A stretch of DNA of 64,000 bases from a virus (Duplodnaviria; Caudoviricetes), in IMG/VR virus record IMGVR_UViG_3300037067_012588. One strand, 5' to 3'. The first letter of the stretch is position 1; each line of letters starts with the position of its first letter. The translations under genes were made by a program, and so were the position numbers. The notes below the pieces were generated by a model. That model was not told the origin of the DNA. It worked only from the letters and a program-made list of their open reading frames with translations, and did not search any database. Positions 1 through 64,000 of the stretch are shown here, one piece after another.

Positions 1-986
1 AAACGGATAACAGCGGCAGGTTCTGGAAGCCAACCAGAGACACCAAGATTGTCCCGCTCAAGCGATTGCCTGATTTCTGCTCCTGCCCCAACAGATACGG
101 ACTTCACCGAACGAGTAATACCTTTCGAGCCATACGACTCAAGGCTTCTCCTGATACCCTTTGGACCAACAGAACCAACTGGACCCTCAACACCCTTTGG
201 ACCAACAGGACAACCCTTAAAGCCCTGAGTTTCAACAGACGAACCATCACTCATGTCCAGTGAATCCACCGAGCAACCAAATTCGCCATCGTCAACGTTC
301 GAGCAATAGGTCGCATGAGAACCATATGTCTGATGTGTCCACTCCATCACGGTCGAACGCATAATCGACTGCGGAGCAATCCTTGGGTTTTTCGGACGAA
401 AGAACCCGAACCCAAACGCAGGAACTGTGTTCTCTTTCCCGATAACGTGACTCGCAATATCACGACTCTCATCCTCAGAAAAGAAGAACTGCCGAACCTT
501 GCCATCTGGCTGACGGAAGCCATCCCACCAAAGAGTGTTTGGCGAGGAAACATAATTCTGGGCTGGCCATTCGTACCCACACTTCTGGCAAAAATTCGCA
601 TGACTGAACGGCTCATCATGAATCGGACAACGGTCAGAAAATTCCGACAACGTCAGCCCGTCCAACTTCAACCCAGAGATTGGGTTCATTCCCTTGACCG
701 AAGGAAGAACTGCCGTGTTCAGTCTGTCATTCATCGTCCAGTCAAACCACAAGCCCCACTCCGAGTCCACAGGGCAAACATACGTTCCAGCTTCACGACT
801 CCATGACGCTGGCGCACCCGGCAGCACAGCAATCGGATACACGGGTATAGACTCGCCAGCAGGAAGCCCATGAGGACTCCCGTTATCAACAAGCCTTGTA
901 GCCTTCTTCAATTCTGCCTTGAACCCAGCGTGTTCCATTCTGTAGATATGCCCATTCTTGGCAATCTCTCTCGCATAGAAACTCAT
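1..986 (-). CDS. Conserved hypothetical protein, 3'-partial (runs off the left edge; absent from the ORF track)
   Basis: Manual translation from ATG at 986 (RBS AAGGAGG) is open to position 1: MSFYAREIAKNGHIYRMEHAG...QNYVSSPNTLWWDGFRQPDGKVRQFFF...GPKGVEGPVGSVGPKG...SVGAGAEIRQSLERD. Confidence 0.85.
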   Translation of the reverse strand, partial: MSFYAREIAKNGHIYRMEHAGFKAELKKATRLVDNGSPHGLPAGESIPVYPIAVLPGAPASWSREAGTYVCPVDSEWGLWFDWTMNDRLNTAVLPSVKGMNPISGLKLDGLTLSEFSDRCPIHDEPFSHANFCQKCGYEWPAQNYVSSPNTLWWDGFRQPDGKVRQFFFSEDESRDIASHVIGKENTVPAFGFGFFRPKNPRIAPQSIMRSTVMEWTHQTYGSHATYCSNVDDGEFGCSVDSLDMSDGSSVETQGFKGCPVGPKGVEGPVGSVGPKGIRRSLESYGSKGITRSVKSVSVGAGAEIRQSLERDNLGVSGWLPEPAAVIR

Positions 987-1048
987 ATTTTTCCTCCTTT
1001 TTCGAAAATAGCTGCTGGGCAAAAATGAACCCAGCAGCCGTGAGTGGT

Positions 1049-2098
1049 CTAGAACCTCGGCTTTGTCCGAACATTGAACGGGTCAGAAACATGACTCGCT
1101 TCAGAAGAAGCCGTCCTCGAACGCAACGATGGAAGTTTGTCCTCCTCGCAACGCTCACGGAAAACGGCTGCAACATTCGGATAGTCAAGTTCGAGTGCGT
1201 TCATGTCATCGGAAGAACAAGAACGAGCATCGGCAATCAACTGCCTCAACGACGGACGTTCCTTCGGGCACTGACCAAGCTCGACAATCAACCGAACGAA
1301 CTGGCAAGCCTTATAGTCAACCCCTTCCCACGAATGACCACACTCATCACAGTACCCATCAAGGAGGAGAACACCTTTGTGAACAGGGCACTCGTAAAAG
1401 ACCTGTGACGGGAACACACCAGCAACAAACAGCCGATACAGTGCATCACTCACCTTGTAATGAATAGGCATTTCCCGCTTACGGGATTCCTTCAACATAC
1501 GCAGTGTGATTTCCTGATCGATCTTGCCATCACGCTCGCTTGAAAAAGCGACAAACGGACGACCCTTGGAACGACGCAAGAGTTCCTCGACAACCTCTGA
1601 CGAACTCTCAGGACTGTAGCGATTGAGAAGCTCAGCATCAGTCAACTGTCCAATCGGCTTCAAGGACGAAAAAACAACATCATCCAAAAGCGAAGCCTTC
1701 TTGTTCTCGGCATCCACGGCAGCCTTAAGGTCTTCCTTGTCCACTTCCTTGCCGTCCAACACATCTTCAAGAACACTGTCAGACTCACGACGTTTCAGGA
1801 TTGACCAAATCTTCTTGAAACGAAGAAGCGGCAAACGAGGCTCTTCTGACTCGCAAAACACCAAACGCCCATCCTCTTCCTTGAAGAGGTCGGACATCAG
1901 CATATCATACGAGTCCTGATCGTTGTAGATTCCGATGTAAGAGAGACGACTCCAAATGAGATTTTCAGCCGCAATCTCAAAGGAAATCTTTTCATCAGAA
2001 CCAGAGACACAAGTGGAGAGACCGATATTGGGGATACCAACGATGACTGTTGCAGCTTCGGAGACTTTAACCACGAGGGGAACGCAGGTAGGATTCAT
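1049..2098 (-). CDS. Hypothetical protein with a putative zinc finger (CPVH...CDEC)
   Basis: Long ORF; start moved to MNPTCV, which follows the RBS AGAAGGAG. Confidence 0.75.
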   Translation of the reverse strand: MNPTCVPLVVKVSEAATVIVGIPNIGLSTCVSGSDEKISFEIAAENLIWSRLSYIGIYNDQDSYDMLMSDLFKEEDGRLVFCESEEPRLPLLRFKKIWSILKRRESDSVLEDVLDGKEVDKEDLKAAVDAENKKASLLDDVVFSSLKPIGQLTDAELLNRYSPESSSEVVEELLRRSKGRPFVAFSSERDGKIDQEITLRMLKESRKREMPIHYKVSDALYRLFVAGVFPSQVFYECPVHKGVLLLDGYCDECGHSWEGVDYKACQFVRLIVELGQCPKERPSLRQLIADARSCSSDDMNALELDYPNVAAVFRERCEEDKLPSLRSRTASSEASHVSDPFNVRTKPRF

Positions 2099-2117
2099 TT
2101 TGATACTCCTTCTCTTT

Positions 2118-2269
2118 GACAGGTTATACTCAAACGAGTTTACCCTATCCGTTCGACAACTTACACGCATGGGACACCCCATGTACGCTTACGCTGTCAT
2201 TGCCACATTGACTCGGTTGTGGCCACGCCGCTCGCTCTGAGATTCTGTCCTCAGAAAACTTCATCGAAC
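2118..2269 (-). ncRNA. Structured 5' leader or cis-regulatory RNA candidate
   Basis: Closing stem GTTCGATGA/TTGTCGAAC encloses three hairpins (TCTGAG/CTCAGA, GCCACA/TGTGGC, CATGGG/CCCATG); a further hairpin GATAGG/CCTGTC abuts the RBS. Confidence 0.5.
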
Positions 2270-2329
2270 ACTACATAATAATTCCTCCAAAAATGTTCAC
2301 TCACGTCAATGAGAAATTTAAGAACACTT

Positions 2330-2359
2330 ACTATACAGCCAACAAACAAAAAATGTCAA
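2330..2359 (-). promoter_or_regulatory. Sigma70-type promoter
   Basis: TTGACA-N18-TATAGT in an intergenic gap. Confidence 0.7.
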
Positions 2360-2368
2360 CAAAAATCT

Positions 2369-2617
2369 CTAGGAATTCTCTTCCTGTTCTGTTTGGTAAA
2401 TCGCCCCACATGAACAAGTCACAGTCTCTGGTTCCATAACCCAATCGCCATGATTGAATTCTTCAGGGATTGACTCACCTGGAATCAAACCAATCATCTC
2501 ACGAATTTCATCATCAGTCATGTTTGCTTTCAATGACCTTTCAAAAAAACGCTTCCCACACTTTGGACATCTCCATGTAAACGCTGTCTCCAATCGCACG
2601 GTTCCTTGGATATCCAT
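2369..2617 (-). CDS. Small zinc-ribbon protein
   Basis: CPKC...CSC motifs; directly downstream of clpP. Confidence 0.7.
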   Translation of the reverse strand: MDIQGTVRLETAFTWRCPKCGKRFFERSLKANMTDDEIREMIGLIPGESIPEEFNHGDWVMEPETVTCSCGAIYQTEQEENS

Positions 2618-2618
2618 A

Positions 2619-3287
2619 TCAATTCCTTTTTTGCTTTGAATATAAATCATTCCACGAAGTCAAAATACCATCAGCAAAACCCCATTCAACAGCTTCCTCT
2701 GCAGAAAGGTAAACATCGCCCTTCTTATCCATCAATGCCTCAAGTTCTTGTCTTACCTCTTTTGCACTTTTCCCTGAAAAACGTTTTGACCCAACACAAC
2801 TTTCAACATAAATATCAAGCATCGTTTCATCAGACCTCTTCGAAAAATTGACAATGCTGTGAACCGTATGCGCCTCCCCGCCAACATCAAGCGTCCCCCA
2901 ATGAATCATGAAATATGAATTCGGGAGCATCAATCTCTTATCACCAGCTTGAAGAATCAAACTCGACATACTTCTCGCATGAGTATATGATACAATCGTC
3001 ACGGGATATGGCATCATTTTTATCGTGTCGTAAATCGACATACCCTCTTCCCAAACTCCACCACAAGTATGAAGATGAATAAGAACAGGTTTCTTTGCTG
3101 ATTCATGCCGAAGCATATGAAGATTCTTGATAACCTTGTTCGCCATGACATATTCTACGCCAGGTTCCTCGCCAACCTCTATCCCATTCAGTCGCTCAAC
3201 TCCATGAATCCAAACTTCTCGACTATCAAGATTGACCCAATACTCATGAATACTCTGGAGGTCAAATTCCGACATTTTTCCTGTCAT
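2619..3287 (-). CDS. clpP: ClpP-like ATP-dependent protease proteolytic subunit
   Basis: HTCGG...GMSIYDTIK, ARSMSS (catalytic Ser), FMIH (catalytic His), YLSAEEAVEWGFAD. Confidence 0.9.
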   Translation of the reverse strand: MTGKMSEFDLQSIHEYWVNLDSREVWIHGVERLNGIEVGEEPGVEYVMANKVIKNLHMLRHESAKKPVLIHLHTCGGVWEEGMSIYDTIKMMPYPVTIVSYTHARSMSSLILQAGDKRLMLPNSYFMIHWGTLDVGGEAHTVHSIVNFSKRSDETMLDIYVESCVGSKRFSGKSAKEVRQELEALMDKKGDVYLSAEEAVEWGFADGILTSWNDLYSKQKRN

Positions 3288-3331
3288 TTTTTTCTCCTCA
3301 AAGACATTCCTATTCTTTGCGGATTATAAAG

Positions 3332-3365
3332 AAAAAGGGACACCCCGAAAGATGTCCCTCTTTTG
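3332..3365. terminator. Intrinsic terminator downstream of the TROVE gene
   Basis: AGGGACA/TGTCCCT stem with A and T tracts on both sides. Confidence 0.7.
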
Positions 3366-3389
3366 TTTTCTTCCTAACTCCTTACGGAA

Positions 3390-5111
3390 TTAGAAGTTAC
3401 TGCGGATATAATCCATCGGAGGAACATCCTCGCCGCCAACACCCTCAGCCTTGAGCATCATCGCCAACACCGACTCATTGAAACCACCGAGAAGGTTGAG
3501 GCGGTTGTCCTTCTCGCAGAACGGGGTGTCGCCGTAACCCATCACGTTGATGCTGTGCAGCCACGTCTCCTTTGCACCCTCAATCCGCTTGAACTTCTTC
3601 CACTCATCGGCGCAGTTCTCGCTGCCCCAGCCGCTGTTCCAAGCCTGACCATCGCTCAGAATAATCAAGCGGTCGGGAACGTTCTTCTCCGAAATGAGCT
3701 TCTGGATAACCTTGTGCGTGTTCGTTGCACCACCATGATTGCCAACGTTCTTGGCGATGTTCATCATGGTCATGTGCTTCGTGATGTTGACCACACGAAC
3801 ATCATTGCTGAATGCGTAAAACTCAACCTCATCACCACGCCGAGCACAAATCGCACCGAGAGCACAAGCCGCATTGAACGCTGACAAAGAGGACATCTGA
3901 GAAATTGGCGTAGACATTGATCCAGAGTCATCAACCGCAACAATCGTGTGACCAGGCATCTTCGGGCAATTCTCGATAGCCGTCTCCGTCGCATTCTCAA
4001 CAGCCTCAAGCAACTTGGAAATATCAACACCACCTCCAAGCTTCGTCAGCTCGTTGTAAGCCGCAAGGTAACGGAACGGAAGCTGCTTGGACTTCCGAAC
4101 CTCATCGGCATTGGACAACTTCTCATACACCTTCTTGATAGTGTCCTTGCCAACACCAGCCTGAACAAGGTTCCGAAGATTGCGAAGCATTGCCATGTAG
4201 CCAACAAGGTCCTCGTCAATCAGGAACTCCCACACAGCCTTCTTGCCAGTCTCGCTCTTGCCAAACTGCGACAAGAGAACCTCCCAGTTGACGCTGGACT
4301 CCTTCGCCAACACACGAGCCTTGTCATCGAACGTATCCATCTTCGCCAGCATAGAACGCTTCATGGCAACAGGAGTCTCAGCACAAACAACGCCCGTCTT
4401 GAAATACGCCGACAAAGCGTTCGACATCGGCCAGCCCTTCTCACGAGGCAACCAACCCAGCACGTTGCCCCATGTCGGGAAGTCCTTGCCGTCATACTTC
4501 ATCAACGCAGCCTCGCCAATCTGCGACAAACGATTCGACAAACCAGTTGCAAGAGCATTCGACAGACACTTCATGCCGAACAGGTAACGATGCAACATCA
4601 AGCACGTCTTGATCTCGTCAGGACGCTTCACGATGAGGGGAACGTACTTCTTGACATACGGCTTCGTTGCCTCGATACGAGAAGCCAGCACGAGGAAAAC
4701 CTGCGGAGTCAAACGGATATTGCCCTCATTCCGCAGCCAGTTGGCAAGAGCGAGCAGGTCACGAGGATTCTTGCCCTGCGCAACATCGACAGCGGTGGCG
4801 ATAATCTCCTTCGCCACATCATCCAGCTCATCACAGTTGGCGAACTTCGCAGCCTTCGCCTCGTTCAGACGCAGACGCTCAGCGAGCTTTCCGAACTTGC
4901 CAGAAGCAAGACGGGTCGGGCGACAGCTATCGCCATTGTAATAGCGAGGCTCGGCGAAAAACGAACCACCCGTCATGGTCAGCAACTTAACCGCAGGGTC
5001 GGAAATGTCAAACGCAACACCCCCTGCACGGTTGACAGTCGCATCCTTGCTCTCAGACGGCTTGGAAGTCCGAACGAATGAAGCCTTCATCTTGTTGCTC
5101 ATAGTACCCAT
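3390..5111 (-). CDS. rsr: Ro60/Rsr-like TROVE-domain RNA-binding protein with C-terminal vWA domain
   Basis: NRAGGVAF, LRNEGNIR, YMAMLRNLRN, KSKQLPFRYLAAY, vWA MIDAS DDSGSM, GGATN, LIILSDGQ; start follows RBS GAGGAGG. Confidence 0.93.
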   Translation of the reverse strand: MGTMSNKMKASFVRTSKPSESKDATVNRAGGVAFDISDPAVKLLTMTGGSFFAEPRYYNGDSCRPTRLASGKFGKLAERLRLNEAKAAKFANCDELDDVAKEIIATAVDVAQGKNPRDLLALANWLRNEGNIRLTPQVFLVLASRIEATKPYVKKYVPLIVKRPDEIKTCLMLHRYLFGMKCLSNALATGLSNRLSQIGEAALMKYDGKDFPTWGNVLGWLPREKGWPMSNALSAYFKTGVVCAETPVAMKRSMLAKMDTFDDKARVLAKESSVNWEVLLSQFGKSETGKKAVWEFLIDEDLVGYMAMLRNLRNLVQAGVGKDTIKKVYEKLSNADEVRKSKQLPFRYLAAYNELTKLGGGVDISKLLEAVENATETAIENCPKMPGHTIVAVDDSGSMSTPISQMSSLSAFNAACALGAICARRGDEVEFYAFSNDVRVVNITKHMTMMNIAKNVGNHGGATNTHKVIQKLISEKNVPDRLIILSDGQAWNSGWGSENCADEWKKFKRIEGAKETWLHSINVMGYGDTPFCEKDNRLNLLGGFNESVLAMMLKAEGVGGEDVPPMDYIRSNF

Positions 5112-5133
5112 AGCTTTTACCTCCTCATTTTGT

Positions 5134-5199
5134 CGCACCGTTTTAGTGCGGAAGTGCGGAGAGACATTCCCCGCCAAAGACTCTCCAACACGGAGAGCC
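5134..5199 (-). promoter_or_regulatory. Three consecutive hairpins in the rsr 5' leader
   Basis: GGCTCTCC/GGAGAGTC, GCGGGGA/TCTCCGC, CGCACT/GGTGCG immediately before the RBS. Confidence 0.45.
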
Positions 5200-5208
5200 G
5201 TTTCTATC

Positions 5209-6099
5209 TCATCGTCCAGTCGTGGAAAAATTCAGGAAATGTTCGAAAATTTCCCACTTCTGCCCAACAGGCGGACGAAAACACTCATTCATCGGTCTTT
5301 GCCACCACTTGAACCCAGCAATATCGTGCAAAACCTTTTGCTGCTTACCCCTTCGACCTTGAACAAATAACTTTCCATCCGAGGTCTTTTTGTTTATGAA
5401 AAATGGACCATTAAAATGAGCATCAGCCCACTCAGCGCCAGACAAATATAAAACCTCTTTACCGAGTGCCGCAACGCATCCAACCAAATGTGCTTCATCT
5501 CCGAGCCCAACAAACGGCAGCGGAGAGTCTGCCCTTGCATACAACGCAAATTTTGATGTAAACGCCCACGCAGCAACCAAGTCCCAACTTGCAGAAACAT
5601 CCAAACACACGATTGATGACACAAACCAATCAATCTTTTTACCCACCAAGCTTTTTCCGTATTGCGCCCACTTCTCGGAAAAAACTATCTCGCCAGTTGT
5701 CGCCCCAGAAGGGTCAATCAGAAGCGCCTCATCCTTTTCAACCCAACGAGGAACAACGACATATCCCTGCTCCGCAGCCTCAAACGCCTCATCAATCCTG
5801 TCTGTCAAGACACTATCTGAATCTATCCAACAGACGATTCTTGCAATCTCCGATGAAAAGACAAAACAGCTTTGCTTTATCTGCCATGCCTGCTCTCGTG
5901 TTTCACATAACTTGCACGGAATTATTCCACCGAACGTAGGATGTTTGGTTATTTCATCAACTTGATCTTTGGTCAATCCTACATCCATAACAACAACAGG
6001 AATACTTCTACCGTAATAGATATAGACGCTGTTCATCAACGCCCGAAGTCCGAGAAAATATCCAGCATCTGACATCGTTACAAAGATACGGTCAAGCAA
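5209..6099 (-). CDS. GT-A fold glycosyltransferase (GT8-like)
   Basis: FVTMSDAGYFLGLRALMNSV, VVMDVGL, DxD motif WIDSD. Confidence 0.7.
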   Translation of the reverse strand: MLDRIFVTMSDAGYFLGLRALMNSVYIYYGRSIPVVVMDVGLTKDQVDEITKHPTFGGIIPCKLCETREQAWQIKQSCFVFSSEIARIVCWIDSDSVLTDRIDEAFEAAEQGYVVVPRWVEKDEALLIDPSGATTGEIVFSEKWAQYGKSLVGKKIDWFVSSIVCLDVSASWDLVAAWAFTSKFALYARADSPLPFVGLGDEAHLVGCVAALGKEVLYLSGAEWADAHFNGPFFINKKTSDGKLFVQGRRGKQQKVLHDIAGFKWWQRPMNECFRPPVGQKWEIFEHFLNFSTTGR

Positions 6100-6185
6100 G
6101 ACACTTCTCCAAAAAATCAGGACTGCTCAAAGGCAGCCCCAATACAAACCACTCTTACAGCCAGAAGGCATGGTGGATGTTTTTA

Positions 6186-6274
6186 TGGTAGCGGGGGCAG
6201 GGTTCGAACCTGCGCAAGCCTTATTAGGGTCTCCAGCTTATGAGGCTGACGAGTTACCACTTCTCCACCCCGCA
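6186..6274 (-). tRNA. tRNA-Met(CAT), initiator-like acceptor stem, long variable arm
   Basis: TGCGGGG...CCCCGCT-A-CCA, anticodon loop CTCATAA, T arm GCAGG-TTCGAAC-CCTGC, encoded CCA. Confidence 0.9.
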
Positions 6275-6280
6275 ATGTTG

Positions 6281-6394
6281 TTACTGCTTGTCTTTTTTCG
6301 CCTTCTTTGTGACCTTTGCTTCGTTCGAAGCCATAACCTTCTTCGACTTCTTCGATGCAACGGGTACTACTGTTCCCGTAATTTTCTTCGACAC
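6281..6394 (-). CDS. Small Lys-rich basic peptide (37 aa)
   Basis: GTG start after AAGGAAG; MSKKITGTVVPVASKKSKKVMASNEAKVTKKAKKDKQ; sits between ncRNAs. Confidence 0.55.
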   Translation of the reverse strand: MSKKITGTVVPVASKKSKKVMASNEAKVTKKAKKDKQ

Positions 6395-6421
6395 GTTTGT
6401 CTTCCTTTTGTAAGAAAAAAT

Positions 6422-6551
6422 CGACGCCAAAATTCGGCAAGGGCTATGTACTGCGGAATCGAACCGCTCCTCTGGGTTTAACGCCCAGCGTGCGCCATCA
6501 CACTCAGTCCTCAATCATGGTGGGGAAGTAACCCATGCCTGAAGAGCGTCG
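6422..6551 (-). ncRNA. Y-RNA-like unit 3, enclosing a tRNA-like domain
   Basis: Stems CGACGCT/GGCGTCG and GGCATGGG/CCCTTGCC, motif GGGTTACTTC, internal cloverleaf with a GGTTCGATTCC T loop; near rsr. Confidence 0.75.
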
Positions 6552-6562
6552 TAAAATAATAC

Positions 6563-6623
6563 TTCCGCCAAAAGGCGTGACAGGACTTTTTTCATAGAAG
6601 TAACCCATCACTGAAGAGCGGAA
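6563..6623 (-). ncRNA. Y-RNA-like unit 2 (minimal, stem only)
   Basis: Stems TTCCGCT/GGCGGAA and GTGATGGG/CCTGTCAC, motif GGGTTACTTC. Confidence 0.7.
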
Positions 6624-6632
6624 AAAGAACAC

Positions 6633-6926
6633 ACTCGATACCAATATGTTCTGACTAAGGCAACCGAACCCACAAGCCCATTCTGTTTGGGCGGCCGGTC
6701 GGGACCCTTTCGTCCCATGTCATTGAGCCTTTCCTCAAAGTCAACTGGACTTATCTCTTCCCAGCGGTCAGGGCTACTCCCAAGCCCATCAGCATGTCTT
6801 CTTTTTTTCCATGCAGTCACAGCTCTTTTGTATCACGATAAACCATCCATCGAACTGTCATAGCGGCTCACCGTATATCTTGTCTGAGTCTAGTAAGAAG
6901 TATCCCTAGTCACAAGCGTACCGAGC
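6633..6926 (-). ncRNA. Y-RNA-like unit 1 (about 290 nt, multi-hairpin inner domain)
   Basis: Stems CTCGGTAC/GTATCGAG and GACTAGGG/CCTTAGTC, motif GGGATACTTC, at least six internal hairpins. Confidence 0.7.
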
Positions 6927-6930
6927 TTAA

Positions 6931-6968
6931 TTTTCAAAGAGCTTTTCGTCGGCGACTATGGCACGACG
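6931..6968 (-). promoter_or_regulatory. boxB-like hairpin plus boxA-like antitermination element
   Basis: CGTCG/CGACG hairpin followed by GCTCTTTGAAAA, which resembles rrn boxA (TGCTCTTTAACA). Confidence 0.5.
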
Positions 6969-6983
6969 CTGTATTTCTGTCTT

Positions 6984-7011
6984 ACTATACGATCAAGAAC
7001 CCACAAATCAA
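6984..7011 (-). promoter_or_regulatory. Sigma70-type promoter of the ncRNA/tRNA operon
   Basis: TTGATT-N16-TATAGT with an upstream AT-rich tract. Confidence 0.55.
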
Positions 7012-7027
7012 CAAAAAAAATATTTTT

Positions 7028-7630
7028 TTACAGTACAACGCATTTGGCATCCTCAATCAACTCGTCGTTTCGAATCCCCTTTGGACACTTGTACCAAGAT
7101 GGAACACATCGTTTTGAATCCCGTGGGGTGTTGATAATCTTCCAAGTATTTCCAGCATTGATATTCGACACCCAAATACATTCTTTGAGTGGGACTGCGT
7201 AAAATGGTTCCTTAACACGCAATCCAGAGACTGGGTCCCTACACAGACGTGTAACAACTTCTGAACTTCGAATAACATCAAGTGTTGTCACAGAGAACAT
7301 ATTGAGGTTGTTGTTGAGTGAAAAATAATACTTCGACTCACTCTCTGGACCTTTCCTTTCGGGAACCCCAACATCTTCGTATTTGAATTCAAAATTAAAC
7401 CATCCTTCCCTCACCTCAACCTCTATAAAATGTGACTCTTTCAAAATCTTGTCAAAAATCAAAAAGTCTCCTTTTTTGAATTTTTCTTTTTGACTTGAAA
7501 GAACCGTCTTTAGCATATATTTGTTTGGAAACATGTTTGTCAAATAATTAGACGCAGCAACTACTCCCCTTGCGTTGTTCTTCAGATAAGAAGCATAGTT
7601 AAAGCTTCTGTTCCTTGCTTGTGCTGTCAT
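7028..7630 (-). CDS. Hypothetical protein
   Basis: MTAQARN start after GGAGG. Confidence 0.7.
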   Translation of the reverse strand: MTAQARNRSFNYASYLKNNARGVVAASNYLTNMFPNKYMLKTVLSSQKEKFKKGDFLIFDKILKESHFIEVEVREGWFNFEFKYEDVGVPERKGPESESKYYFSLNNNLNMFSVTTLDVIRSSEVVTRLCRDPVSGLRVKEPFYAVPLKECIWVSNINAGNTWKIINTPRDSKRCVPSWYKCPKGIRNDELIEDAKCVVL

Positions 7631-7703
7631 TTTATTACCTCCAAAAAAAATAAGGCAGAAGGAAAATCCCTCTGCCTCATTATACAAAGAACTCTGGTGA
7701 AAA

Positions 7704-7913
7704 TCAATCTTTTCCACCCGGCCATCCACTACTAACCTCATTGAAGAACTTCTTCTTAGTCTCTTCATCCATGTCAGCAGGAGTCTCAACACCATACTTG
7801 TCCAGCTTGCCCATGAAGTATTCCTGATATTTCTTCTGCTTCTCACTCAGCTCTTTACCGACAAGAGTCTTCGCCAAACGAAGAATTTCTTCCGCAACCT
7901 GTTTCTTGTTCAT
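7704..7913 (-). CDS. Small protein with N-terminal helix tag (MNKKQVAEEILRLAKTL)
   Basis: RBS AAGGAG; shared N-terminal motif. Confidence 0.8.
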   Translation of the reverse strand: MNKKQVAEEILRLAKTLVGKELSEKQKKYQEYFMGKLDKYGVETPADMDEETKKKFFNEVSSGWPGGKD

Positions 7914-7935
7914 TTCTCTTCTCCTTTTCGAAAAA

Positions 7936-8316
7936 TCAGTCCTGAAAGAAAGTTCCTTCAATCTTGATACTGTTATGACGAAACACATCAACCACCAACT
8001 CATCACTACCTCGATACTGAAAAACATACACACAATGCAAACCTACAGCATCTGTATACCACCCCTCATCCTGCCACCAGTTTGCAATCTTCAAGCTTTT
8101 TGCTATCGACGCCATCTTTGCTTCTGCCTCGATAATCTTTTTGGCAATATCACCCCCCTCTGCTTCCTCAATCTTTATGTCAATATCGACCGTAATCGTT
8201 GAGAAAATTTCATGTGCCGCTTGTCTATACACGGCAGAATATGCCACAGTGACAAACGAAGCAACCAACGACTTCGCCAAACCAAGAACCTCTTCAGCAA
8301 TCGCTTTCCTGTTCAC
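7936..8316 (-). CDS. Hypothetical protein with N-terminal helix tag (MNRKAIAEEVLGLAKSL)
   Basis: ORF overlaps the upstream stop codon; shared motif. Confidence 0.75.
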   Translation of the reverse strand: MNRKAIAEEVLGLAKSLVASFVTVAYSAVYRQAAHEIFSTITVDIDIKIEEAEGGDIAKKIIEAEAKMASIAKSLKIANWWQDEGWYTDAVGLHCVYVFQYRGSDELVVDVFRHNSIKIEGTFFQD

Positions 8317-8714
8317 TTTTCACCCTCCATCTTCTTCAAACGTGTATAGTAATCCTTCAACTCAGACAAGTGCGACAATGCTATCACCTCGGCAACATCT
8401 GCATCCGAAGTGTGTTCCTTCTCCACCTCAATACCCATCTTCAACTCTTTGGGGTCTGCATCCTTCGATTCAAAACCCTTCTTCGAAGCCCGGCCGCCAA
8501 ACAACACGTTCGCAAACTTCGTCGCAAGACGATAGATGGTCTTCTCAACCTCGTGAACATTGAGCTTGCGCTTCTCTGCCCAAGCATGAATAACGTCGTC
8601 TGCAGGATTCGGGTTCTCAAAAAGAAACTTCGCAAGCTCTGCCTCAAGGTCATCTTTCGATAAAATACTCCGAGCCATGCCTATCAACTCACCAGCAATC
8701 TGCTTCCTATCCAT
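8313..8714 (-). CDS. DUF5661-like protein with N-terminal helix tag
   Basis: ELKMGIEVEKEHTSD...IALSHLSELKDYYTRL resembles the phage DUF5661 family. Confidence 0.7.
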   Translation of the reverse strand: MDRKQIAGELIGMARSILSKDDLEAELAKFLFENPNPADDVIHAWAEKRKLNVHEVEKTIYRLATKFANVLFGGRASKKGFESKDADPKELKMGIEVEKEHTSDADVAEVIALSHLSELKDYYTRLKKMEGEK

Positions 8715-8724
8715 TTTCTTCTCC

Positions 8725-9075
8725 TCATTCCCTTGTCGCTAAATACACGACCCTATCCGCTGGAATCGTGTTCCTCACCCGAACCTCTATAATCCTGTTC
8801 GTTCCGTCATTCCTCAAATCAATCCTGTCTGAGTCCAAAAGAAGAACCTGATACAAATCCATCTCTGGAAGCCCTTCTGGAAACATCGGCTCAACATAAG
8901 TCAATGCCGTATCTGCTTCAGGCGAAGTGCAAATATATGGAATTATCCACTTCTCTTCCTTGCCAGAAACCTCGTTGAAATACTGAAGCTCCGACATCAG
9001 TATCTTCAACCCCTCTTGAAGAATACTCTTCCTGTTTACGGTCGGAGACCAATGATAAACCGTTGTCAACCTCAT
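8725..9075 (-). CDS. Small ART-fold / Tpt1(KptA) NAD-binding-domain-like protein
   Basis: VYHWS...SILQEGL...YICTS, and C-terminal NTIPADRV. Confidence 0.5.
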   Translation of the reverse strand: MRLTTVYHWSPTVNRKSILQEGLKILMSELQYFNEVSGKEEKWIIPYICTSPEADTALTYVEPMFPEGLPEMDLYQVLLLDSDRIDLRNDGTNRIIEVRVRNTIPADRVVYLATRE

Positions 9076-10715
9076 TTCATGTCCCTCAAGGCTTTCTCTG
9101 CTTCTCCCTTGGATAACTCCTCTCCACGGGAAGCATACTCGTCAGCCAAGTCCATCAAATACTTTCCAGCCTCGCCAACCTCGGGCAAACGCTTCCTGTC
9201 ATTAGGAGATATTCCAAGAATTGTCATAATCTCAAGACCATTCAAGACAGGCTTGCTCTGCATCTTTACAGGAGCCTCACGAACACGACGAACCTTCTCC
9301 CGCACCAAAGAGACCTCATCCGAGACTGGAAGCGAACCCATCTCGTCTGCAGCCGCTTGGTCAAGAACCGCATCAACTATCTCGTCCCCAAGGTCACGAA
9401 TGAACTTCCGAATACCCTTATCATCTGCCTTCACCAAGTGATACGGACGCATATGGTTCTTCACAACCATCGTCACCTTCTTGATGGTCTCCGCATCGAA
9501 CTTCAACCGATACAAGATAGCCTTTGCCATCTCCGCCCCAACATCCTCATGCCCAAGAAACCGTATCGCATCCCCAACAACCTCCTGAGAAGCTGGCTTC
9601 CCTACATCATGAAGCAATGCAGCCAACTGCCCTTCAATGGTCGCAGGAGCGTTTTTCAACACCAATATCGTATGCTTGAACACATCCCCCTCACCATGAA
9701 ACTTCTTCGGCTGCTTGACTCCAACCATGTTTTGGACTTCTGGAAGAACATACTTCAGCAAACCAGTCATCTTCATCAAACGCACTGCCTGACTCAACTT
9801 GCCAAGCTTCATAACCTTCGTCAACTCACCCATGATTCGCTCAGCCGAAACAATCTGAATCCTCTGAGCATTCCTCTTCACGGTATTCAAAACCGACAAA
9901 GGTATCTTCCACCCGTATTTGGCTTGAAAACGAACCAAACGAATCATGCGAAGCGGGTCATCGCTGAAAATCTTATCCAGCGAAACCCTCGGATGACCTC
10001 GGAGAACTCCATTCTCAATGTCATTCTTGCTGACACCAGTCATATCAACAATCTCACCAGTCGTCAAATCCTTCAGAAGCATGTTTGTTGTAAAATCACG
10101 CCTCTCAATATCCTCCTCAAGTGTTCCCGGCATGATTGACCTTTGCCTTGATGTGTCATCGGGGAACTGCTCCTTCATCGTGTCCGCAAACTCAATAACA
10201 GCTCCGTTGGTTTGAAACGTGTCACCCTCAAACGTAATATCCTCACGGAACGTAATCTGCCAGATTGGATAGTTTGCACCCATCTGACGAGGCTGAGTTA
10301 TAGCACCCTTGAACATACCCTTGAGGTATTTCGTCAATCGCTCCGAACCGCCAGATTCAGAAACAACAATATCCAAGTCCTTCGCCTCAAGACCCATGTA
10401 TTCATCTCTGATATAGCCACCAACAGCGTGCGCTTTGCCAGCCCACGGTGTTCCCGGTAAAACCACTCGAAGCAACCGCTCAACTTCTTTCTCGGCTGTC
10501 GAACCTGTCTTTTTCATTGCCGTCCTCTCCACTCGAAACTTTTTCAAATACTGAATCGCTTGCCCATTTGCCCCATGCCGAAGCATCTGGTCTACCTTGC
10601 CCTTGTGAAACGGAGAAACCCCTGTCGCAACGTATTTCTTGTCACCAATGAAATACATCAGCTCTTCATAAGATGGAATATAAGACAAAATAACAACCTT
10701 CGGGGCAGAATCCAT
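9072..10715 (-). CDS. cca: CCA tRNA nucleotidyltransferase with HD domain
   Basis: VGGYIRD, DLDIVV, EDIERRDFTTN, DDPLRMIRLVRF, SAERI, HGEGDVFKHT, LLHDVGK. Confidence 0.93.
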   Translation of the reverse strand: MDSAPKVVILSYIPSYEELMYFIGDKKYVATGVSPFHKGKVDQMLRHGANGQAIQYLKKFRVERTAMKKTGSTAEKEVERLLRVVLPGTPWAGKAHAVGGYIRDEYMGLEAKDLDIVVSESGGSERLTKYLKGMFKGAITQPRQMGANYPIWQITFREDITFEGDTFQTNGAVIEFADTMKEQFPDDTSRQRSIMPGTLEEDIERRDFTTNMLLKDLTTGEIVDMTGVSKNDIENGVLRGHPRVSLDKIFSDDPLRMIRLVRFQAKYGWKIPLSVLNTVKRNAQRIQIVSAERIMGELTKVMKLGKLSQAVRLMKMTGLLKYVLPEVQNMVGVKQPKKFHGEGDVFKHTILVLKNAPATIEGQLAALLHDVGKPASQEVVGDAIRFLGHEDVGAEMAKAILYRLKFDAETIKKVTMVVKNHMRPYHLVKADDKGIRKFIRDLGDEIVDAVLDQAAADEMGSLPVSDEVSLVREKVRRVREAPVKMQSKPVLNGLEIMTILGISPNDRKRLPEVGEAGKYLMDLADEYASRGEELSKGEAEKALRDMK

Positions 10716-10798
10716 CTGTTTCTCCTAAAAAAATACCGAGTGGATTGGCGTCCACCCGGCATCGTATATACCCATTCAATCAGATTCTGAAAAGATTT

Positions 10799-11563
10799 TC
10801 AGAACCGATACAAAGCCGAAAAACCAACCGTAACGTTTTCATCATCCGCAACGTTGTCACGAATGTTGTCGTTCCACAAATCCGTATACGAAACACTTGG
10901 ACCAAACTCAAACCTATCGTTCACAACCATCAAAGAAAGACCAGCATGCCAGTTTGAAATACCGTGAGAGTCCTCGTTGAAATAGTATTCGTTGTAATCC
11001 TGAGAACCCCAACCAGCACCAATATCAGGCTTCGCAACAAGAGTGCAATCACGACCAAGAAGACCAAACTTCACCAGATTGAAATCCTTGAAGAAGTCCT
11101 GAGAAACATACGCACCCTCAACCTCATCAATGTCAAAGTTCGCCACAGTCTTGCTGTGAATGTCCATCGGAAGAGTAATGTCAAAACCAGCATACAACTC
11201 AACAGTTGAGTCAGTATCTGTATTCGGATAATTGAAAGAAGAAATACCAGCCAATAAATTCACCTGACGAAGAAGAATACCTCCACCAAGAATTTCCTTA
11301 TTGATTCCAAATGTTACATCCATCTCAGTGAAATCACCACCATTGTCATTCTCATTCGTTACATCAATGTTTCCAAACAGATTGACCTCAAAGATACCCT
11401 TCTTGATGAGAACTTCCGACTGAACAACTGGGTCATTACTCACACGCACACCACGCCACATGTATTTGCTCTGAAGTGTCGACTTGATATCAACCGTCAA
11501 CTCCGAAGCACTCGCAGAAACAGAAACCAACACAACCACCAACAACAACAAAAACCTCTTCAT
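10799..11563 (-). CDS. Outer-membrane beta-barrel protein (TorF/TIGR02001-like putative porin)
   Basis: Signal peptide MKRFLLLLVVVLVSVSASA, SKYMWRG motif, amphipathic strands, C-terminal YRF. Confidence 0.7.
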   Translation of the reverse strand: MKRFLLLLVVVLVSVSASASELTVDIKSTLQSKYMWRGVRVSNDPVVQSEVLIKKGIFEVNLFGNIDVTNENDNGGDFTEMDVTFGINKEILGGGILLRQVNLLAGISSFNYPNTDTDSTVELYAGFDITLPMDIHSKTVANFDIDEVEGAYVSQDFFKDFNLVKFGLLGRDCTLVAKPDIGAGWGSQDYNEYYFNEDSHGISNWHAGLSLMVVNDRFEFGPSVSYTDLWNDNIRDNVADDENVTVGFSALYRF

Positions 11564-11661
11564 CGTATTGCCTCCAAAAACAACCGCCCCATACAGGGCA
11601 AATAAAACCATACCACACAGTCTCTGATTATACCACAAGACAGGATTTTACCAAGCACTAT

Positions 11662-12849
11662 TTATTTCGGCTTTACTGCTACAGTAATGTGGAATTCATG
11701 CTTTCCAAACATCTTTGGGGTAAAGCCATACTTCTTGCGCAAAGCTTCCAACTCCTTCGACTCAACTGTTACAAACCACACTCGCTCCATCTCGTCCCAT
11801 CCCTCTGGATTTACCGACTCAACAGAACGCAAGAAAAACGGGAAAATCTCCCCCTCTTCAGGAATAATCTTCGGCATACCCTCAAGCTCTTCATCAGTGA
11901 ACACAGAAATGTGCGCACCATGAGCATCATCGTATTGCATCCCTCTCGTCTTTATGGCATTAAACACAGACCTCTTGAAGTCTTCTGGAACCTTCAGAAC
12001 GCCATACGAACCATCACCTTCCTGAATCATAAAACGACCAACCATCGGAACATTTTTGTATTCTATATCCGTATCACTAGAGGCATACTTTTGCATTTTC
12101 TTTTTCTTTTCATCAATATGTTTCCGAAGCAAAACAGGAACATTATCCCAACAAAACTTCTCTTCTTTGTCATAATCACGATTCGGAATATCTTCATCCT
12201 TGGGAAAAAATTTCCCGTCTTCCTCAACAAGATGAATATTCCCAGATGACTTATCTGGAATCAAACAAAATCGATCCGAATAATTCCCTTTACTTTCCTG
12301 ACAACAGAAATAATACGATGATTCCTGCCAATCACCACCAGCAGAATGAAGCTCACATTTGAAACGCACAACATCTCCAACAATAATACCCTTCGGAGTA
12401 GTCCATGCATTTTCAGGCGTATCTACAGATATTGACTTCTGTGATATCGCTTCATCATTTTCCAAATCAAACGAAATACCAGATTCTTCGCTTGCCTCAG
12501 AAAACAACTTCCTCCATTCAGTTTTTTCCAAGTCCTTGAAATTGAAAAAATTCTTGTCGAGACCAGCAACCTTCGTATATCTGTCTCCAAACTTGGACAC
12601 CAAATCATGTTTGTCCAAAAGTTTCCTAAACCGACTATCTGTCTTCAATTTCTCACCAACAGTTTCGATAATCTCTGTCCGTGCCTTCGATAATGCGTCC
12701 TGAATTATTCGTGAAAACTCAGGAACTACATCTGCTGGAACAGTCTTATCCCGCTCAAGAGTGTTCTCATGCGCAAATTGGTCAACGTTCACCACAAAGG
12801 TAACATCGCCACGATCAGCAAGAAGAATAGAACCACGACGATAAGACAT
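11662..12849 (-). CDS. Multidomain protein with C-terminal 2H phosphoesterase domain
   Basis: Two HxS/T motifs, GAHISVF and EFHITVA, about 70 aa apart. Confidence 0.7.
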   Translation of the reverse strand: MSYRRGSILLADRGDVTFVVNVDQFAHENTLERDKTVPADVVPEFSRIIQDALSKARTEIIETVGEKLKTDSRFRKLLDKHDLVSKFGDRYTKVAGLDKNFFNFKDLEKTEWRKLFSEASEESGISFDLENDEAISQKSISVDTPENAWTTPKGIIVGDVVRFKCELHSAGGDWQESSYYFCCQESKGNYSDRFCLIPDKSSGNIHLVEEDGKFFPKDEDIPNRDYDKEEKFCWDNVPVLLRKHIDEKKKKMQKYASSDTDIEYKNVPMVGRFMIQEGDGSYGVLKVPEDFKRSVFNAIKTRGMQYDDAHGAHISVFTDEELEGMPKIIPEEGEIFPFFLRSVESVNPEGWDEMERVWFVTVESKELEALRKKYGFTPKMFGKHEFHITVAVKPK

Positions 12850-12852
12850 TTC

Positions 12853-13155
12853 TCAACTCCCAGATTTTGTCGAAAAATAACCCAAATGAAACGCACCAGC
12901 TAACTTCTTGTGCGCTAATTTAAGAGAATCAATTGCCTGAGATACAGACTGAATACCTGCACGTCGTTTCTGTTGTAAGGCTTGGTCTATCTCCTTAGAC
13001 GTACTCATCTTATCTACCAAACTTTCAAGAGATGACAAAACATCTTGAACATCCTTAATAGCTGAAAAAACAACACCACGCTCCAAAACAGACACCTCAG
13101 AGATAAGCTCCTTAGCAATACTCAATATCTCTCCAGCAACAACCCTCTTATCCAT
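12853..13155 (-). CDS. Helical protein with N-terminal helix tag (MDKRVVAGEILSIAKELI)
   Basis: RBS GGGAGG; shared motif. Confidence 0.75.
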   Translation of the reverse strand: MDKRVVAGEILSIAKELISEVSVLERGVVFSAIKDVQDVLSSLESLVDKMSTSKEIDQALQQKRRAGIQSVSQAIDSLKLAHKKLAGAFHLGYFSTKSGS

Positions 13156-13178
13156 GAAACACCTCCCAAAAAAAAGTT

Positions 13179-13263
13179 TGAGGAGCACTTGAGACATCCT
13201 TGTCCACTTGGGAGAGCTCGAAGCCGCCCTCATGGTCTGGGTTGTCTACGTCTTACTCCCTCA
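13179..13263 (-). ncRNA. Rod-shaped structured RNA candidate
   Basis: Nested stems TGAGGGAGT/GCTCCTCA, AGACGT/ATGTCT, GAGGGC/GCTCTC, followed by a T run; intergenic. Confidence 0.45.
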
Positions 13264-13273
13264 CCATCTTTCT

Positions 13274-13645
13274 TCAAACGACATAAATCTTCGAATGAAC
13301 AGATTCAAAATCAACTCGACGAACTGTCTTGATCGTAAACCCACTCATCTCTGAAAGTTCACTCGTCACCGTATTCCGAATCGCAAATTTGAAATAATTG
13401 TGCTTCTGATTCCGAAAATATTGGTCAACAACATCCCAACGAGAGGAACCCTTCTTGAGATATCCACGCAAACGATATCGCTTCCCAATATGTTCCGTAT
13501 AAACCTTCTCATCCCAAGGACGAATATGATCTCCCTTGTAATGACGAGTGTAACTGTAAATCTCAACCTGACACCATGCTGGAATAACTTCCAACTCAAC
13601 AATACCAGTACCTGTTTCCACATTCCGTAACTTTGGAGCATTCAT
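13274..13645 (-). CDS. Hypothetical protein
   Basis: ORF with RBS AGGAG. Confidence 0.7.
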   Translation of the reverse strand: MNAPKLRNVETGTGIVELEVIPAWCQVEIYSYTRHYKGDHIRPWDEKVYTEHIGKRYRLRGYLKKGSSRWDVVDQYFRNQKHNYFKFAIRNTVTSELSEMSGFTIKTVRRVDFESVHSKIYVV

Positions 13646-13729
13646 GGCTGATTCTCCTGTTGGATGTAAAATATCTACTCACCCAACAGATAGACATAAA
13701 CTTTTTATTACACCAATACAGATTCTGTA

Positions 13730-14572
13730 TCACTTGTAGACAGCCACAAATTGACCGTTAATCGCATTGTGGTCTTCTCCAACACGAACCTCAAACACCC
13801 AACCACCAACATGCGCTGCCAATCCCTGACGAGCCATAAACGGAGTTTGGCGACAAAATGTTCCAGATTGACAAATACAAATGTTCCGATAAGAAGGAAT
13901 CATCTCAGCCTTGTGATAGTGTCCAATACACAACATCTGTGGCTTCAGTCCTCCCTCTATCGATTCCGCTATCTTCTGAGCACGATACGAAACCGCATAC
14001 GATGAACCTCCACCAGGATGCAATAACATAATCTCATACGGACCATTTGGTGTCTCATAACGAATACGAGCTTGGTCTTCTCCCAAAAATTTCCACCCCT
14101 CACGACGCTCCTCAAGTTCCTTGCCAACAGAAACACCACAAAGATTCTTAAACGATGAATCGTGGTTCCCTGTAATAAAACTCACACGAACCTTCGAAGA
14201 CAAACGCAACGAACCAAATCGCTCAAGCTGCGCCTCCAAACCAACATCACGAACCTCAAACTCCTGACCACGATATATCTTGTGACCATCCAATACATCG
14301 CCTGTCACATAACAGTCATCAATACCAAGACTCTCAAGATAATCAAAATAACCCTCAAGAGCACCATCATGTGCATACAAACTGCCAATATGCAAATCAC
14401 CAATTATTCCAAAACGAAGCAAACATTCCTTACTCTTCTCCACATGAACCTTGTTCTGAACTCCGGATAATGCCTCTACTTTCCGACGCTCAACCTCCAA
14501 CGAACGCTCAAGTGCCGTAATCTTCGGCTGACCATGAGCACCTTCAAAATCTGAAAGACTTTTTCCAGCCAT
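13730..14572 (-). CDS. Calcineurin-like metallophosphoesterase
   Basis: GDLHIG, TGDVLDG, GNHD, LLHP, GHYH. Confidence 0.9.
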   Translation of the reverse strand: MAGKSLSDFEGAHGQPKITALERSLEVERRKVEALSGVQNKVHVEKSKECLLRFGIIGDLHIGSLYAHDGALEGYFDYLESLGIDDCYVTGDVLDGHKIYRGQEFEVRDVGLEAQLERFGSLRLSSKVRVSFITGNHDSSFKNLCGVSVGKELEERREGWKFLGEDQARIRYETPNGPYEIMLLHPGGGSSYAVSYRAQKIAESIEGGLKPQMLCIGHYHKAEMIPSYRNICICQSGTFCRQTPFMARQGLAAHVGGWVFEVRVGEDHNAINGQFVAVYK

Positions 14573-14591
14573 CACAAACACTCCTCTCAAT

Positions 14592-15026
14592 CTATATCAT
14601 CTGACGCATCTGTGCCGCAAACGATTTCGTACCAGCCCACGCACGACGTCCATCTTTCCCTGTCAAAACTACAAAATCCAAAAATTGTTCACGATAATTC
14701 GATAGGTCATTCAAAGACACTCCTGCCAACTTCGCAAAATCAACCTCATATTCCCAACCAGCTCCAAGCTTCTTCAAGCCTTCCTTAATCCGATGAGGAA
14801 TTATAAAACTCTTGTCATACAACTGACGAAATTCACTCAAACTCTTCTTCTTAACTTCTGCCTTCGAAACACTTGCCTTCTTCACCTCACGATTGGAATC
14901 ACACTCCAAACAAAGATATCTCGCCAAACAACGAGATACCGTACTCTGATGAACACCAAGCTCAGCCGCTGCCTTCGTCATCGATCCACATTTCTTCACC
15001 ATCTTCTGCACAAACTTCGCATCCAT
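14592..15026 (-). CDS. Helix-turn-helix protein
   Basis: GSMTKAAAELGVHQSTVSR. Confidence 0.75.
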   Translation of the reverse strand: MDAKFVQKMVKKCGSMTKAAAELGVHQSTVSRCLARYLCLECDSNREVKKASVSKAEVKKKSLSEFRQLYDKSFIIPHRIKEGLKKLGAGWEYEVDFAKLAGVSLNDLSNYREQFLDFVVLTGKDGRRAWAGTKSFAAQMRQMI

Positions 15027-15158
15027 ATCAAAACTCCCTCATTCTCATCTTGACAGAGGCTCACAAACCCCCGAGTTAATATAAAACACCCCACCATACC
15101 ACCTATAGACTCAAAAACGCACCATAAGCCCCGTATCGCTTACAAATGCCTATCAAAC

Positions 15159-15728
15159 TCAGTCATCTCGACCTATCAAACGTGCCACTATCGCTAACTC
15201 ACGGGTTATGGCCAATTTATCACTACGAGAACCCATCTTCCTTCGATTGCCCTGACAATCACGCATCTCAGAAACAGAAAGCTTTCGTAACTCCTCCTGC
15301 ATACCAGATATACCAGCAATAAAATAGGCACACTCGGCTGCTTTCGAATCCTCTCCCTTGTCTGAACCAAACTCCTCAGCTCGACTTATCAACCGATTGA
15401 AAAAATTGTGACCCCATGTCATCGCAAAACCAGTACCCAAGGACTCTGCCTCTTTCCTCCATGACTTCTTAAAAAAATCCAGAACTCCAGCTCCCCTACG
15501 CATATTCATCTCTTCACTCCCTTGTCTTGGATTACGCCACTTACGCTTCTCTCGACTACACCCCTTGGGCTTGCCGTAACATGACTTCTTTTCTACCTTG
15601 TCCATCTCTGTCTTAAGCTCATGACGATTCTCTCGATTGAATTTCCGCTTACGCTTTAACTCCAAACGACGACTCACTCCCCTCAAAGGGTTCTCTTTCG
15701 TAACCTCAGATGGCTTAATCTCTGACAT
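15159..15728 (-). CDS. Basic hypothetical protein
   Basis: Long ORF, Arg/Lys-rich N-terminus. Confidence 0.65.
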   Translation of the reverse strand: MSEIKPSEVTKENPLRGVSRRLELKRKRKFNRENRHELKTEMDKVEKKSCYGKPKGCSREKRKWRNPRQGSEEMNMRRGAGVLDFFKKSWRKEAESLGTGFAMTWGHNFFNRLISRAEEFGSDKGEDSKAAECAYFIAGISGMQEELRKLSVSEMRDCQGNRRKMGSRSDKLAITRELAIVARLIGRDD

Positions 15729-15873
15729 AAAAAACTCCACTCGTCTTATTGCTAAAAAGAAAAGCAATACCTGTTATGTATTATTATATGTATACTCATC
15801 GATTCAATGAACAAACACTTCGTATAACTGTCCATTGTCTAAGAGAGATACAAAAATAGAGAAAAAAGGCTTC

Positions 15874-15911
15874 TACCTTCATCTCCGAGGTTTTTTACCT
15901 ACATCTCCGAG
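15874..15911. repeat. Tandem 16-bp direct repeat with a 22-bp period
   Basis: TACCT(T/A)CATCTCCGAG at 15874 and 15896, next to an AT-rich gap. Confidence 0.6.
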
Positions 15912-16329
15912 TTTTGAGATTTGAAACGAACAGTTTTTTTGCAACACGTTCAGCAATTGAAGAGAGTCTGATACCGTGTTTTTCGCCATATGTGATGAGA
16001 CCCTCTTGAAGCTGACGGGTCTTTTGTTTGTCGGTATCCGTCTTTGCTTCGCCGATTTGTCGCTTGGCTGTATCGAGAAGACTCTTTAATCCTTTCTCAA
16101 CATCAGCTTTTGTTTTGTCTTTGAAGTGTTCATTCAGGCGATTATGAACGAGCGAATGCGCTTCTTGTTCTCCTAGACGACCAGGTTTGGCTCCATCCTC
16201 TGGCTTTCGATATTCACCTTTTCCATCTGTACAAGTCTGACCTGTTGATGACGGCTTCCAGCCAGACGGACAAGTAATGGCAAGAATCTTATGAGCTATA
16301 AGGATGAGTTCATGGGAGACTCGGTTCAT
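15895..16329 (-). CDS. Hypothetical protein with N-terminal helix tag (MNRVSHELILIAHKIL)
   Basis: ORF; weaker match to the shared motif. Confidence 0.7.
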   Translation of the reverse strand: MNRVSHELILIAHKILAITCPSGWKPSSTGQTCTDGKGEYRKPEDGAKPGRLGEQEAHSLVHNRLNEHFKDKTKADVEKGLKSLLDTAKRQIGEAKTDTDKQKTRQLQEGLITYGEKHGIRLSSIAERVAKKLFVSNLKTRRCR

Positions 16330-16343
16330 TGGACATATACCCT

Positions 16344-16607
16344 TCAGACTGTATAGCCAGCTTTGTTGAGGATTATTCCAATCTCGTCAAGAGCATCATA
16401 GACATCTTGGATTTTGGAATGAACAGCTTTTGTTGTAGCAGCGTCAACTTCTTTACGAATACCAGCCATAAAACTGTCGGATGTCTTCGTGTAATCGATT
16501 GACATTTTTCCATAGGATGTGCGAGTTTCTTTACTGAGCGTTTTGTCTTCTGCCAAAAGCTGCTTGGAAAGGCTCAAAAGTTTTGCTGCAACCTGTTTGC
16601 GATTCAT
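16344..16607 (-). CDS. Small protein with N-terminal helix tag (MNRKQVAAKLLSLSKQL)
   Basis: RBS GGAGG; shared motif. Confidence 0.75.
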   Translation of the reverse strand: MNRKQVAAKLLSLSKQLLAEDKTLSKETRTSYGKMSIDYTKTSDSFMAGIRKEVDAATTKAVHSKIQDVYDALDEIGIILNKAGYTV

Positions 16608-16625
16608 CGCTTGTTCCTCCAAAAG

Positions 16626-16656
16626 AAAAAGGTGACTGGGAACAAACCCAGTCACC
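16626..16656 (-). terminator. Intrinsic terminator-like hairpin
   Basis: GGTGACTGGG/CCCAGTCACC 10-bp stem plus a T tract on the minus strand. Confidence 0.65.
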
Positions 16657-16684
16657 CATCTCATAATTATAGAAAAAATATAGG

Positions 16685-16951
16685 TTAATCTTTTGGTTGT
16701 GAAATCTCTGCCTTCATTATCAAATCCCTGATTCGTATTAGATCGGAAAGCTTTCGGAGAATCTCAATCTCCATATCCAGAGCCTTTTGGAAATAGGCAT
16801 CCGCTTGTTCACCGTTCTTATGTTTCAGGTTCGCTTCGCCTTGTTTGACGAACGAATCCCACTGGTCTTTTGCTGCATCATAGATGGCTATTTTCTCTCT
16901 CAGTGACTTGCGCATAACGGAAGTAACCCATGAATAAGTCAGTTTTCCCAT
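16685..16951 (-). CDS. Hypothetical helical protein
   Basis: MGKLTYSW start. Confidence 0.6.
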   Translation of the reverse strand: MGKLTYSWVTSVMRKSLREKIAIYDAAKDQWDSFVKQGEANLKHKNGEQADAYFQKALDMEIEILRKLSDLIRIRDLIMKAEISQPKD

Positions 16952-16952
16952 C

Positions 16953-17171
16953 TCACATATCCCCCGTTGCAGCAAAGAATACTGAGAAAATAAACCAAAA
17001 CACAGGCATAAGGGTGAAAGAATAAACCACCAACCAAAACGGCTCGATTTCTTTTGGAAACACAGCAACCTCACAATCACACTTCCCAGCACCACCCACG
17101 GCGATGGCAGCTTTTACAAAAGCCACCCCAAGAATCGCCAGCAACTTCGCAACCAAAGCTCTTGCAAACAT
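16953..17171 (-). CDS. Small membrane protein
   Basis: Two hydrophobic segments; RBS AAGGAG. Confidence 0.6.
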   Translation of the reverse strand: MFARALVAKLLAILGVAFVKAAIAVGGAGKCDCEVAVFPKEIEPFWLVVYSFTLMPVFWFIFSVFFAATGDM

Positions 17172-17247
17172 GTCTTTCTCCTTTTCGTTAAGGCTAACGA
17201 AATGGTTTATCGGCAAGACACATTGGCAATCTTTAGAGAAAATGATA

Positions 17248-17340
17248 AAAAAAGACGAACGGGACATCCTTTGGGGGTGATGTCCCGTTCTAGGCTGGGG
17301 GGCGGTTGGGAGGGGAAGTCGGCAGTCCAACCCACAGCCT
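17248..17340 (-). terminator. Double hairpin and terminator downstream of iscS
   Basis: 12-bp stem GAACGGGACATC/GATGTCCCGTTC plus T tract, preceded by an AGGCTG/CAGCCT stem with C-rich loops. Confidence 0.65.
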
Positions 17341-18459
17341 TTAAATGTTCTTACCTAATGATACAATCATATCAGGCAATATGGACAACAAAAAATCGAT
17401 TTCTTTTTCCGTATTGAGTCTTCCGAGCGAGAATCTCACAGAAGAATGACAATCCGCAACAGACAACCCACAAGAACGAAGGACATATGAAGGCTTTGTT
17501 GTCTTGGCAGAACAGGCACTACCTGACGAACAGCAAATGTCGTGCCGATATGAGAGACTTTTCACAAGAGAATGAGATTCGATGCCTTCAAAGGAGAAAT
17601 TGGATATACCAGGAACACGAGAAGCCGAAGCCGCTATCAGACTGGCTGTTGGAATACTATTCAAGATACCATCTTCCAGTCTTTTTGTAAGAGCGGTAAC
17701 TTGAATATAATCTCCGAGATTCTCAGCAGCGTATCCAAACCCAACAGCAAGGGGCACAGGAAGCGTTCCGGGGCGCAACCCGCCCTCTTGACCGCCTCCG
17801 TGTAGTAACGGAGCCATTTGAACGCCAGAGCGCACATAAAGGGCTCCTATGCCTTTTGGTCCGTTGATTTTATGGGCAGATATCGAAATCATATCGGCAA
17901 TCTGAGCTTGAAAAGGAATCTTTCCAAAGGCTTGAACGGCATCTGTGTGGAACAAAATCTCTTTCTCACGGCAAATAGATGACAGTTGAGATATTGGCTG
18001 TATAGTCCCAATCTCATTGTTCGCCATCATAATTGTCACAAGAGCAGTATCTGGACGAACAGCCAGAAGAAGATCGTTTGGATTCACTCTCCCGTTTTCA
18101 TCAACAGGCAATAACGTGCAGGAAATACCATGCTTCTCCAAACTTTGGAGTTTGGCCAGAATCGCTTTATGTTCAATCACAGATGAGATGATGTGCTTTT
18201 TCCCAGTCGTTTCGATAGCAGACTGAATAGCCCAGTTATCAGATTCTGTTCCACCCGAGGTGAAATAAATCTCGTCAGACTTGCAGGAAAGCGAATAGGC
18301 TATTCGTTCACGAGCTTCCTCAACCGCTTCTGCCGCATTCATTCCAAGTATATGAGTCGACCCAGCATTTCCATATTCTGATAAGAAATACTCCATCATT
18401 CTGTCCGTGACTTTCAAAAGAACCGCCGTTGTTGCTGCATTGTCGAAATATATGCTCAT
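17341..18459 (-). CDS. iscS: Cysteine desulfurase (IscS/NifS family)
   Basis: YFDNAATT, FTSGGTES, HTDAVQA, SAHKINGPKGIG (PLP Lys), SSGSACS (catalytic Cys). Confidence 0.95.
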   Translation of the reverse strand: MSIYFDNAATTAVLLKVTDRMMEYFLSEYGNAGSTHILGMNAAEAVEEARERIAYSLSCKSDEIYFTSGGTESDNWAIQSAIETTGKKHIISSVIEHKAILAKLQSLEKHGISCTLLPVDENGRVNPNDLLLAVRPDTALVTIMMANNEIGTIQPISQLSSICREKEILFHTDAVQAFGKIPFQAQIADMISISAHKINGPKGIGALYVRSGVQMAPLLHGGGQEGGLRPGTLPVPLAVGFGYAAENLGDYIQVTALTKRLEDGILNSIPTASLIAASASRVPGISNFSFEGIESHSLVKSLSYRHDICCSSGSACSAKTTKPSYVLRSCGLSVADCHSSVRFSLGRLNTEKEIDFLLSILPDMIVSLGKNI

Positions 18460-18836
18460 TCTGTTCCTCCAATATACAAAACAAGGGCAGCGTCTTCTGC
18501 CTCTCTGGACTCATGACGAAAATAAAAAAACATTCGAACGGAGACGTACAGAGAGACAAGGAGGAAGTTTGTCGACATGAACGACACGGCGGGATTCCAC
18601 TTGCCAGATGTAAAATTTGCCATGATAAACTGAGCAAAAGCAATTACTGGAAACAGAAACATCAATTTTGCCATTGTCATCCACATTTTTGCGTAATTTC
18701 TTTTGTGTTTGATCTTCAAGAGTGTCATCTCTTTTTCAAACTCAATTTGTTGAAGCCTCGTTCGCTCTTCGGACTCTGCGAGAATCTTCTGAATAGACGC
18801 AAGCTTCTGTGTTATTTGTTGTGCGGTTGCAGACAT
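18456..18836 (-). CDS. Coiled-coil membrane protein with two TM segments
   Basis: Heptad N-terminus, two hydrophobic segments. Confidence 0.65.
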   Translation of the reverse strand: MSATAQQITQKLASIQKILAESEERTRLQQIEFEKEMTLLKIKHKRNYAKMWMTMAKLMFLFPVIAFAQFIMANFTSGKWNPAVSFMSTNFLLVSLYVSVRMFFYFRHESREAEDAALVLYIGGTE

Positions 18837-19121
18837 CCTCAAATATCCTCTACAAGCAGCGAACCAAGTTCACGCTTCATGTTTTCGATAGCTAAAGAAT
18901 CGGAGAAATGCGGGCAGATATGGATAATATCTCGCTGACTCAATTCCCCATAAATATCGAACAGTGAGAAATTCTTTGCCTTGGTGATTGCTCCCAGCAT
19001 AGACAGCTATTCCAGACATTTCAATTTTCTCCGTTTTCAAAAACGAGGAAGCAAGACAGATAATGTCTTGGATTCCCCTTGTCGATAACATGACGGCTAT
19101 TGCATCTATGCGATTGTGGAT

Positions 19122-19457
19122 TCACGCAGACGCCACAGGAGCTTTCCCGAGAACAACAACCTGAAGAACATCGCCTTTCACAACATTGAAGGTTCGATAA
19201 CCATCAGGACGCTCCAGCTCCACATGCATACTGATAAGCAAGTCGCCTTTGCTGTCCAACCATGTTTTTACAAGTCGACCAGTATAGTGGTCAGGCGGCA
19301 GACCAAGAGAGCTTGCTCTTTCCGCTTCGGCTTTCGATTTTTCGTTCGACTTACCGAAAGACTTGTACCAAATATGAACCATGTCGCCCATTGCTTCAGG
19401 GGTCGCACGCCGTGCGGAACTCAAAGCCTGAAGAACTTCTTCCTGTGTCATCTTCAT
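19122..19457 (-). CDS. Hypothetical protein
   Basis: ORF with RBS AAGGAG. Confidence 0.7.
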   Translation of the reverse strand: MKMTQEEVLQALSSARRATPEAMGDMVHIWYKSFGKSNEKSKAEAERASSLGLPPDHYTGRLVKTWLDSKGDLLISMHVELERPDGYRTFNVVKGDVLQVVVLGKAPVASA

Positions 19458-19519
19458 ACGAAATCTCCTTCAAGAAAAGCCTTTATTGAATATAGTTCCT
19501 TCAAAGGTATTATACGCAG

Positions 19520-19885
19520 TCAGGATGCTGTGTTTGATTTTTTTGTCAAAGATTTTATAGCCTTGGATAAGTTTTTCGAAGACTTCTCTTCAGACCTCCG
19601 AAGTCGACACCACTTGCGAATCAAAACAATTTCGGCTCGTTTTTCTACATCAACCCAAACAACAGCTTTTGCTTTTGTCATGACGTCAGTATGTTTTTTT
19701 GCTTCAACAAAGAAGCTTGTTCCATTCTCAACGATATCAAAGATGCGAATTTTCATGTGTTCGTTTGAATCACAAAAGAAGCTGTACAAGATATCTAATA
19801 CCTTGTTTCCAGCAAAAGAAATCCGCATCTGAACCTTGCCATCAAATATCCTTTTGAGAACACATGCCTTATTTGTCGCCGTCAC
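19520..19885 (-). CDS. Hypothetical protein
   Basis: GTG start after GGAGG. Confidence 0.6.
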   Translation of the reverse strand: MTATNKACVLKRIFDGKVQMRISFAGNKVLDILYSFFCDSNEHMKIRIFDIVENGTSFFVEAKKHTDVMTKAKAVVWVDVEKRAEIVLIRKWCRLRRSEEKSSKNLSKAIKSLTKKSNTAS

Positions 19886-20003
19886 GATACACCTCCATGA
19901 CGCATTTCCCCTTTTGTCCCCCTTTATTCAAGCATACTCTATCACAAACAGTATTCCAAGCAAACTTTGCGCCAAACAACAAACTTAACGAAGAAACAAC
20001 AAG

Positions 20004-20396
20004 TTATTCATCAAAAGATACGAGATTGTCTCCACTCTTGAGGTTGAAGTTGTTGTTATCAGACGTAATTACCCTGATAAAGGTAGGTTCTTCATCGTTT
20101 TGAATACATATGTTTATTGAGAAAAATTTACCAAAACCATAAACGAGTTCGGATATCTCTGCAACAAACACTTTCTTGACTTCGAAAAAAGACAGAACAA
20201 AAGGTCGAACAATTCCATCTTCACAGGTAGGGAGAACCGTGTTTGGTTTGTTTTTTCCAAACAACTTCAGGGAAACTCCCGTATTCTCAAGCTGAGTTGC
20301 GAAATCAATATTTGCAACCCACGATGTCCCATAAGAAGTAGTGATGAGGTTCGTTGTAGCAGCGACCGACCGAACGCTTCGAATCTCGATATTCAT
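20004..20396 (-). CDS. Hypothetical protein
   Basis: ORF overlapping the upstream stop codon. Confidence 0.65.
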   Translation of the reverse strand: MNIEIRSVRSVAATTNLITTSYGTSWVANIDFATQLENTGVSLKLFGKNKPNTVLPTCEDGIVRPFVLSFFEVKKVFVAEISELVYGFGKFFSINICIQNDEEPTFIRVITSDNNNFNLKSGDNLVSFDE

Positions 20397-20548
20397 GATA
20401 TCTCCTCGTCAATTTTCTTGGTGGCAGCTTTCTTGGCTTTTTCCTTCTTAGAAAGGAAAACCTTCGATGCTGGAACAGGAGCCTTTCGAACACTCCTGAA
20501 AAGCTCGGATGCGGACTTTAGCTTTTTTGTCTTTATTTTCTTCGCCAT
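20393..20548 (-). CDS. Small Lys-rich protein
   Basis: MAKKIKTKKLK..., RBS GAGGAG, downstream of a GACGATG motif. Confidence 0.65.
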   Translation of the reverse strand: MAKKIKTKKLKSASELFRSVRKAPVPASKVFLSKKEKAKKAATKKIDEEIS

Positions 20549-20583
20549 GAAAAAGCTCCTCTGAAGGCGTCTTTGCCTTACAG

Positions 20584-20620
20584 AGGAGCATCGTCCATAA
20601 CGAATTTTTTTGGAAGAAAT
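20584..20620 (-). promoter_or_regulatory. Repeated GACGATG promoter-like motif
   Basis: Core at 20589-20595 with an upstream TTCC..AAATT box. Confidence 0.55.
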
Positions 20621-20637
20621 TCTGCAGAGTCTTCCGA

Positions 20638-21963
20638 TTATTGTCCAATCAGCGTTGAAAGAATCTGCTGCTTGAGCTTCTTGGAGCCAATAATCCATGT
20701 CTTGGCATTCTGATCGTCACACTTGACCAAGCGGCGACATAGAGCATGACGTGTATCTTCGGGAACACAATCCATCTCCAAGAACTTTTGAAAATTCGTG
20801 ATTCGTGTCTTTTCTGGCTTGCAATCAGATTGCCTGATGCGAGCATAAAGGCGGTCAGCGATAACGCTGAGGATGTCGATGCGAGGCTCCTTGCGCTTCA
20901 TCAACTCATCGATGAAACGAAAAGCTTTTTCTTCACCGTTCAGAATATCCATCGGGTCAAGAATCATTTCCATATCCCGCTGGAAGAAAACAACCATGCT
21001 GGAAACAGTATTCTCGTCAAGCAACGAATTTGCGTAACGAATAACACGTTCTGATTCTGATCCAACATCAGAAATGCTCTTGAGGAAACGGCAGAATTCC
21101 GAGAGAGTTCGAGGATTGGTGCGGTTTCGACCAGGACCCGTAATCATTTCAGGATACCGAAGAGCATAGCTGATTCCACGGAAGTCCAGACCATTGGATT
21201 CAGCCCATACTGCCCACTCAGTCATATCCTCCTTGAGGGTAACGTGTTTAATACGGGTCAGAATTGCCGAGTCAACCGAAGTGACTTGATAAGACTGTTC
21301 ATCAGGATTTCCTGTGAGAACGATGTTGCATCCAGCAGGAAGTTGCCATGAAACCATGCCATAATCCTGAAGGAGCTGCATCATCCCCTTGACAATACGA
21401 ATGGAAGCACGATTCCAGTCATCGAGAAGAACGATACTCGGACCCGGCTGCTGAGGAACCCAAGCGGGAGGAGCATACTGCGTTGTTGGAGGAACGGAGG
21501 TGTCAATTTCCCATCCATTGCTGAGATATGCCTGAAGAATCTGGTCTTTCTGGGCAACCCACTGCGTGATATATCCATCGGTTTTTTTGTTTTGCTGACG
21601 CATCAAAACACAATCCATCGGGATACCATGAAGATCGCCCATTTCCTCGAACTGCGCAACGGGAACATTGCTGATGTTATAACCAGGATACATTTTTCCA
21701 TTCCACTCAACAGGACGGTCACGAAAAGCCTTGACCATCTGAGTTTTGCCGACGCCAGGATGTCCCCAAATACAGGCGGCATAACGAGAGTCGTTATGGG
21801 ATTCTGCCATTCGGTTCATAGTGAAACACGTTTCGAGGAAGTCGGTAAGGTCACCATATGCCACAATGGAACCATAACACCCACTGTACGACAGTTCGTC
21901 GTCCTTCTTGCCTTCTTTGGACATAGCCATTAACCTTTCATAGTCAGTTTGAACAACGGTCAC
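20638..21963 (-). CDS. MoxR-like AAA+ ATPase
   Basis: Walker A GHPGVGKT, Walker B VLLDDWNRA, LTGNP, NPRTL. Confidence 0.88.
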   Translation of the reverse strand: MTVVQTDYERLMAMSKEGKKDDELSYSGCYGSIVAYGDLTDFLETCFTMNRMAESHNDSRYAACIWGHPGVGKTQMVKAFRDRPVEWNGKMYPGYNISNVPVAQFEEMGDLHGIPMDCVLMRQQNKKTDGYITQWVAQKDQILQAYLSNGWEIDTSVPPTTQYAPPAWVPQQPGPSIVLLDDWNRASIRIVKGMMQLLQDYGMVSWQLPAGCNIVLTGNPDEQSYQVTSVDSAILTRIKHVTLKEDMTEWAVWAESNGLDFRGISYALRYPEMITGPGRNRTNPRTLSEFCRFLKSISDVGSESERVIRYANSLLDENTVSSMVVFFQRDMEMILDPMDILNGEEKAFRFIDELMKRKEPRIDILSVIADRLYARIRQSDCKPEKTRITNFQKFLEMDCVPEDTRHALCRRLVKCDDQNAKTWIIGSKKLKQQILSTLIGQ

Positions 21964-21980
21964 ATGATTATACTTTTCAC

Positions 21981-22241
21981 CTATTGGTTTCCACTCCTTT
22001 TATCGATATCCTCTTGAGAGATGATATGCTCCAAGATAAAATGACAGTCTTTTGGAACCTCATTCGGATGGTCCAATTTTTCATCACATGTTCTTCGTTC
22101 CAGCAGCACAACTTTTCCATTATAACAACAAGAATAGCCGTCAACATATTTTTTGTCTGAAAAACGATACATTCGTCCTTCGCCAACAGCAATCATGTTT
22201 TGGCATCGCTTGCAGATTCCAATATCTGCTTTGACAAACAT
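21981..22241 (-). CDS. Small Cys-rich protein (CxxC...PxxC..LEH family)
   Basis: ICKRC...VPKDCHFILEHIIS. Confidence 0.7.
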   Translation of the reverse strand: MFVKADIGICKRCQNMIAVGEGRMYRFSDKKYVDGYSCCYNGKVVLLERRTCDEKLDHPNEVPKDCHFILEHIISQEDIDKRSGNQ

Positions 22242-22279
22242 TTTTAACCCCCCTTCCTTATTCTGGAATAAGGAATGGA

Positions 22280-22513
22280 TTAAGGGAAGAGTTTACGATG
22301 CTGTTCGAGAAACGTAGCTGCATTATCTTGGGTGTTTTTAACGTATAAAGACCGATCTGGAATCGCCTCAATACCACCAATAAAACAATTACGACATCCT
22401 GAAGTTTTATACAAGTGATAAAGGGCATGAGTTGCAACATCAACGAGTTCTTCGTGCGAAAGCTTTTGCACATTGGCACTGACAATGTCAATCGTTTTAT
22501 TCGTTTCCATCAT
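22280..22513 (-). CDS. Hypothetical protein
   Basis: ORF with RBS AAGGAG. Confidence 0.6.
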   Translation of the reverse strand: MMETNKTIDIVSANVQKLSHEELVDVATHALYHLYKTSGCRNCFIGGIEAIPDRSLYVKNTQDNAATFLEQHRKLFP

Positions 22514-22543
22514 TACTCCTTTTCGCCTTTTTATGTAAGTTGC

Positions 22544-22747
22544 TCAGTTGCACGTCACCCACCTCATGCACGTCTGAAGCAAATTGTCATAGTTGCCGCT
22601 TTGGGCTTCAGTCACGAATTCTTTGATTTCTGAGTCGGGAACCTTTGCTCGCCGCATCGCTTTAGACACACGACCGAGAATGAAGAAGGCGTTCCCATCT
22701 TCGCCAGTCAACTGTACAACAACTTCAGGATACTTTGGCGATGACAT
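22544..22747 (-). CDS. Conserved phage hypothetical protein
   Basis: QLTGEDGNAFFILGRVSKAMRRA...SGNYDNLL, a motif recalled from phage genomes. Confidence 0.75.
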   Translation of the reverse strand: MSSPKYPEVVVQLTGEDGNAFFILGRVSKAMRRAKVPDSEIKEFVTEAQSGNYDNLLQTCMRWVTCN

Positions 22748-22790
22748 TTTGAAGTTCTCCGTTAGACAGGTAGACAATCCACCCATCACA

Positions 22791-22826
22791 GAAGAACATC
22801 GTCCAAGCGTGAAAATTCTTGGAATT
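22791..22826 (-). promoter_or_regulatory. Repeated GACGATG promoter-like motif
   Basis: TTCCAAGAATTTTC-N-TTGGACGATGTTCT; core 22797-22803. Confidence 0.65.
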
Positions 22827-22846
22827 ATTTTCAGCCTTTTATGCCT

Positions 22847-23476
22847 TCAGCAAACAATCGTTTTGTTGCCATCATGTTTCACTATAAAGGTTTTGTCAGA
22901 AAAGCTTTCCATAGCTTCATGGTGACTACAGAAGATAATCTGAAAACCAAGCATCTTGGAAATCTCTGAAAGAAAACTTGCGACACTCTCAACTTGATCA
23001 TTTCCGATGTGCTTATAGGCTTCATCAAGAACACAGACCATATCAGTTTTTCTGCATCCAAGTAAAACCAACAGGCGCAGTGGTATTGATATAGTATCAG
23101 ACACGCCACCGCCAAATCCGTCCATTGTTCGCCGAACTTCACCCGCTGGGGTTTGAAGAACAAGTTTGACGTCCATGAATGAACGATTGTTTTTGACCTC
23201 ATATCCAAGTTCGACGGTGTAGTTTCTTCCATAAATGATCTGCAGGGCTTCAGAAACGATGCTCTCAATACGACCCCGCATTGCACCACGTCTTGAGTTG
23301 GCAACGTCCTCAACGAACTGTAGCGCCTCCTGACCCAAAACAAGAGAGTCTGCTGCCTCAAGCATTTTTGTTTTACGATCATCTATTTGACGCTGAAGGA
23401 GTTCATTCTCGCCTTTTTTTCGCTCAAGGGCTTTTCTGCGTTCGTTAACAATTTGAGTCAGCATTCGATTCTCCAT
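22847..23476 (-). CDS. Rad50/SbcC (gp46-like) ABC ATPase, C-terminal half
   Basis: Coiled coil, GGGVSD signature, VLDEAY Walker B, IFCSH H-loop; no Walker A. Confidence 0.75.
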   Translation of the reverse strand: MENRMLTQIVNERRKALERKKGENELLQRQIDDRKTKMLEAADSLVLGQEALQFVEDVANSRRGAMRGRIESIVSEALQIIYGRNYTVELGYEVKNNRSFMDVKLVLQTPAGEVRRTMDGFGGGVSDTISIPLRLLVLLGCRKTDMVCVLDEAYKHIGNDQVESVASFLSEISKMLGFQIIFCSHHEAMESFSDKTFIVKHDGNKTIVC

Positions 23477-23556
23477 TTGGTTGCCTTATTATACGGCATC
23501 AAAAGAAAAAGCCTGAAAAAGATTCAGGCTTTCTTTGTTCGAAGAACAAAAACTAC

Positions 23557-23757
23557 TCATGAAAGGGCATCGATAATCCGATTGGAGCCAACAGGGAAAG
23601 AAAACAGGCGACCTCCAGCAGGAATGCGTGGACATGGAGATTCAACCTTCGCCTCGACAATCCGTCCAGACGGAGAAACAACGACGCCAACAACATCGTC
23701 CTTCTTCAATCTTCTTCTGACCTCGGACATCAACTCATCTTTCATGATACCCTCCAT
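23557..23757 (-). CDS. Hypothetical protein
   Basis: ORF downstream of a sigma70 promoter. Confidence 0.55.
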   Translation of the reverse strand: MEGIMKDELMSEVRRRLKKDDVVGVVVSPSGRIVEAKVESPCPRIPAGGRLFSFPVGSNRIIDALS

Positions 23758-23782
23758 GACGACACACCAGTGCCATAAAAGA

Positions 23783-23811
23783 ATTGTAGCATATTGGTCA
23801 CTTTATGTCAA
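23783..23811 (-). promoter_or_regulatory. Sigma70-type promoter
   Basis: TTGACA-N17-TACAAT with an extended TGn. Confidence 0.75.
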
Positions 23812-23812
23812 C

Positions 23813-23848
23813 AAAAAAACCCGCACTGACTTCGTGCGGGGTCTTTTT
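23813..23848. terminator. Bidirectional intrinsic terminator
   Basis: CCCGCAC/GTGCGGG stem with flanking A and T tracts. Confidence 0.75.
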
Positions 23849-23865
23849 GTCACTTTCTGCTGCCT

Positions 23866-24774
23866 TCAGGCAGTCTTGCGCATGGACTCCACTTCGTTGA
23901 GCTTCTTGGCGATGAAGTCAGCGGTCGAGGAAATCATTTCACGAAGAGCCTTGGCGTCAGCTTCGTGGTTTTCCTCTTCGGCTTCCATCTTGGTGAGGTT
24001 GATGTAGTATTCCATCAGCTCTTCAACGTCCTTGAGCTGCCCTTCGTGGTTGCTGAGGCTGCTCGCACGCTTGGTGACGTTTTCAGCCGCCTTGCGGATG
24101 CCTTCAATCTGCTTGGCGATTTCTTCCTTGGCGACATAGAAAATCTCGTCCTTCTGAATCTTGCCGCCCGACAGGGGAACGTTGCTGACGTGCGAGCGGG
24201 GCAGCTTGAGGAGCTTGACGAAATCAGCGGCAGCCGATACCAGCTCGATGTTCTTGTCGCTCGAAGCGTAGAAGTATGTCCCGCCGCCGTGACGATAGGC
24301 GATACCCTTGACCATCCGAACCACTTCCCGCATGATTTTCTGGATGTCGGTGGGGATTGCGTGAACCCGAACCCAATCGACAAGGGCTTTGAATTCCTCG
24401 AAGTAGGGTCCGTCGCCGATCAGGTGTCCGACTTCCTTGTTCATGTTGATTGTGGTTGTCTGGTTGTAGTTGAGCTGGTCGTTGGCTTTGTCCTTGCCTT
24501 CGTTGACGATGCCGTAAACGATGCTGAAAGCGTCATCACGAATCTTGCGGACAAGAATGCTGTTGTCGTGGTTTTCCTCGAACATGTCGATGGCGATGGC
24601 GACACATTCACGGTGCGAGCGTTCGGGAATCAGGTCGGGGGAAAGTCCCACCTTGACCAGTGCTTCACGCACGGCGATGAGCGTGGTGTTTTCGATGACG
24701 GGAAGGTCCCAAGCAACGAGACCACCAAAAACAGGAGCCGGGGTATTGCGGAAGTTCAGGACGGCGGTCGACAT
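23866..24774 (-). CDS. Conserved phage protein (DUF6744/DUF3150-like, tentative)
   Basis: GGLVAW..., RHGGGTYF, C-terminal coiled coil; strong RBS. Confidence 0.7.
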   Translation of the reverse strand: MSTAVLNFRNTPAPVFGGLVAWDLPVIENTTLIAVREALVKVGLSPDLIPERSHRECVAIAIDMFEENHDNSILVRKIRDDAFSIVYGIVNEGKDKANDQLNYNQTTTINMNKEVGHLIGDGPYFEEFKALVDWVRVHAIPTDIQKIMREVVRMVKGIAYRHGGGTYFYASSDKNIELVSAAADFVKLLKLPRSHVSNVPLSGGKIQKDEIFYVAKEEIAKQIEGIRKAAENVTKRASSLSNHEGQLKDVEELMEYYINLTKMEAEEENHEADAKALREMISSTADFIAKKLNEVESMRKTA

Positions 24775-24823
24775 GATTGTTCTCCTTTTGAGGTTTTTCG
24801 GGGAGGAACCGTTTCCTCCCACA

Positions 24824-24860
24824 GAAGAACATCGTCCAAAGGAGAAATTTCTGGAAAGAA
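24824..24860 (-). promoter_or_regulatory. Repeated GACGATG promoter-like motif
   Basis: TTCCAGAAATTTC-N-TTGGACGATGTTCT; core 24830-24836. Confidence 0.7.
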
Positions 24861-24863
24861 TTT

Positions 24864-25184
24864 CTAAATAGTTCTCACCTCAAACATGATTGTGGCGACA
24901 ATATGCTCAGTTTCCCCTGAAATTGTGCCAAAATCATCCTTGTCCTCGACCATTTCCTTGTAGATAAATGTCACCGTGTCGCTCTCTCGGTAGATTTCAG
25001 AAGGCTCCCTGAAAACATACTTGGTGACATTTCCATGAAAATTCATCTCAATGGTCTTCTGAATAACGTCACGATAGACTTTCTCAAGAACACCATTCAC
25101 CTCGCCACCGCCAAAGCGTGGAGGGATAAGAACGTGAACGTTTTTCTCAAGCATGTCGTATATCGAATATCTTCCAGTATCCAT
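24864..25184 (-). CDS. Hypothetical protein
   Basis: RBS AAGGAG. Confidence 0.65.
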   Translation of the reverse strand: MDTGRYSIYDMLEKNVHVLIPPRFGGGEVNGVLEKVYRDVIQKTIEMNFHGNVTKYVFREPSEIYRESDTVTFIYKEMVEDKDDFGTISGETEHIVATIMFEVRTI

Positions 25185-25263
25185 ATTGGACTCCTTTTCT
25201 CATAGCATACAGCTTTCCGTCTAGATTGTCCAGACGGAAAGCCATAGGTTTTGTTTGTAGAGT

Positions 25264-25563
25264 TTATTCCTTGAACCACTCAGGATGAGCAACAAGAACC
25301 GAATCGGGACTTGCACTCACTGGTTCGTATCCACGTTCAAGAAGAACAGCAACCAAATCGTCAACATTGTCCTTCTCGATTTCCAGAACACCTTCCGTCA
25401 ATTCGTTCCAGTCAGTTCCTGCTTCCTCGAAAATCTCGTCCAACTCCTCAACGTCATCGTCTTCCAAGCAATCGGGAATGTTGCCGTTGTCATGGAAAGC
25501 CAGCGTGAGAAAATCATCATCTTCGGGGTGAGCGGCAACATCGAATGTCATTGGCAACGTCAT
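25264..25563 (-). CDS. Acidic hypothetical protein
   Basis: RBS AAGGAG; Asp/Glu-rich. Confidence 0.7.
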   Translation of the reverse strand: MTLPMTFDVAAHPEDDDFLTLAFHDNGNIPDCLEDDDVEELDEIFEEAGTDWNELTEGVLEIEKDNVDDLVAVLLERGYEPVSASPDSVLVAHPEWFKE

Positions 25564-25585
25564 TTTGAAACTCCTTTTCTTTGGG

Positions 25586-26755
25586 TTAGTCCATATACTC
25601 GATTTTCCCGCCGTCATTCGACTTTCCTTCAAGGTCGACATTCAGGCACGTCTTTGCCGCAATCGCATACACCGAACGTTCTTCTTCGTTCGCCAGACCA
25701 TCGTATACAGCATTCCGAACCGCATACCCAACATCACCCCAGACTCGGAAAGCATTGCTGATTTTGACCAGCGTGCGTGTGGTGAAAGGCGTCTGGCAAG
25801 CACCAGTTTTAATCGAACTGCGAACCTGTGCTGCAAACTTCGTCATGTTTGCGACGAAGCGTTCGTCCCTTGTACGCTGAAGCATAATCTTCTGTTCAGC
25901 ATCAACCATGTACCCAAACTTGAACGGATAGATGCGGTCGAGCGTGCTGGCATCCTTCATCACCGCCTGAGCCGTGTAAACCGCCTGAGTGATACTGTTG
26001 TTGCCACGACCCGCATTGTTGCCCGTCAGGACAACCCGAAAATTGCTGTGGCAATAGTAGGTCTTTCCCTCGTGCGTGATGTGACGCCGTTGTTCCTCAG
26101 TCCAGAACCCGTTGAACAGAAGCGCAGTCCCTTCATCGAGCGAACCAAACTCGTCAAGGCACAGGAGGGCAGCTTGACCAACCTCGTTGCCGTCTTCGTC
26201 CAATCCGCAGGTCGCCGCTTGGAGAATCGTTCCGAGAACGAACTTGGTGATGGATTGGTTTGTAACCTTGTCAGTCACCAACTCCGTTTTGCCCATCATA
26301 TGGACAATCTGGGTTTGCGGAGTGCAGGAAAACTGGAAATACTTCCTGTTTGTTTCGTTCGCCAAGTGTTCGGCGATGGTTGTTTTCGCACAGCCCGCAG
26401 GTCCGATGAAGTAAGGGACAGCGGGAATCTTGTCTTCGAGAAGACTCTTGATGCGCTTGTAATTCGGCGGGAGAAAAAGGCTGTGCTTGGTGATGTCAAC
26501 ATCGACAGGCTTTTTCTCAACCTCTTCCTTCTTCATCTTGATGTCAGGAGCAGCTTCCTTCGAAACCCCAGCTCGTGACACCTCGAAGATTCCCTTGTCA
26601 TTGTCAATTTTCTGATAGGTGATTTTGTCCTTGAGGAGAGCGTTCCGAAGAACACCGCCAAGGCGAGAATAAAGCTCCTTGTCCTCAATCACAACGTTGT
26701 TGAGGGTTCCAAGCTTGCTCAGGATTAAGTTCTTGTCGTCTTCGATGGTTGACAT
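25586..26755 (-). CDS. CobS/CbbQ/NirQ-like AAA+ ATPase
   Basis: GPAGCAKT, LCLDE, LTGNNAGRG, DASTLDR, FTTRTL. Confidence 0.85.
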   Translation of the reverse strand: MSTIEDDKNLILSKLGTLNNVVIEDKELYSRLGGVLRNALLKDKITYQKIDNDKGIFEVSRAGVSKEAAPDIKMKKEEVEKKPVDVDITKHSLFLPPNYKRIKSLLEDKIPAVPYFIGPAGCAKTTIAEHLANETNRKYFQFSCTPQTQIVHMMGKTELVTDKVTNQSITKFVLGTILQAATCGLDEDGNEVGQAALLCLDEFGSLDEGTALLFNGFWTEEQRRHITHEGKTYYCHSNFRVVLTGNNAGRGNNSITQAVYTAQAVMKDASTLDRIYPFKFGYMVDAEQKIMLQRTRDERFVANMTKFAAQVRSSIKTGACQTPFTTRTLVKISNAFRVWGDVGYAVRNAVYDGLANEEERSVYAIAAKTCLNVDLEGKSNDGGKIEYMD

Positions 26756-26791
26756 GCTTCTCTCCTTTTGGGTTAAGCGTTTCGTTTCACA

Positions 26792-26828
26792 AAAGAACAT
26801 CGTCCAAGGAAGAAATTTCTGGAAAGAA
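26792..26828 (-). promoter_or_regulatory. Repeated GACGATG promoter-like motif
   Basis: Core 26798-26804. Confidence 0.7.
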
Positions 26829-26847
26829 CTTTTGTGAAAATGAGTTT

Positions 26848-27498
26848 TTACGTCAAAAACCTGAATCTGTTTGCCAGAAAACTCACCGAAACACCGTCAA
26901 CCAATATCGTTACCGTACCCATGCCACCGGGCAAGCCTTTGCGCAAAACGTATGAATCACCTTCGTGGATTGTGCCATTGAGAAAGGAATCCACACATAC
27001 AACCTTCGGGTTTTTGAGAAAGCACCCGTCCCTTACTGGGAAAACGAATTTCGTCGGAGGGTAAAACAACTTCCCGCTTCCAACCGAGAAATCAAGATTT
27101 TCAGATATCGCACTGACGGAAGTCCAACGTCCGTCTTTCTTGCACATCAGGCTCATGCCAACAGAAAGGATGTCCGTTCCAACCAGCCGAAGATGCTTGG
27201 ACGAAAGAAACCCGTTGCCAACGGTTTTGAAAAATCCGTTCGAAAAATCATCTATCGCAACGACCTCGCCAGCACGACGAAAAAGAGGAGGACCACACCC
27301 ATCCCATACAGCATACGCCTTTTTGAAAAACCGAAATCGACAGTCTGGGTACGGAACAGATACACACTTTTCATTGATGATGAAGTGCGCCTCCTGCAGC
27401 TCAACGCCACGAATAGAGCCTTCGATAGGGTACAGCCTCCCTATCTCAAAGCCAAGACTCTCCAAGTTGCCCTGAATGTATTGGGCAAACCTAATCAT
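26848..27498 (-). CDS. Hypothetical protein
   Basis: ORF overlapping the upstream stop codon. Confidence 0.65.
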   Translation of the reverse strand: MIRFAQYIQGNLESLGFEIGRLYPIEGSIRGVELQEAHFIINEKCVSVPYPDCRFRFFKKAYAVWDGCGPPLFRRAGEVVAIDDFSNGFFKTVGNGFLSSKHLRLVGTDILSVGMSLMCKKDGRWTSVSAISENLDFSVGSGKLFYPPTKFVFPVRDGCFLKNPKVVCVDSFLNGTIHEGDSYVLRKGLPGGMGTVTILVDGVSVSFLANRFRFLT

Positions 27499-28145
27499 GC
27501 CGTCACCGCCTCCAAGAACTTGACCTGTTGCTGTGGGACAGAAATCGATATCCCAAACCTATCAAGGATTGAGACATATTTGTCACCAAGAGGCGAAGCA
27601 ACAGCAACACACTCCTCGTCCAAGTCAAATCCATCACGAATATCCATTCCTCCGTCCTTGCCATCAACATCCCTGATGACAACAAGAACTTCAACGCCTT
27701 CAGGAATGTAAAACTGCTTCTCTGTCTGGAATGGCGCTTTTGTCTTTTTCGTTTTTCCTGATACTGGTATCGACTCATCTGGCGAATCAGTGTTGCCGTA
27801 AAAATCAACCAGACCTCGTCCTTCGGTAGTGTTTTTGAACTCCTCGGTTGCTTGTTTGAGGCTATACTTCCCCTTAGGCTTCGTTGTTCCAACATAGACG
27901 CCAGACTCAACGTCAATATATTTCTTTCTGGTTTTCTTGCCAAAAATATCGGCAGCAAGCGAGTCTGCAAACTCCAACGAAACAACTCCAGAATGGTACA
28001 CCTTTGTGTCTGGAAGCTTGGCAGAAAGCTTTCCCCACGCCGCAACAACGTTGAACGTTCCGTCACCGTCTTTTGTGATTCCGACAACGTAAACCTTGTT
28101 GCTTGTTCCATCGTCGCAGTGAGCTGCACGAATTGGTCTCGTCAT
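27495..28145 (-). CDS. WGR-domain-like protein
   Basis: GTSNKVYVV...VVAAWGK...KKTRKKY. Confidence 0.65.
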   Translation of the reverse strand: MTRPIRAAHCDDGTSNKVYVVGITKDGDGTFNVVAAWGKLSAKLPDTKVYHSGVVSLEFADSLAADIFGKKTRKKYIDVESGVYVGTTKPKGKYSLKQATEEFKNTTEGRGLVDFYGNTDSPDESIPVSGKTKKTKAPFQTEKQFYIPEGVEVLVVIRDVDGKDGGMDIRDGFDLDEECVAVASPLGDKYVSILDRFGISISVPQQQVKFLEAVTA

Positions 28146-28164
28146 GATTGTATTTCTCCTTTGA

Positions 28165-28195
28165 CATAACATCGTCCGAGGGGCGAAAAAACGGG
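28165..28195 (-). promoter_or_regulatory. Repeated GACGATG promoter-like motif (variant)
   Basis: Core 28170-28176. Confidence 0.55.
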
Positions 28196-28202
28196 AAGGT
28201 TT

Positions 28203-30290
28203 TTACAAGCGAACCTTCCCGTTGGTCAGAATACTTGCGAATCTCTGAAAGAACTTGACCCCCATCGCCTCGATGCTATCGAGATAGACGAAGAAATCTT
28301 CACCGTAATACTTCGCAGGATTTTGGGTTCCAATTCCGAACCCGTATACTTCCGTTCCTTCCTTGCGAAGCCTGTTGCACACATTCTTCAACTGCTGTGC
28401 CATTACGGCATTTGCATCCTTCGTCGTGTGTCCAGTGTACGGTTCACCATCGCTGAGGCTGAAAATAATCTTCCGACGTTCCTTGCGCTTGGAAATCCGA
28501 ATGCTTGCAAGCTCGACAACTTCGCAGTCAAGGTTGTTATTGTGAGCCCCACTGTGAACAATCGTTCCACGAGCAACTTGCCAAGAATCGTTGAAGGACT
28601 TGTAAACTTGCATCATCATCGGGTTCGTGCGGGTGAAGGGGCTTTTGTGGTATTCATCTTGGCTGAATGTTCCAGTTGTCGTCGAGCCAACAATCTCGAA
28701 CGGAATTCCAAACCGAGCCATCACTTCGCCAAGGGCAATCAACATCTGGCGAGTCTGGCGAAGCTTTGAGTTCATCGAATACGACTCATCGAAGATGATT
28801 GAGACAGCCGTATCAAGGCGTGAGCCGTCAATCTGGTCACGGAACACAGCCTTTGAAAGCCCACGAGCAGCCGCAGCAAGGTTGTTCTCGTCAAGTATTC
28901 CCGTCTCTCTGTGCTGGCGGTTCTTGACCTTTGCTTGCGCCCGAAGTGACTGTTCGAGAACCGAACCCATTACGACAACCTTGCCGTTGATGTTGCTCAA
29001 CTCACTACGGTATGCAGCGTCATCAGCAGCCGTCTTTTCGACCTTCCGAACAACATCGTTACGGCGGTCAGGAAAATACTGCTTCGCCGAAGGAGGAAGG
29101 TTGTCAATCTTACTCTGAATGTCCTTGCAAATCGATTCGTATTGAGTGTCACCCTTTGCCTCTTCATCGAGTTCGGCGGCAGTCTCTTCGTCCTCTTCTT
29201 TGGTGGATTCAGCTTTCTCGCCAGACTTGCTCTTTGAAGGTTTCCCATCATCGCCCTTGACAGTTTCGTCCTTGGCTTTCTCGGAGCCTTCATCGCCCTT
29301 GTCACAAGCGTCCTCAGAGCCTTCGTCAGCGTCTTCGGTTTCGTCAGCATCGCCCTCGTCAGCATCACCTTCGTCTGTATCGCCTTCGTCCTCTTCGTTG
29401 GTGTCCTCATCCTTGCCAGACTTGCTCTTGCTTTCCTTGGAGTCTTTTTCGTCCTCGCTGGAATCGCCTTTGGAATCTTCGGAATCTTCGCTTTCCTTGG
29501 CGTCTTTTTCATCTTCGTCTTCAACATCACCAGCAGAAGAGGGCTGGCTTTCTTCGCCCTTTTCGCCCTTCCCTTGTTCCTGTTTGTCGCCCTTTTCCTG
29601 CTTCTTTTCCTGCTTCTGTTCCTGTTCCTGCTTTTGTTCCTGCTTCTGTTCTTTCTTCGCTTCGAGAATCTTGGCGTGAATCTTCTTCGCAAGTTCAAGC
29701 GTTGCCTTGATGCCCTGCGAGCGAGTAATTTTGCGGACTTCATAGAAAAGTTCGAGGGCAACATCGACATACTTTTGTGCAGTCGGTGTCAGAACCCAAG
29801 AAGGGGTCAAACCCTTTTCGATAAAAATCATCGCATGAAGGGCTTCCATGAGCGGAGCGTTCATTTCACCTGTCGAAACCAGTGAGCCAGTCTTGCGGTT
29901 GAAGTAAGAAGCAGCCTCAAGCATCGCAGGTCCAACACCAGCAAAATCCTGCGAACCGTAAAACTCGATTCGGTTGTCCTCAAGAGCGTTGAGGATGGTC
30001 TTCAAAGCTAAGTCCTTCGGAAACTCACTCCGTTTCAGACCGCAAGAATACGTCAGGTGGAGGGCTTCATGCCAGCAAGCCGTCGTGAGGAGAAGGTTGT
30101 CCTGTTCGTTCGGAAGGACAGGGCAAACGCCGAGGTGAAGAATCTTCTTGTTGTCCTCAACACAAATCCCTTCAGCGTGGGGAACGCAACCCTTGACGTC
30201 AAACCGAATCTCGGTTTTGTCGTCGTTGGCGATAAACTTGGCGGCGCTTGTGTATCCGACTTCCTGAGCGTTGACCGAAAATCCTGCCAT
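28203..30290 (-). CDS. CobT-like vWA protein with HExxH N-terminal domain and acidic linker
   Basis: WHEALH...NALEDNRIE, long Asp/Glu-rich linker, MIDAS DESYSM, LSDGEP, GFGIG. Confidence 0.85.
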   Translation of the reverse strand: MAGFSVNAQEVGYTSAAKFIANDDKTEIRFDVKGCVPHAEGICVEDNKKILHLGVCPVLPNEQDNLLLTTACWHEALHLTYSCGLKRSEFPKDLALKTILNALEDNRIEFYGSQDFAGVGPAMLEAASYFNRKTGSLVSTGEMNAPLMEALHAMIFIEKGLTPSWVLTPTAQKYVDVALELFYEVRKITRSQGIKATLELAKKIHAKILEAKKEQKQEQKQEQEQKQEKKQEKGDKQEQGKGEKGEESQPSSAGDVEDEDEKDAKESEDSEDSKGDSSEDEKDSKESKSKSGKDEDTNEEDEGDTDEGDADEGDADETEDADEGSEDACDKGDEGSEKAKDETVKGDDGKPSKSKSGEKAESTKEEDEETAAELDEEAKGDTQYESICKDIQSKIDNLPPSAKQYFPDRRNDVVRKVEKTAADDAAYRSELSNINGKVVVMGSVLEQSLRAQAKVKNRQHRETGILDENNLAAAARGLSKAVFRDQIDGSRLDTAVSIIFDESYSMNSKLRQTRQMLIALGEVMARFGIPFEIVGSTTTGTFSQDEYHKSPFTRTNPMMMQVYKSFNDSWQVARGTIVHSGAHNNNLDCEVVELASIRISKRKERRKIIFSLSDGEPYTGHTTKDANAVMAQQLKNVCNRLRKEGTEVYGFGIGTQNPAKYYGEDFFVYLDSIEAMGVKFFQRFASILTNGKVRL

Positions 30291-30313
30291 TTCTTTCTCC
30301 TTTGTCTTTCACA

Positions 30314-30350
30314 AAAGAACATCGTCCAAGGAGAGAAATTTTGGAAAGAA
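30314..30350 (-). promoter_or_regulatory. Repeated GACGATG promoter-like motif
   Basis: Core 30320-30326. Confidence 0.7.
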
Positions 30351-30440
30351 ATCCAAAAAAATAAACGGCATACCAGAAATAAAAATATTTCGGCGTACCT
30401 CTGGTCTGCGGTCAGTCTTGCTGTTGCCGCCCTGCTCTGA

Positions 30441-30472
30441 CAGAACATCGTCCAGAGCAGAGAATTTCTGCC
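30441..30472 (-). promoter_or_regulatory. Repeated GACGATG promoter-like motif
   Basis: Core 30446-30452, with CAGAAATTC upstream. Confidence 0.6.
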
Positions 30473-30473
30473 T

Positions 30474-30731
30474 TCATTCGCCAAGTTTTTTCATAATAGG
30501 CTCTTCACGGCGCAAAACAGGCAACTCTTTCACCATTGCCGATGAATGTACCCCGCCAGCCTCGTCATACGCCAAAACGACCAGCGTGGCACGATAGGGC
30601 TTGTTCTGAGGCGTCTTGCAGAGATTGTCGAACACCTCTTCCTCGTTGGGCTGCTGAACGCTTGAAACGGTTTTCTGACCGCCGTCCAGCGGCTCCATAA
30701 CGAGGAAAACCAACCTGTTGCTCAAACTCAT
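30474..30731 (-). CDS. Hypothetical protein
   Basis: ORF overlapping the upstream stop codon. Confidence 0.6.
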   Translation of the reverse strand: MSLSNRLVFLVMEPLDGGQKTVSSVQQPNEEEVFDNLCKTPQNKPYRATLVVLAYDEAGGVHSSAMVKELPVLRREEPIMKKLGE

Positions 30732-31291
30732 TTCCCACCAGCCTTTTTAATAAATTCTTCGTCCGACGGAAGGTCGTTGAGGTCAAATGCGACCTTAAGC
30801 TTGACGGGATAGTAAGTTGTTCCGTTCGATACCTTACTCCCAAGCGAAAAGAACCGAGCCTTCTTTGGAAGCTTTTTCTTGTTGTTCCCAACGAAGACCT
30901 CAAGCATATTCTTGTCGAGGTCTATCACATAAGCCCACTCACAGAAAAGAGAATCTTCTGCGAATTCAGAATTATCGACAAGTTCAATTTGAAGTCCTTC
31001 TGGCGAGTTCTGGATAAACTCCAAAATTCTTGCAGCAGTATCACGACTAACCTGTGGATACATTTTCAAGAAACCATCCTCGTTGTCTTTCAGTCTCTCG
31101 ATTTCATCCCAGCGTTCTTGAGAAGAAAACACCGTAGCACGACACCGATTTTCGAAAAGTTCCCTGTTCATATTTCGAAGAAACAGAAGAGCCAACATTC
31201 CCTGACCAGACGGATATCCATCCCACTGACCATATTGAGCGACAACGTATTTACCATCCAACATGACCATCGTCAGATTACGAGTTCCCAT
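30728..31291 (-). CDS. Conserved phage hypothetical protein
   Basis: MGTRNLT...AQYGQWDGYPSGQG...FCEWAYVIDLD, a recurrent phage motif. Confidence 0.8.
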   Translation of the reverse strand: MGTRNLTMVMLDGKYVVAQYGQWDGYPSGQGMLALLFLRNMNRELFENRCRATVFSSQERWDEIERLKDNEDGFLKMYPQVSRDTAARILEFIQNSPEGLQIELVDNSEFAEDSLFCEWAYVIDLDKNMLEVFVGNNKKKLPKKARFFSLGSKVSNGTTYYPVKLKVAFDLNDLPSDEEFIKKAGGK

Positions 31292-31311
31292 TCTTTTTCC
31301 TTTCTAAAGGA

Positions 31312-31854
31312 TTACTCCTCCACATAAATATCCATCCAACGGCTTCCCCATTGTTTTGCAGACCAGTGGGTTTTGAATCGAACATCAATGTGTGTTATGC
31401 CTTTACGATATGAACGTCTCATTGCTCCGCCAGTATCATCGACAACAGCATCACCATACCCTGGAATAATCAACTTCGTCCAATAAGGAATGGCTCTTGG
31501 GTCAGCAGCACAACCACGAACCCAAGCAGAAGTGTTTTGCGATGTTTTTCCACGAGCCATTTGTCCACAACAAATCTTGCACGGACAATAACCAGTCACC
31601 CTTGCGTGAATCTTACGAAGTTTACGTTTTCGTTCTGCAATGATAGGCTTTGGTTTCTGGACAGGCTTTTGAACAACAGGAGCAACTTCAACCTGAGGAA
31701 TCTCATCGGGAATATCTTCAGCAATCACAACAGGAGCTGAAGATATTGATGCCATAGGAACAGCCAGAGTTTCATCGGGAGGAACAAAACCTCCCGCATC
31801 TCCGAGTGTCAACCCAAGACACAAAACAATAACACAAATAGACAAAAACTTCAC
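31312..31854 (-). CDS. Secreted 3D-domain (peptidoglycan hydrolase-like) protein
   Basis: Signal peptide; VTGYCPC...AADPRAIPYWTKLIIPGYG...DDTGGAM...HIDV. Confidence 0.85.
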   Translation of the reverse strand: MKFLSICVIVLCLGLTLGDAGGFVPPDETLAVPMASISSAPVVIAEDIPDEIPQVEVAPVVQKPVQKPKPIIAERKRKLRKIHARVTGYCPCKICCGQMARGKTSQNTSAWVRGCAADPRAIPYWTKLIIPGYGDAVVDDTGGAMRRSYRKGITHIDVRFKTHWSAKQWGSRWMDIYVEE

Positions 31855-31932
31855 AATACCCCTCCTTGCTATTCCCCCAAAGATGGATAGCCAATAGAAG
31901 CGATGTCCGACTCCCCAGCCGAATATCACTTC

Positions 31933-32115
31933 TTACATTTCCTTCATAACAGACATTTCGCCAGTTGCCTTCAAACGAAGATACCTCGCCTGAGACGATG
32001 ACATCCCATCATCGGTTTGCTTGACGAAAATGCCATAACACTTTCGACAAAGGCCTCCATAGCCTTTGGATACTTCGTATTTTCCGCACTCGGGACACAT
32101 AATCTTCGTGGTCAT
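31933..32115 (-). CDS. Small zinc-finger protein
   Basis: CPEC...CRKC. Confidence 0.55.
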   Translation of the reverse strand: MTTKIMCPECGKYEVSKGYGGLCRKCYGIFVKQTDDGMSSSQARYLRLKATGEMSVMKEM

Positions 32116-32130
32116 GACTTTTCTCCTTCG

Positions 32131-32165
32131 GAAGATCATCGTCCGACAACAGAAAAAACTCTCAA
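32131..32165 (-). promoter_or_regulatory. Repeated GACGATG promoter-like motif (variant)
   Basis: Core 32137-32143. Confidence 0.5.
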
Positions 32166-32185
32166 CAATCTTATAATTTTAGCCT

Positions 32186-32722
32186 TCAATTCATCGTGTT
32201 CTCAGGAACTTTCTTCCTCGCCTTTCTGATTATACCATCAGGCGAGCCAGCAAGAGGCGCAAAAAGTGGACCAACTGGAGCCAGCCGAACACTCTCTCCA
32301 CTCTCGCACCACTCAAAACTGTAATACGGGTCCATCGACAAAAGACTCAGCCCTGATTGGGTAAACTTCTTCCCAATCGCCATACCAACAACCCTACCCC
32401 AATGCCCCGTATTCTTCCCAATCTTCGTCAGAATGTCAACTGCCTTTTTGAGCTGGCCAAGAACTTCGTGGTCGATAACATCTGACTTCAATTCGACAGC
32501 AAAACAGGTTGCCCCAGAATCGCCCTGTGAGGCGCACCAACGGTCTTGAAATACAAGGTCGGCTCTTTCATTGGTTCTGCTGTCAAGAACGTACTCACGC
32601 CCACGCACGAACAATTTAGAGGCATCCAAACCAAATGCCTTGGCAAGGATGCCTTTGTTGCGCCATAAAATATCAATCATCCGTTTGTGTTCGCTGTTAT
32701 TCTTTTCTTCCTCACCGCTCAT
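32186..32722 (-). CDS. PD-(D/E)xK nuclease-like protein (NucS C-terminal-like)
   Basis: REY...RADLVF...AVELK...GQL. Confidence 0.6.
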   Translation of the reverse strand: MSGEEEKNNSEHKRMIDILWRNKGILAKAFGLDASKLFVRGREYVLDSRTNERADLVFQDRWCASQGDSGATCFAVELKSDVIDHEVLGQLKKAVDILTKIGKNTGHWGRVVGMAIGKKFTQSGLSLLSMDPYYSFEWCESGESVRLAPVGPLFAPLAGSPDGIIRKARKKVPENTMN

Positions 32723-33128
32723 TGTCTTGCCTTTCCAAAAAACCATCTATAGGCATAATCGTTGCTGGAGATAATGAAAGCATAAATCCGACCTCAAGAA
32801 TAATTGGAGATTCTTCCTCGGTTTCACTCAACGGAGCAATCCTGATATAGGCAATAACTGGACCAGCACCAAGAGTACAATAAGCACTGTCATCTTCGCC
32901 ATCCAACTCAAAAGAACGACAAAGAGAAACTCCAAGGGCTTCGCAAAACATAGCAATCTCTTGCTCGTTTGGAACAATCTCTTCTGTACAACCTTGGCTT
33001 CCTTCAAAGGTACAACGAATCTTCAAATCCCTCAACCAAAAAATATTTGCTGATTCCTTCGCAAATTCACGAGCCTTCAAGGAAAAAGCAGATTCGATAG
33101 CTCCCTTGTTCAACTTTATTTCTGACAT
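32712..33128 (-). CDS. Hypothetical protein
   Basis: ORF within the operon. Confidence 0.65.
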   Translation of the reverse strand: MSEIKLNKGAIESAFSLKAREFAKESANIFWLRDLKIRCTFEGSQGCTEEIVPNEQEIAMFCEALGVSLCRSFELDGEDDSAYCTLGAGPVIAYIRIAPLSETEEESPIILEVGFMLSLSPATIMPIDGFLERQDNER

Positions 33129-33406
33129 TATTTACCCTCCATATTTTTTGCGACAGCTAGAACTGCAGCAATCTTCTGTGAACGAAATAACTTCTTCACC
33201 TTACGCTCAAAACGGAGGGCATCACCTTTCTCAAACACATTACCTGTCCATGCAACAAGCACAACGGGAATACGCTTAGATGTATACTTCGCACCCTTCC
33301 CCTTGTTATGTGTCCCTATTCGCTTCTCGACATTATTCGTCGCACCACAATACAACGTTCCATCCGAGCAACGAACTAGATACACACCCCACTTGTCGCA
33401 AGTCAT
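33128..33406 (-). CDS. GIY-YIG nuclease (YhbQ/UPF0213-like)
   Basis: VYLVRCSDGTLYCGATNNVEKRIGTHNKGKGAKYT...ALRFERKVKKL. Confidence 0.9.
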   Translation of the reverse strand: MTCDKWGVYLVRCSDGTLYCGATNNVEKRIGTHNKGKGAKYTSKRIPVVLVAWTGNVFEKGDALRFERKVKKLFRSQKIAAVLAVAKNMEGK

Positions 33407-33447
33407 AATAGCCTCCTATCATACGCAAAACTATAGAAAAATGTAAC

Positions 33448-33480
33448 AAACCCCTCTCGTTAGAAAGGGGTCTGTTTTTG
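33448..33480. terminator. Intrinsic terminator-like hairpin
   Basis: ACCCCTCTC/GAAAGGGGT stem with T-rich tails. Confidence 0.5.
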
Positions 33481-33502
33481 ATATCTCAGTTGTCTCATTA
33501 TC

Positions 33503-34894
33503 TCACTCGTCAAAGCCACTCTCAGGAGCCAAGACCTTCACCTCAGGTTTCTTCCCATCCTTAAAATCCTGCAACACCTTCTGATACTGCTCCTGCGTTA
33601 TCAAACCACTCTTGAACTCGTTGCGAGCTTGCTTCACTTCGGGAGACATGTAAGCTTTTCTGAACCCCTCGGAACACTCGGAATCCTTGCCATATACTTC
33701 TTCATTAACCTTGTGGTATGCCTTCAAGTAAATGCTGTCAGGAGTCAAGCTCTCCTCATACGCCCGCTTCTCAGCACCGTACAGCTTCCGCTCATCACTC
33801 AACTCACCCTTCAAAGGCAAACCCTTATAGAACACCTTCGATACCAACATCCGGTCGTACACCTTGACCAGCTTCTTGCCCTTCTTGTAAGGCTTTACCT
33901 TTACATCTTCCGATTCAAACCCTTGAACGGAACTATATTTGTCACCTACAAAAATCAAACTCGCAACACTACTACCCGATCCAAACTTAATCCCTGCACC
34001 ATCAAACCCATACAAAACCAACGACCGAAAAAACTTTGCCTTCTGTCCACGATTGTTTTCAAGACTTATCTGCAACCACTCGCAAGCCAAACCGTCCTCA
34101 AGGTTCTTCACAACCTCAATCAAGGTCAGAAGACATTCCAGTCTGCTCGTCGGAACAGGACGATATTCAAACGTATACCCCTGCTTGCCGAAATACGAAA
34201 CCAAGCCCGTTTGCGGTTCGCCTGTGCGAAGGTCGCCAAGACCTGCACCAGAGCTATAGATGCTTTGCTCAAGCGTGCGGTAATTCGGCTTCTGGTTAAT
34301 CGATGTCAGCATTCCGTAGGTGTATGCAACGTTGCCAACAAGGTCTCCATAACCAGTATATTGGTAAGGCTTCAGGTTGGTGATGTGGCAGCTTGGGCGG
34401 CTGGCTTCAAGACAAACAACTTCAAACCATGTTTCGTATTTATCTTCGACATTTGACCCTTTTGCGTTTTTATACTTGTGGATTACGATTTCGTTTTTGT
34501 GCTTAACCTCAGTGTTGTCCTTGTCGGTCGAAAGCAGGACGCCGTCCTTGAAGTTCTTCAGGTGAACCGCAACAGACTTTGTGCAACGACGATCAGTCGT
34601 GATTCCTGCCCATCGAGGCGCAGGGTTGCCTTCATCAAAGATGATTTCAGCAACATCCGTCATTTTGATTTCGCCACCTGTACGCTTCTCGTCCTTCTTG
34701 GCGTCTGCATTAATGACGTCGGCGTATACGAGGACGTCGGTTTTAAGTTCGGTGTTGATGTAAAGCACGTCGCCCGTAATGGTTTTGCCATCTTTCATCA
34801 CGATACGGTCGTAAAAGTGCTGGTCTTGTGTATCCGCAGCGAACGCTGGGAGTGTGGCGAGGGCAAGCAGTATTGCAGTGATATAGCGTTTCAT
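33503..34894 (-). CDS. Secreted/periplasmic hypothetical protein
   Basis: Signal peptide MKRYITAILLALATLPAFA; DRIVMKDGKTITG beta-domain start. Confidence 0.75.
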   Translation of the reverse strand: MKRYITAILLALATLPAFAADTQDQHFYDRIVMKDGKTITGDVLYINTELKTDVLVYADVINADAKKDEKRTGGEIKMTDVAEIIFDEGNPAPRWAGITTDRRCTKSVAVHLKNFKDGVLLSTDKDNTEVKHKNEIVIHKYKNAKGSNVEDKYETWFEVVCLEASRPSCHITNLKPYQYTGYGDLVGNVAYTYGMLTSINQKPNYRTLEQSIYSSGAGLGDLRTGEPQTGLVSYFGKQGYTFEYRPVPTSRLECLLTLIEVVKNLEDGLACEWLQISLENNRGQKAKFFRSLVLYGFDGAGIKFGSGSSVASLIFVGDKYSSVQGFESEDVKVKPYKKGKKLVKVYDRMLVSKVFYKGLPLKGELSDERKLYGAEKRAYEESLTPDSIYLKAYHKVNEEVYGKDSECSEGFRKAYMSPEVKQARNEFKSGLITQEQYQKVLQDFKDGKKPEVKVLAPESGFDE

Positions 34895-35189
34895 CGTATA
34901 TTCCTCCAGTTTACGGGTGGCAACCATAGCCTCCCCATCTAAAGGAATATCGTCCAACTTGGGAAAAATTGTGTAAAATTCCGACACAATCTCTACATGT
35001 CGGAATAATCTTTTCCATCACAATAACAACATACCCCATCAACAAGCCTGCTATTACAACAAACACAACCACGATTTCTACGCATGGATTCATCAGAAAG
35101 CTTTTTGACGACAGAGCTTAGAACTTCGTCATGCTCGATATACGGATACAAAAACCTCTGAAGCCTCTCGATTTGTTCATCAGTAAGCT

Positions 35190-35534
35190 TCATCCGTTTC
35201 CTTTCTTTTTCTGACAGCAAGAACAACAAGATGTTGAAACATTGCCCGTCTGAGGTTTTGGAGCTGGAGGACGGCGAGACAACGGTTTCTTACCAATACC
35301 TCCTTTTTTCACAGACCCCTCTCGAATTGGCATATCCATCCGCTTCTTCATCAACTCGGCAGAGGCAGCCTCAAACCAAGGGCAGTCATTGTTATTATTC
35401 AACTCATACGGGTCAGTACAACCGATAAATAACCTGAAGAAGAAAAGATCTATCTGATAAATATTCGGAGATTTGCACTTTGTAGAACAATCAGAGAGAT
35501 ACTTACACTCAGGACAATAAACCTCTATCATCAA
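35190..35534 (-). CDS. Cys-rich hypothetical protein
   Basis: CPEC, several further Cys, CPWFE. Confidence 0.6.
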   Translation of the reverse strand: MMIEVYCPECKYLSDCSTKCKSPNIYQIDLFFFRLFIGCTDPYELNNNNDCPWFEAASAELMKKRMDMPIREGSVKKGGIGKKPLSRRPPAPKPQTGNVSTSCCSCCQKKKGNG

Positions 35535-35962
35535 TTTCTCCTTTTTAGGTTTTCAATGGCAACAGCCTGACTCTCGATTGTCAGCTTTGCCCGACGAATC
35601 AAAACCAGAGAATGACGCTGGTTTAATGTCGGATTGAATGTGTTATCTCCAATAATCGGAGGCAAATCTCCCAAGTGCGTTTCAATCGTATGCTGAAGGT
35701 CCGTGATATCACAGGCAGCCTCGCTCCATGAATCTTTGACCTCTTTGAGAAGAGCTTCCTGTTCGTCAAATTTCTTTCTCAGACACACGGGACATTCTAC
35801 CTCTTGCATGTTGAGTGGATAATCACGACAACGAACAAAAACCTTTCCGCTGCCCCAACACATCTCACAAGGCTCTTCCATCGGTGTGTCGTCAAGCGTC
35901 AAACCATGAGCTGAAAAATCACGGTTGTCGCTTTCACCAGTGATAGGATCAGGAATCACCAT
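35531..35962 (-). CDS. Hypothetical protein with DnaJ-like CxxCxGxG motif
   Basis: CEMCWGSG...CPVC followed by a coiled coil. Confidence 0.6.
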   Translation of the reverse strand: MVIPDPITGESDNRDFSAHGLTLDDTPMEEPCEMCWGSGKVFVRCRDYPLNMQEVECPVCLRKKFDEQEALLKEVKDSWSEAACDITDLQHTIETHLGDLPPIIGDNTFNPTLNQRHSLVLIRRAKLTIESQAVAIENLKRRN

Positions 35963-36518
35963 TTTCAGAACTCCTCACGAAACGTTTTGGCTCAAGAATG
36001 ATTCGTTTCTTTCCAGGCAAATACGACACAACACCGAAAGCATCAAGAGATTTGTTCAACTCATCGATAGCATTGAGAATGTCCTCCGAAAGCTCAATGT
36101 TATCTACGAGCATATCATTCCACATTTCTTCATCAGCATGATGAAGATACTCTGGAATACAATCGACAAGTCGAAGGCTGTAAGGATCAATCTCTTTCCG
36201 CTCGCAATGTTCTACAAGGTCATCCGCAGAGAAGAAATAGTTGCTTCCATCAATCTCGCAAATTGGCTCTTTCTCGTTCCACACCTTTTCTGGCATGGCA
36301 AGCCAACGAGTTTTTTCCTTCTCGTCCTTGCAAGCATCACAAAACACACGACTCTTCGGAATGATTGCTCCACACTCGCACCTTACATGTGTTGCCCCAG
36401 CATAACGAGCAGCATCCTCATCCTGAAAGCATTGCTTACCATCAGCCGTCCACCATCCAGTGACAGGACGAGTCTCGAAAACGGCAGCCATATCTGGTGT
36501 GATTATTTCATCAACCAT
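35949..36518 (-). CDS. Conserved phage hypothetical protein
   Basis: EDAARYAGATHVRCECG...CDAC. Confidence 0.7.
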   Translation of the reverse strand: MVDEIITPDMAAVFETRPVTGWWTADGKQCFQDEDAARYAGATHVRCECGAIIPKSRVFCDACKDEKEKTRWLAMPEKVWNEKEPICEIDGSNYFFSADDLVEHCERKEIDPYSLRLVDCIPEYLHHADEEMWNDMLVDNIELSEDILNAIDELNKSLDAFGVVSYLPGKKRIILEPKRFVRSSENGDS

Positions 36519-36519
36519 T

Positions 36520-36729
36520 TTAATCGTCATCCTCTCCAAGATCGCCAAGTTCAACCTCAGAAACATCAATGCTGACCGACCCATCAACATCGTCAACAAA
36601 AACCTCGACCATCGGACACTTGGCTCCAAAGTCGCCGACAAAATCGTGGTCTTTAAAGGGCTCCAAAAGTGCTATAAGGTCTGCAACCTTATAGACCAAG
36701 TTGGAAGCGAGTTGTGAAGACGAACTCAT
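36520..36729 (-). CDS. Small acidic protein, paralogous to the N-terminus of 36752-37222
   Basis: VADLIALLEPFK...P.VEVFVD versus IDDLIGMLESFR...P.IRVWVD. Confidence 0.6.
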   Translation of the reverse strand: MSSSSQLASNLVYKVADLIALLEPFKDHDFVGDFGAKCPMVEVFVDDVDGSVSIDVSEVELGDLGEDDD

Positions 36730-36751
36730 TGATAGCTCCTTTCGCCTACTT

Positions 36752-37222
36752 TCAACGACAATTCGGACATACAAAGAAACCATCGAAGTTCGTCAAAAGA
36801 TAATCAGGAAAAACCTCCCAACATTGCTCACAACAACGAGTAGAAGGACCAGTACGTTCAAACCTAACAACTTCTTTCTCTTTCAAATGAGGCATGTTTT
36901 TTTCGACATATTTGTTAATATGATAGTTGGCAACGCAAGACGTACAAAGATAAATTCCATCAATGCTCGTCAGTAGATCATGGGAGTCGACAGGTTCTCC
37001 GCACTGATCGCAAACAACAGACTCATCATTTTTCGCAGATTCAACTTCGCCAGCATCCATGTCGAGGAAAGCATCACCAGTATCCTCATCCACCCACACA
37101 CGAATCAACGGAGAGCCAGAACTCCAATTGCTGACGAGCTTCCGACCTCGGAAACTTTCTAACATTCCAATCAAATCGTCAATCGTTCTGGCTGAACTTT
37201 CAAAAGCCAACTTATCACTCAT
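36752..37222 (-). CDS. Zinc-finger hypothetical protein
   Basis: Two CxxC...CxxC pairs. Confidence 0.7.
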   Translation of the reverse strand: MSDKLAFESSARTIDDLIGMLESFRGRKLVSNWSSGSPLIRVWVDEDTGDAFLDMDAGEVESAKNDESVVCDQCGEPVDSHDLLTSIDGIYLCTSCVANYHINKYVEKNMPHLKEKEVVRFERTGPSTRCCEQCWEVFPDYLLTNFDGFFVCPNCR

Positions 37223-37262
37223 GCTGTTTCTCCTCGGTTGGTGTGTTGATTATACGCCTTCG

Positions 37263-37523
37263 TCAGTCTTCCTCGAATGTCAATTCTCCAAGAACGTCTG
37301 TCTTTGGAGGCAGACGCTCCAGCAACAGCTTTGTCGCTTTGTCAACCGTTGGAGGAACAAACTGATAAGGGTCATCGTTGAAGCCAAGCTCACCGCTCTT
37401 TATAGCCTTGGCAAATTTCTTTGTGGCTTCGTTTCTTCCTTCGTGTCTGATAAGTCGAAGGTCTTCAGTTGAGAATGTCCGCATTTGTGAAGTCGTTGGG
37501 TTGAACGGTTCTTCTTCGCTCAT
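37263..37523 (-). CDS. Hypothetical protein
   Basis: ORF with RBS. Confidence 0.6.
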   Translation of the reverse strand: MSEEEPFNPTTSQMRTFSTEDLRLIRHEGRNEATKKFAKAIKSGELGFNDDPYQFVPPTVDKATKLLLERLPPKTDVLGELTFEED

Positions 37524-37546
37524 GGCTGGATTCCTTTATAGCAAAA

Positions 37547-39115
37547 TTATTCACTGATGCATATCAAATTGGTCTTGTATTCCCAACCCCAACCATACTT
37601 CCCACACAAACCACTCATAAACACTTCCATCGTTACATTCTTCGCCTCATATTCCACAATACTGTCCGCATTCTCACTGAACCTCAACGAACCCTTCGAC
37701 GAATCAAGCATCTGAACGTTCGTCTGCCGAGATATTTCGAGGAACAAATCCTGCTGCTTGCAGTTAATCTTTATCGATACCTTCTTCTGAAGAATACTCG
37801 CCATCTGTGCATCCTTCGTGATTTTGCCCTTAATCGGCATCGGGTTCGCAACCGCTTCCAACTTCTTCGGCTCAAGAGACTTCGCTACCGCCGCTGCCTT
37901 GGCAACATCAACAACGGGCGCTTCCTTCGCAACAACCTTGGCGGCATACTTCTCAGCTTCCGCTGCGCCCTGAAGCGTAATCTCCCACTCACCAGTCTGT
38001 ACTGGAACCAGCTTGGCTGCATCACACACCTGCCAAACCAACTTCCGAACAGGAAGGCTGTCCGTTACCATTTTGACGGCAAGGCTACTGTCAACGCCCT
38101 CGCCAACTTTGACGGTTATGAAGCTCTTGTTGAAAAGGTCTTCACAAGCCGCCTGAAGCGTTCCTTCGTATTTGACTGCGGCAGTCTTGGCAAGAGCCTT
38201 GTCAAAGGTCAGGACTCTCTCGTAAGGATAGTTGTTCGGGTTTTCCTTGTCCTTCTCGGTTAGCAGGGTTCTGCCTTCACACATAACATCCATCTCGCAA
38301 AGACCATTCTTCTCCATCGCTGCAATGATGTCCTTAATCAGCATTTCCTTCTTGTTGTATTTGGCGTCAAGACAAAGGAAGGTCATTTTCTTCAAGTCGT
38401 ATCCGACAAGCTGAAGCTGCGTTTTGCCAGCCGTGACACCAACAGGGCGTCCACGAAGAAGCGTGTTCAGGATGTCAACTTGAACTCGTGCCTTATCAAT
38501 TGACGTTGCGAAGGGACTCTGCGTTGTCCCTTCTGACTTTATCGTAGGACGGGCAAGCTTGATGCACTTGGCTTGCGTATCGGCAACCGATGTCAATTGT
38601 GTCCGAAGGGATGCTTCATTCTTGACCTCAACGTTGTAATACTTGAGCAGCTCGATATAGAAGTCGGCGTTGTCTTTGGCTTCGATTCCGATGTCGATAA
38701 TCTTTTTGCTGTCGCAGACAGGTCCAAAGAGGAAGACTCGGTTCGGCTTCAAGTCGAAGGTGACTTCTTTTCCCGTTTCGAGGTCAGCGGCATAAATGCG
38801 TTTTTCTTTGCCGTCGTATTTGATTGCTTTGGCGAACTTGCCGTGCTTGCCGTCTTCGTGTTCAACGAACATGAGACGTCCGGGCTTGGTGAAAAACACC
38901 ATCGTGTAAGCGGTTCCAGTGGTTAAATCACCCTCATAGGTTCTTTTGAAGTCATTGTCGGAGTTTAATGTGCAGTATTTTTCCGATGTGATTTTGACAA
39001 CAAATGCACCATCTCCACCCTTTCGTTGGGCTCTCCCATCAGTCGCAAAAATCTCATCAGCCACGGCGTTTGTGGCAAGAAGGGAAAGAATCATCGCAAG
39101 AAGTGTGTTTTTCAT
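37547..39115 (-). CDS. Secreted multidomain hypothetical protein
   Basis: Signal peptide MKNTLLAMILSLLATNAVA; two C-terminal segments loosely STN-like. Confidence 0.75.
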   Translation of the reverse strand: MKNTLLAMILSLLATNAVADEIFATDGRAQRKGGDGAFVVKITSEKYCTLNSDNDFKRTYEGDLTTGTAYTMVFFTKPGRLMFVEHEDGKHGKFAKAIKYDGKEKRIYAADLETGKEVTFDLKPNRVFLFGPVCDSKKIIDIGIEAKDNADFYIELLKYYNVEVKNEASLRTQLTSVADTQAKCIKLARPTIKSEGTTQSPFATSIDKARVQVDILNTLLRGRPVGVTAGKTQLQLVGYDLKKMTFLCLDAKYNKKEMLIKDIIAAMEKNGLCEMDVMCEGRTLLTEKDKENPNNYPYERVLTFDKALAKTAAVKYEGTLQAACEDLFNKSFITVKVGEGVDSSLAVKMVTDSLPVRKLVWQVCDAAKLVPVQTGEWEITLQGAAEAEKYAAKVVAKEAPVVDVAKAAAVAKSLEPKKLEAVANPMPIKGKITKDAQMASILQKKVSIKINCKQQDLFLEISRQTNVQMLDSSKGSLRFSENADSIVEYEAKNVTMEVFMSGLCGKYGWGWEYKTNLICISE

Positions 39116-39167
39116 CTCTGGGGTCTCCTTTTTCAGCATCATTGTGGCAAAAAACACTTTTTGCCTA

Positions 39168-39204
39168 AAGGAACATCGTCCCAGAGATGAAAAACTTGGC
39201 GAAA
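39168..39204 (-). promoter_or_regulatory. Repeated GACGATG promoter-like motif (variant)
   Basis: Core 39174-39180. Confidence 0.55.
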
Positions 39205-39205
39205 A

Positions 39206-39649
39206 TCACTTCTTTTTGTCAACTTTTTCTTCAAAAGCCTTAAACGCTTCGTCAATCTGGGAGGAATTCTTGTATTCAGCACGAATATCATCGCCCAATT
39301 GGTCAAGAGACTTGCCAGATTTCATGCGCAAAAACTTCTGAACCAAATTGTCAGACACTACCCGAAGCTGACAAACAGGACACAGTTCTGTCGGAATAAT
39401 ATCTTCTTCGCCATCGTCGTCGTCATCATCCTCGTCAGGCTCTTTGTCTTCATCGCCCTTGACGCCAGCTTCGATTATCGCCTTGTCCTTCTTGGAAAGA
39501 CAGCCATAATGAAAACAATGCCCTTTCGAACACTCCGTCATGTCGACATCGGAATAGGACAAATCCCAACCAGACTCAATCCCACCACAGATATCGCAGA
39601 CAAACGAGGACGAACTGCTGTTGCTGACAAAACCTTTTCTGAGCTTCAT
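39206..39649 (-). CDS. GFVSNSS-motif protein 1 (Cys/His zinc-binding)
   Basis: MKLRKGFVSNSSSSSFVCDIC...CSKGHCFH...CPVC. Confidence 0.85.
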   Translation of the reverse strand: MKLRKGFVSNSSSSSFVCDICGGIESGWDLSYSDVDMTECSKGHCFHYGCLSKKDKAIIEAGVKGDEDKEPDEDDDDDDGEEDIIPTELCPVCQLRVVSDNLVQKFLRMKSGKSLDQLGDDIRAEYKNSSQIDEAFKAFEEKVDKKK

Positions 39650-39670
39650 TTGAATTCCCTTCTTGAAAAC

Positions 39671-40117
39671 TTATTTTTCCGTAACCACACCATACGCCTT
39701 GTTGAGTTCATCATAGTTCTTGTAGTTCGCCAAAATTTCTGCCTCGACAACCTTCACCGATTTTCCAGTAACGACATGGAGGTGCATCTTAACCATTTCA
39801 TCGGTGACGACATGAAGTTGACACACGGGACAAAACACGGCAGGAACCTCGCCATATTCGCAGTCGGCGAAAATCTTTTCAATCTCAGGGTTCGGCTCTG
39901 AATCATCTTCGTGTTTGCGAAGTTTTTCTTCGGCTTCTTCAAAAACCATCATATCTTTCTGAGGAACACATGACTTGTGAAAGCAATGTCCCCTCTTGCA
40001 CTCAACCATCTCGAAATCTCTCAAGCACATGTCTCGACCAGCTTCAACCGTGCCACAGATATCGCAAACGAAAGATGACGTTGAGCTATTTGATACGAAT
40101 CCTTTCCTGATCTTCAT
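39671..40117 (-). CDS. GFVSNSS-motif protein 2 (close paralog of protein 1)
   Basis: MKIRKGFVSNSSTSSFVCDIC...CKRGHCFH...CPVC. Confidence 0.85.
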   Translation of the reverse strand: MKIRKGFVSNSSTSSFVCDICGTVEAGRDMCLRDFEMVECKRGHCFHKSCVPQKDMMVFEEAEEKLRKHEDDSEPNPEIEKIFADCEYGEVPAVFCPVCQLHVVTDEMVKMHLHVVTGKSVKVVEAEILANYKNYDELNKAYGVVTEK

Positions 40118-40323
40118 TTCCTGAACTCCTTTTGTTGAGAAATAATATGCTCCATCCTGTATGGGCAATTTTCTGGAATCATCGAAACATCGGCACGAAC
40201 ATCAATGACGAAATCTCGATTTTGAATTTTGCAAACAATGACGGCAAAATGTTCTTTTTCAAACATGAACACTTCGTGTCCGACAAAGTATTTACAAACC
40301 TTGCAGATTGAAAACAGTATCAC
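40114..40323 (-). CDS. Small Cys-rich protein (CxxC...PxxC..MEH family)
   Basis: ICKVC...IPENCPYRMEHIIS. Confidence 0.7.
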   Translation of the reverse strand: MILFSICKVCKYFVGHEVFMFEKEHFAVIVCKIQNRDFVIDVRADVSMIPENCPYRMEHIISQQKEFRK

Positions 40324-40853
40324 GAGGCATATGTCCCACCGATAATCTTTGGTTTGACATCCTTGGCAATACCAAAGGCCTTACGAATCCTTTCAACCTT
40401 CTTGGCGACATCCTCGAAGTCAAAATCTTCTGAGCCAATACATCCTTCAGAAATATGTATTGGACTAAAACCAACAACAAATTTCCCATCAACAGGACTA
40501 CTCTCGCCCCAATGAAAGCTCAAATCAGGAAATCCTTCCATAACACTTTCGTGAATCTCCATACGAAGGTCATTGATTTTCTCTTTCGTTTTTGATTCGA
40601 TCCACATTGGCTTCCCACATACTGGGCAAAAATTGGTATCCATCTCAGCATGTTCACAACCACGAGACTTTTCTGGCTCGCCAAGAAGGAGTTTGTACTC
40701 ACTGATCTTCTTTTTGGTGTTAAAGTGTGTACGCTCACCAAACTCTTCAACAAGAGCAATGTCATCAATGGAGTCACATGAGTCGACAAGAAAACCAATA
40801 ACCACAAAGCTCGATGTTGAACTATTGCTGACAAAACCATCACGTATCTTCAT
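40320..40853 (-). CDS. GFVSNSS-motif protein 3
   Basis: MKIRDGFVSNSSTSSFVV; internal FCPVCG. Confidence 0.85.
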   Translation of the reverse strand: MKIRDGFVSNSSTSSFVVIGFLVDSCDSIDDIALVEEFGERTHFNTKKKISEYKLLLGEPEKSRGCEHAEMDTNFCPVCGKPMWIESKTKEKINDLRMEIHESVMEGFPDLSFHWGESSPVDGKFVVGFSPIHISEGCIGSEDFDFEDVAKKVERIRKAFGIAKDVKPKIIGGTYAS

Positions 40854-41128
40854 TCTATCACCTCGATTTTCTCTTCAAGAACACCAACCATATCTGTCAA
40901 CCAAGCGTGCATGTCAAAATTATCCATCCATGTCGACAGATGCCAAAAATCTTTCTTCTGATCAACAGTCCACTCGTCTTCGATGGAGTTGGTAATCCCC
41001 CACGATTTCTCTTGAGCCAAACGGAAATGATCGACAATCATTTCTTTTTGGTCACACGACAGCCCACGAACATCGACAATGAACGATGAAGAGGAACTAT
41101 TGGATACAAACCCCTGACGTGTTTTCAT
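40850..41128 (-). CDS. GFVSNSS-motif protein 4
   Basis: MKTRQGFVSNSSSSSFIV. Confidence 0.85.
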   Translation of the reverse strand: MKTRQGFVSNSSSSSFIVDVRGLSCDQKEMIVDHFRLAQEKSWGITNSIEDEWTVDQKKDFWHLSTWMDNFDMHAWLTDMVGVLEEKIEVIE

Positions 41129-41538
41129 AATTTCCCCCACATGGATGTAATAAATAAATCATCGCACTTGATAATCGTTTCACATTCTTCACCAGCATCC
41201 CGAAGCATAGGACCGAAGTCGTCATCATCAGAAGACGCTTCGAGCATATAGACAAAGGGAAGCCTCCCCGTAATCTCGTCGAACTTCTTTTTCTGCGCTT
41301 CACACGAGCCAGGTTCTTCGTATTCCCTATCACCGAACATTCTCTCAGCGATGTCTTCGAAGCTCTTTGTTTTCTTGTTGCCAATGATGAATTTTGCAAG
41401 GCTGGACAATATGTACTCTGCAGGATGTCCATCTGTATTAAGGCACTTGTTGATAAAGTCAATAGTCAGCTCTTCTCGACTGAAAACAACAAAACTCGAA
41501 GAGGAACTGTTGGATACGAACCCATGTCTCGTCTTCAT
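41125..41538 (-). CDS. GFVSNSS-motif protein 5
   Basis: MKTRHGFVSNSSSSSFVV. Confidence 0.85.
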   Translation of the reverse strand: MKTRHGFVSNSSSSSFVVFSREELTIDFINKCLNTDGHPAEYILSSLAKFIIGNKKTKSFEDIAERMFGDREYEEPGSCEAQKKKFDEITGRLPFVYMLEASSDDDDFGPMLRDAGEECETIIKCDDLFITSMWGKL

Positions 41539-41948
41539 GACATTCTCTTTCCTGAACGAATAACAGCTTCTGCGCTCTCTGGCAAACCAAGAACTTTGCG
41601 AATTTCCTCGGTAATCCTGATTGCCTCTGTCAAAGATGTTTTGCTTGAAAGAACACCTTCGTCAGACTCTTCATCCAAGATGAGATAACCAACAACGGTG
41701 AAACCTCTCTTAACAGCATACCCGTCTTCGCAGTCGCAATAAATGAAATCGTTTTCGTTTTCATTGTTGGCGTCATAGAGCATTTCCCTGCGGGCATCTT
41801 TATCTGCCTGCAAGAACGCATCCTTGTCAATATCTGGAAACAAATCAACAACCTTACTCATGTCGATTTGTTTCGTCGGGATATCAAACCCAACAAGAAT
41901 AAAACTTGATGAAGAGCTGTTACTGACAAATCCATTACGTCTTTTCAT
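41535..41948 (-). CDS. GFVSNSS-motif protein 6
   Basis: MKRRNGFVSNSSSSSFIL. Confidence 0.85.
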   Translation of the reverse strand: MKRRNGFVSNSSSSSFILVGFDIPTKQIDMSKVVDLFPDIDKDAFLQADKDARREMLYDANNENENDFIYCDCEDGYAVKRGFTVVGYLILDEESDEGVLSSKTSLTEAIRITEEIRKVLGLPESAEAVIRSGKRMS

Positions 41949-41949
41949 G

Positions 41950-42375
41950 TTAACACACTCCTAAGAAAATAGTTTTCATTTCAGGTCGTGAAAAAACAAA
42001 CTCTTCTGGATGCTGATGCATCGCCTGACTCACGGCTTCGAATCCGTAGTCCTCGGCATCAGAACCGACTTCCAACATATAGAGATATGGAAACTCTTCT
42101 TTAAGAGCAACAACCTCACACGGAGGATTTTTTCCAAAGTTTTCAAGAACCCAATTCTCCCATGCACTCGCCTCCATAATTCCATCGACACATGGAAACG
42201 TGACTCGTTTAGCAGCCTTTTCGATAAAGACAGACCACGCACGAACAAACATCATGGCGACATCATTATCGTTCTCAAAGCAATCTATAATGTTCTCATT
42301 CGACAATGGCTGCTTCATCCCGATGATAAAGCTTGATGACGAACTATTGCTTACGAACCCCTGACGGGTTTTCAT
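41950..42375 (-). CDS. GFVSNSS-motif protein 7
   Basis: MKTRQGFVSNSSSSSFII. Confidence 0.85.
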   Translation of the reverse strand: MKTRQGFVSNSSSSSFIIGMKQPLSNENIIDCFENDNDVAMMFVRAWSVFIEKAAKRVTFPCVDGIMEASAWENWVLENFGKNPPCEVVALKEEFPYLYMLEVGSDAEDYGFEAVSQAMHQHPEEFVFSRPEMKTIFLGVC

Positions 42376-42493
42376 CTTTCTTCTCCTGCTGTTTTCGGTA
42401 ACAATCGGGACAAATAATCACCGCCCGAATAGAAAATCCTTCAGGGACAGGTGAAGATACAGGTTTTCCACACAACGTACACTTCAGACGCAT
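42344..42493 (-). CDS. Small zinc-finger peptide (49 aa; not in the ORF track)
   Basis: Manual translation MRLKCTLCGKPVSSPVPEGFSIRAVIICPDCYRKQQ... fills the gap between two motif genes. Confidence 0.55.
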   Translation of the reverse strand: MRLKCTLCGKPVSSPVPEGFSIRAVIICPDCYRKQQEKKDENPSGVRKQ

Positions 42494-42502
42494 TGTGTTT
42501 CC

Positions 42503-42889
42503 TTACTCGTTAGAAGCTTCTCCATAGAGAAGATTAATCTTGTTGACAGGAACATCAACTCCAAGTTGCTTGAACTTGTTGCAAACAATCTCACGGGCAT
42601 CTGCTAAGGAATGTTTCTCAAGAATGCCCTTGGCTTCGAACCCACAATAAGACAATTCCATTGATTCGATTGCTTCATCGAGAGTGTTATTTTCGTATGA
42701 TGGATTACCAACAAAGGTAATTCCATCAACTTCTCCAACTCCAGAACTAAATACATCCTCAATTCCAGAAATACTCATCTGGCTTTTCTCAACAACTGCT
42801 CGGAATACTTTTTTTGCAAATCCGCTCGTCCCAACAATACAAAAACTCGTCGACGAACTGTTGCTGACAAAGCCGTTGCGTGTTTTCAT
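42503..42889 (-). CDS. GFVSNSS-motif protein 8
   Basis: MKTRNGFVSNSSSTSFCI. Confidence 0.85.
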   Translation of the reverse strand: MKTRNGFVSNSSSTSFCIVGTSGFAKKVFRAVVEKSQMSISGIEDVFSSGVGEVDGITFVGNPSYENNTLDEAIESMELSYCGFEAKGILEKHSLADAREIVCNKFKQLGVDVPVNKINLLYGEASNE

Positions 42890-42910
42890 GATACTTTCCT
42901 TTTTGACAAA

Positions 42911-43372
42911 TCAGTGATGACTAACCACAATGTTTGGAACATTATGGAAAATGTCTCCGTGCTCCAACATGCCATAATAATCCCCGTCTTCATCGCTGAA
43001 CATGAAAAAACAGATGTCCGAATCAGGATTTCCTCTGACGAAATCCATTACCGTTTCCTTTTCATATTTCCAACGAGGCTCATTCTCGTTATACTCAGAG
43101 TCAACAATAACACCCCCAACATCCTTGCCGCAATGCGGACAAGTGCATTTGATCTGAACAATTGCCGAATCATCTTCTGAGGAAATATTTCTGTGGAGAG
43201 TATCAAGGACCTCATCGACAGAATACTTCCCGACAAATTCATCTTTGTCAAACAACAACTTCTTCAGGCGAGCCTTCATTTTTTCTTTCGGAAGCTTCAC
43301 GGTCCCCTTGGGAAATGCAACGATAAAGCTTGACGAAGAGCTGTTGGATACAAATCCATTACGATGTTTCAT
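42911..43372 (-). CDS. GFVSNSS-motif protein 9
   Basis: MKHRNGFVSNSSSSSFIV; internal CPHCG. Confidence 0.85.
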   Translation of the reverse strand: MKHRNGFVSNSSSSSFIVAFPKGTVKLPKEKMKARLKKLLFDKDEFVGKYSVDEVLDTLHRNISSEDDSAIVQIKCTCPHCGKDVGGVIVDSEYNENEPRWKYEKETVMDFVRGNPDSDICFFMFSDEDGDYYGMLEHGDIFHNVPNIVVSHH

Positions 43373-43384
43373 ATACACTTCCTT

Positions 43385-44332
43385 TCACAACTGATTCATT
43401 ATACCCACGGTGTTATTAAAATCACACTTGAAATCCATGCAAAAATCACAACAGAGAGAATCCTTCGACGAGTTGTGTTCCTGAAACCAAGCACGACGGC
43501 TTTCCATCATCGAGTCGTCAACCTCGCCTATCGCAGCGCCTCCCTCACGAAGATACACAGCACAAGGATAGTGCTTTGTGCCCTTTATTGTGACATCGTC
43601 AAGGCTTAAGAAACAACGATTGCAGTCAGACGCCTCCAATCCACGCATACCCCTGCCGTTTGCGAACCTTGACGCCCTATAGCGAAGAATTCGATGCTTT
43701 CCAAACAAGTCTTCAACCCCAGACAGGTCAACCTTCGAAACATCGTTCTGGCTTGCCGTTCCAACCTTGATATCAGAAACACCAAGCTCGGAAATAAACC
43801 GAACAATCTTCGATGCCTCAGACATGTTCTTTTCGTCAAACACCGTTCCAATCTGGATATCTGAACGACAAGAAGCCAAAAACCGAATACAGCGGACAAC
43901 GTTGTCAAAATCCTGCTGCCTTTCACTCTCAACAGCGGTATCGAGAGAGATTGCAAACGAACGACATCCAGCCTGTACGATTTTTTCATAAAGGTCCAAA
44001 TCTGCCGAGCCATTCGTTGACATTCGAACAACAGGAATTCTCCATGCGGCATAAGACACAATATCGATAATATCCTGTCTTGTCATCGGTTCGCCACCAG
44101 TGATATGGTAATAGCGACACCCAAGACTTGCAACCTTATCAATGATTCGACAAATGCCTTCAAGTGACTGATCGTCATCCGAACAAAGGCAATTGCAATA
44201 CGAGCAACTGAAGTTACATTTTGCCGTAACAACATGCTCGCAGTATGTCAGCTTGTCAGACGAACCACAAGAAAGGCGATTCGCTCTTTCCAATGAGATT
44301 CCGTGGAATCCAAAATCGTCTAACCTTGTCAT
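43385..44332 (-). CDS. Radical SAM protein with C-terminal Cys cluster
   Basis: CNFSCSYC, ITGGEP, STNG, ISLD; C-terminal CFL...YPC...CCDFCMDFKC. Confidence 0.9.
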   Translation of the reverse strand: MTRLDDFGFHGISLERANRLSCGSSDKLTYCEHVVTAKCNFSCSYCNCLCSDDDQSLEGICRIIDKVASLGCRYYHITGGEPMTRQDIIDIVSYAAWRIPVVRMSTNGSADLDLYEKIVQAGCRSFAISLDTAVESERQQDFDNVVRCIRFLASCRSDIQIGTVFDEKNMSEASKIVRFISELGVSDIKVGTASQNDVSKVDLSGVEDLFGKHRILRYRASRFANGRGMRGLEASDCNRCFLSLDDVTIKGTKHYPCAVYLREGGAAIGEVDDSMMESRRAWFQEHNSSKDSLCCDFCMDFKCDFNNTVGIMNQL

Positions 44333-45127
44333 TTTGAAGCCTCACGTTCTGCGGACACAAACACCACACCGAGACAAATCTTCCTTGATTCCCGAACAGG
44401 TATAGCCCATGAAGTGAACCATACTCGCAACCAACACGGCGTCAGCATTGCCATCTACCAATACCCTTGCAAGATGCTGCGTCAAACCAGCTCCTCCAGA
44501 TGCTATTACTGGAATACAGACAGCATCTGAAACACACCTTGTCGCCTCAATGTCATACCCACATTTCGTTCCATCGGCATCGATAGAGTTAAGACAGATT
44601 TCACCAGCTCCCAAGCCTTCCACCTTTCGTGCCCAATCGAGCATGTCGAGTCCTGATGGAAGCAGACCACCGTTTGTCACAACCTCATACCCACTTGGAA
44701 ACTTCGAACAAACACTTCGCCGCACGTCCATCCCAACCACAATACATTGGCTTCCAAACGCCTTTGCTCCATCGGCGATGATTTCTGGTGTCCTGACAGC
44801 GATGGAATTTACCGACACCTTATCTGCACCAGCCAGTAATACCCTTCGCATGTCCTCAACACAACCTATTCCACCACCAACACAAAACGGAACAAAGACT
44901 TTCCTCGCCACTTCCTCCACCATGCCAATATCTATGGGGCGACCTTCCGATGATGCCGAGATGTCGTAAAACACCAACTCGTCAACATCGTCAGCGTAAT
45001 ACGCAGCCGCCATCTCGACAGGGTCTCCGATTTCAACGTTCTCCCGAAACTTGACTCCCTTAGTGACCCTTCTGTTTTTGACGTCAAGACAAACAATCAA
45101 GCGTTTTGACAGCATTTTGAAGCCTCA
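44330..45127. repeat. Exact 15-bp direct repeat flanking hisF
   Basis: CATTTTGAAGCCTCA at 44330-44344 and 45113-45127. Confidence 0.8.
44342..45115 (-). CDS. hisF: Imidazole glycerol phosphate synthase cyclase subunit HisF
   Basis: RLIVCLDVK, GDPVEMA, DELVFYDI, VGGGI, GADKVSVNS, GAGEICLNSIDADGT, PVIASGGAG. Confidence 0.93.
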   Translation of the reverse strand: MLSKRLIVCLDVKNRRVTKGVKFRENVEIGDPVEMAAAYYADDVDELVFYDISASSEGRPIDIGMVEEVARKVFVPFCVGGGIGCVEDMRRVLLAGADKVSVNSIAVRTPEIIADGAKAFGSQCIVVGMDVRRSVCSKFPSGYEVVTNGGLLPSGLDMLDWARKVEGLGAGEICLNSIDADGTKCGYDIEATRCVSDAVCIPVIASGGAGLTQHLARVLVDGNADAVLVASMVHFMGYTCSGIKEDLSRCGVCVRRT

Positions 45128-46135
45128 TTTCAGTGCCGCACGGATACTCTCAAAGAGCTGTTTCGCCAGAAGCGAAGGGATACCGCCGCCGCAGCACGCA
45201 TACTGTTTCTGAAGAGGGATATCATCATCAAAAACAAAGCTGTCTGGTGCTGTTTGGATTCGCAAGCTCTCCCGAATAGTGAAGCGACGATTCCCATACA
45301 ACTGAACACTGTGCTTCCCCATGACATGCGACATCACCGTGAAAGCAGGTTCTTCAGGGTCAACCTTTCGCAGATACGTTGTCTTGCCGCCCGGCGAAGA
45401 AAAAGCGTTCTTCATGAATGCCTTCTGGTCTGCAAGCGGAAGGTCTTTCCAATTCCCACCGTCAGGAACCTTGTGGGCAAACGGCTTCTCATCGTTCCGC
45501 AGGTCAAACCCATAGTGGTTGTTGACACCATCAGGAACAGGCGACAAGCCAACCAGTGCTTCTCGGACGCAAACCTTCTGCGCTGCCTTTGCTGGCCACT
45601 GGAAGCCTTTGTCCAAGTTTGGCTTTATCCCGATGATAATCACTCGCTCTCTCTTCTGAGGAACGCCATAATCCGCAGCGTTCAAAAGTCCAGAATAGAT
45701 GTTGTAACCGAACCCTCCAAGTTTTTTCTTCAAGTCGTTGAAGAACTCAGCGTGTGACTTTGAAGCCAAGCCCTTCACGTTTTCAAGAAGAAAGAACTTC
45801 GGCTCTTTTTGCCTGATGATTTCCAAGGCGACATAGCCGAGCGTTCCGTATCGAGAGTCATTTACCCCGAGTCGCTTGCCGCTTGTCGAAAAAGAATTGC
45901 AGGGGAACCCAGCCATGACACCGTCTGTAAACGGCAAGTCTTTCGCTACATCGAGCTTCTTCGCATCCAGCACATGAGCGACAGGATGAACGTTCTTGTT
46001 GAACACACGAACCGACACAAGGTCGTTGTCAAACGCAAAAACTGTCTGAAAACCAGCAGCCTTTGCACCAAAAGCACCAATGCCAGCCCCGCAGAAACAA
46101 TCAAGAACCGTCAACATTTTCATCACCATCTCCAA
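45125..46135 (-). CDS. C5 cytosine DNA methyltransferase
   Basis: FCGAG, GFPC, ENVKGL, PQKRERV, RRFTIRE. Confidence 0.93.
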   Translation of the reverse strand: MEMVMKMLTVLDCFCGAGIGAFGAKAAGFQTVFAFDNDLVSVRVFNKNVHPVAHVLDAKKLDVAKDLPFTDGVMAGFPCNSFSTSGKRLGVNDSRYGTLGYVALEIIRQKEPKFFLLENVKGLASKSHAEFFNDLKKKLGGFGYNIYSGLLNAADYGVPQKRERVIIIGIKPNLDKGFQWPAKAAQKVCVREALVGLSPVPDGVNNHYGFDLRNDEKPFAHKVPDGGNWKDLPLADQKAFMKNAFSSPGGKTTYLRKVDPEEPAFTVMSHVMGKHSVQLYGNRRFTIRESLRIQTAPDSFVFDDDIPLQKQYACCGGGIPSLLAKQLFESIRAALK

Positions 46136-46324
46136 TTATAACCTACCCCATGTCGAGTAGTCCGCTTCTGTGCGAGGTCCTTCATCGTCGTGCGGAAAAT
46201 CAACCTTGTCACTCAACCTATCCTTGTGTTCGTTGCAGGCAAAGTAAACCATGTTGAACGTGTGGCATTTCCACTTTGCTCTTTTTCCACATGAACACTT
46301 TGCCTTACCACTATACTTTTCCAT
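46136..46324 (-). CDS. Small Cys/His protein
   Basis: CSC...ACNEH. Confidence 0.6.
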   Translation of the reverse strand: MEKYSGKAKCSCGKRAKWKCHTFNMVYFACNEHKDRLSDKVDFPHDDEGPRTEADYSTWGRL

Positions 46325-46394
46325 CCTTCCTGCTACTCCTCTTTGATAACAACGAACAGTCTAAATGACCCTTTGCGCCTCAGAAAGAACAACG

Positions 46395-47930
46395 TCATTC
46401 TCCGACATTGATTTCAGGAAAAGCAATACAACGACGGCATCCATCACACTCACGCACCGAACAGAGCAACTTCTGACGCCACGACTCAACACGAGGATGA
46501 TGCCAGACATTGTCGAAAGGCTCATCATCGAGAACCGAAATCCCCTGACCGTCCATCCACTCGCCATCGCCTTCGCAGAAGCTGCAAGGGTAAAACTCAC
46601 CCTTCTGGTTGATGTACGAACTGAACAACGTCGACTCGCAACTCTCAACCACATTCAGGAGCGCTTGCTTTTGCTCATCGGAAATCTGCATCTTCTTCAC
46701 AACATCGGCAAACTTCGGAGCAGAACAAGAATCGAATCCGATACGAACACCCATGTTCATACAGCCGACAGCAAGTGTTGCAAACTTCTCGAACGACAAA
46801 GGGGTGAAGCTTCCCTTTGCCCGACCCTTCGGTTTGACTCCGAGGAAAACGATGCAATTCATCTTGGCAAGGCGAGGGTCACGAATCTTGTCCATGACGA
46901 TTTCCTTGACGAAATCATACGTCTGTTCACTGACCATAGCATGAATATTCACTTGTTTCATGCCCCTGTCCGTCAGCATCTTGATGGTATTGTATCCGAC
47001 ATTCTTGTCGGTCTGATAAACCGATACGGCAACAGCCCCACAGGTCGCCGCAATCTTATCGGCGATTTCCTCGGTGATGTCGATACCAGAAAGCGTGAAG
47101 TTCGGAACAACACCTTTCTCCCGGCTGTATTCCATCATACGGAAGAAGTCAGGATTCGTCTGAACACCCGTAATGCCGAACGCAATCTGCGTCAGTGTCT
47201 TGGGCATCTTGTCGAGAATCTTCTTGAACGTATCAAACGTCATGTTTTCTGCAGGGGTGTTGGAGTTGCCCTTGTAGCAATTATGAACGAGAAGTCCATT
47301 CGCAAAAAAAACATGGTCTGGGCTACAACCAATGTCGTAAACAGTTCCCTTGAATGGTGTCTTAACAATGTTCTTGATCTTCACCTTTGTGTCTCCTATA
47401 AGAACAACATCGTCATTGGGAGACAAATCACCAGCCCGAACTTCCTTGCCAGTGGCAAGCATAACCATGTGGTCTTCTGTCATTTCAACAATACGACCAC
47501 CTTCCAACTCAACAACAACCATAAGTCCGTCATATTCTCGACTGTGAAGCTGCTCAACCGTTTCTTCACGGACAGAACTGGTTGCAAAATTGAATCCAAA
47601 AACCTTGTCTCCCGCTCGGAGGTCTTCAATGTTCACCAGTCCAGACGGGGTATTCACAGGAACCCCTGCTGGCAAACAGAAGCGACAGTTGTTCGGACAA
47701 CCATTCACACTAATTTCGAGATCAAGAATCTCAGGACCAACAGGAAGCCACGAAGGGTCTTCGTCTTCTGTCTTTCCCCATCGGGAAAACTCCCCCGTCA
47801 GCTTGTCGAAGCGGGAGTGAAACGAACCATCGGTCGCATCGACAGTTTTGCTTGTTGCTGTATCCTGAATGACATACAGATGCCCATGCGTCTCATACAT
47901 GTATTCACGATTCACAAATTCATGATTCAT
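46395..47930 (-). CDS. Radical SAM/SPASM-like protein containing a mini-intein
   Basis: Spliced motif CPNNCRF/CY; C-terminal CES...YPCSFC...CDGCRRC. Confidence 0.9.
   Translation of the reverse strand: MNHEFVNREYMYETHGHLYVIQDTATSKTVDATDGSFHSRFDKLTGEFSRWGKTEDEDPSWLPVGPEILDLEISVNGCPNNCRFCLPAGVPVNTPSGLVNIEDLRAGDKVFGFNFATSSVREETVEQLHSREYDGLMVVVELEGGRIVEMTEDHMVMLATGKEVRAGDLSPNDDVVLIGDTKVKIKNIVKTPFKGTVYDIGCSPDHVFFANGLLVHNCYKGNSNTPAENMTFDTFKKILDKMPKTLTQIAFGITGVQTNPDFFRMMEYSREKGVVPNFTLSGIDITEEIADKIAATCGAVAVSVYQTDKNVGYNTIKMLTDRGMKQVNIHAMVSEQTYDFVKEIVMDKIRDPRLAKMNCIVFLGVKPKGRAKGSFTPLSFEKFATLAVGCMNMGVRIGFDSCSAPKFADVVKKMQISDEQKQALLNVVESCESTLFSSYINQKGEFYPCSFCEGDGEWMDGQGISVLDDEPFDNVWHHPRVESWRQKLLCSVRECDGCRRCIAFPEINVGE
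47280..47678 (-). mobile_element. Mini-intein (133 aa, Hint domain, no homing endonuclease)
   Basis: Block A CLPAGVPV, IEDLRAGDKV, block B TEDH, block F VYDIG, block G LLVHN followed by Cys+1. Confidence 0.92.
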
Positions 47931-47935
47931 GTTTT

Positions 47936-48298
47936 CTATTCCTTTTCGATATGTTTGCCTTCAGACCACGCCTTGAAAAGATTGAGAAAATCGCCACGAC
48001 AGCTTTTGCAACAACGAACGTTGAACAAGCTCTTTTCCAGCAATCGCACGGCGGGAATCGGAACCTGTTTACAGTCGATGGTCGTCAGGCTTCCTTTGAC
48101 ATCGCTGACAAATAAGCTATCAACCGTTCCAGCAGGATAGCGTTTCGTTCTTGCGAGATACTTTATATCTTCGGGAACTTCTGTCAACACAGTTTCAACA
48201 ACGGCGCTCGGAACAAGCTCCCTTATCTCGTAAAGACACTCAACACCAACGTGTCGCATGTCTTCGCATTCTCCACCACAAATCGGACATTTTTCCAT
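47936..48298 (-). CDS. Zinc-binding hypothetical protein
   Basis: CPIC...CKSCRGDFL. Confidence 0.7.
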   Translation of the reverse strand: MEKCPICGGECEDMRHVGVECLYEIRELVPSAVVETVLTEVPEDIKYLARTKRYPAGTVDSLFVSDVKGSLTTIDCKQVPIPAVRLLEKSLFNVRCCKSCRGDFLNLFKAWSEGKHIEKE

Positions 48299-48341
48299 GT
48301 GGGTATCCCTTAAACAACGACCTCTCGAAAATCACTTTCAA

Positions 48342-48378
48342 AAGGTCATCGTCTTCATCTCAAGAAATTTGGAGAAAA
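48342..48378 (-). promoter_or_regulatory. Repeated GACGATG promoter-like motif (variant), upstream of the radical SAM operon
   Basis: CTCCAAATTTC-N-AAGACGATG; core 48347-48353. Confidence 0.5.
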
Positions 48379-48387
48379 TCTTGAAAA

Positions 48388-48765
48388 TCAACTTCCGCCA
48401 CTCAAAATCTTGAGAGCCTTTTCTCCATCAAGCGCAACGATAGAGCCATCGCCATCACTAACAGAAATAGTTGCAACAACAAAATCTGAAAGAACATCTT
48501 GAATGAGGGCAAAGAAATCACCATGCCCGTATTCAGGAAGCTCATACGAACAAAAACCACAACCATCCACGATTGACTTTTTAATGACTTGGTTCATTTT
48601 CTTTGCGACAAAATCAACTCCGCCGATTTCTTTGACGTATTTCTTCTTCCAGTCATCGTTGTCAAATCCAGACAACATTTCCTTTGTTACCTTGAAATCC
48701 TTCCTTAAGGCGACAACGAAAGATGTTGAGCTGGAATTCGAAACAAACCCATCACGATACTTCAT
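48388..48765 (-). CDS. GFVSNSS-motif protein 10
   Basis: MKYRDGFVSNSSSTSFVV; RBS GGGAGG. Confidence 0.85.
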   Translation of the reverse strand: MKYRDGFVSNSSSTSFVVALRKDFKVTKEMLSGFDNDDWKKKYVKEIGGVDFVAKKMNQVIKKSIVDGCGFCSYELPEYGHGDFFALIQDVLSDFVVATISVSDGDGSIVALDGEKALKILSGGS

Positions 48766-50227
48766 TTTCAACCTCCCTTGCTGCCTGTTGCTCAATGCTC
48801 TGAATAATACGAGAAGCACCGTATCCTTGACTTACACGGACAAACTTGCACCTCAACCCATCACACGCTGTACTGAGAACGTTCTCAACGTTATGTCCAC
48901 ACAGACTCGTTATCTCGACAATGATATCAACCGTTCCATTTTTTGCTCGCTCTGCGAGTGAATTCAGATTCCCAGCAGCGTTTCGCCAACTTGAGACCCA
49001 CTCCAAAGAATCAACTCCAAAAAGCTTTTCCATTTTGAATCGACGGTCTTCCCGTGAAACACCTCCAACAAGAACGACCTTCTTTCCCTTGAGGTATTCC
49101 ATGCCCTTTGGAAACTGCTTAGTCAGATACTCAATCGTCAAGCCACCGCCGAGCTTCGTGAGGTTCCTGCGCAAGGCACGGAATACTTCTCCGACAAACA
49201 ACTCTTCACAACCATCAAGAATATCAAGAAGAGTCTCGTCGTCAGGACTGACATCCTTGAGGATTGTTTCAGTAAGCGAAAGAATCTTTTCAACATTCTC
49301 TTCTGAACGAGAAGTCTGAACAAGATCACGAAGAGCCTCCATCAATGATGCACAGTTTTCCCTCGCAACTATACGCCTCTCCTTTTCCTCATCGGCACGT
49401 TTCTTGCGTTCTTCTTCCATTCGCTCCCTATCAACACGGGTATGCAAAGCCTCAGCAAATGCTTCAGTTGCGTCCTTGACGTACTGACCCCAATCACAAA
49501 CATGGGAACGATTCATCGCCTCAATGAATCCAGGACGATACATTCCACTCATTTCACCGAGAGCTCCAAATATCTGCTTGACACGGCTCTTGTCATCTAA
49601 CGATAGTTCTCGGTTGTCCTGAATCTCACGAACACGTCCAGCAAGAATCTTTATCATGTTGAGTCGTTCAGAGTTCGACATATCTGTAATATCAACCATG
49701 AGTTGTTTTGTCTCTTCGCCGATTTCCTTCAACAACTGAGTTGTTCGGATTGGCATACCAGATTCGTAACCCTGAATATCAACATTGAGGTCATCGGCGT
49801 CTTTCCTGACTTGCTCAAGATACTGCATAGCGGATTCAAATTCTTTCTTGGAATTCTCAAGATCATCTGATGCTTTTCGACAAACCAGAGAAGCCTCTTC
49901 ATAAGACGTATTGAATTCTTTTTCTGCCATCGAAATCTTCATTTCCGCATCTTCAACTTCATTTCGTTGAAGATGCAATAATCCTTTGAGTTTTTCTCGC
50001 AAACATCTTAATTTTTCACCCATCTGTACTTTTGCTTCTTCTGGGTCGCCGTATTTCTCGTGTGCCAAGCGCATCTCTTCAACAGCTTTTTCCAATTTCG
50101 TTTTTGCATTCCCGAACGATTTCATAGCAATTTCCATAAGGTCTGCTATTAGCTGCTGACGGCTTTTTTCTTCGAGCGAATCGACTAACGATTCCAACTC
50201 AGACAATGAGCCTAACAAGATACCCAT
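48752..50227 (-). CDS. Coiled-coil protein with C-terminal DUF2325-like domain
   Basis: Long heptads; KKVVLVGG...DIIVEITSLCGHN. Confidence 0.7.
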   Translation of the reverse strand: MGILLGSLSELESLVDSLEEKSRQQLIADLMEIAMKSFGNAKTKLEKAVEEMRLAHEKYGDPEEAKVQMGEKLRCLREKLKGLLHLQRNEVEDAEMKISMAEKEFNTSYEEASLVCRKASDDLENSKKEFESAMQYLEQVRKDADDLNVDIQGYESGMPIRTTQLLKEIGEETKQLMVDITDMSNSERLNMIKILAGRVREIQDNRELSLDDKSRVKQIFGALGEMSGMYRPGFIEAMNRSHVCDWGQYVKDATEAFAEALHTRVDRERMEEERKKRADEEKERRIVARENCASLMEALRDLVQTSRSEENVEKILSLTETILKDVSPDDETLLDILDGCEELFVGEVFRALRRNLTKLGGGLTIEYLTKQFPKGMEYLKGKKVVLVGGVSREDRRFKMEKLFGVDSLEWVSSWRNAAGNLNSLAERAKNGTVDIIVEITSLCGHNVENVLSTACDGLRCKFVRVSQGYGASRIIQSIEQQAAREVENEVS

Positions 50228-50317
50228 CTCTCTTTTCCTTTTCAAAAAATAACGCCTTAAATGTGTAGCCTTAAACATCAAACCAACATACCACATGAAG
50301 TCTAAAAAGACAAGAAC

Positions 50318-50602
50318 TCATTCCTCCAAAAAAAAATGCTCAAGCAAATACCTACACTTCTTCGGAATGGAGCTCTTTCCAGTCACATACGGAAATCTCC
50401 TCCTGTATTTATCCCATCGATGAACAGCTTTGTTCCTATTCCATATTGGACAAGAGACTAACTCAAATCCAAGAATAGACCATGATTTACTTACAGAGTC
50501 ATATGTTGGATTTCCAGAGTGAACACACCCAGCGATAGACAAACATTTCTCGCAAATCTTGTCATGCTCAGGATTAGTCTTCACACCGCATCCACCTTTC
50601 AT
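50318..50602 (-). CDS. Small Cys-rich protein (CxxC...PxxC..LEH family)
   Basis: ICEKC...IPKKCRYLLEHFF. Confidence 0.65.
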   Translation of the reverse strand: MKGGCGVKTNPEHDKICEKCLSIAGCVHSGNPTYDSVSKSWSILGFELVSCPIWNRNKAVHRWDKYRRRFPYVTGKSSIPKKCRYLLEHFFLEE

Positions 50603-51152
50603 CCAAAATACTAAATATTTCTTCGATGCTTATCGGGAGAAAATTATGAACATCCACTCCAACATCGACCGAGCTATATCTCGGAGAAGGTGACGGACAA
50701 CCATGACAATGTCCGTGAAGATGAACATGAGGACGTGACGGAAGAAGGTCTAAGGCAAGCGGACGATGATTCAGGACGAAAAAGAACCCGTCTATCTCGG
50801 TAATCAGCAAACCGCTCTTGACGCTTTCAAATCCTGCATTTATTACGGTGTTCTTTCTGTCATGATTACCCAAGACCAAATGGATTTTTCCATTCAATCT
50901 ATCCCGTATCTTTTTGAGGTTTTTCCCAAATGAAAAATCACCGAGGTGGTAAACAGTATCCTCAGCACCAACAACACTATTCCACTTGGCAATCAACGCC
51001 TCATTCATCTCAAGAGTTCGAGCATCCTTGATTTCTCTAGAAACCCATTCTCCAGAATCGTCCAAGTCTCCATTACGAATCCACGGACGCCCGCACATCT
51101 TTATGATGTTTCCGTGATAGAAATGAGTATCGCTTGTGAAGAATGTATCCAT
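50574..51152 (-). CDS. Calcineurin-like phosphoesterase
   Basis: FTSDTHFYH, YHLGDF, GNHD, LNHRP, LHGHCH. Confidence 0.9.
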   Translation of the reverse strand: MDTFFTSDTHFYHGNIIKMCGRPWIRNGDLDDSGEWVSREIKDARTLEMNEALIAKWNSVVGAEDTVYHLGDFSFGKNLKKIRDRLNGKIHLVLGNHDRKNTVINAGFESVKSGLLITEIDGFFFVLNHRPLALDLLPSRPHVHLHGHCHGCPSPSPRYSSVDVGVDVHNFLPISIEEIFSILDERWMRCED

Positions 51153-51159
51153 GAGTTCC

Positions 51160-51480
51160 TCAAAACATAGGAATGCCATCTTTTGAGATGGAAACGATAA
51201 TCTCACCGTTTTTCACCGTGACAACAACCTTACCTTCTCGCTCAAGCCACCCAACCGCTCTTGCAGTTTCTATGGCAGGAACCTTCATATCCAAGGCAAT
51301 CTTAAGCAGAGATACTGGTCCTGTTTTACGAACAACCTGATTGACGGCATAGGCTCGTGCTGCCGTTTCGCTTGTGTCTCCCACAACACTCTCCTCCCAG
51401 ATACTCAATCTGGCTTTACAGGCGTGCGCTTTTTGATGCACATTGGGCAAAGGATTTTTCCACCCTTGTTCATCTGCCAA
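51160..51480 (-). CDS. Winged-helix protein
   Basis: ARAVGWLEREGKV. Confidence 0.55.
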   Translation of the reverse strand: MADEQGWKNPLPNVHQKAHACKARLSIWEESVVGDTSETAARAYAVNQVVRKTGPVSLLKIALDMKVPAIETARAVGWLEREGKVVVTVKNGEIIVSISKDGIPMF

Positions 51481-51612
51481 CCACGCTTCATCATCTCAGA
51501 GGTCACTTGCGAACGACCATCCAAAACTCCGATGCTCTCAGTCTCTCCACACCCAATCCCATCACAAGTCAGTTTGTAAAACGCAACAACAGCCACAGCT
51601 TTCTCCCTTCTT

Positions 51613-52482
51613 TTATTTTTTGTGCCGTTCACAAAACGGACACCATTCAGGAATCGGGTCACTCGTCTTGTGCGACCCAAAAATAGCTCCAAACAGATTC
51701 CTCAAAGAGATTGCAGCCTTTGAGGGCATCCCCTTGTGCTTGTTAACGTTGAAATAATCGACAGGACAAGAAATAAGTCCAAAATCCCACGAACGTTCCT
51801 CCTCGTATTCACTCCAAGAACGTTCGTTTATGTGGTAACATCTCTGGCAAGTCTCCTTGTCATGAGTAATAGGCGCATTGAAGATTCCATTCAGATCATC
51901 ATAGACTTCAACAACTTTTTTGCGGAGAATTTCTTCATTCCCAATATTGTCTATGACATAGGAACTTCTATTACGACGCTCCATCTCTGGAACACGGAAC
52001 GAATCACGCTTGAAGACCTCGCCGTATAACCACCCACGATTTTCAACACAACGCCGTTCACGCAACTCTATCGGTGCCTCGACCGTCAGAACGGCATAGA
52101 TCATCTCATTGAAAATTCCAGATTCGAAGAGAGTCGGAGCCTCGACCACAATCAATGACTTGTCTTTCTTTTGCATCTGGGTAAGTTCGAGATTCAGAAG
52201 CCTGTGAATCATAGGCTCAACAATGACAAGAAGCCTTCGCAGGGAATCCTTTGAGGCAAAGGCAACACTTGCAAGTTTCGAACGGTTAATGATTCTATCT
52301 TCTGTCAGAACATCATTCCCGAATGATGCCGCAACTGCTCTGGCAATATCTGGGATGCGAAGGACTGCGTGCGCAATCTTGTCCGCATCGATAACTCGTG
52401 CGCCAAGTTCAGAGAAAATCTTCGACACCTGACTCTTCCCAGAGCCAGCAGGTCCTGTTACAGCAAGAATTATCGGTTTCAC
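51613..52482 (-). CDS. coaE: Dephospho-CoA kinase with C-terminal Cys-rich extension
   Basis: VTGPAGSGKS, IDADKIAH, INRSKLA, VEAPTLFE, YVIDN; GTG start after AAGGAG. Confidence 0.88.
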   Translation of the reverse strand: MKPIILAVTGPAGSGKSQVSKIFSELGARVIDADKIAHAVLRIPDIARAVAASFGNDVLTEDRIINRSKLASVAFASKDSLRRLLVIVEPMIHRLLNLELTQMQKKDKSLIVVEAPTLFESGIFNEMIYAVLTVEAPIELRERRCVENRGWLYGEVFKRDSFRVPEMERRNRSSYVIDNIGNEEILRKKVVEVYDDLNGIFNAPITHDKETCQRCYHINERSWSEYEEERSWDFGLISCPVDYFNVNKHKGMPSKAAISLRNLFGAIFGSHKTSDPIPEWCPFCERHKK

Positions 52483-52483
52483 A

Positions 52484-52951
52484 TCAATCTCCTTGGGAAA
52501 GCCTATCCTTGATTTTGCTTTCAACTTTATAATCATAGGACTCTGCCATGAAATCCAAAACCTTGTCAGGAACGCCATGAATGTTTCTTCCGCTGAGATA
52601 GTGAACGTTCCACTTACCGTCAATGAAAAGGTGGGGAGTCCAACTCGGAACAACCACCTCAATCTCATAACCAAACTGCTTGGCGATGTCAACGTAAACC
52701 TTCACCTCACTCCATGTAACGTTCGTATTATCAACGACAACATTCTTGCCAGTCTGGCAAGAAATGCGAACGTGCTGTTGACAGCGTGAATGGGCAAGAT
52801 GGAGCTGATCCGCCTTGAAAGCGTACCGCCCCCTCCGAACAAACCAGTCATCGGAACTGTGGATATCTGCCCCATGACTCTCCGCAACCTGTTTGGCAAG
52901 GGTAGATTTTCCGCTTCCAGGAAGACCTCGCATAATGAACATTTTAGGCAT
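52484..52951 (-). CDS. P-loop kinase (AAA_33 / N4BP2- or PNK-like)
   Basis: MRGLPGSGKST, SSDDWF, VVVDNTN, RNIHGVP. Confidence 0.85.
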   Translation of the reverse strand: MPKMFIMRGLPGSGKSTLAKQVAESHGADIHSSDDWFVRRGRYAFKADQLHLAHSRCQQHVRISCQTGKNVVVDNTNVTWSEVKVYVDIAKQFGYEIEVVVPSWTPHLFIDGKWNVHYLSGRNIHGVPDKVLDFMAESYDYKVESKIKDRLSQGD

Positions 52952-52967
52952 AGAGCCTCCTTTCACA

Positions 52968-53005
52968 AATATCATCGTCTAGTGGATAAAAAAAATCATA
53001 GAAAA
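52968..53005 (-). promoter_or_regulatory. Repeated GACGATG promoter-like motif (variant)
   Basis: Core 52973-52979. Confidence 0.45.
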
Positions 53006-53058
53006 ACTCAAGATTCTCCATCCGCTTTGCCGATAAAACAGACAAAAGGAGGAATACC

Positions 53059-53292
53059 ATGAGTCTTATTGAGATTTTGAAGGAAATGGGCGTTGCTAAG
53101 AAAAATCAGCAACTTATTGAAAAACTCGTTGCGTATCATAGAGATGAATTTCGGAACACGTTCGGAACGCCACTTTGCGAACGTCATCGCCGTGAATACG
53201 AATACTGGAGCAACCAACTCGGGAATATCAACAGGCATATTGAACAACAACATCGATTCCTCAAACAGTTTTACGGTGTTGGTTCAAAGTGA
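53059..53292 (+). CDS. Hypothetical protein, the only credible plus-strand gene
   Basis: Strong RBS AAAGGAGGA 5-6 nt before the ATG; fills a gap between minus-strand genes. Confidence 0.7.
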   Translation: MSLIEILKEMGVAKKNQQLIEKLVAYHRDEFRNTFGTPLCERHRREYEYWSNQLGNINRHIEQQHRFLKQFYGVGSK

Positions 53293-53627
53293 ACAACAAT
53301 GACCGTCTTCTTAAGAGCTCTTGCTTTAGCTATTGTATCCGCTGTTCCGTTTGACTTGCCATCCCAAAAAGCAAGAACAACATCCGCAGCTTCAGCAATA
53401 AGTGTGTTCCTGTCAAACCCAGCCTGTTTACCTTTCTCCCATTCAGGGAGAAATACCTTGGCATAAATTCCGTTGTCCCTAGCATACATCAACCCGAGAG
53501 AATCTGCACCCACAGCGCCACCAGAGATTATTTCTCTGATTGGAAACTCATCACGCAACGCATCCAGCTTTGAACAAAGCAAGGCTTCATCACGAAAAGA
53601 CCTTGAACCAACAATTGCCAATTTCAT
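53271..53627 (-). CDS. SLOG-family (DUF2493/YspA-like) protein
   Basis: AIVGSRSF, IISGGAVGAD, AGFDRN, AFWDGKSNGT. Confidence 0.85.
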   Translation of the reverse strand: MKLAIVGSRSFRDEALLCSKLDALRDEFPIREIISGGAVGADSLGLMYARDNGIYAKVFLPEWEKGKQAGFDRNTLIAEAADVVLAFWDGKSNGTADTIAKARALKKTVIVVHFEPTP

Positions 53628-53642
53628 GATATGCCTCCTTTT

Positions 53643-53861
53643 TCAAAGGCAAAAACACCGAATTTCGTTTTGTACGGTTTGTATTTCACGGTTGATGTTA
53701 TGAAGGCTAATCATAAACCGTGAAGATTCAGACTTTCCACAAAGGCGCTCAACTTCTTCTCGCAAAAGCGCATTTGCTTTTTGTTGGGCATATGTTAGTT
53801 CCAGCAGGGCTTTAGCCTGCTCAACGGTAAGACTCTTTTTCATCAGGGTAAACCTTTCCAA
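53643..53861 (-). CDS. Small coiled-coil protein
   Basis: ORF. Confidence 0.5.
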   Translation of the reverse strand: MERFTLMKKSLTVEQAKALLELTYAQQKANALLREEVERLCGKSESSRFMISLHNINREIQTVQNEIRCFCL

Positions 53862-53912
53862 TAACAGACCCCGAAGATTATACGACAGCCATCATCAAAT
53901 GTAAATGGATAT

Positions 53913-54890
53913 TCATCGTTCGACGACATATTTCTTTTCGACTTGGACACCAACATCTGGTCCACGCCAGTGCGGAGAACACCAAATAATCCTCCCAGCA
54001 AGCTTTCCCTTTGTGAAATGCTTGAAATGACCAACAACACGAAAACGAACGGTCATCTTCCGACCACAAGGTTCGGATTCATCATAAACAACCCTTGTCT
54101 TGGTCATCTTCACAATGTTTGCAACACGAAATCCCGACCTAACAACTTCAGGAGACTTCTTAGAAGGCTTTTCTCGGACAACACGCTCAACAATACTCGA
54201 AGGAGAAGTAATGAAAAAAACCAGCTTCAATATTTGAAGCAACGACTTACTTACAGTCTTTTTATCAAAATCATCCTTTGGACACATTCCATGTATGTCC
54301 TCTTCCGAAAAAACATAATCATCCTTCGGATGAATAAACGCCCAATTTGACTTCATTGTCTGACTATTGTAACATACAACAATCCATGTTAGTTCGTTAT
54401 CAAAGGTTTTTTCCTCAAGAAGCGATCTTGGATCATTTAGTTCATACTTCGATATTCCATACTCAACAGACCTAAAACACGCAACATCCCATGTATCGCC
54501 AGACCCATCTGGGAACTCAGTTAACTCTGGAATCTCTATGATGATTTCAGGAAAAGGAAGCCTGACAGCATTAAACGGAACCGAGCGTATATCGGAATCA
54601 AGAATATCTTTCACCAACTCCTTGTCTTCGAAAATAAACGGAACAGTGACACCTTCGACAATAGATGCAGCAGTGGTCATCAAAATCGGACTATCATCGG
54701 GAAGCTTTCCTTGCTTTCTCAAAACCAATTCAGCAGCCTTCCAAACAATAATCGGGGAAGCTGAATCGAAACTAACATCTAAAACTGAAGCATCAAGCAC
54801 ATTACTCTTTTTGACATAATCACGAAAGCCTTCAACAAGTTTCCTGAAGGCATTTCGGATTCTGTCAATCTTGTGTATTTTTGTCTTCAT
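53913..54890 (-). CDS. Conserved phage hypothetical protein
   Basis: C-terminal VVGHFKH...WCSPHWRG motif. Confidence 0.7.
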   Translation of the reverse strand: MKTKIHKIDRIRNAFRKLVEGFRDYVKKSNVLDASVLDVSFDSASPIIVWKAAELVLRKQGKLPDDSPILMTTAASIVEGVTVPFIFEDKELVKDILDSDIRSVPFNAVRLPFPEIIIEIPELTEFPDGSGDTWDVACFRSVEYGISKYELNDPRSLLEEKTFDNELTWIVVCYNSQTMKSNWAFIHPKDDYVFSEEDIHGMCPKDDFDKKTVSKSLLQILKLVFFITSPSSIVERVVREKPSKKSPEVVRSGFRVANIVKMTKTRVVYDESEPCGRKMTVRFRVVGHFKHFTKGKLAGRIIWCSPHWRGPDVGVQVEKKYVVER

Positions 54891-56203
54891 TCTCCGCCAG
54901 CCTTGACATTGTAGAAAGGCTTGACACGGAACAAAATCGTCGCAGTCGGTGCAATGGCAGCCTCAATCATCGCAGCGTCCTTGTAAGCCATAGGCGACTC
55001 ATCAATGGTATCCTTGCTGACAGAGGTCGTGAAGATTCCCTCCATCGACTTCTGATAGTCAACCAAATCAATCGAAGCCTTTGCCTGTGACCGTGACAAC
55101 ACTCGCCCAGCACCATGAGGAGCGGAGAAGTTCCAATCGGCATTCGACTTGCCATCACAAATCAAAAGACCATCCCGCATGTTGAAGGGGATAATCATCC
55201 GCTCACCAACATACGACCGAATCGCTCCCTTGCGGATAATCCCATCCTCGAAGGAAATGAAGTTGTGAACACACTCGATTCGGTCATACTCAGTAACATC
55301 ACCAACAACCGAACGAATGGAAGACAAGACCTCCTCAGCGATAACCATACGGTTCATCGCAGCATAGCCCTGAGCAAGGAACATCGCCTTCAAATACAGC
55401 TCCATGTTCGAACCAGAAACGAACGACGAAGACTTGGAATCGAAGTCGAGCTTCGCATCTTCCTGCTTCTTCGTAATCAACTTGCTGATGTCCGACTTAG
55501 CAATCTCGCCTCGCCCAGCCATATCCCGAACCTTCTTGGTATACTCCTGCAAGTCAGGGATTTCCTTCACAGTCGCCTGAGCAATACCATCGAAATGCTC
55601 GCAGACACGCTTTCCGAAGTTCCGTGAACCAGTGTGAATCGTAACCCACGAATAAGCGTTCTCGTCAACACCCATTTCGATGAAGTGGTTTCCACCACCA
55701 AGCGTCCCGATGGAAATCCAGAAGCGACTGACGTCCATACCGATACTACGAACGAAATCCTCGATATCGGAAACGGAAACCGAACGGAAGCTCGCAATCA
55801 CGGAAGACGAAGACTTATGCGCTTCCTTACGGAGAAAGTCAACAAGACGCTCCTTGATGCCCTTGGACTCCTTGCTCCGGGCAGTCATACCCATAGGAAC
55901 ATGATGGCGAATCAAGACATCAATCTTCTTCAGCTCATCTTCCCAAGGACGAACATTCACACCCACAGAAAGCATTCCGCATCCGATGTCCACTCCGACC
56001 CAGTTCGGCACGACCTTATCACCAGCCTTCATGGTGAATCCAATAGGAACACCTTTTCCGGCATGAGAATCTGGCATCATAACAATAGTTTTGCCAATTG
56101 TTGCAGGATGATTTGCAATGTTAAACACTTGAGACATAGTTTCCTTTTCAAAACAATCAAGCGTCAACAACGCTTCAGAATATTTTCCTTTGATTTTATA
56201 CAT
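54887..56203 (-). CDS. rtcB: RNA ligase RtcB
   Basis: MPDSHAG, VGVDIGCG, GTLGGGNHFIE, HTGSR, HNF, RKGAI, SAPHGAGR, DESPMAYK. Confidence 0.96.
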   Translation of the reverse strand: MYKIKGKYSEALLTLDCFEKETMSQVFNIANHPATIGKTIVMMPDSHAGKGVPIGFTMKAGDKVVPNWVGVDIGCGMLSVGVNVRPWEDELKKIDVLIRHHVPMGMTARSKESKGIKERLVDFLRKEAHKSSSSVIASFRSVSVSDIEDFVRSIGMDVSRFWISIGTLGGGNHFIEMGVDENAYSWVTIHTGSRNFGKRVCEHFDGIAQATVKEIPDLQEYTKKVRDMAGRGEIAKSDISKLITKKQEDAKLDFDSKSSSFVSGSNMELYLKAMFLAQGYAAMNRMVIAEEVLSSIRSVVGDVTEYDRIECVHNFISFEDGIIRKGAIRSYVGERMIIPFNMRDGLLICDGKSNADWNFSAPHGAGRVLSRSQAKASIDLVDYQKSMEGIFTTSVSKDTIDESPMAYKDAAMIEAAIAPTATILFRVKPFYNVKAGGE

Positions 56204-56390
56204 CGATTCTCTTTCTAATCTCGTTTCTGATAAGCTCCATAGCGGAAGCCTTATCTGACTTGATTTCTTTTTCCCATATGACAAAAAAACCGTACCCCAT
56301 CGATTCAATCAACTGGCTTCTTTTCTTATCTTTTTCCCATTTTTCCGAAAACAGCCCCATCTTTTTATCCTTGATAAATAATCCCTCCAA
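56196..56390 (-). pseudogene. Fragment resembling the C-terminus of a Vsr/DUF559-like endonuclease
   Basis: KDKKR...GYGFFVIWEKEIK; N-terminal catalytic part missing. Confidence 0.4.
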
Positions 56391-56401
56391 AAAATCATCG
56401 T

Positions 56402-56779
56402 CTAAGAAGGAGAATTCTGATCGTTATTTTCAACATTTTCCACAAAAGACGGAACTTTTTCTTCTCCAAAAAGAGGATGCACTTCGCCAAATCCCTCGAC
56501 CGAGGTTATCTCAAGCTCAAACAGAACAAGATTGGCAATAACAAACAAAACCGTAAAACTGCTTGGTTCGAAGTCCTCCATAACATGTGGGTCTTTCATT
56601 TGCTCTGGAGTCAACACATCTGCCTTGCTTTTGTTCACATCCAATCGAATCCATGTTACACCGTCTTTCCATTTTTGTATCAACGAAAAAGCCGAAAAAG
56701 AAATCTTCTTTTTTGCGTTGCCGTCAACATAGGTTTTTGTCTCGACAGCAATCAACGGATTGAAAACATTAAACATCAC
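56402..56779 (-). CDS. Hypothetical protein
   Basis: ORF within the operon. Confidence 0.6.
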   Translation of the reverse strand: MMFNVFNPLIAVETKTYVDGNAKKKISFSAFSLIQKWKDGVTWIRLDVNKSKADVLTPEQMKDPHVMEDFEPSSFTVLFVIANLVLFELEITSVEGFGEVHPLFGEEKVPSFVENVENNDQNSPS

Positions 56780-56964
56780 TATCCCTCGCTTGAAATAAAA
56801 TGTTCAACCTCAAAAGGACAATCACAAGGGGCTTCTTTCCCCTCTTCAACAAGCCCATGACCACGCAATAAACACGTCCAAAACGAATCATTGTCGACAT
56901 CAAGCGGATCAAATATATAGTGCTCACATCTCTGACAAATCTCAAGACTTACCATGATGTTCAT
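56779..56964 (-). CDS. Small Cys-rich protein (CxxC...PxxC..VEH family)
   Basis: ICQRC...APCDCPFEVEHFIS. Confidence 0.7.
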   Translation of the reverse strand: MNIMVSLEICQRCEHYIFDPLDVDNDSFWTCLLRGHGLVEEGKEAPCDCPFEVEHFISSEG

Positions 56965-57331
56965 TCCTCATAGCGTCCAAGCAAAAAGACGCCAGCTTCT
57001 TACATTGAGACTCAACATAAAGCTTAGATCGAACCTTTCCAAACCTTGGCAAAAATTTCGCTACTTGCATCAGTTCGCTAATCATCTCATCAGCACAAAG
57101 TCCATCATTAGCATGGGCACAATCGAACCCAATCCAAAAACCTTCTCCGAGAATATCATTGAAGTCAGAAAAAGTCAAACCACCATGAACAGCAACATCG
57201 ATATCAAAAAAGCTTTTTTCATACCACGGATGTCCTTTTGGAACCCGCACATAACCACAACGAAAACCGAACGGGTGCATTATGACTTTGTAATTAAACC
57301 CCTGAAATACGCCTTCAATTTCGACTCTCAT
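56942..57331 (-). CDS. Conserved phage hypothetical protein
   Basis: RCGYVRVPKGHPWY...VHGGLTF...WIGFDCAH. Confidence 0.8.
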   Translation of the reverse strand: MRVEIEGVFQGFNYKVIMHPFGFRCGYVRVPKGHPWYEKSFFDIDVAVHGGLTFSDFNDILGEGFWIGFDCAHANDGLCADEMISELMQVAKFLPRFGKVRSKLYVESQCKKLASFCLDAMRNEHHGKS

Positions 57332-57346
57332 ATTTACCTCCAAAAT

Positions 57347-57387
57347 AAAAGCCCCATCCGGTGTGCGGCCGGACGGGGCATTTTTTC
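57347..57387. terminator. Bidirectional intrinsic terminator
   Basis: GCCCCATCCGG/CCGGACGGGGC stem with A and T tracts. Confidence 0.75.
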
Positions 57388-57405
57388 CGTCAGCGCAAAA
57401 CCGTA

Positions 57406-57858
57406 TTATCGTGAATCAGGACGCCGCCACTCTTTCTTCGATGTTTCGGCACTCGTCGAAGCAGACTTCAATCCCATCTGAATGATAGCGATGTTGTCCG
57501 CACCAAGCTTCTCAACAGGAACAGTCTGAGCAGCAATGATATCAAGAATACCTTCAACGGCAGGAACATACTGAGTCCAACCCTTGTCCGTCATATACTT
57601 GACGATGGCAGCCTTCGCTTGATCGAAAGGCAAATCACCAATCTTCCCTGTGTCAAGGAACTTACTGACATCAGTCATCACCAGCAACATCTCTGCCTTT
57701 GTCGCATCATACTTGGCAACCGCCACACCATCAAGGATTGCCTTGGAAGCGACGGTCGTCGAAGCCTGAACCGTTGCCGCTCGCATGTTCATGCTGTAAT
57801 CAGTAGACGAACAACCAGACGCCAAAACACAAGCAACCAATGCCAAAACATACTTCAT
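57406..57858 (-). CDS. Lipoprotein
   Basis: MKYVLALVACVLASG-C lipobox. Confidence 0.75.
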   Translation of the reverse strand: MKYVLALVACVLASGCSSTDYSMNMRAATVQASTTVASKAILDGVAVAKYDATKAEMLLVMTDVSKFLDTGKIGDLPFDQAKAAIVKYMTDKGWTQYVPAVEGILDIIAAQTVPVEKLGADNIAIIQMGLKSASTSAETSKKEWRRPDSR

Positions 57859-57939
57859 ACCATTTCTCCTCTGCCTATATGCCTGCGGGCGAACCCTACA
57901 GGAAGAATATGGGCGCATTCACACAAATGCGCCAACATC

Positions 57940-58491
57940 CTAATCATACTCCCGAGGAGAGAAAAACACAACCCCTGACGAGTTTATTTCCAAATCGTTT
58001 AGCTTAGATATCAGTTTTATCTTTTGAGTCTGAAATTCGTTGATAGCCACTTCCAAGGAAACCAAATCATCCCTTGTCATGTTCCACTCAGAAGACGCAC
58101 AATGAAACGACCGACATACCTCAGACCTATCTCCAACCGACAAACGACATCCAGTTTTTGTCAGAAATCCAGCCTTAGAGTTAAATAATGACTCGTACAT
58201 GGCCAATTGGTCTACATGTATAATCGCCATATTCAGATTCGAAAATCCACCCATATAGCCATAGTTGTTGGCACAGCCGCCACAACAAACATCTTCTCCG
58301 CAACACCATTCTGTTTTTCTTCTTTGTGCCTCGCAATTTCCTTTCACAAAGGCACAACCGAAATTACAAGAACTAATTCCAGACAAAACAGTCTGAAGTT
58401 CTCTTATGTCGCTCTTGAGTGGTTCAGCAAGGTCATCGTCAAACACAAACACCGAGCTACGACTCAAAAGTCCATCAAGAAAAACAGGCAC
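57940..58491 (-). CDS. Cys-rich (Fe-S or zinc cluster-like) protein
   Basis: CCGGC...GCRL...RSEVCRSFHC. Confidence 0.65.
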   Translation of the reverse strand: MPVFLDGLLSRSSVFVFDDDLAEPLKSDIRELQTVLSGISSCNFGCAFVKGNCEAQRRKTEWCCGEDVCCGGCANNYGYMGGFSNLNMAIIHVDQLAMYESLFNSKAGFLTKTGCRLSVGDRSEVCRSFHCASSEWNMTRDDLVSLEVAINEFQTQKIKLISKLNDLEINSSGVVFFSPREYD

Positions 58492-58639
58492 AATTTATCC
58501 CTTAAGCAAGGATTTCACTCATCGAACACACTTCTTACTGGCATCCTTATGACAGGCTTGGCAAGTTTTTCCAGGCAACCAAGAAAACATCTTCGCAAGG
58601 CGAATCAATACAGCCTTGTTGCTTCGCTTCGAAGCCATT

Positions 58640-58837
58640 TCATCCTCGTTTCAGGATAATTCGGGAAATTTCAGCCACCTCAAACTTCGCCATTTCGATA
58701 TGTTCTTCTGGTCCACCCTTCATGATAATACTGAGCAGCTCATCAACTCGCTTATTGAGTTCTTGGCTACTCTTCTTGCAAGCCCAATCGAGAACGTCTT
58801 TCTGAGTCAACCGTGTCGTTTCCGTTGTCGATACCAT
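58640..58837 (-). CDS. Hypothetical protein
   Basis: RBS AAGGAG. Confidence 0.6.
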   Translation of the reverse strand: MVSTTETTRLTQKDVLDWACKKSSQELNKRVDELLSIIMKGGPEEHIEMAKFEVAEISRIILKRG

Positions 58838-58903
58838 TTCAATCTCCTTGATGGGGGCTATTCCCCTTACTTATACATCGTCTGCAAATCAAATTTTCTG
58901 GAA

Positions 58904-59134
58904 CTATTCGATATCCTTTTGACCAGCTTGAAACAACTCAAGGAAATATGGGCAACTATTTGGAGGTGAAAATATCTTTTCGGCATTGTGTGGTTTGTCA
59001 CCCCACGAAATACAATTATGAGCAGGACATGAATGCCCGTTTTTCCACAAAATTTTATCAACAACTCCCCACGTCAACCCGGCCATTTCGTGGCACGCCC
59101 GACAAACTTCTTCGTTGAACTCTAACTTCATCAT
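58904..59134 (-). CDS. Small Cys-rich protein (CxxC...PxxC..LE family)
   Basis: VCRAC...PPNSCPYFLELF. Confidence 0.65.
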   Translation of the reverse strand: MMKLEFNEEVCRACHEMAGLTWGVVDKILWKNGHSCPAHNCISWGDKPHNAEKIFSPPNSCPYFLELFQAGQKDIE

Positions 59135-59145
59135 CGCTATCCCCT

Positions 59146-59179
59146 AAACAAGCCCGTAGGAACGTTCCTACGGGCTTGT
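59146..59179 (-). terminator. Perfect palindrome / terminator downstream of the SPFH gene
   Basis: ACAAGCCCGTAGGAACGTTCCTACGGGCTTGT. Confidence 0.7.
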
Positions 59180-59209
59180 GTTCAATTCTTCCAACGTTAT
59201 GGCAGGGTT

Positions 59210-60493
59210 TTACTTTCCACGCTCTTCGGAAGCCGCCACGGGCTTCCCTTCCATTGTCATATCAAGGGAGAGGTCTTTTGCTGCCTTGATTGTCATCAGA
59301 CTCATAAAGTCACTCGCAGAACTATCTTGACCACCCTGCTTGTCGCCCATAACCACAGAGGGAACCAGACGCTTCGAAAACGCATCAGCCCAAACTTTCT
59401 GGGCATCAGACCAAGCCGCAAGCTTCTTCTCAAGAGCTCCATCGGCGGCCATAACGAGCTTCTTCCGAGTTGCTTCTCCTTCACCGAGCAGAATATCCCG
59501 CTGTTTGTTCATCTCAGCAGCATCACGCTCAAGGGCTGCAACTGCCTTTTGCTGCTCGCCCTTTGTAATTGCGACTTCCTTCTCCTTCAAGGCATCGGTG
59601 ACAGCCTTGACTTTTTCCTGTTCTTTTTCATACTTGGAAGCCATAACTGCAGCTTTACCTTCAGCCTCAATTCGCAAACTGTCCTGTTCCGATTTCTTCG
59701 TCTTGGCAATGGCAGTAACAACTTCCATAGCCGCCTTCTGCTGTTCATCAATCTGCTTCTGCACAGCATCGCTATAGATAAACTTCTTCACTTCGAAGTT
59801 GGAAAGAACAATCCCTGTTCCTTCAAACACGTTGCTTTGAGGTTGACGAATCATCCGACCTTCTTTGTCCTTCGCAGGACGCTTCAGTGTACGGGTTACA
59901 ACTTGACCAGTAAGGGGGTCACTGATTTCAACCTGTTCATCAACAACTTCATACAATCCGTGTTGAATCTGGTCACGGGCAATAACGATGAAATCGTTTC
60001 GGCGCTCGCAATAAGACTCACGAGCCGACATCAAATTGGCAGTTAAAATGAGAGCGTTACGCAAGCAAGGTTTTACCAGTTTTTCCTCAACATCGAGATG
60101 AGAACGCAAGCCAAGTTGGGTAATCAAATTCAAGGCCTGATCAGGAGACTTTGGCATTTCAACACGGCAGGTTCCACTAATTCTACACGTCGAACCATCG
60201 TTGAAAGTTACCTCAATCGAAGCATCTCCCGTATCATCAGGACCATCAGCTCCTTCAGGGTCAGCAGTGAAATAGAAAGTCTCTGCACACGGCCACGTTG
60301 TAATAGAGCCAAAACATTGCGCCCACATGCCAGGAGTCATTTTGACATCCAACTGACCAGAAACTGGCCACTGGCGAACCTGATATGTGCCAGATTGCAC
60401 TGTCTCAACCATAGACGGCAAAATATAGGCACAAATCAAAAGAATAACTCCTGCAACAATACCCTTCAAAACAAGCTTTTCACGTTCATTCAT
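59210..60493 (-). CDS. SPFH/band 7 (flotillin/prohibitin-like) membrane protein
   Basis: N-terminal TM segment, SPFH-like core, Ala/Glu-rich coiled coil. Confidence 0.8.
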   Translation of the reverse strand: MNEREKLVLKGIVAGVILLICAYILPSMVETVQSGTYQVRQWPVSGQLDVKMTPGMWAQCFGSITTWPCAETFYFTADPEGADGPDDTGDASIEVTFNDGSTCRISGTCRVEMPKSPDQALNLITQLGLRSHLDVEEKLVKPCLRNALILTANLMSARESYCERRNDFIVIARDQIQHGLYEVVDEQVEISDPLTGQVVTRTLKRPAKDKEGRMIRQPQSNVFEGTGIVLSNFEVKKFIYSDAVQKQIDEQQKAAMEVVTAIAKTKKSEQDSLRIEAEGKAAVMASKYEKEQEKVKAVTDALKEKEVAITKGEQQKAVAALERDAAEMNKQRDILLGEGEATRKKLVMAADGALEKKLAAWSDAQKVWADAFSKRLVPSVVMGDKQGGQDSSASDFMSLMTIKAAKDLSLDMTMEGKPVAASEERGK

Positions 60494-60647
60494 CCGACTT
60501 CTCCTCTTTCATAATGTCCGATTTCTCAGTTTCATCTGGCTTACCAACAGAGGCAATCCAATTGACCAATCGAAGACCAATGACCTTGTACGCAACATAC
60601 GAACAAGACAAAATCAAAACGATATTAAACAAAAATATGAACAGCAT
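60486..60647 (-). CDS. Small single-pass membrane protein (53 aa; not in the ORF track)
   Basis: MLFIFLFNIVLILSCSYVAYKVIG...; stop codon overlaps the SPFH start region. Confidence 0.55.
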   Translation of the reverse strand: MLFIFLFNIVLILSCSYVAYKVIGLRLVNWIASVGKPDETEKSDIMKEEKSDE

Positions 60648-60676
60648 GATTCGTTCCCCACACACGACAATTCAAA

Positions 60677-60958
60677 CTAAAGCTCTTCACGATTTTTCCC
60701 ATTGTTCTTCCCGAAACACTCTGAACAACACGGAACATCATGAACCACACCCCACACATTCACAAGGGCATAACGGCGCTCCCTATTCGACACCCAACTA
60801 CGACACCAAAAACATACTCCATGTGTCTCAATAACACAGAAACTATGCCACATGGACGGCGAAACTACACCCGCCACACGACGCTCAACAAGCGCCCGAC
60901 AATACGCCTCTGAACCAGGACTCAAACAGATAAAGGTGTCCTCTTTTTCCTGCGGCAT
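60677..60958 (-). CDS. Cys-rich hypothetical protein
   Basis: CFWC...CSEC. Confidence 0.55.
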   Translation of the reverse strand: MPQEKEDTFICLSPGSEAYCRALVERRVAGVVSPSMWHSFCVIETHGVCFWCRSWVSNRERRYALVNVWGVVHDVPCCSECFGKNNGKNREEL

Positions 60959-61027
60959 AAATACCCCCTACAAAACTATTCTGGATACTTCACCCGACAA
61001 ATTTTCATATTTTGAACAAATAGCCTT

Positions 61028-61585
61028 TCACTTATTATACCAGCACCAGACGTTTCCTGCGAGGTAATCTCCGTTCGATAAATTCACAACCGCAGAAACC
61101 AAACCAGCATAACCATCGCTTGGACCGGCAAAATCTGTATATCCATGCCCAAGCATTGATTCACTGATTTTCCCAATATCAAACACGGGCGTGTTGTCTT
61201 CCTTTCTCATCATGTGATAACGCATCCACTCTTGGTCACGATACATTTCAAATTGGTAACGATTGCAGACTTTTTCACTGAAAAATCGAGAAATCCAAAA
61301 CTCGACATCTGCGCAGAAGATGTACTGAGGAACAAACCAAAAATATGTATTTCCCGTATACATGCACTGATATTTGATGCCTTCGATAAACGAAGAAACA
61401 TCGACACCGATACGCTTCAACACGCTCCACGAGTTGCAACCTGGGATTAATGCAAAAGGCTTGTCAATCCACACCTCGTCAGGAACATTGGAGAACCACT
61501 TGTCTCCTTTCGGATAAAGGAAGTCACCAATGTCGTCAGGCAGAGTTGGGTTTTCCCACTGAACAATCTTGATATCGCAATCCAT
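61028..61585 (-). CDS. Hypothetical protein
   Basis: ORF with RBS. Confidence 0.7.
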   Translation of the reverse strand: MDCDIKIVQWENPTLPDDIGDFLYPKGDKWFSNVPDEVWIDKPFALIPGCNSWSVLKRIGVDVSSFIEGIKYQCMYTGNTYFWFVPQYIFCADVEFWISRFFSEKVCNRYQFEMYRDQEWMRYHMMRKEDNTPVFDIGKISESMLGHGYTDFAGPSDGYAGLVSAVVNLSNGDYLAGNVWCWYNK

Positions 61586-61594
61586 GATTCCCCC

Positions 61595-61849
61595 TCAGAC
61601 AAACCTCCAGTATTCTGTTTTGCTACTTATCTCAGAAAGGTTTTCCTTAATGGCTCGAACAACAGCCTCTGTGTCTCCAAGACACAAAACACATGCTCGT
61701 CCTCCAAAAAAATACCAGTCGACACGCTGCTCTGAGATAGTACGCAGCTTTTCTACCCACTTTTCGATGTCGGACACTTCGATGTCTGCCAGCGTGAAAA
61801 CATGTTGCCCGTTGGCGAATACTTCTTCGTCACATTTTTCGATCATCAA
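61595..61849 (-). CDS. Hypothetical protein
   Basis: ORF overlapping the upstream stop codon. Confidence 0.65.
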   Translation of the reverse strand: MMIEKCDEEVFANGQHVFTLADIEVSDIEKWVEKLRTISEQRVDWYFFGGRACVLCLGDTEAVVRAIKENLSEISSKTEYWRFV

Positions 61850-62382
61850 TTATCCTCCGTGTACCACCCCTTATCACCAGCAGCCTTCTTCTTGGCTTGG
61901 ACATTGCGAAGCGCCTGAAGAAGGACTTCGGACATCACGCCGAACGTGAAAAACACGTCATTCAGAATGTCCCACCAAGCATCGATTTTGTTGTAGCTGT
62001 CCTTGATTGGCTTGCCGTCAAACGACTTGCCAGAGATGGCATTCGTAAAGCTAATGGTTTCCTTGAGTCCGAACTTGTATTCGTTCGCAGCCTTCGCCCA
62101 TTCCCGCAAGATGGCTTCGTATACCGCCGCACGCTCTTTCGTACAGACAAGGCACAGCGGGAAGCCACGATAGTCCTTTACATCGTTGATGACGACAATC
62201 TCATATGCCTTGATGTTCTTGCACACACGCTTGAGGGACTCAGGAAGTGCGTCCCATTCAAACTCGGAGCTTCCCATATAGTCCATCGAGAAAATCGAAT
62301 CGATACCAGGAAGCTCATCGTTCTTCGTTTGATTGCGAACCTTCATACGCTGAATGAGGTATGGCTTTTCCATTTCTTCCAT
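61846..62382 (-). CDS. Conserved phage hypothetical protein
   Basis: PYLIQR...MDYMGSSEFEW...WWDI motif. Confidence 0.8.
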   Translation of the reverse strand: MEEMEKPYLIQRMKVRNQTKNDELPGIDSIFSMDYMGSSEFEWDALPESLKRVCKNIKAYEIVVINDVKDYRGFPLCLVCTKERAAVYEAILREWAKAANEYKFGLKETISFTNAISGKSFDGKPIKDSYNKIDAWWDILNDVFFTFGVMSEVLLQALRNVQAKKKAAGDKGWYTEDN

Positions 62383-62384
62383 TT

Positions 62385-62843
62385 CTACTTCCTTTCACTT
62401 TTCGATTTTACGAATTCGGCAAGAGTGTGATACGACACATAAAGACTTCCAGCCTTCAGCTCCTTGATGAAATACGCATATTGCTTTGGGTCGGAAGCTT
62501 CGTACTTTTCCTTTAAGTATTCCTCGGCACTCGGAATCTTGACAACGACAGGCTTAACACGAACCTTGATTTCAATCGCCACAACCTCGTAATCGTCAGG
62601 ATTCCACTTTCGAGGGTGTGTCGGTGAGAACATATCGGCGTTGTACCAGTCAGTCGAGTTCTGGCGAACCCACTCTGCCTGAAAGGCATTGCAAACCATC
62701 CAGTATTTGGAAGCGTCATCCGTTGGCGTTGTATCCAGAGTGTACTGAGTAGACACACAAAACTCAGCATCACCGTTGCTTGTTGATTCGTAACAAACGA
62801 TATCGCCAGTCTTCTTGCTTCGTAACCCATACATGGTCGGCAT
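62385..62843 (-). CDS. Hypothetical protein
   Basis: MPTMYGLR start after AGGAGG. Confidence 0.7.
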   Translation of the reverse strand: MPTMYGLRSKKTGDIVCYESTSNGDAEFCVSTQYTLDTTPTDDASKYWMVCNAFQAEWVRQNSTDWYNADMFSPTHPRKWNPDDYEVVAIEIKVRVKPVVVKIPSAEEYLKEKYEASDPKQYAYFIKELKAGSLYVSYHTLAEFVKSKSERK

Positions 62844-62865
62844 GATGTCCTCCTGTTTGTAGTTT

Positions 62866-63069
62866 TTAGCCTCGCTCGTCCTTGAGATATTCATTGATAT
62901 CTGCAATGACATCATCATCAACATACGAGTCAGGGCATCCGCTAATTGCCCAAGCACTATCGCAGTTCCCTTCGAGGTCAATACTGTACCCCACCACGGC
63001 ATCGATCACCTCTGAGTTCGGTCCGACTATGATTTGCATTTCGATTCTGTTCGTCATTTTGTTTTCCAA
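62866..63069 (-). CDS. Small acidic protein
   Basis: ORF downstream of a GACGATG motif. Confidence 0.55.
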   Translation of the reverse strand: MENKMTNRIEMQIIVGPNSEVIDAVVGYSIDLEGNCDSAWAISGCPDSYVDDDVIADINEYLKDERG

Positions 63070-63111
63070 TCATTTTGGTTGGCTCAACCATCCTATGTTC
63101 TTCGGTTCACA

Positions 63112-63148
63112 AAAGAACATCGTCCAAAGAAGAAATTTCTGGAAAGAA
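63112..63148 (-). promoter_or_regulatory. Repeated GACGATG promoter-like motif
   Basis: TTCCAGAAATTTC-N-TTGGACGATGTTCT; core 63118-63124. Confidence 0.7.
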
Positions 63149-63152
63149 AAAC

Positions 63153-63186
63153 AAAAAAACACAGCCCCATCTGGCCAGACGGGGCT
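63153..63186 (-). terminator. Intrinsic terminator of the permuted tRNA-like RNA
   Basis: AGCCCCGTCTGG/CCAGATGGGGCT stem, then GTGTTTTTTT. Confidence 0.75.
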
Positions 63187-63205
63187 AAGGCGCTACTTGG
63201 CTGCT

Positions 63206-63293
63206 GCACTGGCGTATGCTGTTCTAGCCACTTGAACTACACGCCCAATCGGGCGAGGAGGGACTCGAACCCCCAACCTGCACAGGCACTGGC
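63206..63293 (-). ncRNA. Circularly permuted tRNA-like RNA (YrlA-like topology)
   Basis: Order: TGTGC, AGGTT, T arm GGGGG-TTCGAGT-CCCTC, acceptor CTCGCCC-GATT-GGGCGTG, TA, D arm GTTC-AAGTGGCTA-GAAC, A, GCATA. Confidence 0.8.
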
Positions 63294-63349
63294 AACTAGG
63301 CATTGTGGTTTCCGGAAACCACATTTACCGTCTTCTTTCGCTTGCCTCA

Positions 63350-63386
63350 TAAGAACATCGTCCAAGGAAGAAAATTCTTGGAACTA
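63350..63386 (-). promoter_or_regulatory. Repeated GACGATG promoter-like motif
   Basis: TTCCAAGAATTTTC-N-TTGGACGATGTTCT; core 63356-63362. Confidence 0.7.
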
Positions 63387-63398
63387 TTTTTTCTTTTT

Positions 63399-63941
63399 TT
63401 ACAAAGTACCCTTCGGGTCTTTGTCTCTCCAATACTTCTCGTAATCCATTGCGAACTTCACCTGATCAGAAGTCTGCGGACACGATATCCTCCCAAGGGC
63501 TTCCATTGCAGAAACTCTCAATTTATACAACTCATTGATAGCTTTCATCGAAGACAATCCAGAACGAATAAACCAGCACGCCATTACAAGTCCTGTTCTT
63601 CCATGCCCTCCATGACAATGAACGTAAGTCATTCTTCCGTCTTTTATCCACCCAGCAATTGTGTCTAACATGCAATCCATATTCTCCATCATAGTCGGAG
63701 CAGTTCCATCAAACATTGGGACGTTGAGATATTCAATAGATGATGGAAGAAGTTGATGATAGACAACAGATGGATAACCGTCAATAGATTCACGATGGTC
63801 TCGCAAATCCATAAAAGCATTCACTCCATAAGCAAGAAGCTTCTTCACTCGGGAGAAGCTTCCATGTTCTGCAGGAACAGGACCGGCAAGAAGCTTGCCA
63901 TCCTCAACCCACCAAGAAGCACGAATAACAGGGACACTCAT
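63399..63941 (-). CDS. Dual-specificity / protein-tyrosine phosphatase family protein
   Basis: YVHCHGGHGRTG (HCx5R), PQTSDQ. Confidence 0.9.
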   Translation of the reverse strand: MSVPVIRASWWVEDGKLLAGPVPAEHGSFSRVKKLLAYGVNAFMDLRDHRESIDGYPSVVYHQLLPSSIEYLNVPMFDGTAPTMMENMDCMLDTIAGWIKDGRMTYVHCHGGHGRTGLVMACWFIRSGLSSMKAINELYKLRVSAMEALGRISCPQTSDQVKFAMDYEKYWRDKDPKGTL

Positions 63942-64000
63942 TCCTTTGGTTTCTCCACTGAACAAAAAGCCATCGAAATTACAGGAACACATGCAACCAA

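What the first reader, a model, noticed from the sequence alone, without database searches (positions are those of the whole stretch)
6422..6926. Tandem array of three modular Y-RNA-like RNAs upstream of phage Ro60: one shared stem, three different inner domains
Seen (minus strand): three units share the architecture outer stem, internal loop, inner stem, GGG(T/A)TACTTC. The stems differ in sequence yet keep pairing. Inner: GACTAGGG/CCTTAGTC, GTGATGGG/CCTGTCAC, GGCATGGG/CCCTTGCC. Outer: CTCGGTAC/GTATCGAG, TTCCGCT/GGCGGAA, CGACGCT/GGCGTCG. The enclosed parts are about 240 nt of hairpins (6633-6926), almost nothing (6563-6623) and a tRNA cloverleaf (6422-6551). They share a promoter and orientation with tRNA-Met, and rsr lies 1.3 kb downstream. 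Established: Y RNAs bind Ro60 through a 5'/3' terminal stem and tether effectors (PNPase in Deinococcus) through the distal domain. Inference: a phage Ro60 platform with interchangeable RNA adaptors. The canonical metazoan Ro-binding motif is not matched exactly.
Basis: partly seen in the sequence, partly recalled or inferred. Interest (0 to 1): 0.9.

Follow-up and report, generated by a model that had tools for sequence, protein, structure and literature searches.

The report
Phage Ro60-linked modular Y-like RNAs
Three neighbouring small RNA genes in a large phage share one conserved double-helix "handle" but carry three different inner parts. The same handle lies just upstream of one particular group of phage Ro60 genes in every related phage contig examined, so they are most likely a new, divergent branch of the known Ro60-binding Y RNAs.

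Summary
On the minus strand, 6633-6926, 6561-6625 and 6420-6553 each form an outer helix, a CUUCA/GAnUUUU internal loop, an 8-bp inner helix (G-N4-GGG / CYY-N4-C) and then WUACUUC. The inserts are about 225 nt, about 24 nt and about 88 nt.

I collected 30 units from 13 or more uncultivated phage contig lineages. Both helices covary strongly. Starting from the RNA motif, 7 of 9 records encode TROVE, and the other two are small fragments. Starting from the protein, 5 of 5 new TROVE lineages carry a unit upstream on the same strand. These TROVE proteins form one clade, and TROVE is the only neighbouring protein conserved across the loci.

In relatives the same handle encloses YrlA-type permuted tRNA mimics. 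None of the three window units matches Rfam YrlA, Y_RNA or tRNA at threshold, and the canonical CGAA motif is absent.

Tandem Y-like RNAs beside phage Ro60 are already known (Chen 2014; phiLo 2025), so this is a new variant of a known kind. Ro60 binding is inferred, not shown. A separate CGAA-type YrlA-like RNA at 63153-63385 complicates the question of which RNA partners which protein.

The parts
6984..7011 (-). Sigma-70-like promoter candidate (TTGATT, 16 nt, TATAGT) ahead of the RNA array
   Evidence: Consensus scan, 9 of 12 matches. A comparable TTGCCT...TATAGT precedes the array in L001. Function not shown.
6633..6926 (-). U1: long unit. Conserved handle enclosing about 225 nt of hairpins, several with GRAAGR loops, separated by UGAC-type linkers.
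   Evidence: Handle pairs 17 of 17 positions. MFE -101.1 kcal/mol, z -3.65. Homologous long units occur in L001, L004, L008 and L016; two inner hairpins and both handle helices covary (16 of 28 pairs compensatory).
6561..6625 (-). U2: minimal unit. The handle closed by a loop of about 24 nt (UUACUUC...GAAAAAA).
   Evidence: R1 covariance model 73 bits, E 1.4e-17. MFE z -3.28. Orthologous short units occur in at least 12 other loci.
6420..6553 (-). U3: handle enclosing a tRNA-like three-hairpin domain in native order (core 6444-6514). It has a D-like hairpin, a 5-bp arm with the 7-nt loop CGUUAAA, and a canonical T arm GCGG-UUCGAUU-CCGC.
   Evidence: R1 44.3 bits, E 1.5e-9 over the whole unit. 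Rfam tRNA-Sec model 23.8 bits, E 0.055, below threshold. Not called by ARAGORN. Absent from L001, where only a relic resembling its 5' half remains.
6281..6394 (-). Small basic ORF (37 aa, GTG start after AAGGAAG) between U3 and tRNA-Met
   Evidence: Read from the sequence. A 33-aa counterpart sharing ASNEAKVTK sits at the same place in L001. No PHROG match.
6186..6274 (-). tRNA-Met(CAT), 89 nt with a long variable region, probably co-transcribed with the units
   Evidence: ARAGORN. Rfam tRNA 54.7 bits. A tRNA-Met lies between the units and TROVE in L001, L008, L016, L081, L125, L126 and L135.
6116..6143 (-). Terminator-like hairpin plus U run after tRNA-Met
   Evidence: Consensus scan: 11 pairs, then TTTTTGG.
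5209..6099 (-). 296-aa ORF of unknown function between tRNA-Met and Ro60; specific to this lineage
   Evidence: No Pfam or PHROG match. No homologue in any of 11 related TROVE loci.
3390..5177 (-). Ro60/TROVE protein with vWA domain (MIDAS D416-x-S418-x-S420 conserved in the clade): the proposed protein partner
   Evidence: Pfam TROVE 6.6e-23 and vWA_Ro60 1.8e-11. Best solved relative by sequence is phiLo phage Ro60 (9KOP/9L5Y), E 7e-19. In the AlphaFold model (pLDDT 62, N-terminus poor) the 12 best Foldseek chains are all Ro60/Rsr, TM-score by target length 0.56-0.70. MIDAS columns are invariant in A5.
63153..63385 (-). Separate YrlA-like RNA with a different stem (CGAAAG motif) and a permuted T arm / acceptor hairpin / D arm core, 58 kb from Ro60. 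Context for the finding, not part of the array.
   Evidence: Rfam YrlA core 41.9 bits, E 4.2e-8 (gathering score 69) at 63213-63285. Conserved at the syntenic place in the related 253-kb contig (L139; 77% mean column identity).

Best explanation
The three units are co-oriented, probably co-transcribed, phage-encoded Y-RNA-like non-coding RNAs. They belong to a divergent family that I found described neither in Rfam 15 nor in the papers searched.

Each RNA closes its 5' and 3' ends into a conserved bipartite handle:
- an outer helix ending C-R-C-K;
- an internal loop, CUUCA on the 5' strand and GAnUUUU on the 3' strand;
- an 8-bp inner helix, G-N4-GGG with CYY-N4-C;
- then the single-stranded WUACUUC.

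The handle is the docking site for the phage's own Ro60 (3390-5177). The part enclosed by the handle is a swappable module:
- U2 is a minimal, YrlB-like unit.
- U3 is a native-order tRNA mimic.
- U1 is a multi-hairpin domain of about 225 nt.

Each module would present a different partner or substrate mimic to the Ro60 ring. The likely setting is tRNA/RNA quality control or repair during infection; the same window encodes a CCA-adding enzyme, a 2H phosphoesterase and RtcB.

Shown: the RNAs' conserved structure, their modularity and their strict linkage to one TROVE clade.
Inferred: Ro60 binding, processing into discrete RNAs, and the role of each module.
For: Structure:
- Both helices are recovered by RNAalifold on 8 short units, with 10 of 15 pairs compensatory.
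- On 18 model-aligned units, 92.2% of cells pair against 67.3% in shuffles. There are 74 double-change cells against 21.8 (0 of 500 shuffles reach this). Sliding the 3' partner drops pairing to 36-47%.

Linkage to TROVE:
- Units lie at most 1.5 kb upstream of TROVE on the same strand in the window and in 7 motif-selected contigs.
- The same holds in all 5 lineages found by protein alone and in L081.
- These TROVE proteins are 42-75% identical to one another, but only 21-31% identical to TROVE proteins of cultured phages. The model finds nothing near those cultured-phage genes apart from one weak hit.
- TROVE is the only protein conserved across the 11 neighbourhoods.

Specificity of the model:
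- 724 kb of viral DNA that carries a half-motif by chance gives no model hit.
- Among 80 bacterial or archaeal loci with the exact pattern, only a 3.2-kb contig carrying unit, tRNA-Met and a TROVE-like ORF (open-ended; its start resembles the window protein's, not scanned) scores well.

Kinship with Y RNAs:
- In relatives the handle encloses YrlA-type cores. L009 55-122 matches Rfam RF02553 positions 23-86 at 29 bits, E 2.6e-4. T arm, acceptor hairpin and D arm follow in that order in L015, L025 and L028.
- The handle's layout parallels the Rfam YrlA stem: GCUU...GGG...YUAC on the 5' strand and ACUU(UU)G before the outer helix on the 3' strand.
- Polycistronic Y RNA/tRNA precursors and several Y RNAs per rsr locus are established (PMC4201824).
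- A phage Ro60 binding two upstream Y-like RNAs has been shown for phiLo (PMC12135203).
Against: - No binding or expression data exist.
- The motif taken to mark the Ro60 site in bacterial Y RNAs (GNCGAAN0-1G) and phiLo Y-like RNAs (CGAA), or GGUCCGA in metazoan ones, is absent. The handle has CGCU(C)UUCAG instead.
- Rfam YrlA and Y_RNA give no hit on these units at E<=10.
- The same phage also encodes a CGAA-type YrlA-like RNA 58 kb away, which could be the true Ro60 partner.
- In the related 253-kb contig, further handle-bearing units sit inside tRNA arrays 38-57 kb from TROVE. Adjacency to TROVE is therefore not obligatory.
Confidence: 0.7

Rival explanations
1. The handle is recognised by a factor other than Ro60, such as a host or phage tRNA-processing or modifying enzyme, an RNase, or the CCA-adding enzyme. 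The units would then belong to the phage's tRNA gene sets, as punctuation, processing cassettes or tRNA-enzyme decoys. TROVE would merely sit next to that RNA-gene cluster.
For: Units always lie among tRNA or tmRNA genes. In the 253-kb relative at least six units lie in tRNA arrays far from TROVE. The canonical CGAA site is missing. A CGAA-type YrlA-like RNA exists elsewhere in the genome.
Against: TROVE is the only protein conserved next to the units across 11 otherwise unrelated neighbourhoods. The handle was found only in records of one TROVE clade or in small fragments. Two of the five protein-selected lineages, L132 and L134, have units but no tRNA beside TROVE. Sequence conserved inside the loops, together with short units that enclose nothing to excise, argues against a plain RNase III-type processing stem.
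Confidence: 0.17
2. The units are cis-acting elements of the Ro60 operon leader, for example autoregulatory Ro60 binding sites or attenuators, rather than free trans-acting RNAs.
For: They lie directly upstream of TROVE on the same strand in every lineage. U-rich tracts follow many outer helices.
Against: In the window, a small ORF, a tRNA, a terminator-like hairpin and a 296-aa ORF separate them from TROVE. Copies occur in remote tRNA arrays. Inserts include complete YrlA-type tRNA mimics.
Confidence: 0.08
3. The U1 module is a protein sponge of the CsrB/RsmZ type, with GGA motifs displayed in hairpin loops. This reading applies to U1's insert only.
For: Several hairpin loops read GGAAGA or GGAAAG. 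GGA is about twofold enriched in the L004, L008 and L016 long units (10 observed against about 5.5 expected).
Against: In the window's U1, GGA is not enriched (7 against 7.3 expected), and only 3 of the 7 are mostly unpaired in the MFE fold. No CsrB, RsmY or RsmZ hit in Rfam at E<=10. The conserved loop motif is GRAAGR, not ANGGA.
Confidence: 0.05

Closest known systems
YrlA (Rfam RF02553; Chen et al. 2014, PMC4201824; structure in bioRxiv 10.1101/312249)
   Same: Encoded near Ro60 on the same strand. The 5' and 3' ends pair into a two-helix stem with an internal loop, followed by YUAY. A modular inner domain; in relatives of this family (L009, L015, L025, L028) that domain is a YrlA-type permuted tRNA mimic (T arm, acceptor hairpin, D arm).
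   Different: No GNCGAAN0-1G; the handle reads CGCU(C)UUCAG...GGG-WUACUUC. None of the three window units matches RF02553 at E<=10. U3's tRNA-like part is in native order, not permuted, and keeps an anticodon-like arm. U1 and U2 have no tRNA-like part.
YrlB / Yrn2-type short Y RNAs (PMC4201824)
   Same: [quoted passage not shown] U2 fits this description.
   Different: No sequence similarity was tested or found, and the stem motif differs.
Thermus phage phiLo Ro60 with Yrl1 and Yrl2 (PMC12135203; PDB 9KOP, 9L5Y)
   Same: A phage-encoded Ro60 with tandem Y-like RNAs upstream. The phiLo protein is the best solved sequence relative of the window's Ro60 (E 7e-19).
   Different: The phiLo RNAs were picked by their CGAA motif. 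The R1 model does not hit the upstream region where they were reported, and gives only a weak 16.6-bit hit just downstream of the phiLo gene. The proteins are about 26% identical.
Metazoan Y RNAs (Rfam RF00019)
   Same: A terminal stem with a conserved internal loop or bulge that docks Ro60, plus a variable effector loop.
   Different: No GGUCCGA bulged helix. No RF00019 hit at E<=10. Bacterial-type transcription unit shared with a tRNA.

Membership tests
Y RNA in the broad sense (Ro60-associated ncRNA) | Bound by Ro60/Rsr in vivo or in vitro | not testable with these tools
   No binding data. Inferred from synteny only.
Y RNA in the broad sense (Ro60-associated ncRNA) | Encoded within about 4 kb of the Ro60 gene on the same strand (the criterion of Chen et al. 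2014) | tested here: met
   U3 ends 1.24 kb upstream of the TROVE start, same strand. The same arrangement holds in 13 or more related contigs.
Y RNA in the broad sense (Ro60-associated ncRNA) | Long stem formed by the 5' and 3' ends, with a conserved internal loop, plus a separate variable module | tested here: met
   covariation; variable modules.
Y RNA in the broad sense (Ro60-associated ncRNA) | Conserved Ro-binding sequence on the 5' strand (GGUCCGA in animals; GNCGAAN0-1G in bacteria) | tested here: not met
   The 5' strand reads ACGCU(C)UUCAG. Only the CG is shared.
YrlA (Rfam RF02553) | Score at or above the gathering threshold (69 bits) of the covariance model | tested here: not met
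   No RF02553 hit on 5900-7200 even at E<=10. Relatives' inserts reach 29 bits. The separate 63-kb element reaches 41.9 bits.
YrlA (Rfam RF02553) | Permuted tRNA-like core: T arm, closed acceptor hairpin, D arm | tested here: not met
   U1 and U2 have no such core. U3 has its T arm last, preceded by a D-like and an anticodon-like hairpin.
tRNA | Detected by ARAGORN or Rfam tRNA models at threshold; 7-bp acceptor stem; U33 | tested here: not met
   U3 is not called by ARAGORN. tRNA-Sec model 23.8 bits against 47 needed. The acceptor-equivalent helix has 7 of 9 pairs. Loop position 33 is G.
Ro60/TROVE protein (the partner, 3390-5177) | TROVE HEAT-repeat ring plus C-terminal vWA domain with a MIDAS motif | tested here: met
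   Pfam TROVE and vWA_Ro60. The 12 best Foldseek chains are all Ro60/Rsr structures. DxSxS is invariant in the clade alignment. The model's N-terminal 130 residues have low confidence.

The most novel reading that the evidence does not exclude
A clade of large uncultivated phages runs a Ro60 ribonucleoprotein system with its own recognition code: the CUUCA / GAnUUUU loop plus UACUUC, in place of CGAA. One handle carries at least five interchangeable cargo modules:
- a minimal hairpin;
- a lone T arm;
- a permuted YrlA-type tRNA mimic;
- a native-order tRNA mimic with a UUA-centred loop;
- a 150-240-nt multi-hairpin domain.

This system coexists in the same genome with a canonical CGAA-type YrlA. 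That would make two orthogonal Y-RNA systems in one phage, for example one for the phage Ro60 and one aimed at a host Ro60 or another factor.
Probability: 0.3. Interest if true: 0.8.

Novelty: new variant of a known kind. Interest (0 to 1): 0.62.

Why it matters
Y RNAs are thought to work as adaptors that dock on Ro60 through one module and recruit partners through another, but few natural examples show the adaptor module being swapped.

This family offers a natural series in which one conserved handle carries very different cargo, in phages that also encode tRNA arrays, tmRNA, a CCA-adding enzyme and RtcB. It gives a concrete and cheap experiment: recombinant phage Ro60 plus three in vitro transcripts.

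It would also extend the sequence rules for Ro60 recognition beyond the CGAA motif that current searches rely on, including the one used for phage phiLo. Such searches would miss this family. Finally, it supplies a covariance model with which similar RNAs can be annotated in phage metagenomes.

Tried and rejected
- Rfam at gathering thresholds over the whole window found only the two tRNAs.
- Rfam at E<=10 on 5900-7200 gave no YrlA, Y_RNA, CsrB/Rsm, tmRNA or riboswitch hit.
- blastn of 6100-7100 against GenBank phages found no match.
- The fourth GGGTTACTTC at 16920 was rejected as chance, because it lies inside coding sequence and has no stems.
- The exact-pattern scan of viral contigs also returned a prophage coding-sequence family (L002, L003, L006 and others) and further chance hits. 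These were rejected for lack of the stems.
None of the 78 loci searched was confirmed by the model.
- The genome-contig scan gave 80 loci, of which 79 are chance or weak.
- The R1 model run on TROVE loci of six cultured phages (phiLo, Rabbitrun, Domovoi, CcrPW, phiKT1024, SRB7757) gave nothing except one weak hit in phiLo.
- The CsrB-like reading of U1 is not supported for the window.
- The whole-genome search failed because no genome is held for this window.
- No supplementary files are held for Chen 2014.
- Complex prediction was not used, because it does not take RNA.
- The metagenome-contig scan was not used. Most records there are short, so the absence of TROVE could not be judged.

Full report
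**What is in the window**

Read on the minus strand, the stretch 7011-6116 holds, in order:
- a sigma-70-like promoter match (TTGATT, 16 nt, TATAGT; 7011-6984);
- a short leader;
- three closely spaced structured units: U1 (6926-6633), U2 (6625-6561) and U3 (6553-6420);
- a 37-codon basic ORF (6394-6281);
- tRNA-Met(CAT) (6274-6186);
- a hairpin followed by a U run (6143-6116).

Downstream lie a 296-aa ORF with no family match (6099-5209) and a 595-aa protein (5177-3390). That protein matches Pfam TROVE (E 6.6e-23) and vWA_Ro60 (E 1.8e-11). Its best solved sequence relative is the Ro60 of Thermus phage phiLo (E 7e-19). An AlphaFold model has mean pLDDT 62 and a poor N-terminal 130 residues. 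Its 12 best Foldseek chains are all Ro60/Rsr structures, with TM-scores by target length of 0.56-0.70.

**The shared architecture is real**

U3's inner helix has one U-U mismatch. GGGWTACTTC occurs four times in 64 kb against 0.08 expected, and the fourth copy (16920) is inside an ORF and lacks stems. Single-sequence folding recovers the outer and inner helices in all three units, with z-scores of -3.65, -3.28 and -2.02.

**The units belong to a family**

An exact-pattern scan of IMG/VR, followed by stem checks, gave 30 distinct units in 13 or more contig lineages.

The family consensus, 5' to 3', is:
- an outer helix of 7-9 bp ending C-R-C-K;
- CUUCA;
- G-N4-GGG (GAG or GGC in distant members, with matching changes opposite);
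- WUACUUC;
- the insert;
- CYY-N4-C;
- GAnUUUU;
- GGYG and the rest of the outer helix.

RNAalifold on eight short units predicts exactly these two helices, with 10 of 15 pairs showing compensatory change. A covariance model built from them (R1) finds U2 at 73 bits and U3 at 44.3 bits (E 1.5e-9), and nothing else in the window.

On 18 model-aligned units:
- 92.2% of cells pair, against 67.3% in shuffles;
- 74 cells carry changes on both sides, against 21.8 expected (0 of 500 shuffles reach this);
- sliding the 3' partner by 1-3 columns drops pairing to 36-47%.

That alignment is fitted to the model, which favours the structure. The RNAalifold result on the plain MAFFT alignment is independent of that bias.

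The model is specific. It gives no hit at E<=1e-4 in 724 kb of viral DNA that carries a half-motif by chance. Among 80 bacterial or archaeal loci carrying the exact 16-base pattern, it gives one strong hit.

**Linkage to Ro60**

Starting from the RNA:
- Of nine records that hold handle-bearing units, seven encode TROVE. The other two are fragments estimated at 9% and 34% complete.
- In all seven, units lie at most 1.5 kb upstream of TROVE on the same strand.
- The single real hit in genome contigs is a 3.2-kb contig reading promoter, unit, tRNA-Met and then an open-ended ORF whose start resembles the window's TROVE protein; I did not scan that ORF.

Starting from the protein:
- A profile of the clade's TROVE proteins retrieved eight further loci, representing five lineages, none of them chosen by RNA.
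- Seven of the eight have R1 hits at E<=1e-6 within 350 nt upstream.
- The eighth has a long-type unit, seen by eye, that the model cannot span.

The TROVE proteins of all these contigs are 42-75% identical to one another, but only 21-31% identical to TROVE proteins of six cultured phages. Near those cultured-phage genes R1 finds nothing except one weak hit. A BLAST comparison of the window's ORFs with 11 related neighbourhoods shows TROVE as the only protein conserved in all of them.

**Kinship with known Y RNAs**

In relatives, the same handle encloses a T arm, a closed acceptor hairpin and a D arm in that order. This is the hallmark of YrlA (PMC4201824). L009 55-122 aligns to Rfam RF02553 positions 23-86 at 29 bits, E 2.6e-4. 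L015, L025 and L028 show the same order.

The stem part of the Rfam model does not align. Its consensus, displayed on Gordonia phage Rabbitrun, still has a parallel layout:
- an outer helix;
- a 5' loop containing GCUU;
- a helix ending in GGG;
- then CUAC;
- and on the 3' strand, ACUUG before the outer helix.

The motif held to mark the Rsr site, GNCGAAN0-1G (PMC4201824), also used to find the phiLo Y-like RNAs (PMC12135203), is replaced here by CGCU(C)UUCAG. I therefore treat the family as working like Y RNAs while failing two membership criteria: the sequence motif and the Rfam score.

**The three modules**

- **U2** is the minimal form. [quoted passage not shown]
- **U3** encloses three hairpins in native tRNA order:
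  - a D-like hairpin;
  - a 5-bp arm with the 7-nt loop CGUUAAA;
  - a canonical T arm.

  The acceptor-equivalent helix is imperfect (7 of 9 pairs) and continues into the handle. ARAGORN does not call it, and the best Rfam score is 23.8 bits against the tRNA-Sec model. It is a tRNA mimic of a different topology from YrlA. It is absent from the closest relative, where only a sequence resembling its 5' half remains.
- **U1** encloses about 225 nt. Aligned with the 75%-related contig, its hairpins show compensatory changes and are separated by conserved UGAC-type linkers. Across five lineages, two tandem 5-bp hairpins with GRAAGR loops covary. GGA is not enriched in the window's copy, so a CsrB-like sponge reading is weak.

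**A complication**

Its core scores 41.9 bits on RF02553 (E 4.2e-8). It has a CGAAAG motif near its 5' end, and it is conserved at the syntenic place in the 253-kb relative.

The phage thus carries two stem classes. Either both dock on the phage Ro60, or they serve different proteins. This, together with the handle-bearing units inside remote tRNA arrays of the relative, is why I put Ro60 binding at about 0.7 and not higher.

**Likely mechanism**

1. One primary transcript runs from the promoter at 7011-6984 to the terminator at 6143-6116. This is inferred, with precedent in the Yrn2/tRNA-Asp/Yrn1 polycistron and in YrlA/YrlB made from one precursor (PMC4201824).
2. It is processed at the tRNA and at the bases of the outer helices (inferred).
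3. Each unit folds into the handle (shown by covariation).
4. The handle docks on the outer face of the phage Ro60 ring (inferred).
5. The insert presents a partner-specific surface:
   - U3, a tRNA-shaped one, for tRNA-recognising enzymes or nucleases;
   - U1, a multi-hairpin scaffold;
   - U2, possibly a simple gate.

The window also encodes a CCA-adding enzyme with an HD domain (9072-10715), a 2H phosphoesterase (11662-12849), a metallophosphatase (13730-14590) and RtcB (54887-56308). This echoes the rsr-yrl-rtcBA operon of Salmonella. It fits a role in RNA surveillance or repair during infection, or in capturing host PNPase as proposed for phiLo (PMC12135203).

**Novelty**

Already in the literature:
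- phage Ro60 genes, including those of jumbo phages (PMC7824862);
- YrlA-like RNAs in 22 phages (PMC4201824);
- two Y-like RNAs bound by a phage Ro60 (PMC12135203).

New here:
- the handle consensus without CGAA;
- its restriction to one TROVE clade;
- the breadth of modules on one handle;
- the native-order tRNA mimic;
- the large conserved multi-hairpin module;
- coexistence with a canonical-type YrlA.

I class this as a new variant of a known kind.

Noticed in passing
window 63153-63385 (-): A separate YrlA-like RNA. Its permuted T arm / acceptor hairpin / D arm core scores 41.9 bits on Rfam YrlA (E 4.2e-8). It has a CGAAAG motif near the 5' end and a terminator hairpin. It is conserved at the syntenic site of the 253-kb relative (L139).
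   Followed up: partly
window 6281-6394 (-): A 37-aa lysine-rich ORF with a Shine-Dalgarno-like AAGGAAG lies inside the ncRNA/tRNA transcription unit. A 33-aa counterpart sharing ASNEAKVTK is at L001 5618-5720. No family match.
   Followed up: partly
window 6186-6274 (-): tRNA-Met(CAT) is 89 nt long, with a variable region of about 19 nt and a non-standard first pair (flagged in the Rfam alignment). Related contigs carry a tRNA-Met at the same place; L001's is 92 nt.
   Followed up: no
L008 2095-2506; L125 3154-3515; L126 3174-3581: In several related phage contigs a phage-encoded tmRNA gene lies immediately upstream of the handle-bearing units. The order there is tmRNA, units, tRNA-Met, Ro60.
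   Followed up: no
L039 3830-3894 (Thermus phage phiLo, just downstream of the Ro60 gene, overlapping annotated CDS phiLo_25): A weak R1 hit (16.6 bits, E 0.018). It has an 8-bp helix GGUUUUGG/CCAAAACC, then GUACUUC, and CGACUUU on the 3' side. It may be an unannotated relative of the handle in the one phage whose Ro60 has been studied.
   Followed up: no
window 5209-6099 (-): A 296-aa ORF lies between tRNA-Met and Ro60. It has no Pfam or PHROG match and no homologue in 11 related Ro60 loci, so it looks like a lineage-specific insertion.
   Followed up: partly
L001 5578-5600: The closest relative lacks U3. It keeps a stretch resembling U3's 5' half (ACGGCATTCTTCAGAAGATGG), which runs straight into the small ORF. 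This suggests that U3 was lost there or gained here.
   Followed up: no
window 9072-10715, 11662-12849, 13730-14590, 54887-56308 (all -): RNA-repair-type genes are scattered through the window: a CCA-adding enzyme with HD domain, a 2H phosphoesterase, a calcineurin-like phosphoesterase and RtcB. Also present are ClpP (2619-3287), an IscS-like aminotransferase (17341-18459), and a MoxR-type AAA protein (25586-26800) with a CobT-type VWA protein (28203-30290).
   Followed up: partly
window about 63345-63375 and about 63115-63145 (-): A repeated motif, TTCTTCYTTGGACGATGTTCTT, precedes the 63-kb YrlA-like RNA and recurs after its terminator. It may be a phage-specific promoter.
   Followed up: no

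What the first reader, a model, noticed from the sequence alone, without database searches (positions are those of the whole stretch)
6665..6895. Inner domain of the long Y-like RNA is a string of GGA-containing hairpins, resembling a CsrB/RsmZ sponge
Seen (minus strand): successive hairpins GCATG-GAAAAAAAGAAGA-CATGC, GGGCT-TGGGAGT-AGCCC, CTGG-GAAGAGATAAGT-CCAG, TTGAG-GAAAGG-CTCAA, GGGAC-GAAAGG-GTCCC and GCCCA-AACAGAA-TGGGC, with GGA recurring about six times at roughly 20-30 nt spacing, mostly at or in loops. Established: CsrA/RsmA binds repeated GGA hairpin loops. Inference: a Ro-stabilised sponge for CsrA or another purine-loop-binding protein.
Basis: inference. Interest (0 to 1): 0.7.

Follow-up and report, generated by a model that had tools for sequence, protein, structure and literature searches.

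The report
Phage Y-like RNA with hairpin array
A huge uncultured phage encodes, next to its Ro60 gene, a roughly 290-base RNA whose core is a string of short hairpins of a type also found in transfer-messenger RNAs; there is no evidence that it soaks up the regulator CsrA.

Summary
The hairpins are real, at the stated coordinates, and they are conserved RNA structure. In two related phages the stems change by compensating substitutions while the loops and linkers stay the same.

The GGA count is not special: 6 observed against 8.0±1.9 in shuffles. The conserved unit is a UGAC linker, a 4-6 bp stem and a GAAAGA-type hexaloop. GGA mostly arises where the stem's last G meets the loop's GA.

The array sits inside a closing stem and internal loop (CUUCAG … UUACUUC … AUUAUUGG). 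This element recurs upstream of Ro60/Rsr in 38 of the 98 huge-phage loci scanned. It behaves as a Y-RNA-like scaffold with swappable inner domains.

The same hairpin units build the body of these phages' own tmRNAs. They also occur in many bacterial tmRNAs, in rRNA leaders, and in 5′ leaders of phage scaffold genes.

Five bacteria that carry the unit, and three related phage records, have no csrA. No Rfam CsrB/Rsm or Y RNA model matches.

Best reading: a new variant of a phage Y RNA with a tmRNA-type tandem-hairpin effector module. Its partner is unknown.

The parts
6984..7011 (-). Sigma-70-like promoter (TTGATT, 16 nt spacer, TATAGT) upstream of the RNA cluster
   Evidence: Consensus scan. 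This is a pattern match only.
6931..6941 (-). CTCTTTGAAAA motif just 5' of the long RNA. Similar words (TTCTTTGACAAA and others) precede the homologous RNAs.
   Evidence: Read from sequences. Role unknown.
6634..6925 (-). The whole long Y-like RNA (module 1), from the 5' half of the basal stem to its 3' half
6918..6925 (-). Basal stem, 5' half (CTCGGTAC). It pairs with 6641-6634.
   Evidence: Helix 1: 96.7% of cells paired, 4 compensatory pairs.
6904..6911 (-). Upper stem, 5' half (GACTAGGG). It pairs with 6660-6653. The homolog L010 has TGTCGGGG/CCTCGGCA.
   Evidence: helix 3.
6897..6903 (-). Invariant ATACTTC, the family signature that follows the upper stem
6836..6873 (-). 5' sub-domain hairpin of the inner domain
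   Evidence: helices 4-5, weaker support.
6792..6814 (-). Unit 1: GCATG-GAAAAAAAGAAGA-CATGC. Orthologous hairpins have GCGTG/CACGC, GTATG/CATAC or GTGTG/CACAC stems with GGAAGA/GAGAGA/GATAGA loops.
6771..6787 (-). Unit 2: GGGCT-TGGGAGT-AGCCC
   Evidence: helices 7-8.
6745..6765 (-). Unit 3: GCTGG-GAAGAGATAAGT-CCAG(T)
   Evidence: helix 9: 100% paired, 4 compensatory pairs.
6723..6738 (-). Unit 4: TTGAG-GAAAGG-CTCAA, flanked by TGAC linkers
   Evidence: helix 10. Homologous to the L118 unit TTGAG…CTCAA.
6701..6716 (-). Unit 5: GGGAC-GAAAGG-GTCCC
   Evidence: helix 11: 100% paired, 3 compensatory pairs.
6676..6692 (-). Terminal hairpin of the inner domain: GCCCA-AACAGAA-TGGGC
   Evidence: helix 12.
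6653..6660 (-). Upper stem, 3' half (CCTTAGTC)
6634..6641 (-). Basal stem, 3' half (GTATCGAG), preceded by the conserved ..ATATTGG
6565..6622 (-). Module 2: minimal Y-like RNA. Basal stem CCGC/GCGG, upper stem GTGATGGG/CCTGTCAC, 19-nt apical loop.
6422..6551 (-). Module 3: Y-like stem (CGACGC/GCGTCG; GGCATGGG/CCCTTGCC) enclosing a tRNA-like element at 6514-6444
   Evidence: (tRNA-Sec model, 23.8 bits, below threshold).
3390..5102 (-). Ro60/Rsr gene (TROVE plus vWA domains). The 570-aa form equals P0001.

Best explanation
The region is the inner (effector) domain of a roughly 290-nt non-coding RNA. It is the first of three tandem Y-RNA-like modules transcribed upstream of a huge phage's Ro60/Rsr gene.

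All three modules share one scaffold:
- a basal stem;
- an asymmetric internal loop with conserved CUUCAG (CUUGU in module 1) on the 5' side and (A)UUAUUGG on the 3' side;
- an upper stem ending in GGG;
- an invariant (U/A)UACUUC.

This scaffold is the likely Rsr-binding handle. Its apical part is swappable. In this RNA it is a 5' hairpin, then five tandem units (UGAC linker, 4-6 bp stem, GAAAG-type purine loop), then a terminal hairpin.

These units are the same kind that form the ring-shaped body, in place of pseudoknots 2-4, of these phages' own tmRNAs and of many bacterial tmRNAs. The stems drift freely while the loops and linkers are held, so the units most likely act as repeated docking sites rather than filler.

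Proposed mechanism: Rsr holds the stem, and the array tethers the particle to a conserved host component that recognises such units. Candidates are an S1/KH-domain protein (ribosomal protein S1, or the exoribonucleases PNPase and RNase R) or the small ribosomal subunit. This follows the known Ro60-Y RNA-PNPase particles.

Shown: the anatomy, the conservation, the linkage to Rsr and the shared unit. Inferred: Rsr binding, the docking role and the partner's identity. CsrA is not the favoured partner.
For: Context:
- The Rsr gene (TROVE plus vWA_Ro60) lies downstream on the same strand. A CCA-adding/poly(A) polymerase-HD enzyme and a 2H phosphoesterase are nearby.

Scaffold family:
- 58 parsed modules in 38 of the 98 loci scanned (the window plus 97 fetched loci, 96 of them Rsr-anchored), always upstream of Rsr on its strand.
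- An independent DNA-pattern scan found two non-coding sites, both beside Rsr. One is in a complete 200.9-kb phage.
- In 22 distinct minimal modules, 85.7% of cells are paired against 56.0±2.1% in shuffles (0/500). The basal helix, which was not used to select the modules, has 6 of 7 pairs with compensatory change.

Inner domain:
- WIN/L010/L118 alignment: 68 pairs, 33 compensatory, 87.1% paired against 73.5±2.1% (0/500).
- Ten distinct array-type RNAs across Rsr proteins 45-75% identical.

Shared unit:
- Stretches of 17-22 nt are identical between Y-like arrays and phage tmRNAs.
- The tmRNA of the closest large relative carries TGAC-GGCGT-CAAAGA-ACGC, TGAC-…-GAAAGT-… units after its tag ORF.
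- 77 of 239 matches to a two-unit pattern lie inside ARAGORN-called tmRNAs.

Precedent:
- Ro60-Y RNA-PNPase complexes, including one from a Thermus phage (PMC12135203; PMC4201824).
- Ribosomal protein S1 contacts the tmRNA pseudoknot region (PMC1168896).
Against: - No expression or binding data exist. No RNA-seq run holding this DNA was listed.
- The scaffold lacks the published Ro-binding words (GGUCCGA; GNCGAA(N)G; CGAA), and no Rfam Y RNA model matches. Rsr binding therefore rests on gene linkage and architecture only.
- The long-RNA alignment has just three sequences, and the tested structure was derived from it.
- The minimal modules were selected partly by upper-stem pairing.
- The closest Rsr relatives (L114, L117; 72-75% identity) carry a different long inner domain, so the array is dispensable for the system.
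- The unit also occurs in mRNA leaders and rRNA leaders, so it may be a generic stabilising or folding element with no specific partner.
Confidence: 0.6

Rival explanations
1. CsrA/RsmA sponge. The GGA-bearing hairpins would sequester host CsrA dimers, as CsrB and RsmZ do, with Rsr stabilising the RNA.
For: - Five or six hairpins at 20-30 nt spacing.
- 22 of 28 canonical units in ten homologs carry GGA at the 5' edge of the loop (tally in notes).
- The host is unknown and could encode CsrA.
Against: - GGA is not enriched (6 against 8.0±1.9).
- Only 7 of 28 units have all three bases unpaired. The conserved word is G-GAAAGA-C plus UGAC, not A(N)GGA.
- No CsrB/CsrC/Rsm family match at E≤10.
- The same unit is common in tmRNAs and other RNAs of Acidimicrobiales, Rhodobacteraceae and a Lachnospiraceae genome, and all five genomes tested lack csrA.
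- csrA is absent from three related phage records.
Confidence: 0.04
2. Structural filler or stabiliser. The units are simply very stable, independently folding hairpins. They would act as spacers or as blocks to nucleases, and here they would only enlarge and protect the RNA, with no specific ligand.
For: - The units occur in very different RNAs: tmRNA bodies, rRNA leaders and spacers, between phage tRNAs, and in 5' leaders of phage scaffold genes.
- tmRNA pseudoknots are reported to be interchangeable (PMC1168896).
- The close relatives L114 and L117 swap the array for another domain.
Against: Loop and linker sequences are conserved across phyla while the stems drift. A pure spacer would not need that.
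Confidence: 0.2
3. Small-subunit or anti-Shine-Dalgarno ligand. The GAAAG(G/A) loops resemble the extended Shine-Dalgarno word AGAAAGGAGG. They could pair with the CCUCCUUUCU 3' tail of 16S rRNA, making the array a 30S docking or standby element.
For: - In phage leaders the last unit abuts a GAAAGGAGG ribosome-binding site directly upstream of the start codon of a scaffold-like ORF.
- The window's loops are GAAAGG.
- tmRNA bodies sit on the 30S subunit (established knowledge; PMC1168896).
Against: - The UGAC linker is not explained.
- Pairing would be only about 5 nt.
- The 16S tail is nearly invariant, so no covariation test is possible.
- rRNA-leader and tRNA-spacer contexts do not need ribosome recruitment.
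Confidence: 0.1
4. Not a Ro partner at all. The three modules would be processed leader or spacer elements of a stable-RNA operon (Y-like modules, small ORF, tRNA-Met) that merely sits upstream of rsr.
For: - The cluster is followed by a conserved small lysine-rich ORF and tRNA-Met before rsr.
- Relatives place tmRNA and tRNAs in the same interval.
Against: The stem and internal-loop signature was found only next to Rsr in two independent searches. Its stem-internal loop-stem architecture is that of Y RNAs.
Confidence: 0.06

Closest known systems
Bacterial and phage Y RNAs (Yrn1, YrlA/YrlB; Yrl1/Yrl2 of Thermus phage phiLo)
   Same: - Encoded within about 2 kb upstream of Ro60/Rsr on the same strand, often in several copies.
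- The 5' and 3' ends form a stem interrupted by a conserved internal loop.
- The apical part is a separate effector module. One sister module here is tRNA-like, as in YrlA.
   Different: - The conserved words are CUUCAG / UUACUUC / AUUAUUGG, not GGUCCGA, GNCGAA(N)G or CGAA.
- No Rfam Y RNA model matches.
- This RNA is about 290 nt, against 80-130 nt for known Y RNAs.
- Its effector module is a tandem hairpin array, not a tRNA mimic.
tmRNA body (pseudoknot 2-4 region), as found in these phages and in Acidimicrobiia and other Actinomycetota
   Same: - The same repeated unit (UGAC linker, short stem closed by G-C, GAAAGA-type hexaloop), with 17-22 nt identical stretches in some pairs.
- The array is closed into a ring by a long helix.
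   Different: - No tRNA-like acceptor/T-arm domain, no CCA end and no tag reading frame.
- Neither ARAGORN nor Rfam calls a tmRNA here.
CsrB/CsrC/RsmX/Y/Z sponges for CsrA
   Same: Multiple short hairpins with purine-rich loops at roughly 20-30 nt spacing. Many units contain the letters GGA.
   Different: - GGA sits at the stem/loop junction and is not enriched.
- There is no A(N)GGA loop consensus and no family match.
- The unit thrives in csrA-less bacteria.
Lambdoid boxB (nut) hairpins and the ANTAR dual-hexaloop motif
   Same: Short stems capped by purine-rich 5-6 nt loops (boxB GAAAA/GAAGA) or tandem hexaloop hairpins (ANTAR), read by a protein. This comparison is from memory and is a lead only.
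   Different: - boxB is single and has a pentaloop.
- ANTAR loops conserve A1 and G4, and come as a pair that overlaps a terminator.
- Neither has UGAC linkers or arrays of 5-6 units.
- Not tested here.

Membership tests
CsrA-sequestering sRNA (CsrB/RsmZ type) | Many GGA motifs, more than chance, presented unpaired in hairpin loops (A(N)GGA) | tested here: not met
   6 GGA against 8.0±1.9 in shuffles. One lies wholly in a loop, three at the junction and two in stems. In 28 homologous units, 7 have GGA in the loop, 15 at the junction and 6 have none.
CsrA-sequestering sRNA (CsrB/RsmZ type) | Similarity to a curated sponge family | tested here: not met
   Rfam 15: no match at the gathering score or at E≤10 on 5800-7400.
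CsrA-sequestering sRNA (CsrB/RsmZ type) | CsrA present in the phage or its host | tested here: inconclusive
   PF02599 is absent from 3 related phage records and from 5 bacterial genomes that carry the same hairpin unit. The host of this phage is unknown and no genome is held for the window.
CsrA-sequestering sRNA (CsrB/RsmZ type) | Binds CsrA | not testable with these tools
   Needs EMSA or co-purification.
Y RNA (Ro60/Rsr partner) | Encoded close to Ro60/Rsr on the same strand | tested here: met
Y RNA (Ro60/Rsr partner) | 5' and 3' ends form a stem with a conserved internal loop or bulge, with a separate apical module | tested here: met
Y RNA (Ro60/Rsr partner) | Published Ro-binding sequence (GGUCCGA, GNCGAA(N)G or CGAA) or a match to an Rfam Y RNA model | tested here: not met
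   The conserved words here are CUUCAG/UUACUUC. No Rfam hit. Motifs taken from PMC4201824 and PMC12135203.
Y RNA (Ro60/Rsr partner) | Physically bound by Ro60/Rsr | not testable with these tools
   No RNA or RNP data. No RNA run was listed as a holder.
tmRNA | tRNA-like acceptor/T-arm domain with a CCA end, plus a tag reading frame | tested here: not met
   ARAGORN and Rfam find no tmRNA in the window.
tmRNA | Body built of UGAC-hairpin-GAAAGA units (a lineage-specific feature) | tested here: met

The most novel reading that the evidence does not exclude
The UGAC-stem-GAAAGA-stem unit is an undescribed, cross-phylum RNA recognition module read by one conserved ribosome-associated or S1/KH-domain factor. 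It is used in tmRNA bodies, rRNA leaders and phage late-gene leaders. Huge phages have grafted it onto a Ro60-binding scaffold, beside a tRNA-like sister module, to steer Ro60 particles to that factor or to ribosomes.
Probability: 0.2. Interest if true: 0.8.

Novelty: new variant of a known kind. Interest (0 to 1): 0.6.

Why it matters
Y RNAs are thought to work as adaptors: one end holds Ro60 and the other chooses the partner. So far the only well-described bacterial effector module is a tRNA mimic.

This locus shows a phage lineage that keeps one Ro-side scaffold and swaps the other end. The alternatives seen are a minimal loop, a tRNA-like fold, a tmRNA-type hairpin array and other folds. 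That gives a natural series for testing the adaptor model.

It also exposes a short tandem-hairpin unit, absent from Rfam, that recurs in tmRNAs, rRNA leaders and phage late-gene leaders. Finding its ligand could explain features of all of these RNAs.

The practical message for the scan is negative: a few GGA triplets in a purine-rich RNA are not evidence of a CsrA sponge.

Tried and rejected
- **Phage DNA similarity:** blastn of the intergenic region against 50,697 phage records gave no match.
- **Whole genome of the window:** not held.
- **Strict motif scan:** GGGATACTTC…GACTCAGACA hit three small phage contigs (L002-L004) at the start of an ORF. I judged this chance or unrelated.
- **Coding hits:** L007-L009 hits to the second motif lie in coding sequence, so they were rejected.
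- **Cultured relatives:** none has an Rsr above 30% identity, so there is no host clue.
- **Sequencing runs:** no RNA holder was listed. The DNA holders are groundwater and landfill metagenomes, so I did not lay reads.
- **Literature search by sequence words:** returned only primer lists.
- **Earlier scan notes by words:** nothing found.
- **Annual Review on bacterial Ro60 (PMC10870794):** not held.
- **Degenerate or permuted tmRNA:** considered and rejected. There is no acceptor/T-arm domain and no tag frame, and ARAGORN is negative.
- **Small protein gene:** considered and rejected. No stop-free frame is shared among the homologs, and the substitution pattern fits RNA stems.
- **Pseudoknots between loops and UGAC linkers:** considered and rejected. 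There is no complementarity.
- **Pair statistics on units picked by their pairing:** this would be circular, so I did not use them.

Full report
**Setting**

The window is part of a huge uncultured phage. Every gene is on the minus strand. The cluster entry for its Rsr protein gives a contig of 344,634 bp. The nearest large relative is a 253-kb IMG/VR contig.

At 3390-5177 (−) lies a Ro60/Rsr gene with TROVE and vWA_Ro60 domains. Nearby are a CCA-adding/poly(A) polymerase with an HD domain, a 2H phosphoesterase and ClpP.

The 0.9-kb gap at 6100-7027 has no convincing gene. It holds tRNA-Met (6186-6274), a sub-threshold tRNA-like element (6444-6514, 23.8 bits) and the region in question. No Rfam family for Y RNA, CsrB/Rsm, GOLLD, ROOL or tmRNA matches, even at E≤10.

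**The observation**

All six hairpins are present exactly as written (coordinates).

The triplet count is not remarkable. There are 6 GGA in 231 nt, against 8.0±1.9 in dinucleotide-preserving shuffles, and the density is about that of the whole strand. One GGA is fully in a loop, three have the first G paired at the stem/loop junction, and two are inside stems.

The region folds somewhat better than shuffles (z = −2.15). The real support comes from relatives.

**Homologs and structure**

Searching with the Rsr protein and an Rsr alignment gave 16 viral and 80 metagenomic loci. Three exact-protein look-ups added closer relatives.

Two relatives align along the whole RNA: L010 (Rsr 75% identical) and L118 (70% identical).
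- RNAalifold predicts 68 pairs, 32 of them with compensatory change.
- For that structure, 87.1% of cells are standard pairs, against 73.5±2.1% in shuffles (0/500) and 34-45% when partners are slid.
- 33 pairs change on both sides, against 14.3±2.8 in shuffles.
- The three best-aligned units (helices 9-11) are 93-100% paired, with 2-4 compensatory pairs each.

Caveats: there are only three sequences, and the structure was derived from the same alignment.

**The enclosing scaffold**

The array is closed by two helices, CTCGGTAC/GTATCGAG and GACTAGGG/CCTTAGTC. They are separated by an internal loop and followed by an invariant ATACTTC.

The same design recurs twice more just downstream: 6622-6565 with a 19-nt apical loop, and 6551-6422 enclosing the tRNA-like element.

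A simple parser found 58 such modules in 38 of the 98 loci scanned (the window, L006 and the 96 Rsr-anchored loci L010-L105). All lie upstream of Rsr on its strand.

In 22 distinct minimal modules:
- CUUCAG, (U/A)UACUUC and AUUAUUGG are conserved.
- 13 of 14 pairs show compensatory change.
- 85.7% of cells are paired, against 56.0±2.1% in shuffles (0/500).
- The upper helix was used in selecting the modules. The basal helix was not, and it is still 84% paired with 6 of 7 compensatory pairs.

An independent DNA-pattern scan of IMG/VR returned two non-coding sites, both directly upstream of an Rsr gene. One is in a complete 200.9-kb phage.

This meets the operational criterion that Chen et al. 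used for bacterial Y RNAs: within 4 kb of Ro60 on the same strand (PMC4201824). The stem-internal loop-stem architecture also fits. The published Ro-contact words (GGUCCGA; GNCGAA(N)G; CGAA in Thermus phage phiLo, PMC12135203) are absent. I therefore call it Y-like rather than a member of the described families.

**What the inner domain is made of**

Ten distinct long modules carry the same kind of array: the window, L010, L118, L013, L014, L016, L034, L036, L041 and L046.

Each array has five or six units. A unit is a UGAC (or UGG) linker, a 4-6 bp stem usually closed by G-C, and a hexaloop: GAAAGA, GGAAGA, GAGAGA, GATAGA, GAAAGG or CAAAGA.

One hairpin is plainly orthologous across the set. 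Its stem is GCATG/CATGC in the window and GCGTG/CACGC, GTATG/CATAC or GTGTG/CACAC elsewhere.

L118 is the cleanest case. Five of its six units read TGAC(C)-stem-GAAAGA-stem, and the sixth has the longer loop GGAATAGAA.

Of 28 canonical units, 7 have GGA wholly in the loop, 15 have it at the junction and 6 have none there. The conserved word is G-GAAAGA-C, of which GGA is a by-product.

**The link to tmRNA and beyond**

Several relatives encode a tmRNA just upstream of the Y-like RNAs (Rfam 58-117 bits). The closest large relative encodes one elsewhere on its contig (141 bits).

Between the tag reading frame and the 3' tRNA-like end, these tmRNAs contain the same units. Stretches of 17-22 nt are identical to units of the Y-like arrays.

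- 167 of 239 matches have at least two hairpin-forming units.
- 77 matches lie inside ARAGORN-called tmRNAs, mostly of Acidimicrobiia and other Actinomycetota.
- One lies about 400 nt upstream of a 16S gene and one in a 16S-23S spacer. Others lie between phage tRNAs, or directly before the ribosome-binding site of phage ORFs that begin …NLQLFA/NLRLFDGEGG…, which look like scaffold proteins.
- Rfam has no family for these arrays.

The pattern was designed from the unit, so these numbers describe where canonical units occur. They do not measure how often arrays occur in general.

**The CsrA idea**

PF02599 (CsrA) was not found in three related phage records. It was also not found in five bacterial genomes that carry the unit: two Acidimicrobiales chromosomes, two Rhodobacteraceae isolates and a Lachnospiraceae MAG. 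The control genomes scored as expected.

Add the lack of GGA enrichment, the junctional position of GGA, the absence of an A(N)GGA consensus and the absence of any sponge-family match. Together these leave little support for CsrA. The host of this phage is unknown, so incidental binding cannot be excluded.

**Mechanism**

The conservation pattern is free stems with fixed loops and linkers.

The units come from tmRNA bodies. Ribosomal protein S1 is reported to contact that region (PMC1168896), and tmRNA rides on the small subunit.

Known Ro60-Y RNA particles recruit the exoribonuclease PNPase through its KH and S1 domains. A phage Ro60 does this with host PNPase (PMC4201824; PMC12135203).

I therefore favour an adaptor model. 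Rsr sits on the stem, and the array docks onto an S1/KH-domain protein or the 30S subunit. The tRNA-like sister module may address another partner. This step is inference.

The main rival is that the units are merely robust, nuclease-resistant building blocks. The 72-75% relatives L114 and L117 replace the array with a different fold. This shows that the modules are exchangeable.

**Verdict**

The GGA/CsrA interpretation is not supported. The object is a new variant of a Y-type RNA whose effector module is a tmRNA-type tandem hairpin array, and its partner still has to be found at the bench.

Noticed in passing
L012:131-219; L014:1400-1476: Type-P5 twister ribozyme matches above the gathering score (48.6 and 38.0 bits) in related huge-phage loci, a few kb upstream of Rsr.
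   Followed up: no
L016:2958-3369; L017:1603-1971; L012:3063-3470; L013:2398-2836; L034:303-734; L014:1989-2376; L106:1501-1845: Phage-encoded tmRNAs. Most lie directly upstream of the Y-like RNAs and Rsr. Their pseudoknot 2-4 region is replaced by UGAC-hairpin-GAAAGA units.
   Followed up: partly
L287, L338, L240, L174, L124, L193 and others: Arrays of 2-5 of the same hairpin units fill the 5' leader directly upstream of the ribosome-binding site of phage ORFs that begin …NLQLFA/NLRLFDGEGG… (scaffold-like). No Rfam family covers them.
   Followed up: partly
L201:7150-7270; L190:1767-1794; L127 and L173 near contig ends: The same tandem units occur about 400 nt upstream of a 16S rRNA gene and in a 16S-23S spacer of a Parcubacteria genome. 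In two Rhodobacteraceae genomes (L127, L173) they lie near contig ends, where the context could not be read.
   Followed up: no
window 6281-6395 (-): A small lysine-rich ORF (about 38 aa, GTG start) between the Y-like cluster and tRNA-Met. Similar ORFs sit at the same place in L001, L114 and L117.
   Followed up: no
window 6186-6274 (-); L001:5723-5814: tRNA-Met(CAT) with an unusually long variable region (about 15-19 extra nt). The relative keeps a long form too.
   Followed up: no
L002:321-349; L003:1214-1242; L004:2946-2974: A near-identical 29-nt word (GGGATACTTC…ACTAGACTCAGACAA) occurs at the start of an ORF in three small phage contigs. It is probably chance, but the match runs beyond the searched pattern.
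   Followed up: partly
L114:1150-1480; L117:1-100: The closest Rsr relatives (72-75% identity) carry a different long inner domain in the Y-like scaffold. Others (L022, L043, L048, L057; L017; L024, L036 second module) carry further distinct folds, so inner domains are exchanged.
   Followed up: partly
window 6931-6941 (-): CTCTTTGAAAA precedes the long RNA. Related words (TTCTTTGACAAA, TCTTTGAAAT, TTCTTTAAAAA) precede the homologous RNAs. It could be a promoter or a processing signal.
   Followed up: no

Follow-up and report, generated by a model that had tools for sequence, protein, structure and literature searches.

YrlA RNAs of bacteria and mycobacteriophages, the closest described relatives of the element analyzed here, consist of a closed-acceptor tRNA-like effector domain carried on a Ro60-binding stem; near their 5' end they have a GNCGAAN0-1G motif, a putative Ro60 contact, and nearly all of their genes lie less than 4 kb from rsr and on the same strand (Chen et al. 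2014, PMC4201824). In the paper on the crystal structure, most YrlAs are likened to circularly permuted tRNAs (Wang et al. 2018, 10.1101/312249). The YrlA of M. smegmatis, which has a 7-bp acceptor, is cleaved by RNase P and receives CCA. In genuine permuted tRNA genes, found in Cyanidioschyzon merolae and some archaea, the 3' half comes first, the acceptor is initially closed, and leader and trailer together make the anticodon stem (10.1101/312249). Occasionally, YrlA adjoins the Band-7 gene of RtcB systems, and Rsr has a tRNA as its neighbor (Burroughs and Aravind 2016, as relayed in 10.1101/312249). A TROVE protein is encoded by a subset of jumbo phages, and its cellular counterparts act with a tRNA-like partner RNA (PMC7824862). 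Y RNAs and YrlA are known almost only as neighbors and partners of Ro60.

Here, we describe an RNA element in a window of 64,000 nt that is part of a 344,634-bp phage contig, in which nearly all genes are on the minus strand. The sequence-only reading of this DNA had proposed a free-standing, circularly permuted tRNA mimic of the YrlA type, and the anatomy of the element, its match to the YrlA model, its promoter-like motif, and its terminator all bear out that description. On the minus strand, positions 63284-63215 spell out an entire class-I tRNA body, with its parts in rotated order. From 5' to 3', it comprises the 3' strand of an anticodon-type stem (TGTGC, in RNA UGUGC; 63284-63280), a variable loop of 5 nt (AGGTT, in RNA AGGUU; 63279-63275), a canonical T arm (63274-63258), the 7-nt 3' strand of the acceptor (CTCGCCC; 63257-63251), the loop GATT (GAUU) that closes the acceptor stem (63250-63247), the acceptor 5' strand (GGGCGTG; 63246-63240) followed by TA (U8-A9), a D arm with G18G19 (63237-63221) followed by A (A26), and the 5' strand of the anticodon-type stem (GCATA, in RNA GCAUA; 63219-63215). 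The acceptor stem contains one U.U mismatch. Every nucleotide that makes tertiary contacts in tRNA can be read from the sequence: U8, A9, A14, A15:U48, G18G19, G45, G46, the T-loop UUCGA, and A9 with U12-A23. The element has no anticodon loop, and its acceptor end is sealed by a tetraloop.

The Rfam YrlA covariance model (RF02553) matches 63285-63213 over model positions 20-89 of 114; at 41.9 bits (E 3.1e-7), the match falls short of the gathering cut-off of 69 bits. The match is confined to the tRNA-like module and excludes the Ro-binding stem of the model; the flanks of the element contribute no score. In its native order, the element is not called as a tRNA by the Rfam tRNA model or by ARAGORN (0 of 3 homologues with the latter), whereas ARAGORN calls a tRNA in all three homologues once they are rotated in silico and given a dummy 7-nt loop. 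Because the module is matched by the YrlA model and is called as a tRNA only after rotation, the anatomy proposed from the sequence, with the 3' half before the 5' half, a GATT-capped acceptor, and a molecule open at the anticodon, is correct; each of the underlying statements checks out, and the YrlA-type topology was recovered over the module, at a score below the cut-off.

Relatives carry the element at the syntenic place. Four metagenome contigs (L135-L138), reached through the phosphatase encoded upstream of the element (58% identical), have the same sequence throughout this region, and a scan with the flank pattern recovered IMG/VR contig 3300029288_000063 (G001; 253 kb, 75%-complete). 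The comparison set therefore comprises three distinct sequences, i.e., the window, L135-L138, and G001; public metagenome DNA contigs represent the same phage and carry an identical element. The G001 copy is the best YrlA-like match in the whole 253-kb record (39.8 bits, again below the cut-off), and the weaker YrlA-like matches in G001 are tandem tRNA junctions in tRNA arrays. Several observations show that the fold is maintained. In the anticodon-like stem, three of the five pairs change and yet remain paired (UGUGC/GCAUA versus UAAGG/CCUUA). The second pair of the T stem is G.U, C-G, and U-A across the three sequences. The acceptor-like stem varies in both sequence and length (7, 7, and 9 bp; loops GAUU, GCAA, and AGUA) and always contains one or two pyrimidine-pyrimidine mismatches, the 9-bp form of L136 having two. 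The tertiary-contact nucleotides are kept in all three homologues. Upstream of the module, a small hairpin (63329-63299; stem 63323-63304, base closed by GGU/GCC) covaries as well: its stem is GUGG/CCAC in the window versus CAGG/CCUG in homologue L157, a U.G pair at the base is replaced by C-G, and the CCGG loop is invariant.

While the stems change in sequence, the leader and the flanks of the module hardly do. The leader CGAAAGAAGACGG (63340-63328), the 17 nt that precede the module, and the 22 nt that follow it together contain a single substitution among the three homologues, and the flanks, which differ at 1 of 39 nt, are better conserved than any other part of the element. On sequence comparison, then, the element is a conserved structured RNA under selection, beyond what chance would produce, and its conservation extends over at least three lineages of huge phages, which come from groundwater and landfill metagenomes. 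GenBank phages contain no similar DNA, with matches limited to short tRNA-like stretches. Flank-pattern scans of IMG/VR gave G001 as the sole true match, the other 24 matches being coding-sequence noise. A metagenome scan with a T-loop/D-arm pattern returned other YrlA-like modules and no homologue of this element, and a scan of a genome-contig collection gave no match. Searches via a neighboring 152-aa protein and via the Band-7 protein added no homologues, and nhmmer with a profile of the three sequences, run against 1.44 Mb of collected loci plus the window, found only the known copies at full length. The window and G001 each have one copy of the element, and neither contains a second copy or another use of its handle.

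The leader is identical in all three homologues. Positions 63342-63335 read A-N-CGAA-A-G (A[G/U]CGAAAG), one mismatch from the YrlA motif GNCGAAN0-1G and short enough to arise by chance; its core is invariant, and the motif lies ∼10 nt from the predicted 5' end, a match whose shortness makes it weak evidence. The two flanks of the module, GCCTAGTTGCCAGTGCC on the 5' side (63301-63285, invariant in the three homologues) and CGCCAGTGCAGCAGCCAAGTAG on the 3' side (63214-63193, one substitution in 22 nt), are predicted to form the strands of a long, irregular handle. The sequence-only reading noted an 8-nt direct repeat immediately on both sides of the module, and the repeat is indeed present there, with copy 1 at 63293-63286 and copy 2 at 63213-63206. 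The 8-mer GCCAGTGC occurs three times in the 64-kb window counting both strands (1.18 expected), and two of these copies flank the module. Gapless outward extension of the anticodon-like stem places both GCCAGUGC copies, which are invariant in all homologues, exactly opposite each other, and the repeat-on-repeat pairing reads G-C, C-G, then C.U, A.G, G.A, U.C, then G-C, C-G. The repeat is, therefore, best read not as the scar of a duplication but as the facing strands of a two-fold symmetric 4 × 4 internal loop (CAGU × CAGU) clamped by G-C pairs; because this element is symmetric, both strands read alike, and along the linear sequence they look like a direct repeat. On the outer side of the CAGU × CAGU loop, the modeled handle continues with GUUGC/GCAGC, a 7-nt bulge (AGCCAAG) on the 3' strand, and CUA/UAG; on the inner side, it has GC/GC and a C.C mismatch before the 5-bp anticodon-like stem. 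The two-fold symmetric element would thereby stand in a helix ∼20 bp long with internal loops.

RNAalifold suggests a closely similar extension, and in each of the three sequences the handle contributes −6.9 kcal/mol on top of the cloverleaf core, whereas minimum-free-energy folds favor other pairings over it by 5 to 7 kcal/mol. All handle pairs are invariant, and thus beyond a covariation test, and we infer this pairing. The handle strands are under strong primary-sequence constraint. The lone substitution in the flanks (A to U, found in L136) maps to the predicted bulge. An alternative pairing of CUAGUUG with CCAAGUAG would be broken by this substitution, and GUUGC/GCAGC is preferred; a closing stem between leader and trailer or an anti-terminator (AGACGG with CCGUCU) was likewise rejected, being not conserved in L157. 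Neither handle strand has a complement elsewhere in the window, and G001 contains the paired arrangement a single time. A handle of this type is found only in this element and its homologues, and the element is a variant of the YrlA/Y-RNA tRNA mimics.

The element also appears to be its own transcription unit. Directly upstream of the RNA, a promoter-like motif composed of TTCCAAGAATTTTCTTCC and TTGGACGATGTTCTT spans 63383-63351 on the minus strand. The 15-mer TTGGACGATGTTCTT, with TTTCCAgAAATTTC before it, has at least seven exact copies in the window, all on the minus strand; with up to three mismatches allowed, TTGGACGATGTTCTT gives 19 matches in the window versus 3.2 expected. Its other copies sit 25 to 45 nt before the ribosome-binding site and ATG of genes, and the next copy downstream of the element (63127-63113) belongs to the gene that comes after it. 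The motif is also multi-copy in metagenome contigs, with a sister copy at ∼7-fold extra depth, as a repeated promoter predicts. At the other end, an intrinsic terminator (63187-63152) consists of an 11-pair hairpin (63187-63162) and a T run; its stem shows covariation in L157, and the homologues share the central UGGCCA. Related promoter-like motifs and the terminator are found at the same places in the relatives. The proposal that the element has a promoter and a terminator of its own is thus upheld by an argument from motifs, and the transcript probably runs from just past the promoter-like motif to the intrinsic terminator. A 38-codon reading frame (hand count) opens at an ATG at 63350; a coding role was rejected because L136 reads TTG AGG TAA there, and the frame is, therefore, not conserved. 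The host of the element is a very large uncultured phage.

The surrounding genome encodes several proteins of RNA repair and quality control. On the minus strand of the window, and thus co-directional with the element, are genes for a Band-7/SPFH protein (60493-59210, 2.7 kb downstream of the element; Pfam Band_7, 26.9 bits), an RtcB RNA ligase (56308-54887, 7 kb downstream; Pfam RtcB, E 2e-63; PHROG tRNA splicing ligase), a CCA-adding enzyme with an HD domain (10715-9072), and Ro60 with TROVE and vWA domains (5177-3390, 58 kb downstream; Pfam TROVE, E 7e-23; vWA_Ro60, E 2e-11). The phage also encodes tRNAs, and a tRNA-Met-like gene beside Ro (6186-6274) has a counterpart in G001. G001 has the corresponding genes on its plus strand, with the element at 14.5-14.8 kb, Band-7 at ∼19.0-20.3 kb, RtcB at 22.7-23.9 kb, and Ro at ∼68.8-69.6 kb. 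There, the Band-7 protein is 70% identical to the window copy and is encoded 4.5 kb downstream of the element, RtcB follows 8 kb downstream of the element, and Ro lies 54 kb from the element on the same strand. Thus, the order element, Band-7, RtcB, and then Ro some 55 kb away, all on one strand, is kept in both phages. However, six to eight unrelated small genes separate the element from Band-7 and more precede RtcB, and none of three other contexts of Band-7 homologues has RtcB within 6 to 8 kb; the linkage is, therefore, suggestive only, and the synteny with Band-7 and RtcB may reflect mere general collinearity of two related phages. Immediately upstream of the element, the two phages differ: the window has the phosphatase gene, with its stop at 63399, and G001 has a different gene.

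The distance from rsr remarked on in the sequence-only reading holds, at ∼58 kb in the window, and so does its observation that the element is without the GGGTTACTTC stem of the Y-like RNAs that lie just beside Ro60 (6422-6926 in the window): the TACTTC motif is absent from the element. GGG(U/A)UACUUC is common to the RNA arrays just upstream of Ro in both phages. Among closed-acceptor modules from IMG/VR and metagenomes, 5 of the 9 with an upstream TACTTC have a Ro gene in their locus, versus 6 of 43 of the others, and GGG(U/A)UACUUC is, therefore, plausible as the phage Ro handle. That the element lacks it speaks against just a further, fourth unit of the Ro-proximal type; the RNA may nevertheless be Ro-associated, as proposed in the sequence-only reading. 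Nor does the handle of the element carry the GGGUUACUUC motif that the Ro60-proximal RNAs have. Because its handle is unlike that of the Ro60-proximal RNAs, the partner of the element may be a protein other than Ro60.

How the element relates to the described systems can be stated in terms of its parts. It shares with YrlA (RF02553) a T arm located 5' of the D arm, a loop-closed acceptor, all tRNA tertiary-contact nucleotides, and a genome that encodes Ro60 and RtcB on the same strand; its anticodon stem is also predicted to continue into a long stem built from the two flanks, and the CGAA near its 5' end may correspond to the YrlA motif. By contrast with YrlA, its score is below the cut-off, it has no V hairpin and an extra 5' hairpin, its handle contains the two-fold symmetric loop and is unrelated in sequence to the Ro-binding stem of the model, it lies 54 to 58 kb rather than less than 4 kb from rsr, and it has a promoter-like motif and a terminator of its own. 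The Ro60-proximal Y-like RNAs of the window and G001 are, like the element, modular small RNAs of the same genomes and on the same strand; they differ from it in having the GGG(U/A)UACUUC handle, and one of them has a tRNA-like insert in unrotated order. Phage-borne closed-acceptor mimics with an ACAGCAA handle (IMG/VR loci) resemble the element in that only their YrlA-type module is matched by Rfam and in that most do not adjoin Ro; unlike the element, they have a V hairpin and another motif on the 5' strand, and they lie within tRNA clusters with no transcription unit of their own. As in the RtcB/Band-7/tRNA-like RNA repair systems predicted by Burroughs and Aravind (2016), to the extent that these are relayed in the later paper, all three components are found in one co-directional region. 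However, the genes are not adjacent, and a tight operonic arrangement repeated in unrelated genomes is not seen here. The swapped arrangement, with a tRNA-Met-like gene beside Ro and a YrlA-type module upstream of Band-7, loosely matches the literature.

Altogether, these findings lead us to favor, with moderate confidence and largely by analogy with Y RNAs, a model in which the locus is a structured noncoding RNA gene of the YrlA kind, ∼190 nt in length, whose product would act as a Y-RNA-like scaffold or adaptor in phage RNA repair and quality control. In this model, the RNA would have three parts: a short, single-stranded 5' leader with the invariant CGAAAGAAGACGG, followed by the small hairpin; the long, irregular handle made by the two invariant flanks, in which the GCCAGUGC copies would face each other as a symmetric loop; and, atop the handle, an L-shaped tRNA body with a tetraloop-sealed acceptor and no anticodon loop. 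Handle and leader would be bound in a sequence-specific manner by a phage protein, and the tRNA elbow would be presented to a tRNA-recognizing factor. The set served by such a scaffold would comprise RtcB, Band-7, Ro60, and the CCA-adding enzyme.

Some features of the element are also those of a tRNA decoy or sponge, likewise suggested in the sequence-only reading, in which the uncleavable, sealed body would titrate a host tRNA-directed defense nuclease or a tRNA-binding factor, and the conserved flanks would merely stabilize the body or be removed by processing. The full set of tRNA tertiary interactions and the missing anticodon loop fit such a role, as does the investment of the phage in RtcB, a CCA-adding enzyme, and tRNAs. 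However, a pure elbow decoy would have no need of flanks that change at only one of 39 nt, and each genome has a single copy; we consider this explanation unlikely. A second group of explanations starts from the handle. The identical sequence on both strands of a ∼20-bp helix and the position of RtcB 7 to 8 kb downstream in both phages would suit a processing substrate, in which the GCCAGUGC × GCCAGUGC element is cut by a dimeric endonuclease, either RNase III-like or of the phage, and the released domain is possibly circularized by RtcB. RNase III leaves 5'-P and 3'-OH ends, which are not RtcB substrates; such ends would not suit RtcB sealing, there is no canonical bulge-helix-bulge, and the 75%-complete G001 encodes no tRNA splicing endonuclease, so that we regard this possibility as decidedly improbable. 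The more specific idea that the facing repeats are a dimeric-enzyme site, a phage analogue of the archaeal bulge-helix-bulge, from which RtcB would seal a circular or CCA-tailed tRNA-like RNA, is in our view a long shot. The element might also act in cis, as a stabilizer or processing mark in the 3' untranslated region of the upstream mRNA, reached by read-through from the phosphatase gene across the terminator-free stretch that follows its stop at 63399. A promoter-like motif intervenes in all three homologues, though, and the gene upstream differs in G001, which makes a cis-acting role very unlikely.

The sequence-only reading had also put forward a permuted precursor circularized by RtcB. 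For a decoding tRNA to result, circularization would have to be followed by opening of the acceptor. The topology is that of the algal and archaeal permuted tRNA genes, the M. smegmatis YrlA sets a precedent for RNase P cleavage and CCA gain, and the phage encodes both RtcB and a CCA-adding enzyme. However, a product joined at the repeats would have a 10-nt loop in place of a 7-nt anticodon loop of the U33 type, which cannot be made; L136 has a 9-bp acceptor with two mismatches, and the other two homologues have one of 7 bp with a U.U mismatch; and there is no conserved discriminator. The bulge-helix-bulge and the enzyme known from permuted tRNA genes were not found either: the leader-trailer junction does not allow a 4-bp central helix with 3-nt bulges, and the splicing endonuclease domain PF01974 was not found in G001 at 75% completeness. 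Together, these observations disfavor the permuted precursor, and we consider it highly improbable. The refuting case named in the sequence-only reading was a degenerate junction of two tandem tRNA genes in relatives, here meaning a functionless, decayed remnant. Such junctions do yield sub-threshold YrlA matches, and a more distant relative carries a tRNA array at the equivalent place. At this locus, though, tRNA halves are absent on either side, where a hairpin and a terminator are found instead; a loop of 4 nt joins the paired acceptor strands; and three lineages have compensatory changes in the stems together with invariant flanks. The covariation thus contradicts a decayed junction, which we see as having almost no chance of being correct.

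The element is a natural variant in which the tRNA body is kept exactly and a Ro-type handle is swapped for an invariant, symmetric one, and its gene is uncoupled from rsr yet retained upstream of Band-7 and RtcB. As a small, defined RNA with a core of ∼110 nt, it is suited to binding and structural studies. If cleavage at the handle and sealing by RtcB were to prove true, this would be the first maturation pathway of the permuted-tRNA type in a bacteriophage. Should the partner of the handle prove to be a protein other than Ro60, tRNA mimics would emerge as a general adaptor module in the RNA-repair or anti-defense machinery of phages.

Closed-acceptor YrlA-type modules, in which the acceptor-like stem is sealed by a loop, are common in viral contigs, and those that we collected from IMG/VR and metagenome loci (L001-L134), all of which score below the Rfam cut-off, sort into classes by their handle, i.e., the predicted extension of the anticodon-like stem. 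In the GGUUACUUC class, Ro is often present in the same locus; modules of the ACAGCAA class mostly lie within tRNA arrays; and GGUUAUC defines a third class.

In the window's element, the 3' handle strand GUGCAGCAGCC (63193-63210, minus strand) resembles the universally conserved sequence of the 16S rRNA 530 loop, GUGCCAGCAGCC; the two read in the same orientation and differ by a one-base gap. By a rough estimate, chance could account for a match of this size. Adjacent to the handle, hairpin 1 (63304-63323, minus strand) has homologues in L136 and L157, the two relatives' loci with distinct element sequences, and its self-complementary loop region UCCGGA (CCGG loop) is invariant across all three. 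Together with the symmetry of the handle, this self-complementarity hints that the RNA might form a dimer or be recognized by one.

A phage-specific promoter-like motif, TTTCCAgAAATTTCtnccTTGGACGATGTTCTT, occurs on the minus strand between 22792 and 63365, with exact cores at 22806, 24839, 26807, 30329, 63127, and 63365 and degenerate copies at other places; its appearance is unlike that of a sigma-70 promoter. The Band-7 protein encoded at 59210-60493 (minus strand) belongs to a very widespread and tightly conserved family: bacteria and phages carry >600 homologues that are about 50% identical to it. In one phage context, an RlaP RNA-repair-type gene lies 1 kb downstream.

The window's phage and the relative G001 share a tRNA-Met(CAU)-like gene, distinguished by its long extra arm, immediately upstream of the Ro60 region (window 6186-6274, minus strand; L175 4731-4819, plus strand). 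This gene may correspond to the “tRNA beside Rsr” in the scheme of Burroughs and Aravind for predicted RtcB/Band-7/tRNA-like RNA repair systems (cited in 10.1101/312249). In G001, a 46-bit tRNA-model match whose anticodon region contains a 49-nt insertion (L176 3828-3932, minus strand; about 15.8 kb in G001) follows the element at a distance of 1 kb downstream. All genes around this match are on the other strand, and the window showed no counterpart of it. The tRNA-Pro(UGG) called by ARAGORN at 61639-61712 (minus strand) is probably a false positive: an open reading frame of 84 aa (61595-61849) encloses it, and the Rfam tRNA model gives no match there, even at E up to 10.

In L171, a more distant relative whose neighboring protein is 55% identical, a dense tRNA array (300-3000, plus strand) occupies the place at which the window's phage has the element. 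This array includes a closed-acceptor T-arm/D-arm junction near 960-1045, and it fits an origin of YrlA-type RNAs from tandem tRNA genes.
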